Origin: Candidatus Thorarchaeota archaeon
Lineage (GTDB): Archaea > Asgardarchaeota > Thorarchaeia > Thorarchaeales > Thorarchaeaceae
Assembly (NCBI GenBank): GCA_048882325.1
Contig: JBHLRS010000033.1
Location: 1 to 32,152, forward strand
DNA length: 32,152 nt
Direction: 5' to 3'
Below the pieces are notes generated by a model. It had not been told where the DNA came from and searched no databases. It saw only the letters and a program-made list of their open reading frames with translations. The stretch's first letter is position 1; every line of letters begins with the position of its first letter. Of the stretch, positions 1 to 32,152 are shown piece by piece. The position numbers and the translations under genes are program-made.

Positions 1-71
1 GTTGTCAAGAAGAGTTCATTGTAGTAGCGAAGTAGTATCTCCATCCTCTAGTCTTACCTAATCGCCACTTC
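1..71 (+). repeat. Intergenic repeat copy 1 (subtype A, cut by the window edge)
   Basis: gttgtcaagaagagt...tgtagta...gtatctccatcctctagtcttacctaatcgcc closely matches copy 3 (4194-4256), including the right-hand extension. Confidence 0.9.
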
Positions 72-400
72 TATTTCTTTCACCAATAATCAAACAGGAA
101 TTGTAAACCAGGACCGAACAGAAAAAAAAACAGATTGAAAGGGAAAAGACAACCCTCTCAGGATTGCCCCTCAATACAGAAAGGCACTACTCACTAGTTG
201 ATGAGTTCGTTACCATAAGCAGCCTCACGGAAGTTGAATATGATGGATTCGACCTCCATAAAAAGAACAGTTTCGCAAGTATGGATTTCTTTATGGACGT
301 ATGCACTTCTTCAATGGTCTTATAATTCATTTTGTAAAATTCCTTTTGGGACCAACCTCAATCAGAGACTGGAACCAAAAGAAAGCTAAGGAGTGAGGAG

Positions 401-871
401 ATGAACGAAGAACACAAGAAGCCAAGTAGATTACAAGCACACCGAAATGCACTTCTACTTAGCCTTGCATTTGCATCATTCTTTGTAGGCGTGGCATATC
501 TCCCTGTCGCAGACGCATACTTGCATCAAGGGGGACCGCACGATTACAATGAAGATGTAGATATAATCTATACAGACTGGTCTCATCCTGGATGGATTGA
601 GATCACAACAACAGCATATAGTAATGGCCAAAAACTTGATGCTATCGAATACTCGACAGATTATGGTGGTACTACCTCGACATACACAATTGCTAAGACT
701 GATTCAGGCACAACAACCCTCAATGACTACGAGAGAATCGCCTGGGCAGAATTCACATGTCGTGAATGGTGGTGGATTTTTGTTATCCGTGAAGAAACAC
801 CAATCTTGAACACACATGTTGAGTATCTTGGCGGTGGAGGATTCGATTTCACTGATTACTATTATGACTAG
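401..871 (+). CDS. Hypothetical secreted or membrane-anchored protein
   Basis: 156-aa ORF; RBS-like ggagtgagg just upstream; N-terminal hydrophobic segment followed by a T/Y-rich domain. Confidence 0.75.
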   Translation: MNEEHKKPSRLQAHRNALLLSLAFASFFVGVAYLPVADAYLHQGGPHDYNEDVDIIYTDWSHPGWIEITTTAYSNGQKLDAIEYSTDYGGTTSTYTIAKTDSGTTTLNDYERIAWAEFTCREWWWIFVIREETPILNTHVEYLGGGGFDFTDYYYD

Positions 872-903
872 AATCTTGAACGAGTGTTCAGGAGCAGGAG
901 CAA

Positions 904-1899
904 GTGAGAAGTGAAAATCTGTATGGGCAAGTATCCCCTTATCCATTGAATCCATTTTTTCAACTGTACGGAAGATATACTGGACTTTCCGTATTCCTTT
1001 GTTTAATGATCCTCTTACAGGGATTACTCCCTTGTTCAAACGCTCTAGAGCTTCACTCAACTTTAATAGAGGATCTCCAACCTGGAGTCTTTCTAGAGTA
1101 CGTCCTGAACACTCACATCATTGTACTTTGGAACTATACATTAGAAGATTATGATATCATAACTCATCCAGGAGAGGTGCTCTACGATGATGGAAGTGTG
1201 GTGCAAGGAAGTAATGAGATTCGTATCCAAGTGAGTTTCCTCCAAGTTCTTGATTCTGATTTATTGTCAATATCAATTGAATATGATGCAAATACTTCAA
1301 CAGGGTACTTCGCTAATCACTCGGTCTTTCTTACCTACTCGGCAGAAGCTGGAACATGTCAAATCGAAAGTGGGAATCTATCAAACAGAACTGGAACGCT
1401 CCGACTCCATTTGGACGAGAAACCAGAATATCTCACAATCTCTCAGTTCTTCAATCTTGTCATCGTAGGAGAGATTGTGGACTACAACTATCAAGAAGTC
1501 GTTATGGGACAACAGCAAGAATGTATCCAATATTACTGTAGCACATCCCACGTTGTTGATGGTTTGGTCACTCATCACAGGAGTTACGATAAAGACAATC
1601 ACATTCTAGTGAGAGCCTCTGGAGGGATTTCTGACCATGTTCTTCTTGGTCTGGGCAACATATCCTACGTTGTTGGTGATCTCACATTGGCTGATACGAA
1701 TTTCAATCTTGGTGATCCAGTCCGACTTCCAGTATCAGACATCCCAGCCATCGCGGGCGTTGGAGCTCTAGTGGTCTTCTTTGTTCTGTATGTCAGCATA
1801 TATCGAGCTCAAAGGTCCAAGAAGAATTTGAGAAGATACTCAAATCGAAAGAAAGGCAAACCAAAAAGATGCTGTTTGATATTCAACGGAGTGAACTAG
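904..1899 (+). CDS. Hypothetical single-pass cell-surface protein (start uncertain)
   Basis: 331-aa ORF; signal-like hydrophobic stretch near the N-terminus, several N-x-S/T sequons, C-terminal TM helix and K/R-rich tail. Confidence 0.8.
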   Translation: MRSENLYGQVSPYPLNPFFQLYGRYTGLSVFLCLMILLQGLLPCSNALELHSTLIEDLQPGVFLEYVLNTHIIVLWNYTLEDYDIITHPGEVLYDDGSVVQGSNEIRIQVSFLQVLDSDLLSISIEYDANTSTGYFANHSVFLTYSAEAGTCQIESGNLSNRTGTLRLHLDEKPEYLTISQFFNLVIVGEIVDYNYQEVVMGQQQECIQYYCSTSHVVDGLVTHHRSYDKDNHILVRASGGISDHVLLGLGNISYVVGDLTLADTNFNLGDPVRLPVSDIPAIAGVGALVVFFVLYVSIYRAQRSKKNLRRYSNRKKGKPKRCCLIFNGVN

Positions 1900-1901
1900 T
1901 C

Positions 1902-2345
1902 ATGGAGATATGGTCAACACAACGTATCGTCACTCTTCTCACCATCTGGGCTGTTGTTATTCCGTTCAAGATCAATGTGTACCTTCCAAGACTAGATTAT
2001 TCAATCATGTATGCTGGACTGTGGTCATATCTCCCTCGAGGCAATCCATTCTCTGATTCACCATTTATTGTTTCATTGTATTTTACGGCATCTTTATTGC
2101 CTTTCTATGCTCCTGGTCTGGCTGTTGCATGGTATGTATGGAAGTGGTCGAGAGATGAGAATATGACAAGAGGAAGATACTTTGAGAGACTTCTATTGAT
2201 AGTCATTCTTCAAACCATTTTAGCTATGATAATCCCATGTCCTATGGATGTATCATTATGTGTTCCCACACCAACAACCGGTCTTATCGCTCTACTATTT
2301 TCTCATAGAATTGTCATAAAAATAGAAGAACCTTGGACAGAATGA
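1902..2345 (+). CDS. Hypothetical multi-pass membrane protein, probable distant paralog of 17588-18169
   Basis: In-frame ATG at 1902 directly after the upstream stop at 1899; about 4 hydrophobic segments; ends with P-x-P...PW. Confidence 0.75.
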   Translation: MEIWSTQRIVTLLTIWAVVIPFKINVYLPRLDYSIMYAGLWSYLPRGNPFSDSPFIVSLYFTASLLPFYAPGLAVAWYVWKWSRDENMTRGRYFERLLLIVILQTILAMIIPCPMDVSLCVPTPTTGLIALLFSHRIVIKIEEPWTE

Positions 2346-2503
2346 ATACATTCAACTGGCTGCTGTCGAACATTGCTGTTCATTTGATCACACCTTATTC
2401 AGGTACAGTGATGAACAGCCTGAATTCGAACAAGAGGGATTCACCCCTGTATTCGTACAGTACAACCCAACTTTGAGACTATTTACCAAACTCGAATAAC
2501 AGG

Positions 2504-2630
2504 AGCTCCGGCGAGGTATTCAGCTCACCGCTACTAATGTCCGAGGCGTGCAGATCAAAAGTGTGCTTCGCACAGTACCTAGAGTTGTCTAGGAGCGTAT
2601 TGTAGTAATCAAGTATCTCCATCCTTTGTT
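2504..2630 (+). repeat. Intergenic repeat copy 2 (long form, subtype B)
   Basis: 2504-2595 is identical to 5425-5516 (92 bp); contains three hairpins; ends ctccatcctttgtt followed by a T-rich tract. Confidence 0.95.
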
Positions 2631-2737
2631 AGTTATTTTTCCTTCTTCATCTATCCTTTCTTTAATTTCTAATCTCGCTGATATCAAGAAACATTATTAT
2701 CCCGCTTCTCTAAATCAGCCAAATTGGAGCAGGGAGC

Positions 2738-4084
2738 ATGAGTATTAAACTCGAATACACAACGAGAAGAACAGGGAAGTGGTTTAGGGATTACGAAAAA
2801 GACGTAGAACGCATTGACCTTAGACAGAATGATATTGATAATATTGACCTAACTCCACTCAAGTCATGTACCAATCTTCGAGAGTTATTTTTGAGTGAGA
2901 ACTATCTACAGAGTATTGACCTCACTCCGCTCAGTTCTTGTATCAATTTTTGCAATCTCCATCTAGATAGTAACCAGCTCCAAAGCATAGACCTCATTCC
3001 TTTAAGCTCTTGTGCTAATCTACAGCAGCTCATCCTGTCGAAAAACAAACTGAAGTCTATTGACCTTACTCCCCTAACTTCTTGTGCGGGAATCTTGCTT
3101 TTATATATCGATGAAAATCAGCTCCAGAGAATTGATCTTAGTCCATTAGGTTCCTGCGATAATCTTCTGAGGTTATATTTGAATGACAATCTGCTTCAAT
3201 ACATTGATCTAACCCAACTCAGCTCCTTGAAGAATATCGAAGATATCAATTTAGGGAATAACCCCCTTCAGAGTTTGGATCTAACTCCAGTCTGTGATTT
3301 ACCAAAACTCTCTAGGGTTCAAATCTATAGCCATTATACGCATGATGGGAAGACTGTTGATGTAACGCCACTCTATCAAAGATATATTGGATACTGGGGA
3401 GGGGAATATGAGCTATCTTCTTGGCTTGATGTCTCCTGGAAGGATACTCCTGTCGTCTATTCTCCCCCAACTCATCTCTACCCGTGGTCATTTATCCATG
3501 GTTTATCCAACATGGTCTATCCATTCAAAAATTATCGAGTTCAATATGATTGCCGTATCGCACTTGGTCTGAAAGATTACGGATTCATCGATTACGACTT
3601 CACCGAGGCGTTCAAATCGATACCACCAGAAACTGCCACTGAAGATGCACGGGAGATCTTGACCAAGACCCTCGTGACAGAGATTGTTGCAGCAGTGAAT
3701 AGTGGTGGTTCAACCACTGGTCTAAATGTTGAGATATTATCCGGCAAACACAGTGAAATAGCAACATTAGCCCCGAAGATCATTGAATTAAGAGCAAAGG
3801 AGATAGAGAGACTCACCATTCCAAAGCGTGGGAATGAGTTTGATTTGCGGGAGCTCTGGGTCACTGCATATGGTCACCAGATTTTGAGTTCAATTCCAAA
3901 GCAACCTGAATCACTTAGTATCAGCAAGATTAAACCCGTCAAAAAAGCTCTTTCTAAGTTGGGTCTTGAGTTGAAGATTGGAGATTCACCAGTATCTGGT
4001 GTATCAATGAGTAAAGAACTGAAAGAGTGTATCTGGTGGATTGTAGAGAACAAGGGTGAATATTGGGCTTATGGTGTGAGTTAA
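2738..4084 (+). CDS. Leucine-rich repeat protein (22-aa internalin-like LRRs plus C-terminal domain)
   Basis: About 7-8 repeats of LxxLxLxxNxLxSIDLxPLxSC with a 66-nt period visible in the DNA; RBS-like ggagcagggag. Confidence 0.92.
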   Translation: MSIKLEYTTRRTGKWFRDYEKDVERIDLRQNDIDNIDLTPLKSCTNLRELFLSENYLQSIDLTPLSSCINFCNLHLDSNQLQSIDLIPLSSCANLQQLILSKNKLKSIDLTPLTSCAGILLLYIDENQLQRIDLSPLGSCDNLLRLYLNDNLLQYIDLTQLSSLKNIEDINLGNNPLQSLDLTPVCDLPKLSRVQIYSHYTHDGKTVDVTPLYQRYIGYWGGEYELSSWLDVSWKDTPVVYSPPTHLYPWSFIHGLSNMVYPFKNYRVQYDCRIALGLKDYGFIDYDFTEAFKSIPPETATEDAREILTKTLVTEIVAAVNSGGSTTGLNVEILSGKHSEIATLAPKIIELRAKEIERLTIPKRGNEFDLRELWVTAYGHQILSSIPKQPESLSISKIKPVKKALSKLGLELKIGDSPVSGVSMSKELKECIWWIVENKGEYWAYGVS

Positions 4085-4139
4085 TCCGGAACTGTACTCC
4101 GCTCAACCTGAAATGCGGTCACTACAACAGCTGGCCAGA

Positions 4140-4256
4140 GCTACTAATGTCCGAGGCGTGCAGATCCAAAGCGTGCTTCGCACAGTACCTAGGGTTGTCA
4201 AGAAGAGTCTGCTGTAGTAATGAAGTATCTCCATCCTCTGGTCTTACCTAGTCGCC
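4140..4256 (+). repeat. Intergenic repeat copy 3 (subtype A)
   Basis: gctactaatgtccgaggcgtgcagatc..gtgcttcgcacagtacctag shared with copies 2 and 4; right part shared with copy 1. Confidence 0.95.
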
Positions 4257-4268
4257 TTTTCTTTCCAT

Positions 4269-5249
4269 CTAAATTGAATGAATCTCGACACGTTGTCTTC
4301 CTGTTTCTCCACCATTGTGACCCCATGGTCCCCATGAGATCTTGGCCATGTCTTCCAGTCTTGAAGCATCAGCCACAACATTTAGTGTGTCCCATTTCTC
4401 AATGGGGCCCAGGTCCAATTCTTGAAGGCTTGGGTGACCGAGGAGTGGTGTGACATCAATACATTTCACATTGAGGGGTCTGATATGAAGACTCTTCAGA
4501 CTTGTACAGTTTCGAAGGGGTTCTAGGTCAAGGTCGAATTGGATGTCATCATCGGTTAAGGAGGTTCTATGGAATCCTATATACTCCAGACTCTCATTGG
4601 TCGGAAAATTTATTGATCTGTATGGTCTGGAGTTGCCAAGATTTATATCTTTCAGGGAGGCACATCCTGAGAGTGGACTGAGGTCAAGGTCATTGAAATG
4701 ACCCCAGAGGGTAATTTCTTCTAGATTCTGGAGTTTCGAGACTGGTGTGAGGTCAGGATCAAAACTATAATCGCGATAGGGAGGATTCTCGTTCCAATCA
4801 AGATTGAGATACGTCAGCTTTGAAAGATATTCTATTCCCCCGAGGTCGATTTTTTGTGAGCATTCATCTTCATACATGATTCTGAATTCTACCAAATGGT
4901 CCTTGAGCGACTTAAAACTCTCAAGGGATGGTAACGACTCATAATTCGGACTATAGGCAGGTCTGAGCGTGAGTTCACATAGATTTTCAACCTCAACTAA
5001 AAGAGAGAAGTCTAACTCTGGTCCGAACTTACCACTGATTTCAATGTGTTCGACGCCAGGCTCATTCTCATGTGCGAGGTAATGTTTGATGTCGCCTGTG
5101 TCAAGCTCCCAATTGAATGGAAGTAGAATACGATATCTTTCCGCCTCCTCTTTTTCCTCCTCTGAGTACTGAAACTCTCTTCCTCTCTTCTTTATTGAGC
5201 CTGTCTTTCTGAACTGCACTCTCATGCGCCTACCTGTTTTCATTCTCAT
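4269..5249 (-). CDS. Divergent leucine-rich repeat protein
   Basis: 326 aa with repeated DLxPLxxCxSLKxxxL-like units (DLSPLSGCASLKDINL, DLEPLRNCTSLKSLHI). Confidence 0.85.
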   Translation of the reverse strand: MRMKTGRRMRVQFRKTGSIKKRGREFQYSEEEKEEAERYRILLPFNWELDTGDIKHYLAHENEPGVEHIEISGKFGPELDFSLLVEVENLCELTLRPAYSPNYESLPSLESFKSLKDHLVEFRIMYEDECSQKIDLGGIEYLSKLTYLNLDWNENPPYRDYSFDPDLTPVSKLQNLEEITLWGHFNDLDLSPLSGCASLKDINLGNSRPYRSINFPTNESLEYIGFHRTSLTDDDIQFDLDLEPLRNCTSLKSLHIRPLNVKCIDVTPLLGHPSLQELDLGPIEKWDTLNVVADASRLEDMAKISWGPWGHNGGETGRQRVEIHSI

Positions 5250-5424
5250 TTCTAATTCTTTTAAGATTAGTCAACGCTGAGTAAAATATGGGTTTCTTCA
5301 TGGTAACTTTCAGATTATTTCTCCAGTAGGCTTTCCAAACCAGTTTGCTTCTGGTTCCCATTCTCCTTGCGGAACAAAGCCTCTCTCACCTCTGCGCATT
5401 TGACAGTGTGCCTTCAGAGCACCA

Positions 5425-5547
5425 AGCTCCGGCGAGGTATTCAGCTCACCGCTACTAATGTCCGAGGCGTGCAGATCAAAAGTGTGCTTCGCACAGTACC
5501 TAGAGTTGTCTAGGAGTGTATTGTAGAAACATGACCTCCATCCTTTG
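5425..5547 (+). repeat. Intergenic repeat copy 4 (long form, subtype B)
   Basis: 92 bp identical to copy 2, then tgtattgtag-aaacatgac-ctccatcctttg. Confidence 0.95.
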
Positions 5548-5638
5548 ATGTCTTTTTATTTTCTACCAGTAGTATCATCTTTTATGTTAGGACGTTTTCT
5601 ACGTCTATCCTTCAAAGCTAGATTAAGGAGGATTCTCA

Positions 5639-6451
5639 TTGGCTAAGGAAATCCCATTGCATGAAAAACAAGTAGTGTTCAAGCATCCGGGTAAAGACAA
5701 CTTCGATACCAAGCTTGATTTGACATATCGGCAAACCAAGGACGGTCCTCTCAAGATGGACGTATACATTCCTGGTAAACTCTCGGAAGGAGAACGTGTC
5801 CCTGGGGTCTTATTCATCCATGGCGGTCCACTCCCCTCCGAATTTCGACCTCAGCTGAAGAATTGGGGACAATACATTTCTTTTGGTAAATTGATAGCCA
5901 ACTCTGGTCTGGTTGGTTTTACATTCAATCACCGTTATCACGAATATTCTCAACTCGAACAGTCCTCTAGAGACATTGGTGCTGCTATTCAATACGCGCG
6001 TGAAAATGCATCTTCGTTCAAGCTTGACCCAGATCAGATTTGCCTCTGGGCAATTTCCGGAGGCGGCCCGCAGCTGAGTTTAATCCTTCATGAATTTGCT
6101 AGTTCTATTCAATGCATTGTTGCATATTACACCATCCTTGATTTGCGCCATATTCAGGAAGCAGTTAATGTGTTAAGTTCCGAGGTATTAGAAAAGACTG
6201 CATTGGAAACACATCTCCGATTAAGGCATTTTGAGGATATTCCCATTTTCATTGCCCGTTCTGGCTTGGACGACCCCAAGCTCAACAAGACAATCGATTG
6301 CTTTGTAAAGGAGGCTACAAAGTCAAACATCCAACTTGATTTTGTCAACCATGCACATGGACATCATGCATTCGATGTGCTCGATGACAATATTCGATCT
6401 CGAGAGATTATAGTTTCTACAATCCGTTTCATCAAATCCAGTTTCCAATAA
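5639..6451 (+). CDS. Alpha/beta hydrolase (esterase/lipase-like)
   Basis: DVYIP..PGVLFIHGG oxyanion motif, nucleophile elbow WAISGGG, C-terminal HAFD histidine; aggagg RBS before a TTG start. Confidence 0.88.
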   Translation: MAKEIPLHEKQVVFKHPGKDNFDTKLDLTYRQTKDGPLKMDVYIPGKLSEGERVPGVLFIHGGPLPSEFRPQLKNWGQYISFGKLIANSGLVGFTFNHRYHEYSQLEQSSRDIGAAIQYARENASSFKLDPDQICLWAISGGGPQLSLILHEFASSIQCIVAYYTILDLRHIQEAVNVLSSEVLEKTALETHLRLRHFEDIPIFIARSGLDDPKLNKTIDCFVKEATKSNIQLDFVNHAHGHHAFDVLDDNIRSREIIVSTIRFIKSSFQ

Positions 6452-6504
6452 CCGCATTGTGTTCGTTACACAAGACACCCGAAACGAAACAACGACTCGT
6501 GTAT

Positions 6505-6565
6505 TACCTAGAGTTGTTCAAGGAACTGTTGTGTTGTAGGAACGATACCTCCATTCTTTGTTGTT
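6505..6565 (+). repeat. Intergenic repeat copy 5 (left-truncated, diverged)
   Basis: tacctagagttgttcaagga...ttgtag-gaacgatac-ctccattctttgttgtt followed by a T-tract. Confidence 0.85.
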
Positions 6566-6619
6566 TATTTTTTTTTGGTTAAATCATCTCCGAGAAAATT
6601 CAGTATGCTTGAAGCTGAA

Positions 6620-7333
6620 TCAACCAATTGTGACATCCCAAACCACAGAATCAAGGAACTCTCCATCACTTACTGAAACATTCAAATCATAAGATCCTGT
6701 TTGGAATTGAGCTGCAAAAAGAATGAAGCTCGTTGTATTATAATCCGCAAGTATATTGTTTAATTTCCATGATATTGCTAATGTATCATTATCCAAATCA
6801 ATAACAGTGATATTGAATACCTGAAAAGTTCCAGTTGACAGTTGGACTGCATGAGTTGGATAATACTCGGTGATCTCTGGAGGATGATTCTGGATTCCTT
6901 GGTTATCATTGAGTGTAGGTAGAATAATGAAACCAATGAAAAGAACAGAGATTGTGGTTAGGCCCAGAAAACCTAGTGCTCTCCCTCTGGATTTTAAGAA
7001 ATATCCTCTTCCCCTTCTCCAAAACCCCTGCGTTTTGTCTTTCTGCGAAGCTGAGAATCCCCTTCCTTTGTCCGACACCATTTTACCGTAGCCTTTTGAT
7101 CTCGCTCTAGATTTTGAGAAGCGACCTCTTCCTCTTCTCCAAAACCCCTGCGTTTTGTCTTTCTGCGAAGCTGAGAATCCCCTTCCTTTATCTGACATTC
7201 CTTTACCGTAGCCTTTTGATCTCGTTCTAGATTTTGAGAAGAAACCTTTGATTCTTCCACCAATTTTCTTTAGAAAACTTGAAAGTCCACCCATTGCTTT
7301 TCTAACCTCTCTATCATGATAAATCAAATTCAT
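6620..7333 (-). CDS. Single-pass membrane protein with basic 40-aa tandem repeats and a C-terminal Ig/PKD-like domain
   Basis: N-terminal K/R/G/S-rich repeats, one TM helix (FLGLTTISVLFIGFIILP), then NHPPEI...DLDNDTL.ISW...YDLNVSVSDG, typical of Ig/cadherin-like folds. Confidence 0.82.
   Translation of the reverse strand: MNLIYHDREVRKAMGGLSSFLKKIGGRIKGFFSKSRTRSKGYGKGMSDKGRGFSASQKDKTQGFWRRGRGRFSKSRARSKGYGKMVSDKGRGFSASQKDKTQGFWRRGRGYFLKSRGRALGFLGLTTISVLFIGFIILPTLNDNQGIQNHPPEITEYYPTHAVQLSTGTFQVFNITVIDLDNDTLAISWKLNNILADYNTTSFILFAAQFQTGSYDLNVSVSDGEFLDSVVWDVTIG
6981..7247. repeat. Intragenic 120-bp tandem repeat, about 2.2 copies
   Basis: Sequence from 7021 recurs at 7141, and from 7081 at 7201, with few substitutions. 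Confidence 0.95.
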
Positions 7334-7387
7334 TCAGAAATGACCGACAGCTTGCATGAAACTTACAGAGTGGCCAATCAACATATT

Positions 7388-7463
7388 AAAAGTGCGCTTC
7401 GCATAGTACTTAGAGTTGCTCAAGGATATTGTAGTAAAACAAGTATCTCCATCCTTTGTTGTT
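7388..7463 (+). repeat. Intergenic repeat copy 6 (left-truncated)
   Basis: aaaagtgcgcttcgcatagtacttagagttgctcaagga.attgtag-taaaacaagtat-ctccatcctttgttgtt. Confidence 0.92.
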
Positions 7464-7551
7464 GATTCTTATTGTTTCTCCTGTAGTGCGGATGATTTTT
7501 CCGTCTAATTAGCATATATTGATTGACCCAATTGAAACTGAGAATTAGAAG

Positions 7552-8388
7552 ATGCCTCAGAGAGTCTTGTTATTCCGGAATTTGATAGACAACATACCAA
7601 AAAACATAGGACTCTATTCAGTGGGAGTCATGCTTCTTCTTCTACTTCGAATCTCAATCAACCTATTATCAATGCTGTTAGGGTTACTCGCTTTCTTGGT
7701 TTCCTACTCCTCGATTTATGTACTAAACGATCTATATGATGCTGAAGACGACAAGAAAGACGAACGGAAAGTCCCAAGAAAACCCTTAGCGCAGGGAGTC
7801 GTCAATAGGAACGAAACTAAGGCGATTTTCGTATCGTTTTTGATACCAGGTCTTCTGCTCTCTATTCTTCTGAATCCATTGTTCTTCTTTGTAGTTTGTC
7901 TACTAGTTTTTATCAACCTGATTTACTCCCTTCCGTTGGTAGGAACTAAGAACCGGAGCTCAGAAGAGATAGGCTCCCAAAGTCTGAAGCACACAATTGT
8001 TGGACTGCCTTTGGTTTTCCTGATGCAATTCCTGAAGATACTCCTTCCTTGGACCACCATCCCTGAAATACTGCATTTTCCTGCTCTTTTTGCTATCGGA
8101 TTTTCTGTTGTCTATATCATACTATTCAGAGGCTACAAAGAATATCTGACCATTGGTGAATCTATCGTAAAAGCTCCGTTCCTTTTCTGTGCCTCAATTA
8201 TGATCTTCATTATATCAATGAGCATGTATCCTGAACCATTCCTTCAAGCTTCAATGGTGACCTTCATTCTTGTGGGAATCATATTTTTCCGAAACTCACA
8301 TCTAACTGATAGGAGGGTCTTGCTAGTAAGCCCATGGTATATTCTTCTAGGCATCATCTTCCTTGTCTTCTTGATATCGAACATATAG
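7552..8388 (+). CDS. UbiA prenyltransferase family protein
   Basis: Asp-rich motif NDLYDAEDD followed by RKP; multiple TM helices. Confidence 0.85.
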   Translation: MPQRVLLFRNLIDNIPKNIGLYSVGVMLLLLLRISINLLSMLLGLLAFLVSYSSIYVLNDLYDAEDDKKDERKVPRKPLAQGVVNRNETKAIFVSFLIPGLLLSILLNPLFFFVVCLLVFINLIYSLPLVGTKNRSSEEIGSQSLKHTIVGLPLVFLMQFLKILLPWTTIPEILHFPALFAIGFSVVYIILFRGYKEYLTIGESIVKAPFLFCASIMIFIISMSMYPEPFLQASMVTFILVGIIFFRNSHLTDRRVLLVSPWYILLGIIFLVFLISNI

Positions 8389-8511
8389 AGATTGTACACT
8401 CATAGAACAATAGACTCACTATGACCACAATATTGGGAATCTATGGCTGCAACAATAACTCAATATGAATTTGCGTCATTATTTATTTTCGTAGGGGCGT
8501 GAATTTGATAA

Positions 8512-9030
8512 TTGGTTCAATTACTTAACAGAAAGCAATCTGCTTTACTAGCGTCTTTTTTGATTGTCCTCTTGATTGGTATTCCAACTATTGGACATCT
8601 ACCAATCCATAGAACCAACATACAGTATTCAGACCCTCTTGGAGATGTATCAGATCCAGACTTTGATGTCATCGAAATCAGGTCGTATATCCGGTTTCAG
8701 AATATTATTCTTGAACTGACTGTCGCAGGAACGATTCAAACACCAGATACCTGGTCATCCTATTCTGACTTCATATACCGAATAAACGTGGTAGCCAGAG
8801 GAATAAATCGAGCTGCACATATCTATTCTTGTGCATATCAAAATGGAGTCGTGGATCAGTATGGTTTTGATGTAGAGGTAGCGAATTCAACCCTTAGAAT
8901 CTTCTTTCCAATGACTGCTTTCATATCGGACTCCTATATGATTGGTTTGGAAGGAGTTGCCCAGTCTCCATTTGAAGATGACTTAACTCCAGAAGATAGG
9001 GACTCCAACATAGCAAGGCTGCTGTTCTGA
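8512..9030 (+). CDS. Hypothetical secreted or membrane-anchored protein
   Basis: 172 aa, TTG start, N-terminal TM/signal, DPxGDV..PDxDV motif. Confidence 0.75.
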   Translation: MVQLLNRKQSALLASFLIVLLIGIPTIGHLPIHRTNIQYSDPLGDVSDPDFDVIEIRSYIRFQNIILELTVAGTIQTPDTWSSYSDFIYRINVVARGINRAAHIYSCAYQNGVVDQYGFDVEVANSTLRIFFPMTAFISDSYMIGLEGVAQSPFEDDLTPEDRDSNIARLLF

Positions 9031-9035
9031 AATAC

Positions 9036-9073
9036 TTGTAGTAATAGAACAAGTATCTCCATCTTTTGTTGTT
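9036..9073 (+). repeat. Intergenic repeat copy 7 (right end only)
   Basis: ttgtagtaatagaacaagtatctccatcttttgttgtt, nearly the same as the right end of copy 6. Confidence 0.88.
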
Positions 9074-9113
9074 AATTTTTGCTATATCCTGATGATGGAA
9101 TTGAGCACTACTG

Positions 9114-10019
9114 TTAGATTACCACTCTCTCGCCAGGGATTCTTCTAAATGCCTGCACATCTCCTACATGAGAAGCTCCAACGAGAAATCGAGTCAGTCT
9201 TTCAACACCTAAACCAGCACCAGCACTTGGAACAAAACCATTTCGGGCAAACTCTAGATACGGTTTGTAATCCTCTTTGCTGAGTCCATCTCTCTCAATC
9301 CTCATGACAATTCTGTCATATGTCCATTCTCGCTCTCCACCACTGAGTGCCTCACCAAATCCTTCTGGATATACCAAATCATAGTTGCGATAAACACCAG
9401 GTCTCTCTGGATCCTCTGCATCATAGAACTCGCGCTTGTGATTCAGCACCCAAAAAGGATCTTCCGCCTCCTCACTTGCTAATTTTTCCCACTTGGCTCC
9501 ATATTTCTCGTTGAGTTCATCAGTAGAAAAAATTTCGAACTTTCTAGGGATTTTGACTTCCCTATCCCAAAGAGCTAATTCATCACTACAATCTTTTCTT
9601 ACCTGGTTTATAGTTGCGGTAATAGTGTCTTGTATCAGCGTGAAAACTGCGTACATGTCTGCATGAGCTAGCTCGAAATCCACCTGGGAAAACTCAAACA
9701 AATGACATCCGGTTTCTCGACTTTGAACATTCTCGAGCCGTATGTTTGGTGATACAGCAAAGAATTTCTCAATACCAGATGAAACCATTATTTGTTTTTG
9801 CAGAATCATGCTTGTAGTCAGAACGAGTTTCTGACCTTGATACTCAACAGCTGGCATACCAATTATCCTACTTCCTGGATCGGGTCCTAGTGGATCACTC
9901 ACAGTGGTCAGGATTACCGGTAAAATCTCAATCAGTCCATTCTTGCGAAAGGTTTCTCTAATTGATTTCAAGGCAACACTTTGCACATTTAATGCTGCAG
10001 CTGTCTTTTCATTTTTCAT
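9114..10019 (-). CDS. asnA: Archaeal-type asparagine synthetase A (AsnRS catalytic-domain paralog lacking the anticodon-binding domain)
   Basis: 301 aa; class II aaRS motif 2 (SPNIRLE...HLFEFSQVDFE), EALSGGERE, motif 3 (SAGAGLGVERL); no N-terminal OB fold. Confidence 0.88.
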   Translation of the reverse strand: MKNEKTAAALNVQSVALKSIRETFRKNGLIEILPVILTTVSDPLGPDPGSRIIGMPAVEYQGQKLVLTTSMILQKQIMVSSGIEKFFAVSPNIRLENVQSRETGCHLFEFSQVDFELAHADMYAVFTLIQDTITATINQVRKDCSDELALWDREVKIPRKFEIFSTDELNEKYGAKWEKLASEEAEDPFWVLNHKREFYDAEDPERPGVYRNYDLVYPEGFGEALSGGEREWTYDRIVMRIERDGLSKEDYKPYLEFARNGFVPSAGAGLGVERLTRFLVGASHVGDVQAFRRIPGERVVI

Positions 10020-10128
10020 ACTCTATAGAGTGTCAAACAGGATTAAAAGAAATTCCTTTGAAAAGCGAATATTTTGCAATTTCATTCGATAATATACTTC
10101 AGAATACGTAAAATTTTCGAACACTCAA

Positions 10129-10151
10129 TGTAGTGATTACCATCCTTTGTT
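10129..10151 (+). repeat. Intergenic repeat copy 8 (minimal remnant)
   Basis: tgtag-tgatta-ccatcctttgtt; same orientation and intergenic position as the other copies. Confidence 0.65.
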
Positions 10152-10223
10152 CGTAATTCGTCAAAATGGTTGCTTTGAACTAGCATATTATTAGCATCTC
10201 ACTGGAGTTCTGTCACCATTGAG

Positions 10224-11147
10224 GTGAGTTCTCTGAAGAAATCTATTCGCAGTCGTAGAGCAATACTCGCAACTTGTATACTACTATTCTTCATTCTAAC
10301 ATCGATACCAAATGCATATTCTGCATCTCAAGAGCTTCCATCAACTCTTTCTGATCTAAGTGACACTAAAGTAGCTATATTCGGTGGGGTAGGAGTACTG
10401 GACAGTTCCAAGGATGCACTTGAAAGTATGTTTCTCTGGGCGAACGCTTCAGTTGATATAGTATATGCATTTCAGATTCTTAATGGAACATTGGACTCAT
10501 ATGATATCGTGGTATTTCCCGGAGGCTCAGCTGTATCCTATTCTCAAGGGTTAGGAACTGAAGGACTCGATGTCATCCGCGAATTCGTGAGGAATGGTGG
10601 TTCATACTTTGGAATATGCGGAGGCTCTCTATTTGCGACAAATGCTGTCCTTGGTCTGTTCAATGGTTCTTACAGCAACTCAATCAATGGTACAGGCATA
10701 TTTCTTACAGAGATGTATGTGAATCAGAACTCAACAGGTCCCGATCTATCGGATGAACCAGAATCATACTGGACCATGTATTGGGGGTCCTCATATTTCT
10801 ATGGTGAGATGGACAATATCATTCCTATCTGTTCGTACTCCTTGAATGATAGACCAGGGATGATTGCATTTTCTTCAGGAGCGGGCACAGTCTTTCTTTC
10901 CAGCCCCCATCCTGAATACGAAGAGGGTGATTCTAGGGACGGTACCATTTTCTCTGATTACTTGAACGATCCGGATACAGAATGGAATCTCATGTTGAAA
11001 GTATCGCGATGGCTTGTTGATGAATCTACGACCACGCCTCTACCTAGTCAAAATGGACTACGAATATCCCCTTACGTCATCGCTGGAACTATAGCAGTAA
11101 TTGGTCTGATGTCTATCGTATTTCTGGTCAAAATCAGAAAGACTTAG
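10224..11147 (+). CDS. Membrane-anchored BPL_N-like / class I glutamine amidotransferase-like protein
   Basis: VVFPGG, GGSYFGICGG nucleophile Cys, HPE; signal peptide and C-terminal TM. Confidence 0.82.
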   Translation: MSSLKKSIRSRRAILATCILLFFILTSIPNAYSASQELPSTLSDLSDTKVAIFGGVGVLDSSKDALESMFLWANASVDIVYAFQILNGTLDSYDIVVFPGGSAVSYSQGLGTEGLDVIREFVRNGGSYFGICGGSLFATNAVLGLFNGSYSNSINGTGIFLTEMYVNQNSTGPDLSDEPESYWTMYWGSSYFYGEMDNIIPICSYSLNDRPGMIAFSSGAGTVFLSSPHPEYEEGDSRDGTIFSDYLNDPDTEWNLMLKVSRWLVDESTTTPLPSQNGLRISPYVIAGTIAVIGLMSIVFLVKIRKT

Positions 11148-11207
11148 TGCCCTACGAAAACAGCTCAATGTTTATCAGAATCCTCGAGTAATTGACACAG
11201 TGGGGTC

Positions 11208-11501
11208 ATGAAAGAGTCGCAAACTGAAGGTCAGAAAAAGCGACGAAGAAAATTTCTGGGAAGTGTTGCTGTAGGGATTGGACTGAGTTTCATTGCTTTT
11301 GTGATTGTCTTTGGAATGCTTATACCCCTAGTTTCTGCAGACGGTAGTTCAGTTGAACTAGTGCAGATACACAATGTCATAGCAGGTCCAATTCTCATTT
11401 TTGGTATCCTTCTCATCCTTGCTGGATTAATAGCAATTCTACTTCCAGAAGGTTTCTCTAAAGATGGATTCTGGAGTTTTCAGACAGGTCCCTATCAGTG
11501 A
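11208..11501 (+). CDS. Small two-TM hypothetical protein
   Basis: 97 aa; basic N-terminus followed by two hydrophobic helices. Confidence 0.7.
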   Translation: MKESQTEGQKKRRRKFLGSVAVGIGLSFIAFVIVFGMLIPLVSADGSSVELVQIHNVIAGPILIFGILLILAGLIAILLPEGFSKDGFWSFQTGPYQ

Positions 11502-11574
11502 TGAAATCTGCATTATTGATGTTTCCTATTCTTTTGAGAAATAGATAAAACAAGCAACTAATTCGCACCATGAT

Positions 11575-12405
11575 ATGGACCCACTAATCATGTTCCTTGC
11601 AATTCCCATTGGACTTCTGATTGGTCTTGGTGCAGGAATAGTTGGACTAACTGCATGGCCAATCATAGTACCACTGCTCTTTGTCATTGGAGGGGTACCA
11701 CTTCACGAGTCTCTATTGTCAAGTCTTCTAGTGGACCTCGCCATAGCTGTGACGTTGTCATTGTTCTATGTTCGAAGTCCTGATTCCGGAGTGAACATGC
11801 AACTTGGGTCACGGTTGGGTCTGATCGCTGGTGTAACTGCCCTGGTCACTGTATTGATTGCATTTCCACTATTGGAGCAATACTCCAACGCATTTAGAGG
11901 TGGGTCTCCTTTCATCACTCTTGCACTAGGAGTGATCTTTCTTGTTCAGGGTATTAGATTGAGAACAAAAGGCGAGGGAAGCGACACTTTGCAGTATGAA
12001 CTTGGGGCTGCACCAAACTCTGATGTACTGAAACAGAAGATATCCTATATCATTTGTGTGTTAATTGGGTTCCTCACAGGTGCCATTGCTATAGGTGGTG
12101 CGATGAACTTTGTCCTTGTTTTGGTATTTCTGCTAGGGTATCCAACATTTCGAGCTGTTGGAACAGCAATGGTCGCCACAACAGTAATGCTTTCGATGAC
12201 CGTTGTTTCGTATCTCATACTTCTTTCCTTCAGCATATCCACTATACCAATTGTGCTTCTCTATACCTTTGGTGGAGTGTTGAGCAGTTACATCGCAGTC
12301 ACAAGGGCACAGCATATTCCCGAGGTGAAGTTGAGAATCCTAATAGGTTTCGTAGTTATTGCCACTGCAATCTTTGCAGCAATACAAGTGTATCTCCTTA
12401 CCTAA
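11575..12405 (+). CDS. TauE/SafE family (sulfite exporter-like) membrane protein
   Basis: Two-fold GxxxGxxxGxxG pattern, AVGTAM motif, about 8 TM helices. Confidence 0.8.
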   Translation: MDPLIMFLAIPIGLLIGLGAGIVGLTAWPIIVPLLFVIGGVPLHESLLSSLLVDLAIAVTLSLFYVRSPDSGVNMQLGSRLGLIAGVTALVTVLIAFPLLEQYSNAFRGGSPFITLALGVIFLVQGIRLRTKGEGSDTLQYELGAAPNSDVLKQKISYIICVLIGFLTGAIAIGGAMNFVLVLVFLLGYPTFRAVGTAMVATTVMLSMTVVSYLILLSFSISTIPIVLLYTFGGVLSSYIAVTRAQHIPEVKLRILIGFVVIATAIFAAIQVYLLT

Positions 12406-12475
12406 TCCAATCACTTGCTTACATGAGTAATTTAAAGACCGAACCAATTCTAGGTCCATCTGTTGTGAAGCAATC

Positions 12476-13036
12476 ATGACAAAGATAGAGCTCAATTCAG
12501 ATGGGTCCCCCTTTCCCAAACCAATTGTTCTTATTGGTTCTGTAATTGATGGTCGACCAAATTTCATCACAGTGGCATGGTTCAATAGGATGAGTAGAAC
12601 GCCAAACATATGGGGGGCATGTGTGGGTAAGACCAAATACACACTCAAAGGCATTCAACAAAATGGAACTTTCAGTGTCAACTTTCCAAGCATTGACCTA
12701 GTGAAAGAAACAGATTACTGTGGCATTCGCTCAGGCAAGGATGTCGACAAATCACGACTTTTCGATATCTTCTACGGAGAACTTGATACTGCTCCGATGA
12801 TAAAGGATTGCCCAATCACTGCAGAATGCACATTAACTGAACTCATTGATATATCAACTCATTATCTTCTCCTTGGTGAAGTAAAACACCTTTACTCTGA
12901 GGAACGATACATGACCGATGGTGTTCTAGATCAAAAGAAACTGAATCTACTCATCTTCACAAATCCTGCTCTCCAATATTGGAAATTAGGTGATGTTGTG
13001 GCTGACGCATACTCTGTTGGGAAGATGCTTGGCTAG
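12476..13036 (+). CDS. Flavin reductase family protein (flavoredoxin-like)
   Basis: PIVLIGS..GRPNFITVAW, FSVNFP, DYCGIRSG...DK, APMIKDCP, HYLLLGEV. Confidence 0.9.
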   Translation: MTKIELNSDGSPFPKPIVLIGSVIDGRPNFITVAWFNRMSRTPNIWGACVGKTKYTLKGIQQNGTFSVNFPSIDLVKETDYCGIRSGKDVDKSRLFDIFYGELDTAPMIKDCPITAECTLTELIDISTHYLLLGEVKHLYSEERYMTDGVLDQKKLNLLIFTNPALQYWKLGDVVADAYSVGKMLG

Positions 13037-13068
13037 GATAAAAATGACCATCATAAAATCTCGACGTT

Positions 13069-13524
13069 TCATATTGAAGTATCTCCGAGGTGTTTACTCA
13101 GTTCCCAAAGTGACGGGACCAAACCCAGTTCAGTCAAGACGTCGTAGAAGCAAAAAGCACCCCACCTATCAATGACTTTTCCTTCAGAGTTAATGTAGAG
13201 GATTGTTGCTCCCTCGAACTTTACTTCCTTGCCAGTCGGTTCGAATCCCCATGCACTACCCTTCTGTGTACCCCTGGCTCTGTATCGTATCCAGACCTTA
13301 TCTTCCTCCCCATTGATTTCGACAATGTCATACTTTAGATCCGGAAACACAGATCGGAAATATCTGATCTCATGTTTTACCTGATCCGGACCGACAGCGT
13401 CGATTTGTATCCACTCTGGATCATAATCTTTGTCAACAATTTCATCAGCAACATCCAGATCTGGCATACTCCACATCTCATTATACCACCGTTTACCAAT
13501 CCTTTCATTTCTCTCTTTGGACAC
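13069..13524 (-). CDS. SnoaL-like ester cyclase (NTF2-like fold)
   Basis: FPDLKY...EEDKVWIRY..RGT..G...GFEPTGK.V...G...GKV..RW. Confidence 0.88.
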   Translation of the reverse strand: MSKERNERIGKRWYNEMWSMPDLDVADEIVDKDYDPEWIQIDAVGPDQVKHEIRYFRSVFPDLKYDIVEINGEEDKVWIRYRARGTQKGSAWGFEPTGKEVKFEGATILYINSEGKVIDRWGAFCFYDVLTELGLVPSLWELSKHLGDTSI

Positions 13525-13644
13525 TCAAATCACCCTACGTCAGTATCAATGGTTATGAATTTGAACCAATCAACTTTCTTTCACTATGCATAAATATTAC
13601 TTATCAAGCACATAGTTGTTCAAACACCTTAAGTATCAGTATGA

Positions 13645-14880
13645 ATGTGGTATTTTATGCTTGTAGCGGACAGCGAGCGAGAGAGTTTATGGAGAAACCA
13701 CTATCTAGGAGTCCAGAGCCTCTTTTATTTGGCACAGGGCGTTGCAATGGGTGCACTACTCTTTCTTCCTTCATTCTTTGGCTACTTGCATGTGGATGAA
13801 TTTGGGAGGATTCTCTTCCAATCTGTGATTTGGTTGCCTTGGTATCTCAAAGTATTCTTTGGCATTCTTTCAGACAATGTGCCAGTCAGAGGATACGGAA
13901 GACGTAAACCCTACATGCTGATAGCAGGAATCATCGGGATAATTGGATGGATCACAATCCCGCTCTATACAGAGTTCTCAATGCTCCTGCTTGTATCTGG
14001 TATCCTTGCATCATTTGGAACCGGAATGAGTGATGCAACGATAGACGCGTTTGCGGTTGAAATCACTCCACAAAAACGACGAGGAGTACTGCAAGGTCTA
14101 TCATGGGGCTTTAGGGGTTTGGGGCTAGGATTGACAGCATTTCTTGCTGGTGTGTTAGCTGATGCAAATGCATGGTTTGTTCTCTTTTCTGTTCCAGGAA
14201 CACTTGTGAGCCTGTCTTGTTTCTTAGTCCTACTATTCAAAGAGAATCCATTACCTGAGGATTTCAAGAGAGTAAGCGGTCGCGAGTATAGGAAGGCTTT
14301 CGCCAACACAAACGTGCAGCAAACCTTCATCTTCAATCTCTTTGCAGCATCAGCAATCTCAATACTTCCCACCATTCAGACGTTTCTTGAGGTTGATCTT
14401 GGACTAGACCTTGTGACAGTTGGTCTTTTGTTTTCGATATTCTCAGTGGGATTGTTTATCGGTTCTCTAATATTCGGTCTTCTTGGCGACCGAATCTCTG
14501 TACGAACAACATTACCAGCGACCTCAGCTGTGTATGCAGTAGTCATCCTATTAGCACTCTTCACCAACCTGCAAATCCTAGAAGACTCAATGATTTTCTT
14601 TTTCGTGATTGGATTGACTGCTGGGGGCTATCAAACAACACAGCTTAGAATAAACATGGACAACACTCCCTCTATCGCATCCGGGACTATATTCAATCTC
14701 TACAATAGCATAGCAAATGTTGGTTTGATAGGTATCGGTGCACTTGCTGTCGCTGGATTGGAGAGCTATACTGGTACTTATCAGGCAAGCTGGCAACTAC
14801 TCTGGGTTTTTCTCATAATTGCCCTCATTCCTGGTTACTACCTCACTAGAAAGAAAATCGAAACTGATACTGATGAATAA
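13645..14880 (+). CDS. MFS transporter (AmpG/BT1-like); start may be the ATG at 13657
   Basis: LPWYLKVFFGILSD...GRRKPY and GLLGDRIS motifs, DATIDA, about 12 TM helices. Confidence 0.9.
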   Translation: MWYFMLVADSERESLWRNHYLGVQSLFYLAQGVAMGALLFLPSFFGYLHVDEFGRILFQSVIWLPWYLKVFFGILSDNVPVRGYGRRKPYMLIAGIIGIIGWITIPLYTEFSMLLLVSGILASFGTGMSDATIDAFAVEITPQKRRGVLQGLSWGFRGLGLGLTAFLAGVLADANAWFVLFSVPGTLVSLSCFLVLLFKENPLPEDFKRVSGREYRKAFANTNVQQTFIFNLFAASAISILPTIQTFLEVDLGLDLVTVGLLFSIFSVGLFIGSLIFGLLGDRISVRTTLPATSAVYAVVILLALFTNLQILEDSMIFFFVIGLTAGGYQTTQLRINMDNTPSIASGTIFNLYNSIANVGLIGIGALAVAGLESYTGTYQASWQLLWVFLIIALIPGYYLTRKKIETDTDE

Positions 14881-14901
14881 CAAGTGGTGGGGTGTGCATC
14901 G

Positions 14902-15594
14902 ATGAGCAAAGGAGTTCTCAAGGTATTCTCAGAGGTTGCTCATCTCTATGAAGTAGTGAACCACGTTCTGACCATGGGTCTGGATATCCCTTGGCGAAAG
15001 AGAGCTTCACAAGTAGCAGCTTCAGGCGGAGGGACTCTTTGGTTAGAAGTCTGTAGCGGGACTGGGGAGATGGCAGCGAATCTTCGGAAACTCGCTGGTC
15101 CAGAAACAAAGATTGTAGTTTCGGATTTTTCATTGCCAATGATTACGAGAGTTCGTGAAAAGGGAGAACTCATTGCAGCAGCTATTTCATTGGCTGACTC
15201 AAAGCGTCTACCATTCCCTGACGATACCTTCGATCTAGTTGTGATTTCATTTGCGACACGAAATATAACACCAACAAGAAAACGACTGGTGGAATTTCTT
15301 AGAGAGTTTCTACGAGTTTTGAAACCCGGTGGTCGTTTCATCAATCTAGAAACTAGCCAACCATCCTCCACACCAATCAGGATTGCTTTTCGTCTGTATG
15401 CAAAGCAGGTGGTCAAGTTAGTTGGCAGAATCATATCAGGATCAAAAACTGGTTATGCATACTTGGCACACACAGTTTCCCGATTCTTCAATGCAGACGA
15501 ACTCTCAGAGATTCTCTACGAGTCTGGTTTTTCTAGAGTGAACTACGTCACAATGACCTTTGGAGCTGTGGCAATTCATCGCGCTGTCAAGTGA
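14902..15594 (+). CDS. UbiE/MenG family SAM-dependent methyltransferase
   Basis: F..VA..YE.VNHVLTMGLD..WR, LEVCSGTG, DFS..M, LPFPDDTFD, RVLKPGG, Y.YL; ATG at 14902 preferred over GTG at 14884. Confidence 0.88.
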   Translation: MSKGVLKVFSEVAHLYEVVNHVLTMGLDIPWRKRASQVAASGGGTLWLEVCSGTGEMAANLRKLAGPETKIVVSDFSLPMITRVREKGELIAAAISLADSKRLPFPDDTFDLVVISFATRNITPTRKRLVEFLREFLRVLKPGGRFINLETSQPSSTPIRIAFRLYAKQVVKLVGRIISGSKTGYAYLAHTVSRFFNADELSEILYESGFSRVNYVTMTFGAVAIHRAVK

Positions 15595-15669
15595 ATGAAC
15601 CAGAACACATCATAAAAAGGCGAATGATTTTACTAGATAGTTTGAAGTATCTTTCTGGCCGCAAAACCC

Positions 15670-15846
15670 ATGCTTCAGACAACAACTGTTGGTCTAACAA
15701 TGATTGGCATTAGTATAGTTCGTTTGCTATTTCTCCTCTACACAATAACGCATCTAGAACAGCTAGGAATAGACATCACACATCCAAGAGTGATTGTTGA
15801 ACTCTTAATCTTCATCCTACTATTAGTAATTGGTTTGGTTCTCTGA
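15670..15846 (+). CDS. Putative 58-aa two-TM protein (below the ORF-track cutoff)
   Basis: Hand-translated MLQTTTVGLTMIGISIVRLLFLLYTITHLEQLGIDITHPRVIVELLIFILLLVIGLVL*; fills an otherwise empty gap. Confidence 0.5.
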   Translation: MLQTTTVGLTMIGISIVRLLFLLYTITHLEQLGIDITHPRVIVELLIFILLLVIGLVL

Positions 15847-15856
15847 CCTGATTAGC

Positions 15857-17110
15857 CTACAGTTTGACTATCTTCCCCTCTCTCCTGCTTCTCTCTGCAG
15901 CAAAAGTCATCAGGTGGGTTTCCAAAGTTTCCTCAGGTCCTGAAAGAATCAGACTTGGATCATTTTGCGACACAGCTGTAACAAATGTGTCTATGAGTGC
16001 ATAATCACCACCGCTGTGATCTGCAAGTGATGATGGCACATTAGGTGCATCTTCAGACGTGTCGATTATCTCTGTCTTCCCTCTCAGGAACTCGTGAATC
16101 TGTATCTTTGTTCCATTGCCATATATCTCGCCACGAGTCCCGAAAATTCGTGTCTCCCTCTGTCTAGCTCTAGTGAAAGCAGTCATTGTGAACGATGCAG
16201 TCTCTCCTCCCTCAAACTCCATATTAACAACCTGATGGTCAACAACATCATTATCACATTCATAGACGCATCGACCATAGGGGCCGTACCTGAGCTCTCG
16301 AATGATAGCCCCCTTTGTCATCTCCGAACTGATTGTACTCAATGGCCATCCTGTTCTTCCCCGCTCGAAGAGCTTCAGATAGAATCGCTTTGCAGAATAC
16401 GGACACTCTGGTTCATAATCGCACTCCAGACAATTGCTGCCTGCAGTTTCAGGCTTATTCTCACTCCGAAAGTGGGAAAGTGATCCAAACGATGAAACGG
16501 TCGTGCAGCTTTTTCCCATAATGTATCGTATCCAATCGAGATCATGACAGGATTTGGCCAGCAACATGAAGGACGACTCCTTCTCATTTCTCCAGTTACC
16601 CCTAACAAATGAATGAGCCTGATGCCAGTACCCAACAGGCTCAAGCCTCTGAAGACTGATGACCTCTCCTATTAGTCCTGAGTCAATAATAGACTTGAGC
16701 TTCTGTGTATACCTCGTGTATCGTAGGACGTGACCTAACGCAAAGATGATGTCATTTGAAAGAACTGCTTTTGTGATCGCCCGGCAATCTCGTTCATCAG
16801 GTGCCATCGGTTTCTCCAACAGCATATTGTATTTCTTCTTGGCAAAGGCGATGGCCGGGTCCCGATGCATATGGTCCTGTGTTGATATGATGACCGCGTC
16901 TGCGAATTTCTGTTTCTTTGCCATATCCTTCCAGTCTGTGAACACATTCTCTTCGGGGATATTGTGCTCCTTCACCATCTTCTCTCGATAGAAATCTCTG
17001 GGCTCCGCAACACCAACGACCTTGGCTCTCTTGGGATAGGTTTTAGCATAAGACGCATACACAAACCCACGGTCTCCAGCTCCTGCGATTATCAGTTCGA
17101 CTGGTTTCAT
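15857..17110 (-). CDS. Gfo/Idh/MocA family oxidoreductase
   Basis: GAGDRG Rossmann motif, LLEKPMA, HVLRY, KSCHDLD. Confidence 0.92.
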   Translation of the reverse strand: MKPVELIIAGAGDRGFVYASYAKTYPKRAKVVGVAEPRDFYREKMVKEHNIPEENVFTDWKDMAKKQKFADAVIISTQDHMHRDPAIAFAKKKYNMLLEKPMAPDERDCRAITKAVLSNDIIFALGHVLRYTRYTQKLKSIIDSGLIGEVISLQRLEPVGYWHQAHSFVRGNWRNEKESSFMLLAKSCHDLDWIRYIMGKSCTTVSSFGSLSHFRSENKPETAGSNCLECDYEPECPYSAKRFYLKLFERGRTGWPLSTISSEMTKGAIIRELRYGPYGRCVYECDNDVVDHQVVNMEFEGGETASFTMTAFTRARQRETRIFGTRGEIYGNGTKIQIHEFLRGKTEIIDTSEDAPNVPSSLADHSGGDYALIDTFVTAVSQNDPSLILSGPEETLETHLMTFAAERSRREGKIVKL

Positions 17111-17261
17111 AATCCTTTCCTACCATGAGGCGCATTATAGGTGAATACATCGTACATTTCAATGTATACGGTAAGCAATTCGCTTATATTAAAGACACAG
17201 ACCTACAGATTAATTAGCAATGAGTTAACAATTGTTCAGTGTGGGAACGATGGTTGTTGTA

Positions 17262-17543
17262 ATGCTATATCAAACCACAGTGAAGCCTGATGCTATAGAC
17301 ACTATGGATGAAATTCGAGAAGGATTCAAGGTGCTCTATGAGAAGCATGGCATTAATGTGATTGGTTATTGGAAAAGTATCGAACACCCCAATGAGAGTT
17401 TCTACATGGTCCAATATGAGAGTGATGATGACTATCAGAATAAGACAAGAGCGCTTCACGACGATCAACAATACTTGCGGTTGACATCCCAGCTCAATGA
17501 GGTCCGAACCGACTTCAAATCCACGAAGCTGTCTCCGAAATAG
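17262..17543 (+). CDS. NIPSNAP family protein (start 17250 or 17262)
   Basis: VKP...LYEKHGINVIGYW...FYMVQYES...L.P pattern. Confidence 0.75.
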   Translation: MLYQTTVKPDAIDTMDEIREGFKVLYEKHGINVIGYWKSIEHPNESFYMVQYESDDDYQNKTRALHDDQQYLRLTSQLNEVRTDFKSTKLSPK

Positions 17544-17587
17544 CAGAACCAGAGAGTTCATAATAGCTCATCAATAGTCAATGGTGA

Positions 17588-18169
17588 GTGGTTAGATTGG
17601 GATTTTCAGATACGGAGTCAGAGCGGAATCAGAATAATCAAACTACATCCGATAGGGCAATTCTGATTACAGTTCTGATGATACTGATTGCTATTTTCTC
17701 TCCGTTTGCCACATCAGGATACTCTGGACCCGGGTTCTATCTCGTGATTACTTCGCCAACCTGGATGCTATACATAGAAGGAGGATATGGTGTCCACTTC
17801 GAATTTCTAAATCCTTATGTACTATTTTACATGATGCCTTTTCTATTAATTCGAGTTGGTCCGATATATCTGATAACTCGATATTATCAAGGACGAACAA
17901 CAATCGGAAGAGCCAGAGCAGGTGCTCTCCTCAGTGACGCTCCTATTCTTGTCCTGTACTCCTTTGTCGTAGTAATAGGTGGCATCTTTGGCGGAATTGG
18001 ACTCAATTTCCCGATACCCACAGTGATGATTGTAGGTCTTTTTCTCTTGTGGAGATTCCCTCGACATGAACCGACGGTTCCTTGGGAAGGAATGACTGAC
18101 CCAATACCATGGTGGGAGGAGGAGAAACCAGAAACTCAACTAGAACCTTCGGCTGACAATCAACCTTAG
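17588..18169 (+). CDS. Hypothetical multi-pass membrane protein
   Basis: 193 aa, 4-5 TM segments, FPIP...PW C-terminus; ggtga RBS-like sequence upstream. Confidence 0.8.
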   Translation: MVRLGFSDTESERNQNNQTTSDRAILITVLMILIAIFSPFATSGYSGPGFYLVITSPTWMLYIEGGYGVHFEFLNPYVLFYMMPFLLIRVGPIYLITRYYQGRTTIGRARAGALLSDAPILVLYSFVVVIGGIFGGIGLNFPIPTVMIVGLFLLWRFPRHEPTVPWEGMTDPIPWWEEEKPETQLEPSADNQP

Positions 18170-18175
18170 GAGAGT

Positions 18176-18610
18176 TTAGGCTAGCTGTTGACTAGCTTCC
18201 TCATTGGCTTCTGCAAGCTGCTCAAAGGAGTATGCAACCTCGCTCAAGAAATCGAGTTTTCTAGATGCTTGGTCATAAAATGCAAACAGTGTCTTTTCTA
18301 TCTCTCCAGCAATCTCCTGCAAGATTCCATCATCAGGATTCTTTGGAATCATGGTATTGGGTTGATAGGTATCTGAGTCAAGTCCAGTTATTGGCTCAAG
18401 AATCATCTCGGTCACATTCTCACGCCGGATTCGTTCAACAGTCTTTACTCGTTTCTGTCCTCTGTTGGCCAACCTTTCAAACAAGTCTGTCAGCATTTTG
18501 CCTTTGGTCAACTCTTTCGCATTTTCATAGAATCTCGCCACATCATTTTCTACTTCAAGTGCAAACTTCATTATCGCACCGAAAGTTCCGAGATCCATCC
18601 GATCACTCAC
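18176..18610 (-). CDS. Ferritin-like / rubrerythrin-family protein
   Basis: FALEVE....FY...LFERLA and EIE....FY helix pairs; the usual ExxH histidines are missing. Confidence 0.72.
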   Translation of the reverse strand: MSDRMDLGTFGAIMKFALEVENDVARFYENAKELTKGKMLTDLFERLANRGQKRVKTVERIRRENVTEMILEPITGLDSDTYQPNTMIPKNPDDGILQEIAGEIEKTLFAFYDQASRKLDFLSEVAYSFEQLAEANEEASQQLA

Positions 18611-18617
18611 ACCCCAA

Positions 18618-20078
18618 CTAGAACCAACGAGTTATGACTACTTTATTCTCGGTGAAGAAATCAACTGCATCTTTGCCTTGTCCATGAAGGTCTCCGAAGA
18701 ATGAGTCATTCATTCCTGAGAATGGGAATGTTGCTATGGGTGCTACGACTCCTATGTTGATACCGATGTTTCCAGCCTTCACCCTGTATTGATAGTCCCT
18801 AGCAGTCTTTCCACTTGAAGTGAATATTGAAGATGCATTTCCATAGGGATTTGCATGAATTATGTCAATAGCCTCATCAAGGCTCTTCACTTGAATAATC
18901 GGGATGACCGGTCCGAAGATCTCTTCTTTGGCGATGGTCATCTCCGGTGTCACCCTGTCGAAGATGGTAGGTCCAATGTAGTACCCTTTAGGATGCCCTG
19001 TCACCTCTATTCCACGACCGTCTAGGATGAGTTCCGCACCTTCCTTTACTCCCTTCTCTATATATCCAAGAACATTCTCCATTCCCTTCTTCGAAGCCAA
19101 TGGACCCATCTGGACACCCTCCTCCAATCCATTACCTACACTGTACTTTTTGGCAGCATCCAAAAGAGCTTCTTTGAGAGGTTCATAGATATCACCTACA
19201 GCTAGAAGGACGCCTCCGGCAAGACAACGCTGTCCCGCGCAACCATAGAACGATGTGATGAGTGCTGGAACGGTTCGTTCAAGATCCGCATCAGGCATTA
19301 TCGTTAGGAAGTTCTTGGCACCTGCCTGAACCTGAGCTCGCTTCCCAAATTCTCCGATTTTCTTATAGAGTAGTTTACCAACAAGTGTTGAACCTACAAA
19401 AGACATGCCCACCGTGTCAGGGCTCTCAATGAGTGCATTGACTGCCTCAGCTCCACCGTGTACCATGTTCAAAACTCCCCTTGGAAGACCAAGTCCATGG
19501 ATGATTTCGAACTGCCTGACCTGACTCAAAGGTACTTGCTCAGATGGTTTGACGATGTATGTGTTTCCAACCCCAATCGCAAACGGCCAGAACCATGTCG
19601 GAACCATACCTGGAAAGTTGAATGGTGCCACACAGAAGAAAACACCGAGAGGTTGCTTAATGACCATCTCATCTATTCCTGCAGCAATGTCTTCTGTGTT
19701 ATAGCCCATTTGGAGGGATGGGATGCTCGTAGCACACTCTATATTCTCGATTGTTCGACGATACTCTCCTCGCGCTTCATCAATGGCCTTTCCTTGTTCC
19801 GTTGTTAGAATTTTTGAGAGCTCTTCGAAGTTTTCCTCAAACGCATCTCTGATTCTATTTAGATGTCTGACCCTCGTGAAAACAGGTGTTGCTCTCCAAC
19901 GATCGAATGCCGCTTTTGCAGCTGCAATTGCCTCAAGAGCTTCCTCTCTTGTACTCATTGGGGTCTTAGCTATTAGCTCACCAGTGGCTGGATTAAACAC
20001 ATCACGTGTTTCCTTTGCCTTAGATTCCACCCACTTTCCATTGATGTAGTTCTTTACAACTTCTACCAAGACGGTCAC
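18618..20078 (-). CDS. mmsA: CoA-acylating (methyl)malonate-semialdehyde dehydrogenase
   Basis: PFNFP, KPSE, SFVGST, AKN, GCAGQRCLA, EEIFGP, SFFGDLHGQG. Confidence 0.92.
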   Translation of the reverse strand: MTVLVEVVKNYINGKWVESKAKETRDVFNPATGELIAKTPMSTREEALEAIAAAKAAFDRWRATPVFTRVRHLNRIRDAFEENFEELSKILTTEQGKAIDEARGEYRRTIENIECATSIPSLQMGYNTEDIAAGIDEMVIKQPLGVFFCVAPFNFPGMVPTWFWPFAIGVGNTYIVKPSEQVPLSQVRQFEIIHGLGLPRGVLNMVHGGAEAVNALIESPDTVGMSFVGSTLVGKLLYKKIGEFGKRAQVQAGAKNFLTIMPDADLERTVPALITSFYGCAGQRCLAGGVLLAVGDIYEPLKEALLDAAKKYSVGNGLEEGVQMGPLASKKGMENVLGYIEKGVKEGAELILDGRGIEVTGHPKGYYIGPTIFDRVTPEMTIAKEEIFGPVIPIIQVKSLDEAIDIIHANPYGNASSIFTSSGKTARDYQYRVKAGNIGINIGVVAPIATFPFSGMNDSFFGDLHGQGKDAVDFFTENKVVITRWF

Positions 20079-20132
20079 TTCCAGTTCGGAACTTAATAGT
20101 TCCTTTGATGTCTATTTGATTCTTGTGTACGC

Positions 20133-21347
20133 TCAGTTTGTATGCACGAACTCTATTGCATCATCTCTGCACACAACATAGCAGAGACCACACCCGTCAC
20201 ATTTCTCCGGGTTTATGACTGCGAATTCCTTTCTCATCTGAATCGCCAGATATCCTCCATCTGCACAAGCAACAACGCAGTCCTTGCAACCTGTACACTT
20301 GTCCTCAACAACACGAGCCACGAGTGGAGGTAGTTTACTCAGAGCTGTCCAAGTCGTGATTTTAGGCAATGCCTCTCCAACCATCGCTTCGAGTGTATCA
20401 TAGCCTTTTCTGGTCATGAACTTTTCAATTCCTTCATTCAGTCCCTTGATGATACTGAAGCCGTGCCACATTGCAGCAGTGCATATCTGAAGGGTTCGAG
20501 CTCCAACCATGAGATACTCTATTGCTGTGCTCCAGTTTCCGATACCGCCAATCCCGGATATTGGAATATCTGGAAAAGCTTTGGCTATCTGAGAAACGAA
20601 TCGGAGCCCGATTGGCTTAACCGCAGGTCCACAGAACCCGCCATATGTGCTAAGTTGCTCTTTCTTATCTACACCATAAGCAATAGGAAGTGGCGTTGCA
20701 GTTTCAATATCTATTCCAATAAGCGATTCCACTGTATTGATGGCAGATATTGCATCAGCTCCACCCCTGACAGCTGCCTCCGCGATAGGAACAATATCGG
20801 TAACATTTGGTGTTAGTTTCACAAGTATTGGGAGATCGGTTCCCTTCTTCGCTGCTTTGGTCACACGTTCTACCAAGGTGGGATCCTGACCAATGAATGC
20901 ACCCATATGTTTCTCAGGCGAACCATGAGGACACGAAACATTCAGTTCAATTGCATCTGCTCCGGTTTCAGACATTGTTTCTGCAAGCTTAGTCCAACCC
21001 TCTGGTTCTGGTCCACTCATCATACTTGCTACAAAGATGAAGTCGTCAGGAGCCTCTTTCTTTATCCTTGGAATCCATTCATCAGTCCAAGTCTTTAACG
21101 GTTCACGAGACAAGAGCTCAATATTGTTCATTCCAATTGGTCTACCATTCTTGCGAAGCACACCAAGCCTTGTTCTTGGATCTACTGTGGGCTCTTCTGT
21201 GACAGTCTTCATCACTGCTCCTCCCCATCCTAGTTTTGCGGCCCGAAGGATATGACGTGGATCCATCGTTGGGGGTGCAGAGGACAACATAAACGGGTTC
21301 TTGAAAGTGATACCCGCGAACTCGATTTCCAGTGATTTTGAGGCCAT
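20133..21347 (-). CDS. preA: Dihydropyrimidine dehydrogenase subunit PreA (FMN domain plus 2x[4Fe-4S])
   Basis: NPFMLSSAPPT, GWGGAVMKT, NNIELLS, LNVSCPHG, KLTPN, GPAVKPI; C-terminal CxxCxxCxxxC twice. Confidence 0.93.
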   Translation of the reverse strand: MASKSLEIEFAGITFKNPFMLSSAPPTMDPRHILRAAKLGWGGAVMKTVTEEPTVDPRTRLGVLRKNGRPIGMNNIELLSREPLKTWTDEWIPRIKKEAPDDFIFVASMMSGPEPEGWTKLAETMSETGADAIELNVSCPHGSPEKHMGAFIGQDPTLVERVTKAAKKGTDLPILVKLTPNVTDIVPIAEAAVRGGADAISAINTVESLIGIDIETATPLPIAYGVDKKEQLSTYGGFCGPAVKPIGLRFVSQIAKAFPDIPISGIGGIGNWSTAIEYLMVGARTLQICTAAMWHGFSIIKGLNEGIEKFMTRKGYDTLEAMVGEALPKITTWTALSKLPPLVARVVEDKCTGCKDCVVACADGGYLAIQMRKEFAVINPEKCDGCGLCYVVCRDDAIEFVHTN

Positions 21348-21370
21348 AGCAATCTTCCTCCAGCTTTACG

Positions 21371-21426
21371 GTAGTAATACTACGTCCCTAAAGGCCTTTA
21401 GGGAAGTGATTCTTTGCACCGGGTGC
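21371..21426. promoter_or_regulatory. Palindrome cluster in the divergent preA/aminotransferase intergenic region
   Basis: GTAGTA-A-TACTAC (21371-21383), perfect 20-bp TCCCTAAAGGCCTTTAGGGA (21385-21404), GCACC-G-GGTGC (21416-21426). Confidence 0.6.
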
Positions 21427-21436
21427 GAATTTAGAA

Positions 21437-22786
21437 GTGGTGATTTCAGTGAAAGAAGAACTAGTCCCTGAGGAACTTACAAGGAAATACACACAGAAGG
21501 AGGTCAATGAACTCGAGAAGAAATTCATGGCACCTGCTGTCGCTCATTATTATGAGAACCCGGTACTCTTTGTTGATGGAGAAGGTGCTGTTCTGAGAGA
21601 CGCTGATGGAAAGGAGTACATCGACCTTTTTGCTGGAATATGTACGACAATCACCGGATACAATCATCCGAAATATATTTCCACAATTCAGTGGCAGGCC
21701 GAGCGACTTGTATACACAAGCTCTCTCTATTCTACCATACCATATGCAGTGCTAGTAAAACAGCTTGCTGAGATTGCTCCAAAGGGACTGACATGTTCTT
21801 ACATTGTAAATAGTGGCTCAGAAGCAAATGAAGCCGCACTCACCATGGCCCGAAAGTACACAGGAAATCCATACATCATAGCCTGTCAACGAGGTTATCA
21901 TGGTAGAACAACACTTGCTCGGGAGCTCTCTACTGCTGGATGGAGAACTCTCCCTGAAGCACATCCATCTGGAGTTCGGTTCACTCCCTATGGATATTGC
22001 TATCGCTGTCCATTTGGCAAGACGCATCCTGACTGTGACTTGGAGTGTGCTCACTACCTGAGAGAAGTGATTCGCACTCAGACCAACAATGCAATCGCCG
22101 CGTTCATCGCTGAGCCCATTCAGGGTGTAGGCGGCATAGTACAACCGCCCTCTGAGTACTTCGAGGTTATGTATGAGATTGTCAAAGAGTATGGAGGAAT
22201 CTACATCTCAGATGAGGTTCAGACAGGTTTCGGACGAACTGGTGGAAAATGGTGGGGGATCCAGCAGGTAGGAGTGGAACCTGACATTATTACTATGGCA
22301 AAGGGGTTCGGCAGTGGAATTCCAATTGGTGGGTTCATTTCACGACCAGAGATAGCTGAGGACTACATGGTGACCGATGCATTTGCTACATTCGGAGGGA
22401 ATCCTCTATCATGTGCGGCTTCCGTAGCAGTAATCGAAATAATCAAGGAAGAGAACTACTTAGACAAGGCATCAAAGCTAGGTGGTAAACTAAAGAAGAA
22501 CCTGAAAGAACTCCAGCAACGCCATAAGATCATTGGAGAGGTTCGTGGTCAAGGACTAATGCTTGGAGTGGAACTTGTTCGCGACCAAGTCACGAAAGAA
22601 CCTGCTACTCAAGAAATCCTCACTGTCATGGAGGTCTGTAGAGAGAAAGGTCTACTAATTGGGAAAGGTGGTCTTGACAACAATGTACTGAGAATCCAAC
22701 CACCTCTTGCACTCACTGATGACCTAGTTGACCAAGCTACTGCCATCCTGGATGAGGCTTTTACCGAGGCTGAGAAGAATCTTTGA
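21437..22786 (+). CDS. Class III PLP aminotransferase, AGXT2-like, likely beta-alanine/beta-aminoisobutyrate transaminase
   Basis: NSGSEANE, YHGRT, AEPIQGVGG, DEVQTGFGRTG, PDIITMAKG, TFGGNP; substrate inferred from gene context. Confidence 0.88.
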   Translation: MVISVKEELVPEELTRKYTQKEVNELEKKFMAPAVAHYYENPVLFVDGEGAVLRDADGKEYIDLFAGICTTITGYNHPKYISTIQWQAERLVYTSSLYSTIPYAVLVKQLAEIAPKGLTCSYIVNSGSEANEAALTMARKYTGNPYIIACQRGYHGRTTLARELSTAGWRTLPEAHPSGVRFTPYGYCYRCPFGKTHPDCDLECAHYLREVIRTQTNNAIAAFIAEPIQGVGGIVQPPSEYFEVMYEIVKEYGGIYISDEVQTGFGRTGGKWWGIQQVGVEPDIITMAKGFGSGIPIGGFISRPEIAEDYMVTDAFATFGGNPLSCAASVAVIEIIKEENYLDKASKLGGKLKKNLKELQQRHKIIGEVRGQGLMLGVELVRDQVTKEPATQEILTVMEVCREKGLLIGKGGLDNNVLRIQPPLALTDDLVDQATAILDEAFTEAEKNL

Positions 22787-22794
22787 AACCCGCA

Positions 22795-23667
22795 TCAGAG
22801 TCTTGTGAGATCCCCATAGCTGTCTGGTCTACGGTCTCTGAAGAACTGCCAGACGTTTCGGACTTCCCTAATCATGTCAAGATCAACATCCCCGACGATT
22901 AGCTCTTCCTTATCACGAGATCCCTTTACGATTAACTGACCACGAGGGTCTGCAATATAGGAGCTGCCATAGAACGTTCCTGTCTTCCAGGGCTCTTCAC
23001 CCACCCTGTTTATAGCTGCCATGAAATACCCATTGGCGACAGCATGTGCTGGCTGTTCAATACTCCACAGATGTTCTGAGAGACCTGCGACAGTTGCTGA
23101 AGGATTGAAGACAATTTCTGCTCCGTTTAATCCAAGTGCTCTAGCGCCTTCAGGGAAGTGTCTATCATAGCAGATATAGACACCAATCTTCGCTACTGAC
23201 GTGTCGAAGACTGGATATCCAAGGTTTCCTGGTCTGAAATAGAACTTCTCCCAGAATCCGGGATCCAAATGAGGAATGTGCATCTTCCTGAACTTGCCCA
23301 ACAGTGTACCGTCTGAGTCAATTACTATTGCTGTGTTATAATAGACTCCCACCGACTCTTCCTCGTACATAGGAGCAATTAACACAAGTTTGTTGTCCTT
23401 TGCTAGTTTCTGCATACGCTCGGAAAGAGGTCCTGGAATTGGTTGAGCATATTTGTACCACTTCCTATCCTGTTCCGCACAGAAGTATGGTCCATAGAAC
23501 AGCTCTTGGAAACAGAGAATCTGTACCTCTTGCTGTCTTGCGATGGTTGCAAATCCTTCATGTTTCCGGATCATTTTCTCGATGTTCTCTTCGATGTCAG
23601 CTTCTTCAGAAACATCTCCTTCCCAAGTTGCCTGTACTAGACCTACACGAACATTTCTCAATGTCAT
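22795..23667 (-). CDS. Nitrilase-family beta-ureidopropionase (N-carbamoyl-beta-alanine amidohydrolase)
   Basis: Catalytic E-K-C in CFQELF, RKMHIPH, ICYDRHFPE; GFWEKFYF; adjacent to hydA; ATG at 23667 with ggag RBS preferred. Confidence 0.85.
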   Translation of the reverse strand: MTLRNVRVGLVQATWEGDVSEEADIEENIEKMIRKHEGFATIARQQEVQILCFQELFYGPYFCAEQDRKWYKYAQPIPGPLSERMQKLAKDNKLVLIAPMYEEESVGVYYNTAIVIDSDGTLLGKFRKMHIPHLDPGFWEKFYFRPGNLGYPVFDTSVAKIGVYICYDRHFPEGARALGLNGAEIVFNPSATVAGLSEHLWSIEQPAHAVANGYFMAAINRVGEEPWKTGTFYGSSYIADPRGQLIVKGSRDKEELIVGDVDLDMIREVRNVWQFFRDRRPDSYGDLTRL

Positions 23668-23769
23668 CTCTCCATTAACTTGAGGAACTGAACAATTATT
23701 CTCTTGTCTAATAGGCATTTCCCAAACCGATTTATGTTGTGATTTGCAATAGTTTGCGGAGGACTTACC

Positions 23770-25161
23770 ATGTCCGAACTAGATCTCATTGTCAAGAACG
23801 GTAGTGTTGTGACTGCAGCTGACACCTTCGAGGCTGATGTTGGAGTCAAGGATGAAAAGATTACGCTCCTCGGGTCAGATTTACGTCCAGGTTCTGACAC
23901 GAAGGTGGTCGATGCAAAGGGGAAGTACGTCTTTCCAGGCGGTATTGACGTCCACGTTCACTTTCAGCTCCCATTCTCGGGAACTGTTTCTGCTGATGAT
24001 TTCGAGAATGGTACGAAAGCCGCAGCATGCGGTGGAGTGACCACTGTTCTTGATTTTGCCATTCAAACAAAGGGTCATCCAATAATGGAGGCAGTGGAAG
24101 CACGTAGAGCAGAGGCAGATCCAAATGTCTGCATTGATTATGGGCTTCATGCAGCAATCACTGACTGGAACCCTCAGACGCAGGATGAGATAAAGAAAAT
24201 CATTGACTACGGAATTCCGACTTTCAAGATGTTCATGATCTACAAGAACGAAGGCTGGATGGCTGATGATGGCATGCTTTTCAGTGCCCTAGAGGAAACC
24301 GCGAAGCTCGGCGGACACATTGGTGTACATGCTGAAAGCGTCGACGTATTAGACATGCTTATTGAGAGATATGCTAAAGAGAAGGAGAAGTGGGGAGCAT
24401 ACGGACATTCCCTCTCGAGACCATGCTATACCGAAGAAGAGGCAATTGTCAGAGCGATCAAATGGGCAGAGGCTACTGGTGGAAAGCTCTACATCGTACA
24501 TATGTCAACAGGGGAGGGTGCCGATGCAGTCCTTGCTGCAAGGAAGAAAGGCGTTAATGTCTATGCTGAAACCTGTCCTCAATATTTACTGCTAGATGAT
24601 GAGGTGTTTAAGGGAGAGAATGGACATCTCTACGCTACATGTCCCCAAATCAAGAAACCACATGATAATGAACGTCTATGGAAGGGTCTTGCAAATGGTG
24701 AAATACAGATTGTTGCCACTGACACCTGTACATTCGATACCAAACAGAAGGCAGCCTGGAATGGCGATTTCAGGAAGATTCCTTTTGGAATGCCTGGTGT
24801 CGAAACCATGGTTCCACTCATGTACACTGAGGGCGTTGGAAAACGTGGTTTCACCGTGAACCATCTTGTGTCGCTGGTCAGTACCAACCCGGCAAAGCTG
24901 TTTGGAATGTATCCGGAAAAGGGAACAATTGCTGTTGGTAGTGATGCAGATCTTGTCGTCTTTGATCCAAAGAAGAAGGTCACAATAAAGTCTGAGAATC
25001 TTCAGACCAATTGTGACTGGAATCCATATGAGGGCTGGAAACTAGAAGGATATCCATCCACGACCATTTCGCGAGGTAAGATTGTAGCTGAGGATGGAAA
25101 ATTCGTAGGCGAAGTTGGTCGTGGTCGTTTTCTGAAACGAAAGCCCTATGGAACAATCTAA
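23770..25161 (+). CDS. hydA: Dihydropyrimidinase / D-hydantoinase
   Basis: PGGIDVHVH, GTKAAACGGVTT, FKMFM, HAE, HMS, ETCPQYL, IPFGMPGVE; ggagg RBS. Confidence 0.94.
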   Translation: MSELDLIVKNGSVVTAADTFEADVGVKDEKITLLGSDLRPGSDTKVVDAKGKYVFPGGIDVHVHFQLPFSGTVSADDFENGTKAAACGGVTTVLDFAIQTKGHPIMEAVEARRAEADPNVCIDYGLHAAITDWNPQTQDEIKKIIDYGIPTFKMFMIYKNEGWMADDGMLFSALEETAKLGGHIGVHAESVDVLDMLIERYAKEKEKWGAYGHSLSRPCYTEEEAIVRAIKWAEATGGKLYIVHMSTGEGADAVLAARKKGVNVYAETCPQYLLLDDEVFKGENGHLYATCPQIKKPHDNERLWKGLANGEIQIVATDTCTFDTKQKAAWNGDFRKIPFGMPGVETMVPLMYTEGVGKRGFTVNHLVSLVSTNPAKLFGMYPEKGTIAVGSDADLVVFDPKKKVTIKSENLQTNCDWNPYEGWKLEGYPSTTISRGKIVAEDGKFVGEVGRGRFLKRKPYGTI

Positions 25162-25208
25162 ACTGCTATCTCGTCAACCTCATAAGCCATCACCTATAAT
25201 CAAGAGCC

Positions 25209-26051
25209 ATGCGATTTCCCAACAACCGCGCGTACCACGTGATCTACGATGAATCATTGATGGATGCTGTCAAGTTTGCATCAGAGAACAACTGGACTAG
25301 CGTTGTTCCAGACATCGGAGTACCAGCTTTCTCACCTGATAGAATATCATCTGAGGAACGTTTACAATTACGAGAGGCATCACGCAACCTTTCCATTAGT
25401 TGGGGGTTTCATGCAGCCGGTGACAATGTCAGTCTTTTCTCAACATATCCTCCTATAAGAACGGGAATCATTCAATACTTCAAGCAGACTATCAACCTTG
25501 CTCGTGAAATCAGTACTGGACCGACGAATGTTGTAATCCATGCAGGGGCACCTCCAAAGTTCAAAAAAGCTAGAAATCAACCAAATAACTTCGGTGAGAT
25601 TCATAGAGAAATCTATGCCCAGACTTTCCGTGAGAATCTTACAGAACTTATCGAGCATGCTTTCCCTCACATTAAAATTGCCATCGAAAACACCGGATGG
25701 ACACCATTGATCCGCGATGTGGTCAGACAACTTCTCCCTACCGGGTTAAAGATATGCTTGGATATCCCAAAACTCTATGCTCCGGGATTCAAACTCATTG
25801 AAGAAGATTGGAATTTTATTCAGGAACACAAGGGCTTCATCGAAGTAGTCCATATTCACGACATCGACCCTAAGCTTGGTTCGCACCAGGTAGTAGGCGA
25901 GGGAGTAGTGGACTTTGAGCGATACTTGCGGTTTCTAAGTGAGCTACGATCAAAACCTCAGTATGTCTTCGAGGTTCGCCCTCGCGAAGCAGCCAACGAG
26001 AGTCTCACAAACGTTGGAAGGCTTTTAGAGATACTCAAACTGGACCTCTAG
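25209..26051 (+). CDS. Sugar phosphate isomerase/epimerase (AP endonuclease 2 TIM-barrel) family protein
   Basis: GFHA, VVIHAG, IAIEN, ICLD, VHIHD, H...GEG.VDF, VFE. Confidence 0.85.
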   Translation: MRFPNNRAYHVIYDESLMDAVKFASENNWTSVVPDIGVPAFSPDRISSEERLQLREASRNLSISWGFHAAGDNVSLFSTYPPIRTGIIQYFKQTINLAREISTGPTNVVIHAGAPPKFKKARNQPNNFGEIHREIYAQTFRENLTELIEHAFPHIKIAIENTGWTPLIRDVVRQLLPTGLKICLDIPKLYAPGFKLIEEDWNFIQEHKGFIEVVHIHDIDPKLGSHQVVGEGVVDFERYLRFLSELRSKPQYVFEVRPREAANESLTNVGRLLEILKLDL

Positions 26052-26151
26052 TTCAAACTACATTTGAGTGTAAAATATGATGTACAGGATTAGGGCTGCA
26101 ACAAACAGAATTATACCTGCTACGAATGCAATCAGTCTTCTTAATTCCAAA

Positions 26152-26925
26152 TCATTCTCTCTCCTGCTGTTTTAGTACGAGCGCATCTCGAATCTCTCGA
26201 AATGCATCTAATGTGTCACGATTGAAAATTCTCTTTCTCACTCTAGATCTTCCGTCTGTTGCCCTAGCTACAGGTGCTCTACCGAATCCTCGGAGCTCTC
26301 GTAGTATGAAGTCGCGCAACTCTTCATGAAACTTCACACCCTCTATGTTTTCCTCTGCTGCGCCGCCTCTCGTTAGCCTTTGAATGATTAATGCAATCAG
26401 GCCTCCTCCTTGCGTTGCTGCTGATTTGGCTGCAGTTTCAATCTGAATCGTACCAATACCAAACAGCCTATCAAATATGCCTCTTCTGGTTTTGACGTGA
26501 GTAATAGTTCGGAAAGGTACATGTCTTTGTGTAATCTGAATGATTCCTTTCTTCACATAAATTTCCGGGCTAACATCACCCTCCCAACTGGCCAGTGAGT
26601 AGTCTATACGTTTGACATAGATGAATGAATACACGATCCACAGTGCAAAGACAACTCCTGTTGCAAACCAATAATAGAAGTTGAATCTAATCCATCCAAT
26701 GGAAAACAGAATCTCAGTCCACAATGCTACCTCTATGATATCTGTGACGAAAACAGGGTCATTTGCAAATGCATAGAATACAAAAAAGGCTGACCAAAAG
26801 AGAACTAGGATAATGAGTACACGAAACCATTTCTTATAGAGAAATGCATTATCTGGATGGAACACTCTGCCGCTGACAACTGGTTCTATGGGCGGTTTAA
26901 CAATCCGCCCTTCTCCTTGAGCCAT
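26152..26925 (-). CDS. bPH_2 (bacterial PH)-like membrane protein, paralog 4
   Basis: Two TMs, then EIYVKKGII..TQRHVPFRTITHV...GIFDRLFGIGTIQIETA. Confidence 0.88.
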   Translation of the reverse strand: MAQGEGRIVKPPIEPVVSGRVFHPDNAFLYKKWFRVLIILVLFWSAFFVFYAFANDPVFVTDIIEVALWTEILFSIGWIRFNFYYWFATGVVFALWIVYSFIYVKRIDYSLASWEGDVSPEIYVKKGIIQITQRHVPFRTITHVKTRRGIFDRLFGIGTIQIETAAKSAATQGGGLIALIIQRLTRGGAAEENIEGVKFHEELRDFILRELRGFGRAPVARATDGRSRVRKRIFNRDTLDAFREIRDALVLKQQERE

Positions 26926-26937
26926 TAAGTATATTCC

Positions 26938-27666
26938 TCACTCTTTGTCTTCTCTTAACAAATCACGGATCTCTCTTAGGACCAAGAGGATTTCTTCCTC
27001 TAGACTACCCTCAATGCTTGGCAAAGGCGCTTCTTCGGGATACACCACCTCGGTCCCAGTTACATATGGATCCTTGAATCTCCTCAATTCCATGAGAATA
27101 AAGTCTCGGAGTTCCTCGTAGAAGGTCAGTCCTTCCAGCTTCTCCTCTGATGATTGAAATGAGCTCCCAGATCCGCCTGCTGTTTCAACCTCAATTGAGC
27201 CAATCCCAAACAATCGGTCGAATGGTCCTGCCACACTCTGAATGTTCGTTATTGTCCTGAACGGTACATGTTTTCTTGTTATATTGATGAGTCCCTTTTT
27301 CACGTATATCTCTGGCATTGTTTCTCCTGATTTTCCAATCACAGAATACTCGAAAGACCGGATATAGATTGGGTAGACTATTAGATAAGGTATCAAGACG
27401 CTGAGGGTAAGCAGCCAGAACCAGAAGTTTAGAGGAATCCAGAACTGGTTGAACACGGCAGCCATAATCCCTATTTCACTTACTGCTTCAACTAACCCGA
27501 GAACAAGAATCATCGAGCCGATCACAATTATCCATAGCATTACTGCGCTGAAGACGCCAAGGAACCAGTTCTTGTTCCGGAAGTACTTTGATGGTTTGAA
27601 GACCTTCCCTCTGGCAATCTCCTCCATTGGGGGTTTAATCACCTTTCCTCTACCTGACATCATCAT
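26938..27666 (-). CDS. bPH_2-like membrane protein, paralog 3
   Basis: Same core motif; start at MMMSGRG (27666) just after the upstream stop. Confidence 0.88.
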   Translation of the reverse strand: MMMSGRGKVIKPPMEEIARGKVFKPSKYFRNKNWFLGVFSAVMLWIIVIGSMILVLGLVEAVSEIGIMAAVFNQFWIPLNFWFWLLTLSVLIPYLIVYPIYIRSFEYSVIGKSGETMPEIYVKKGLINITRKHVPFRTITNIQSVAGPFDRLFGIGSIEVETAGGSGSSFQSSEEKLEGLTFYEELRDFILMELRRFKDPYVTGTEVVYPEEAPLPSIEGSLEEEILLVLREIRDLLREDKE

Positions 27667-27667
27667 T

Positions 27668-28429
27668 TCACTCCTTCTCGAGTTTTTTGTCAATCTTTTC
27701 AAGCACATCCCTTATCTCACGGAGGGTAATGAGCATCTCGTCGTCCAGACTATCGCTTAGTCTTGGAACTTGTTCATCTACAGGATGCACAACCTCGGTC
27801 CCTGTGACATATGGATCTCTAAACTTCCTGAGCTCTTGTAGAACAAAGTCTCTCACCTGTTCATAGAAGGTGATTCCCTCCAGTTTTTCCTCAGGAGACC
27901 GACCACCCTGAGCTCCGCCAGAGAACCCTGCAGTCTGAATCTCAACAGTTCCAATGCCAAACAACCGGTCAATTGGACCTGCTCGGCTAGAGATATTGGT
28001 GATTGTCCTGAATGGCACGTGTTTCTTGGTCACGTTGACCAATCCTTTCTTGACATAGATTTCTGGCATTGTGGTTCCAACCTTTGAGATGACGCTGTAC
28101 TCGAAACTGCGAATGTATAATGGAACTCCTACATAGGCTGGAACAAAAAAGAATGCAGTAACAATCCAATACCAGAAGTTAACAGCAGGGAACCAGTCAT
28201 AGAAGATGGTCCAAAAGATTGGTGCCCAGTTTGATACCCCCGAATCAGCTGCACTAATCCATGCTCCAAGTGCCAGACAACCGAGTGCACAGAACCAGAG
28301 GAACACCCAGCCACAGGTCACTCCCACCCATTCTTTGTAATAGAATCTCTTGTCTGGTTTGAAAACACGACCTGCTGTAACATCTTCCATTGGAGGTTTG
28401 ATCACTACTCCCCGACTGTCTCTATCCAT
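27668..28429 (-). CDS. bPH_2-like membrane protein, paralog 2
   Basis: PEIYVKKGLVNVTKKHVPFRTITNI...GPIDRLFGIGTVEIQTAG. Confidence 0.88.
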   Translation of the reverse strand: MDRDSRGVVIKPPMEDVTAGRVFKPDKRFYYKEWVGVTCGWVFLWFCALGCLALGAWISAADSGVSNWAPIFWTIFYDWFPAVNFWYWIVTAFFFVPAYVGVPLYIRSFEYSVISKVGTTMPEIYVKKGLVNVTKKHVPFRTITNISSRAGPIDRLFGIGTVEIQTAGFSGGAQGGRSPEEKLEGITFYEQVRDFVLQELRKFRDPYVTGTEVVHPVDEQVPRLSDSLDDEMLITLREIRDVLEKIDKKLEKE

Positions 28430-28642
28430 TCACATCATCTCCCTGTTCTGTATGGATTCTTCTCTGATTGCAAAGCCACCAAGGAAGAGGACGAAACCAA
28501 CACCATCGAGAACTCCACCCAGAAAGTAAAGGAGCTCTGGTCCTCCAAGAGTGCCCGTAAGAATTCCTAGAATCTCAAGCAGCATAATGAAGCCGCCCAC
28601 TGACATGAGGACAGTTCCAATGGCTTTCTTTCTCTCTGACAA
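28430..28642 (-). CDS. Small two-TM protein within the PH operon
   Basis: 70 aa; its stop abuts the next start; ggggttga RBS-like sequence before a TTG start. Confidence 0.7.
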   Translation of the reverse strand: MSERKKAIGTVLMSVGGFIMLLEILGILTGTLGGPELLYFLGGVLDGVGFVLFLGGFAIREESIQNREMM

Positions 28643-28805
28643 TTCATATCAACCCCATATACGCTATTAATAGTAGGAAGAAGAGAATGAGGGTTATAAC
28701 CAAAATCACTACTTTGACCGCTAGTCGGGCTGCACTCACCAAAATTGCTCCCTCCAAGGTTTTTTGTAACTCATGTCTTCACGCTTCATTCTCATTGTTC
28801 CTCCG

Positions 28806-29540
28806 CTAAAGCTTTGTCTTGAGTATCTCCCTGATGTCTTGAAGTGCGACAAGAATCTCGTCATCGAGAGTGCTGTCACTTCGCTGAACTGGTTCATCCC
28901 GTGGTGTGACCACTTCAGTACCTGTCACATATGGGTCTCTAAAGCGTCTCAGTTCACGCAAGATGAATTGCGCAAGTTCCTGATAGAACTTTATGCCTTC
29001 CAGTTTCTCCTCTGGTCCTCCTTGACCAGTAGGTCCGCCAGAGTAACCTGCAGTCTGTATCTCAACTGTACCTATTTTGAACAATCTGTCAAAAACTCCA
29101 GCACGGCTTGCGATGTTTGTCACTGTTCGAAATGGCACATGTTTTCTTGTAATATTGAGAATTCCCTTTTTCACGTAAATCTCTGGACTTGCTTTACCCG
29201 TCTCAGAAATGACGGCATACTCAATAGACCTGACATAAACTACAATACCAGCTAACGCAGGCAAGAGCCAGATCAAGTGAAATATCCAGGTCCACAGAGA
29301 TATTGTGGGCAACCACTGAAGGATCCACAGGCGCTCGTACGCTGTCCAGCTGTCAAAGTATCCTATCAACCAGGCTGTGCCCCACAAAGAACAGACAACT
29401 AGTGCCCAGGTCACAGTCGCAAAGCTGATGGCCATGAACCACCACTTGTTCCTTAATGCACCTAAGGGCTTGAACGTTTTTCCAAAGGACGTTTCCTTAG
29501 GGGATTCCAAAACACCTTGTAGTCCGTTTGCTACAACCAA
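28806..29540 (-). CDS. bPH_2-like membrane protein, paralog 1
   Basis: PEIYVKKGILNITRKHVPFRTVTNI...GVFDRLFKIGTVEIQTAG. Confidence 0.88.
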   Translation of the reverse strand: MVVANGLQGVLESPKETSFGKTFKPLGALRNKWWFMAISFATVTWALVVCSLWGTAWLIGYFDSWTAYERLWILQWLPTISLWTWIFHLIWLLPALAGIVVYVRSIEYAVISETGKASPEIYVKKGILNITRKHVPFRTVTNIASRAGVFDRLFKIGTVEIQTAGYSGGPTGQGGPEEKLEGIKFYQELAQFILRELRRFRDPYVTGTEVVTPRDEPVQRSDSTLDDEILVALQDIREILKTKL

Positions 29541-29547
29541 TTATCTA

Positions 29548-30048
29548 TCACGACTCCTTTCGTTTGTAACGCGGGATCTCCTTTGCCGCGAGCTTGTTGA
29601 AAATAGCAATTGATTGCTGAGTCATCGGGAGTTGTTCCTCATCGGGACGAAGAGTAATGTCGTACTCATCCATTATTGTATCAAGGGTTTCCCTGCACTC
29701 TGCCTCCTTTGGACATTCAGGGCAGAGCTTTCCCGCGTAGGAGTCATGTTTGTACCAGACGATGACACCAAGCTTCATCGTGAAGATGATGTATACTTGG
29801 GCATTAGCCTGATAGTCGAATCCAATGAGAATCCCTTTGTAATCAAGCAGGCTCTCAACATCAAGCCTGTGACTACTTGCATGTTCATTCAGCACCTTTG
29901 CGATTTTCTTTCGCGCTCTGTTGAGCACTCGCGATACATAGGCAGGGCTCCAATCCTCTTGCTTGTTATTTTCAGCAATCTCTGTGGTACTCAGTCCTTT
30001 CTGGAACTGCTCCCAGACCATTGCTTCATGCGTTGAGAGTTGGGGCAT
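29548..30048 (-). CDS. Putative transcription regulator: N-terminal sigma70-r4/LuxR-like HTH plus Cys motif
   Basis: LSTHE..VW....GLSTTEIA......AYVSRVLNRARKKI; H...CPECPKEAEC. Confidence 0.7.
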   Translation of the reverse strand: MPQLSTHEAMVWEQFQKGLSTTEIAENNKQEDWSPAYVSRVLNRARKKIAKVLNEHASSHRLDVESLLDYKGILIGFDYQANAQVYIIFTMKLGVIVWYKHDSYAGKLCPECPKEAECRETLDTIMDEYDITLRPDEEQLPMTQQSIAIFNKLAAKEIPRYKRKES

Positions 30049-30125
30049 TCTTGAATCACCGCGTTCTTGGTATCACCACATATTTTAAGCTTCCGTGGTA
30101 ATTCCTTGTTACACTCTTGGGAAAG

Positions 30126-30181
30126 TTTATATATAAAGTTGTTGAATGTTTACCTAGATTTGGTAAACAAATTTTGTTTAC
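30126..30181. promoter_or_regulatory. Palindromic TATA box and alternating GTTTAC/GTAAAC operator-like half-sites
   Basis: TTTATATATAAA (30126-30137); TGTTTACC-N7-GGTAAACA (30147-30169); GTAAACAAA-T-TTTGTTTAC (30163-30181). Confidence 0.65.
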
Positions 30182-30195
30182 TGTCGGTGGTAAAA

Positions 30196-30966
30196 ATGGC
30201 AAACAACGGGATTGTTATACGAACAGACGGCCTGAACAAGAGATTCGATACAGTTCACGCCGTAAGAGATCTGGACCTAGAGGTTCGGTCAGGTAGCAGG
30301 TTTGGATTCCTTGGTCCAAATGGAGCTGGGAAGACTACCACAGTCCGTATATTATCTGGACTCATGAAACAGACCAGCGGCTCTGCCACAGTATGTGGCT
30401 ATGACGTCAGTACACAACGAGATAACATCAAGGCTGTGACTGGTCTGCTTCCCGAGTCTCCTGGACTGTACTCAAAGCTGTCAGCTGTGGAATTTCTAGA
30501 GTTCATAGGAGCATTGAATGGACGAAACGGAGCTGCCCTGAATCGACGAATCGATATTATGCTTGGTATGCTTGGACTCGAGGGTCGTCAGAACGATCTA
30601 CTGGAGTCATACTCCTCTGGGATGAAACAGAAAGTTCTGGTTGCATCAACATTGCTCAGTGAGCCGAAACTTGTGTTCCTTGACGAACCTACTTCAAGGC
30701 TGGATCCAGCTGCAAGTGCTCTGGTGAAGGACCTCATTCTCATCTTGGCTCAGGAGACAGAAACATCCTTCTTCATATGCAGCCATCAGACCTCATTCGT
30801 CGAGGACGTCTGTGATGTGGTTGGCATCCTCAATGATGGTGCGCTTGTCACACATGGCTCTCCTCAGGAGATCATCGAAACAACTGTGGCGAAGGATCTA
30901 GAGGACGCATATCTGAAGATAGTGGGTGGTCATGTAGACAAGAAGACCCTGCTCGCATGGAGGTAA
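30196..30966 (+). CDS. ABC transporter ATP-binding protein (ABC-2 exporter type)
   Basis: Walker A GPNGAGKTT, signature YSSGMKQK, Walker B VFLDEPT, H-loop SH; ATG at 30196 preferred. Confidence 0.94.
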   Translation: MANNGIVIRTDGLNKRFDTVHAVRDLDLEVRSGSRFGFLGPNGAGKTTTVRILSGLMKQTSGSATVCGYDVSTQRDNIKAVTGLLPESPGLYSKLSAVEFLEFIGALNGRNGAALNRRIDIMLGMLGLEGRQNDLLESYSSGMKQKVLVASTLLSEPKLVFLDEPTSRLDPAASALVKDLILILAQETETSFFICSHQTSFVEDVCDVVGILNDGALVTHGSPQEIIETTVAKDLEDAYLKIVGGHVDKKTLLAWR

Positions 30967-32152
30967 TGCTAATGGTAAGAACCTGGTTGGCGATTGCAAA
31001 GGCTGAGTTCCAGGTACTGTCCTCCAGTATGAGGAGAAACAGGAAGCTCTTCATGGGTATACTTTATGCACTCGCTCTGGTCTGGGCGACAGTCATAACC
31101 CCGATAATCTACAATGCTATTCTAAGTGCTCTGTTTCCGATGGAATATCTTCGACCCATGCTTATGGTGATATTCCCTGGACTCATGCGTACGGTAGCCT
31201 TATTCCTGTGGCTTATCCTACTACTGTTCCCTCTATCATATGCGCTGCAGGAGATTAAGATTGGACAGTGGGAGATATTCCTGTCAAACAATGTTCGAAC
31301 AAGGGACATCATGACCGGAACTTTCCTAGGGAAGCTCGGTCTATATGGACTGATAATAATATTCCTTGCTCCCATTTTGATTACTCCATTCATGTTGGCA
31401 TTCGAGGTCAATATCATTGGCCAACTATTGGTCTATGGTGTTGTCACAATGTTGGCAATGGGTAGCATATGGCTCTCAAACTTCCTATCAAGTATGATCC
31501 AATCCAGACTTGGAGATTCATCACGTGGCAACGACATAGCGAAGGCTTTGGCCATGGTTGTAGCCATAGTAGTCATCCTTCCTATGTATGGACTAATGTT
31601 CTTCCTTCCAACTTTGTCTGAGATGATGGGGCTGAATGCATTTCTGATTCTCCCATCTACCTGGTTTGCAGATCTCATTAGTTGGATTGCAATAACATTC
31701 AATGGCATTGGGTTGACAAGCTCCCAGATATTGGGCTTCTCTTCTGTGCTTCAGTTGGACCTGCTTCTGACAGGAGTCTTAACGATAGGCTTTACACTCG
31801 GGTCAGTTGGGTTGGCTTTAGGAATGGCCGATAGGGTATTCACAATAGAGGCTGGTGTTCGGACTGAAGTCGTGACTACAGTTGGCAAAGAAAACATGTT
31901 CCTCAGAGGTATCAGGCGAGTCAACTCCGGACCCTTCGGGTCACTCGTAGTCACTAACTTCAAGGACTTTCTACGGAAGGCTCAGAACCTGTCAAAGATT
32001 GGTTATGGCTTGATCTTAGCGATAATAATGCCTATCATCATGATGTCCATGGATATCGAGTATGTTCAGTTCAATGACCTCTTCATGATGTTGATAGTCA
32101 TGATGTCATTGATTGGGTCAATGCCCTTTGCTGGCACAGGATTTCTTGAGAG
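30966..32152 (+). CDS. ABC exporter permease (partial, runs off the window)
   Basis: Absent from the ORF track, presumably because it has no stop in the window; ATG overlaps the ATPase TAA; MLMVRTWLAIAKAEF... followed by many TM helices. Confidence 0.85.
   Translation, partial: MLMVRTWLAIAKAEFQVLSSSMRRNRKLFMGILYALALVWATVITPIIYNAILSALFPMEYLRPMLMVIFPGLMRTVALFLWLILLLFPLSYALQEIKIGQWEIFLSNNVRTRDIMTGTFLGKLGLYGLIIIFLAPILITPFMLAFEVNIIGQLLVYGVVTMLAMGSIWLSNFLSSMIQSRLGDSSRGNDIAKALAMVVAIVVILPMYGLMFFLPTLSEMMGLNAFLILPSTWFADLISWIAITFNGIGLTSSQILGFSSVLQLDLLLTGVLTIGFTLGSVGLALGMADRVFTIEAGVRTEVVTTVGKENMFLRGIRRVNSGPFGSLVVTNFKDFLRKAQNLSKIGYGLILAIIMPIIMMSMDIEYVQFNDLFMMLIVMMSLIGSMPFAGTGFLE

Follow-up and report, generated by a model that had tools for sequence, protein, structure and literature searches.

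The DNA analyzed here, referred to as the window, is an entire 32,152-nt contig of a Thorarchaeota MAG (G000), and it starts inside a repeat copy. Searching the 3.6-Mb MAG by nhmmer with a profile derived from the repeat copies returned eight copies (the eighth weak), all on the plus strand between positions 1 and 10165, and no other match at E < 0.1 in the remaining 22 kb of the window or in the 88 other contigs. Every copy is intergenic, and one to three genes in either orientation lie between successive copies. The copies share a common 3′ end, their differences in length being due to 5′ truncation, and they differ in sequence as well as length (65 to 98% identity). A preliminary description of this DNA had reported a cassette array at this one locus, with eight co-oriented intergenic copies delimiting one to three genes of either orientation and no convincing copy in the other 22 kb, and all of this was confirmed. 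Dispersal of the MITE or REP type, which it had named as a possible refutation, was not seen, as every match at E < 0.1 lay on one strand within 1 to 10165. The positions that it gave for the copies stood, but not all of their extents (homology in c3 begins only at ~4140, despite an nhmmer start of 4115, and c4 starts at 5418).

[quoted passage not shown] Cassette 1 (73 to 2503, plus strand) contains open reading frames at 401 to 871, 904 to 1899, and 1869 to 2345 that encode orphans of the membrane or secreted type; these matched no Pfam family and have no paralogue elsewhere in the genome. Copy c2 (2504 to 2645; nhmmer, 2505 to 2643, E = 4e-45) consists of the last ~53 nt of 23S and a full trailer of type B and is 91% identical to the native 23S end of G005, with boundaries at −53 to +71. 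It is followed by cassette 2 (2738 to 4084, plus strand), an LRR protein gene (Pfam LRR_8 and LRR_4). Copy c3 (4140 to 4262; nhmmer, 4115 to 4255), with the last ~25 nt of 23S and a type A trailer, shares 88% identity with the native ends of both G013 and G014 and precedes a second LRR protein gene, cassette 3 (4269 to 5249, minus strand; LRR_4). Copy c4 (5418 to 5565; nhmmer, 5426 to 5563) again combines 23S sequence (last ~59 nt) with a type B trailer, and its first 105 nt are 98% identical to c2. Cassette 4 (5639 to 6451, plus strand) encodes an alpha/beta-hydrolase esterase (BD-FAE).

The distal half of the array carries shorter copies. Copy c5 (6500 to 6578; nhmmer, 6486 to 6574, E = 1.5e-13; boundary, +20) begins near the central helix of the BHB and runs through the trailer to the T-run. 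Cassette 5 (gene at 6620 to 7333, minus strand), whose read depth was doubled, forms a unit at 6593 to 7475 with its downstream copy, c6 (7382 to 7475; nhmmer, 7382 to 7473). Cassette 6 (7552 to 9030, plus strand) encodes a UbiA-family prenyltransferase (7552 to 8388; Pfam UbiA) and a 172-amino-acid membrane protein (8512 to 9030). Copy c7 (9026 to 9085; nhmmer, 9026 to 9082, E = 1e-6) retains the last ~45 nt of the trailer, that is, the stem base and T-run, and cassette 7 (9114 to 10019, minus strand) encodes an AsnA-like protein of the class II synthetase fold (tRNA-synt_2). In the most decayed copy, c8 (10129 to 10165; nhmmer, 10130 to 10162, E = 0.002 to 0.04, a weak match), only the stem-base core is left, and its position coincides with the start of the conserved distal flank. 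By Pfam and synteny, this flank (10224 to 17110) contains GATase-like, 97-amino-acid, TauE, flavin reductase, SnoaL, MFS, UbiE, and GFO/IDH genes.

The repeat consists of the final ~50 nt of the 23S rRNA gene followed by a 3′ trailer of ~90 nt, and the element is thus not “unrecognized,” as had been claimed. Rfam searches placed the end of the full large-subunit rRNA inside the first copy in four relatives (G014, G017, G012, and G001), and the partial copies align with the final ~50 nt of 23S and the trailer; for G000, the same assignment is made by inference. When leader and trailer were cofolded, the 23S trailer formed the 3′ strand of the pre-23S processing stem, with a canonical 3-4-3 BHB whose 3′ half is carried by the trailer as the invariant block CAGTACCTAGRGTTGTC. 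Among the copies, conservation is higher in the BHB half and paired segments than in the loop segments, and a T-run ends each copy. When six copies were folded as single-stranded DNA, both strands being used for two of them, no common hairpin emerged (z = −1.8 to +1.6 against shuffles); the copies instead pair with the distant 23S leader in cofolds. Neither the hairpin nor the R″/R′ (GTTRRRY) boxes of attC were found, in agreement with the preliminary description, in which canonical attC boxes are said to be lacking.

The assembled G000 MAG does not include a 23S gene, and the contig begins at c1. Because of this, the adjacency of c1 and 23S is deduced from relatives, in which a single 23S gene immediately precedes the first copy; one full 23S gene was found in each genome checked. 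Over its first 60 nt, c1 has 100% identity both to the native trailer behind the full 23S gene in G014 (L029, 7968 to 8027) and to one copy in G012. It is probably the native trailer of the unassembled G000 gene. By tblastn, the distal flank is syntenic with G013, G005, G017, G012, and G001, and six genomes have 23S on one side and the flavin reductase, UbiE, and GFO genes on the other.

Between these flanks, relatives differ. In the DNA fetched for G017 and G005, only the native copy is present, while other relatives have from 3 to more than 20 copies, with cassettes and order differing. Arrays occur in at least 10 genera of one Thorarchaeota family, some with more than 20 copies, and were found only behind the rRNA gene, none in front. 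G000 and G013 both hold AsnA-like, UbiA, GATase-like, and 6620-type genes, in different order but with the orientation relative to the array kept. The AsnA-like protein has 74% amino acid identity to the product of a repeat-bounded G013 gene in the same array-relative orientation, and the UbiA gene is also repeat bounded in both G014 and G013. The gene for the 172-amino-acid membrane protein is a separate cassette in G094 and G092, two genomes in which two cassettes also stand in swapped order. The integron-like variation in gene content and order that had been proposed was thus borne out, and the fixed gene order that would have spoken against it was not observed.

Comparing sequences across genomes, we found that the unit is a cassette plus its downstream copy, with orientation retained. 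The unit at 6593 to 7475 has 85 to 90% nucleotide identity to its counterpart in G013 (L030, 13735 to 12728), compared to ~70 to 75% for flanking core genes, and the 5′ end of c6 falls at the identical position in G000 and G013. Similarly, a 5.1-kb block that is 94% identical between G094 and G092 stops where its copy stops, with the boundary at −24 in both. Across ~55 non-native copies, the 5′ ends are scattered from −193 to +62, which fits illegitimate joints rather than crossover at a fixed site. A few copies are truncated on the 3′ side; most 3′ ends lie near one place, the stem base or T-run, and the sequence immediately past a copy is often replaced.

Copy decay increases with distance from 23S. 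The nhmmer scores of c2 to c8 were 150, 131, 139, 47, 79, 25, and 15 bits (rank correlation with position, −0.93, computed by hand), and the same trend was seen in G013 and G014. The G000 array is also a mosaic, as trailer types A and B, native to different species, coexist in it. The identity of the c1 and G014 trailers contrasts with ~75% identity between the genes, and one G012 copy is a B′/A chimera whose type A half is still linked to the YdjM gene that follows the native type A trailer in G014. Taken together, the mixed types, the c1-G014 identity, and the chimera imply imports from relatives, although the mosaic evidence, one G012 chimera and the mixed G000 types, offers too few dated events for crossover mapping. 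Copies of a 16S tail, unrelated to the 23S tail, are also repeated in G000 (contig C59), which makes a single sequence-specific site less likely.

Site-specific capture by a dedicated enzyme, either left of the window or acting in trans, had been the expectation. In relatives, the DNA to the left is the 23S gene, and its upstream neighbors in G014 (RNase PH, a nucleotidyltransferase, a WD40 protein, and an M28 peptidase) include no recombinase. PF00589, PF00239, PF00078, PF07282, PF01797, and PF01867 were all absent from G000, which speaks against an enzyme in trans, although a recombinase could be missing from this MAG, which is 93% complete. PF00589 had no match in G000, G001, G013, G092, or G094, while all 14 control genomes were matched. 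No tyrosine or serine recombinase, reverse transcriptase (RT), TnpB, HUH transposase, or Cas1 was common to the array-bearing genomes tested, no integrase was found among the cassette genes scanned, and no intI lies beside the array; Pfam models are blind to divergent or unknown enzyme families. Together with these absences, the scattered 5′ ends and mixed trailers favor host recombination over site-specific capture. Of the integron-like reading as a whole, the array and its variability stand; the repeat is not an unknown element, and capture by a dedicated enzyme is not supported.

The explanation that we favor, at somewhat better than even confidence, is that DNA accretes behind the rRNA gene with no integrase, through homologous recombination that uses the conserved rRNA end as its anchor. 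The region directly behind the 23S gene would be a hot spot where genes accumulate and are shuffled. When DNA is added beside the rRNA gene, a working gene end and trailer would be kept or restored at 23S, and the previous tail, truncated at an arbitrary 5′ point, would stay downstream of the new DNA. Repeated additions would then build a co-oriented array with the oldest and most decayed copies farthest from 23S, and recombination between direct repeats could move, delete, or reorder cassettes while leaving their orientation unchanged. A dedicated enzyme would be unnecessary, with host homologous recombination the most likely driver. The conserved 23S end and trailer would anchor incoming DNA of related species, and the other joint could form by illegitimate recombination or by circularization and a single crossover. 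Public contigs from four samples displayed one fixed arrangement and no joints, and no recombination event was observed directly. Arrays that lie behind the gene only are not what homology by itself predicts; for these, selection against separating promoter and gene must be invoked. A site-specific cut at the stem base or T-run would explain the common 3′ end and the replaced sequence equally well, and the better conservation of the BHB half and paired segments could mean that copies still function.

We consider it unlikely that a dedicated and unrecognized site- or structure-specific system works in trans at the stem base and handles cassette-plus-copy units as IntI handles attC. A cassette and its downstream copy do behave as an ORF and attC, the 3′ end is common to most copies, units are bounded at the stem base, copies are co-oriented with orientation kept, the newest units adjoin the gene as they would at attI, and the phenomenon is lineage wide. 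Such a system sits poorly with the lack of any tyrosine or serine recombinase, HUH, Cas1, RT, or TnpB family common to array-bearing genomes (G000 has none), with scattered 5′ ends and some 3′-truncated copies, with copies that have no hairpin of their own, with the use of two unrelated tails (23S and 16S) in one genome, and with a chimera that switches inside the repeat. Slimmer still are the chances of an integrase-independent Asgard gene capture system dedicated to this task, with the 3′ strand of the rRNA processing stem (BHB half-site and stem base) as its recombination or processing signal. It could take two forms: an unrecognized DNA enzyme that cuts at the stem base, or spare tails that pair with the leader so that cassette transcripts become coupled to the rRNA precursor through splicing endonuclease and ligase.

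We are more doubtful that the heavily transcribed rRNA end is a fragile site, with staggered breaks or template switching capturing DNA and duplicating the stretch between the cuts. The copies would then be very long target site duplications, made with no homologous donor. A common 3′ end with a variable 5′ end, the 98% identity of c2 and c4 over 105 nt, and the independence from any enzyme agree with this, and the restriction to the region behind the gene follows naturally. However, breakage predicts host-type trailers alone, yet trailer types native to other species are mixed into the array, a foreign trailer half is linked to the same following gene as in the donor-like species, and the same cassette-plus-copy units occur in several species.

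It is quite improbable that the copies are kept as functional RNA, either as spare stem and BHB 3′ halves that would pair with the single leader or as terminators. Expression or processing of cassettes would then be tied to rRNA maturation, and the array structure would be a by-product. BHB formation between two separate RNAs is established for archaeal split tRNA genes, a precedent in its favor. The BHB half and stem-base core are the best-conserved parts, even in the short, old copies c5, c6, and c7, and one change in c6 would preserve pairing through a wobble. However, c7 and c8 have no BHB half, some copies have no stem base, decayed copies exist, genes point in both directions, and the terminal T-run of each copy should block read-through. 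A history in which each copy was a working trailer before being displaced would account for the conservation just as well. Finally, chaining of contigs from several strains through a shared rRNA tail is highly improbable. In its favor, the contig begins within a copy, every copy is a break point in the public contigs, and rRNA regions are hard to assemble. However, copies vary in length and sequence (65 to 98% identity), read depth in four samples matches across all inter-repeat pieces, and independent MAGs have arrays in the interior of long contigs (G014, 84 kb; G013, 258 kb; G092, 114 kb).

We found no published description of cassette arrays bounded by rRNA tails. The ends of stable-RNA genes are where integrase-bearing elements classically land, and the classic example of a cassette array is the integron; here, an RNA-end landing site and a cassette array are combined, with neither integrase nor attC. 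The end of a single-copy rRNA gene gathers small accessory blocks, many encoding membrane, secreted, or LRR proteins, and its own tail is the repeat between them. If host homologous recombination drives accretion, it would show how, in the archaea most closely related to eukaryotes, genes can flow between species by way of a portable docking site that is the most conserved sequence of the genome. On the practical side, such arrays fragment MAG assemblies at rRNA genes and can conceal accessory genes.

Tandem genomic islands and integrative elements reportedly occupy the 3′ ends of tRNA and tmRNA genes (Reiter et al. 1989; Williams 2002). As in those islands, the direct repeats described here are partial 3′ ends of a stable-RNA gene that itself stays intact, and successive insertions stack behind the gene while old units decay. 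Unlike in those islands, the target is the 23S rRNA gene with its processing-stem trailer, the units (0.8 to 2.5 kb) carry no integrase, the genome has no tyrosine recombinase, and the −193 to +62 spread of 5′ ends leaves no fixed crossover. Composite SCC islands of staphylococci lie at the 3′ end of rlmH and depend for their movement on Ccr serine recombinases, which act at a short, fixed site. They also form tandem units, some without a recombinase of their own, with direct repeats that copy the end of a conserved gene, but no serine recombinase was found in the genome here.

HVR2 of SAR11 is a hypervariable region between the sole 23S and 5S rRNA genes (Wilhelm et al. 2007, PMC2217521). Like the array, it is a fast-changing island beside a single-copy 23S gene, rich in cell surface genes and free of attC, and rRNA genes have been proposed as its homologous recombination anchors (PMC2217521). 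Unlike the array, it is bacterial and exchanged whole between two rRNA genes, and its description includes no internal rRNA-tail copies or cassette structure (PMC2217521). Sedentary chromosomal integrons and integrase-less attC clusters (CALINs), archaeal ones included (Ghaly et al. 2022, PMC9668308), differ in having IntI, attI, or attC hairpins with R′/R″ boxes, whereas the repeat here is one strand of a long-range RNA stem and the cassettes hold one to three genes in either orientation. As in those arrays, small cassettes of unrelated accessory genes are each followed by a co-oriented, lineage-specific repeat, order and content vary among relatives, and the newest units lie at one end.

By repeat finding and profile search, we confirmed that the window, which is a complete contig (C33) of a 3.6-Mb MAG (G000, 89 contigs, 93% complete), contains eight copies of a single element, all on the plus strand as first described. 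These lie at 1-65 (c1), 2505-2643 (c2, the best match, with an E value of 4e-45), 4115-4255 (c3), 5426-5563 (c4), 6486-6574 (c5), 7382-7473 (c6), 9026-9082 (c7), and 10130-10162 (c8, weak, with an E value of about 0.002-0.04). The 3' part is common to all copies, which vary by 5' truncation. We likewise found the copies to be intergenic, with one to three genes in either orientation between them, and the remaining 22 kb to be free of a convincing copy. At E < 0.1, the profile matched nothing further there or in the other 88 contigs of the genome. Three of the cargo proteins are orphans of membrane or secreted type; the others are two LRR proteins, an esterase, an orphan of 237 aa, an AsnA-like protein, and, together, a UbiA-family protein and a membrane protein of 172 aa. 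The gene of the 237-aa orphan (6620-7333, minus strand) has two tandem 120-nt units, 86% identical, within its coding sequence at 6972-7211. Farther along the window, positions 18618-25161 hold a cluster resembling reductive pyrimidine degradation (aldehyde dehydrogenase, DHO-dehydrogenase-like protein with 4Fe-4S, class-III aminotransferase, CN-hydrolase, and amidohydrolase), and three paralogous genes lie in tandem at positions 26152-28429 (minus strand), all of them encoding a bacterial PH (bPH_2) domain.

The Rfam scan of the window suggested in the preliminary description returned no match at E values up to 1, and a tRNA scan found none. The LSU model needs more sequence than the copies provide, and only relatives revealed what the repeat is. 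The repeat sequence is present in 17 of the 24 genomes of the genus, frequently at contig ends. In relatives with longer contigs, Rfam places the end of a complete archaeal LSU rRNA within the first copy: G014 (L029 4861-7940, plus strand), G017 (L035 9201-12310, minus), G012 (L031 5068-8141, plus), and G001 (L032 12687-15795, minus). Alignment showed that full-length copies consist of the last ~50-60 nt of mature 23S rRNA, with the invariant TACTAATGTCCGAGGCGTGCAGA, followed by a trailer of ~90 nt that finishes in a T-run. Cofolding of leader and trailer in five genomes shows the trailer to form, over its entire length, the 3' strand of a long pre-23S processing stem holding a textbook bulge-helix-bulge (BHB). 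Its leader side reads GACAAC / AGGU / bulge AAU / ACUGUGU, and its trailer side reads ACAGU / ACCU / bulge AGA / GUUGUC. The invariant block CAGTACCTAGRGTTGTC of the copies is therefore the 3' half of the BHB; the stem base is their conserved core GTATCTCCATCCTYTG. BHB-dependent excision and circularisation are established for archaeal pre-rRNAs (PMC7038931, PMC7714728, PMC10351888).

No 23S gene is present in the MAG assembly of G000. Nucleotides 1-60 of the window are 100% identical to the trailer directly attached to the 23S gene of G014 (its native copy), and the contig therefore most likely starts inside its own native trailer. Judging by this match, the rRNA gene of G000 most likely lies directly left of the window.

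Among relatives, cassette content and order differed, as in an integron. The far flank of the array is shared by relatives, with genes from 10.2-17.1 kb of the window (GATase-like, 97-aa, TauE, flavin reductase, SnoaL, MFS, UbiE, and GFO/IDH) recurring behind the 23S gene in G013, G005, G017, G012, and G001. G017 and G005, whose contig terminates within its 23S gene, have the native copy alone in the DNA examined; another contig of G017 carries a second tail copy. Three copies occur in G012, four in G014, seven in G013, and five in G001, on two contigs overlapping inside a copy. G000 and G013 share AsnA-like, UbiA, GATase-like, and 6620-type genes in a different order, and every shared gene points the same way along the array in both. 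Identity to G013 is 85-90% across the 6620 cassette and c6, the copy downstream of it, versus about 70-75% in core genes, and c6 and its G013 counterpart have an identical 5' end. This cassette had doubled read depth in four samples. The first unit behind the 23S gene spans 10-12 kb in G014 (L029 8173-18419) and G001 (L032 328-11901) and encodes a RiboL-PSP-type HEPN protein, a 550-578-aa TnpB-like protein, and a ~1,900-aa orphan, arranged differently in the two genomes.

At least ten genera of the family (f1) include genomes in which the 23S-end motif is present two or more times. Genomes of one genus, g28, have a single full 23S gene each and more than 20 co-oriented copies, which are distributed over several array contigs. 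Two of these, G094 and G092, share a 5.1-kb block that is 94% identical, terminates exactly at the end of the downstream copy, and has a -24 boundary (relative to the 23S gene end) in both. The block and a second shared cassette stand in opposite order in the two genomes. Taken together with the 6620 cassette and c6, this block indicates that the persistent unit is a cassette plus its downstream copy. In a phylum-wide motif scan, genomes with multiple copies were confined to f1; because the motif is poorly conserved elsewhere, this result does not argue for absence in other families. In g28 (G094 L052-L056, G092 L058-L061), the repeated unit extends about 45 nt beyond the stem base, taking in a T-run followed by a purine-rich GAGAAGAGCTGAT-like motif. 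Paralogous surface proteins are encoded by several g28 cassettes; their C-terminal membrane anchor and KKR tail end exactly at the 5' end of a tail copy.

Copy scores in the window drop away from the gene, from c2 to c8, as 150, 131, 139, 47, 79, 25, and 15 bits (rank correlation with position of -0.93, computed by hand), and the trend also appears in G013 and G014. Such an age gradient implies that new DNA enters adjoining the rRNA gene. We locally aligned about 55 displaced (non-native) copies, each to the native 23S end of its own genome. Their 5' ends ranged from -193 to +62, chiefly -60 to 0, while the 3' end was mostly at the stem base or T-run, and a few copies were 3' truncated. Trailers in the genus fall into types A (native in G014 and G013), B (G005), and B' (G017, G012, and G001). 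Types A and B both occur in the window, the former in c1 and c3 and the latter in c2 and c4. One chimeric copy in G012 is B' as far as the BHB block and type A beyond; its type-A half is followed by a YdjM gene, and the same YdjM lies behind the native type-A trailer of G014. Trailer halves therefore came in with the following gene, with the switch inside the repeat.

A second contig of G000, C59, has fragments of the 16S 3' end plus trailer, at least five in number and all in one orientation (~3177-8733), at 3177-3218, 4326-4450, 6098-6144, about 8290-8410, and 8653-8733. No assembled 16S gene is present in the MAG. This suggests a second cassette array in the same genome, anchored on the 16S tail, so that two unrelated rRNA tails behave alike.

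Six-frame HMM searches of G000, G001, G013, G092, and G094 found no tyrosine recombinase (PF00589, which matched in 14 of 14 control genomes) and no reverse transcriptase. Serine recombinases occurred only in G001, distant from the array, Y1 HUH transposase only in G094, and Cas1 only in G092; TnpB was absent from G000. Those cassette proteins that were scanned include no recombinase. The five genomes, all Thorarchaeota and 93-99% complete, hence have no XerA-like gene that PF00589 can detect. The copies did not fold alone (z from -1.8 to +1.6) and had no attC-like fold. The interpretation in the preliminary description is thus partly supported: the cassette array stands, with variable order and content, but site-specific capture by a dedicated enzyme is not supported by the searches for a recombinase and for attC, and the repeat is a 23S end and trailer.

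The array is most simply explained by integrase-free accretion behind the rRNA gene. In this scheme, DNA that comes from related species and bears the conserved 23S end would recombine homologously on that side, and its other side would be joined illegitimately or following circularisation. The resident tail, cut short at the joint, would stay downstream of the incoming DNA, and subsequent recombination between direct repeats could delete or reorder units with orientation kept. Accretion of this kind is consistent with the score gradient and the cassette-plus-copy unit, with 5' ends that are scattered, with trailers of mixed and chimeric type, with both rRNA tails being used, and with the lack of a shared enzyme. 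The structure and dynamics of the array are well supported; the recombination pathway is inferred.

Accretion alone explains neither why arrays lie solely behind the gene nor why most copies end at the stem base, and we therefore keep three further readings. An enzyme of an unrecognised kind may cut at the stem base, duplication may occur at a fragile site, or the copies may retain an RNA function, for which the strong conservation of the BHB half and paired segments speaks. A one-crossover Campbell insertion does not fit the G012 copies, as the reciprocal chimera is absent, unless gene conversion followed. A TnpB-type element was rejected as the driver: a TnpB-like gene is in the first cassette of G014 and G001 but there is none in G000, and the G092 and G094 matches are on contigs other than those with tail copies found. 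Retroposition of the 3' exon after BHB cleavage was dismissed since the copies span both sides of the bulge, their 5' ends miss the cut, and RVT_1 is absent.

No virus or plasmid with a 23S tail was found in IMG/VR, where a 23S-end 23-mer had no match and the 14 matches of a BHB-block 17-mer were chance by nhmmer. Five public runs (X1-X5, two studies) contain the window stretch. Contigs of X2-X5 break at every copy and showed no joints, circular forms, or alternative order; as contigs cannot show rare forms, this result is silent on excision.

Full-text literature searches found no description of rRNA-tail cassette arrays. In the way it works, the array resembles a sedentary integron or CALIN (PMC9668308), from which the absence of intI and attC sets it apart. 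Tandem islands at tRNA and tmRNA gene ends look alike, but the array here is without an integrase or fixed crossover. SAR11 HVR2 (PMC2217521) has a similar position, and rRNA genes were proposed as recombination anchors there; however, the internal tail copies present here were not described for it. The 23S-tail array is a variant form of gene-accretion sites already known.
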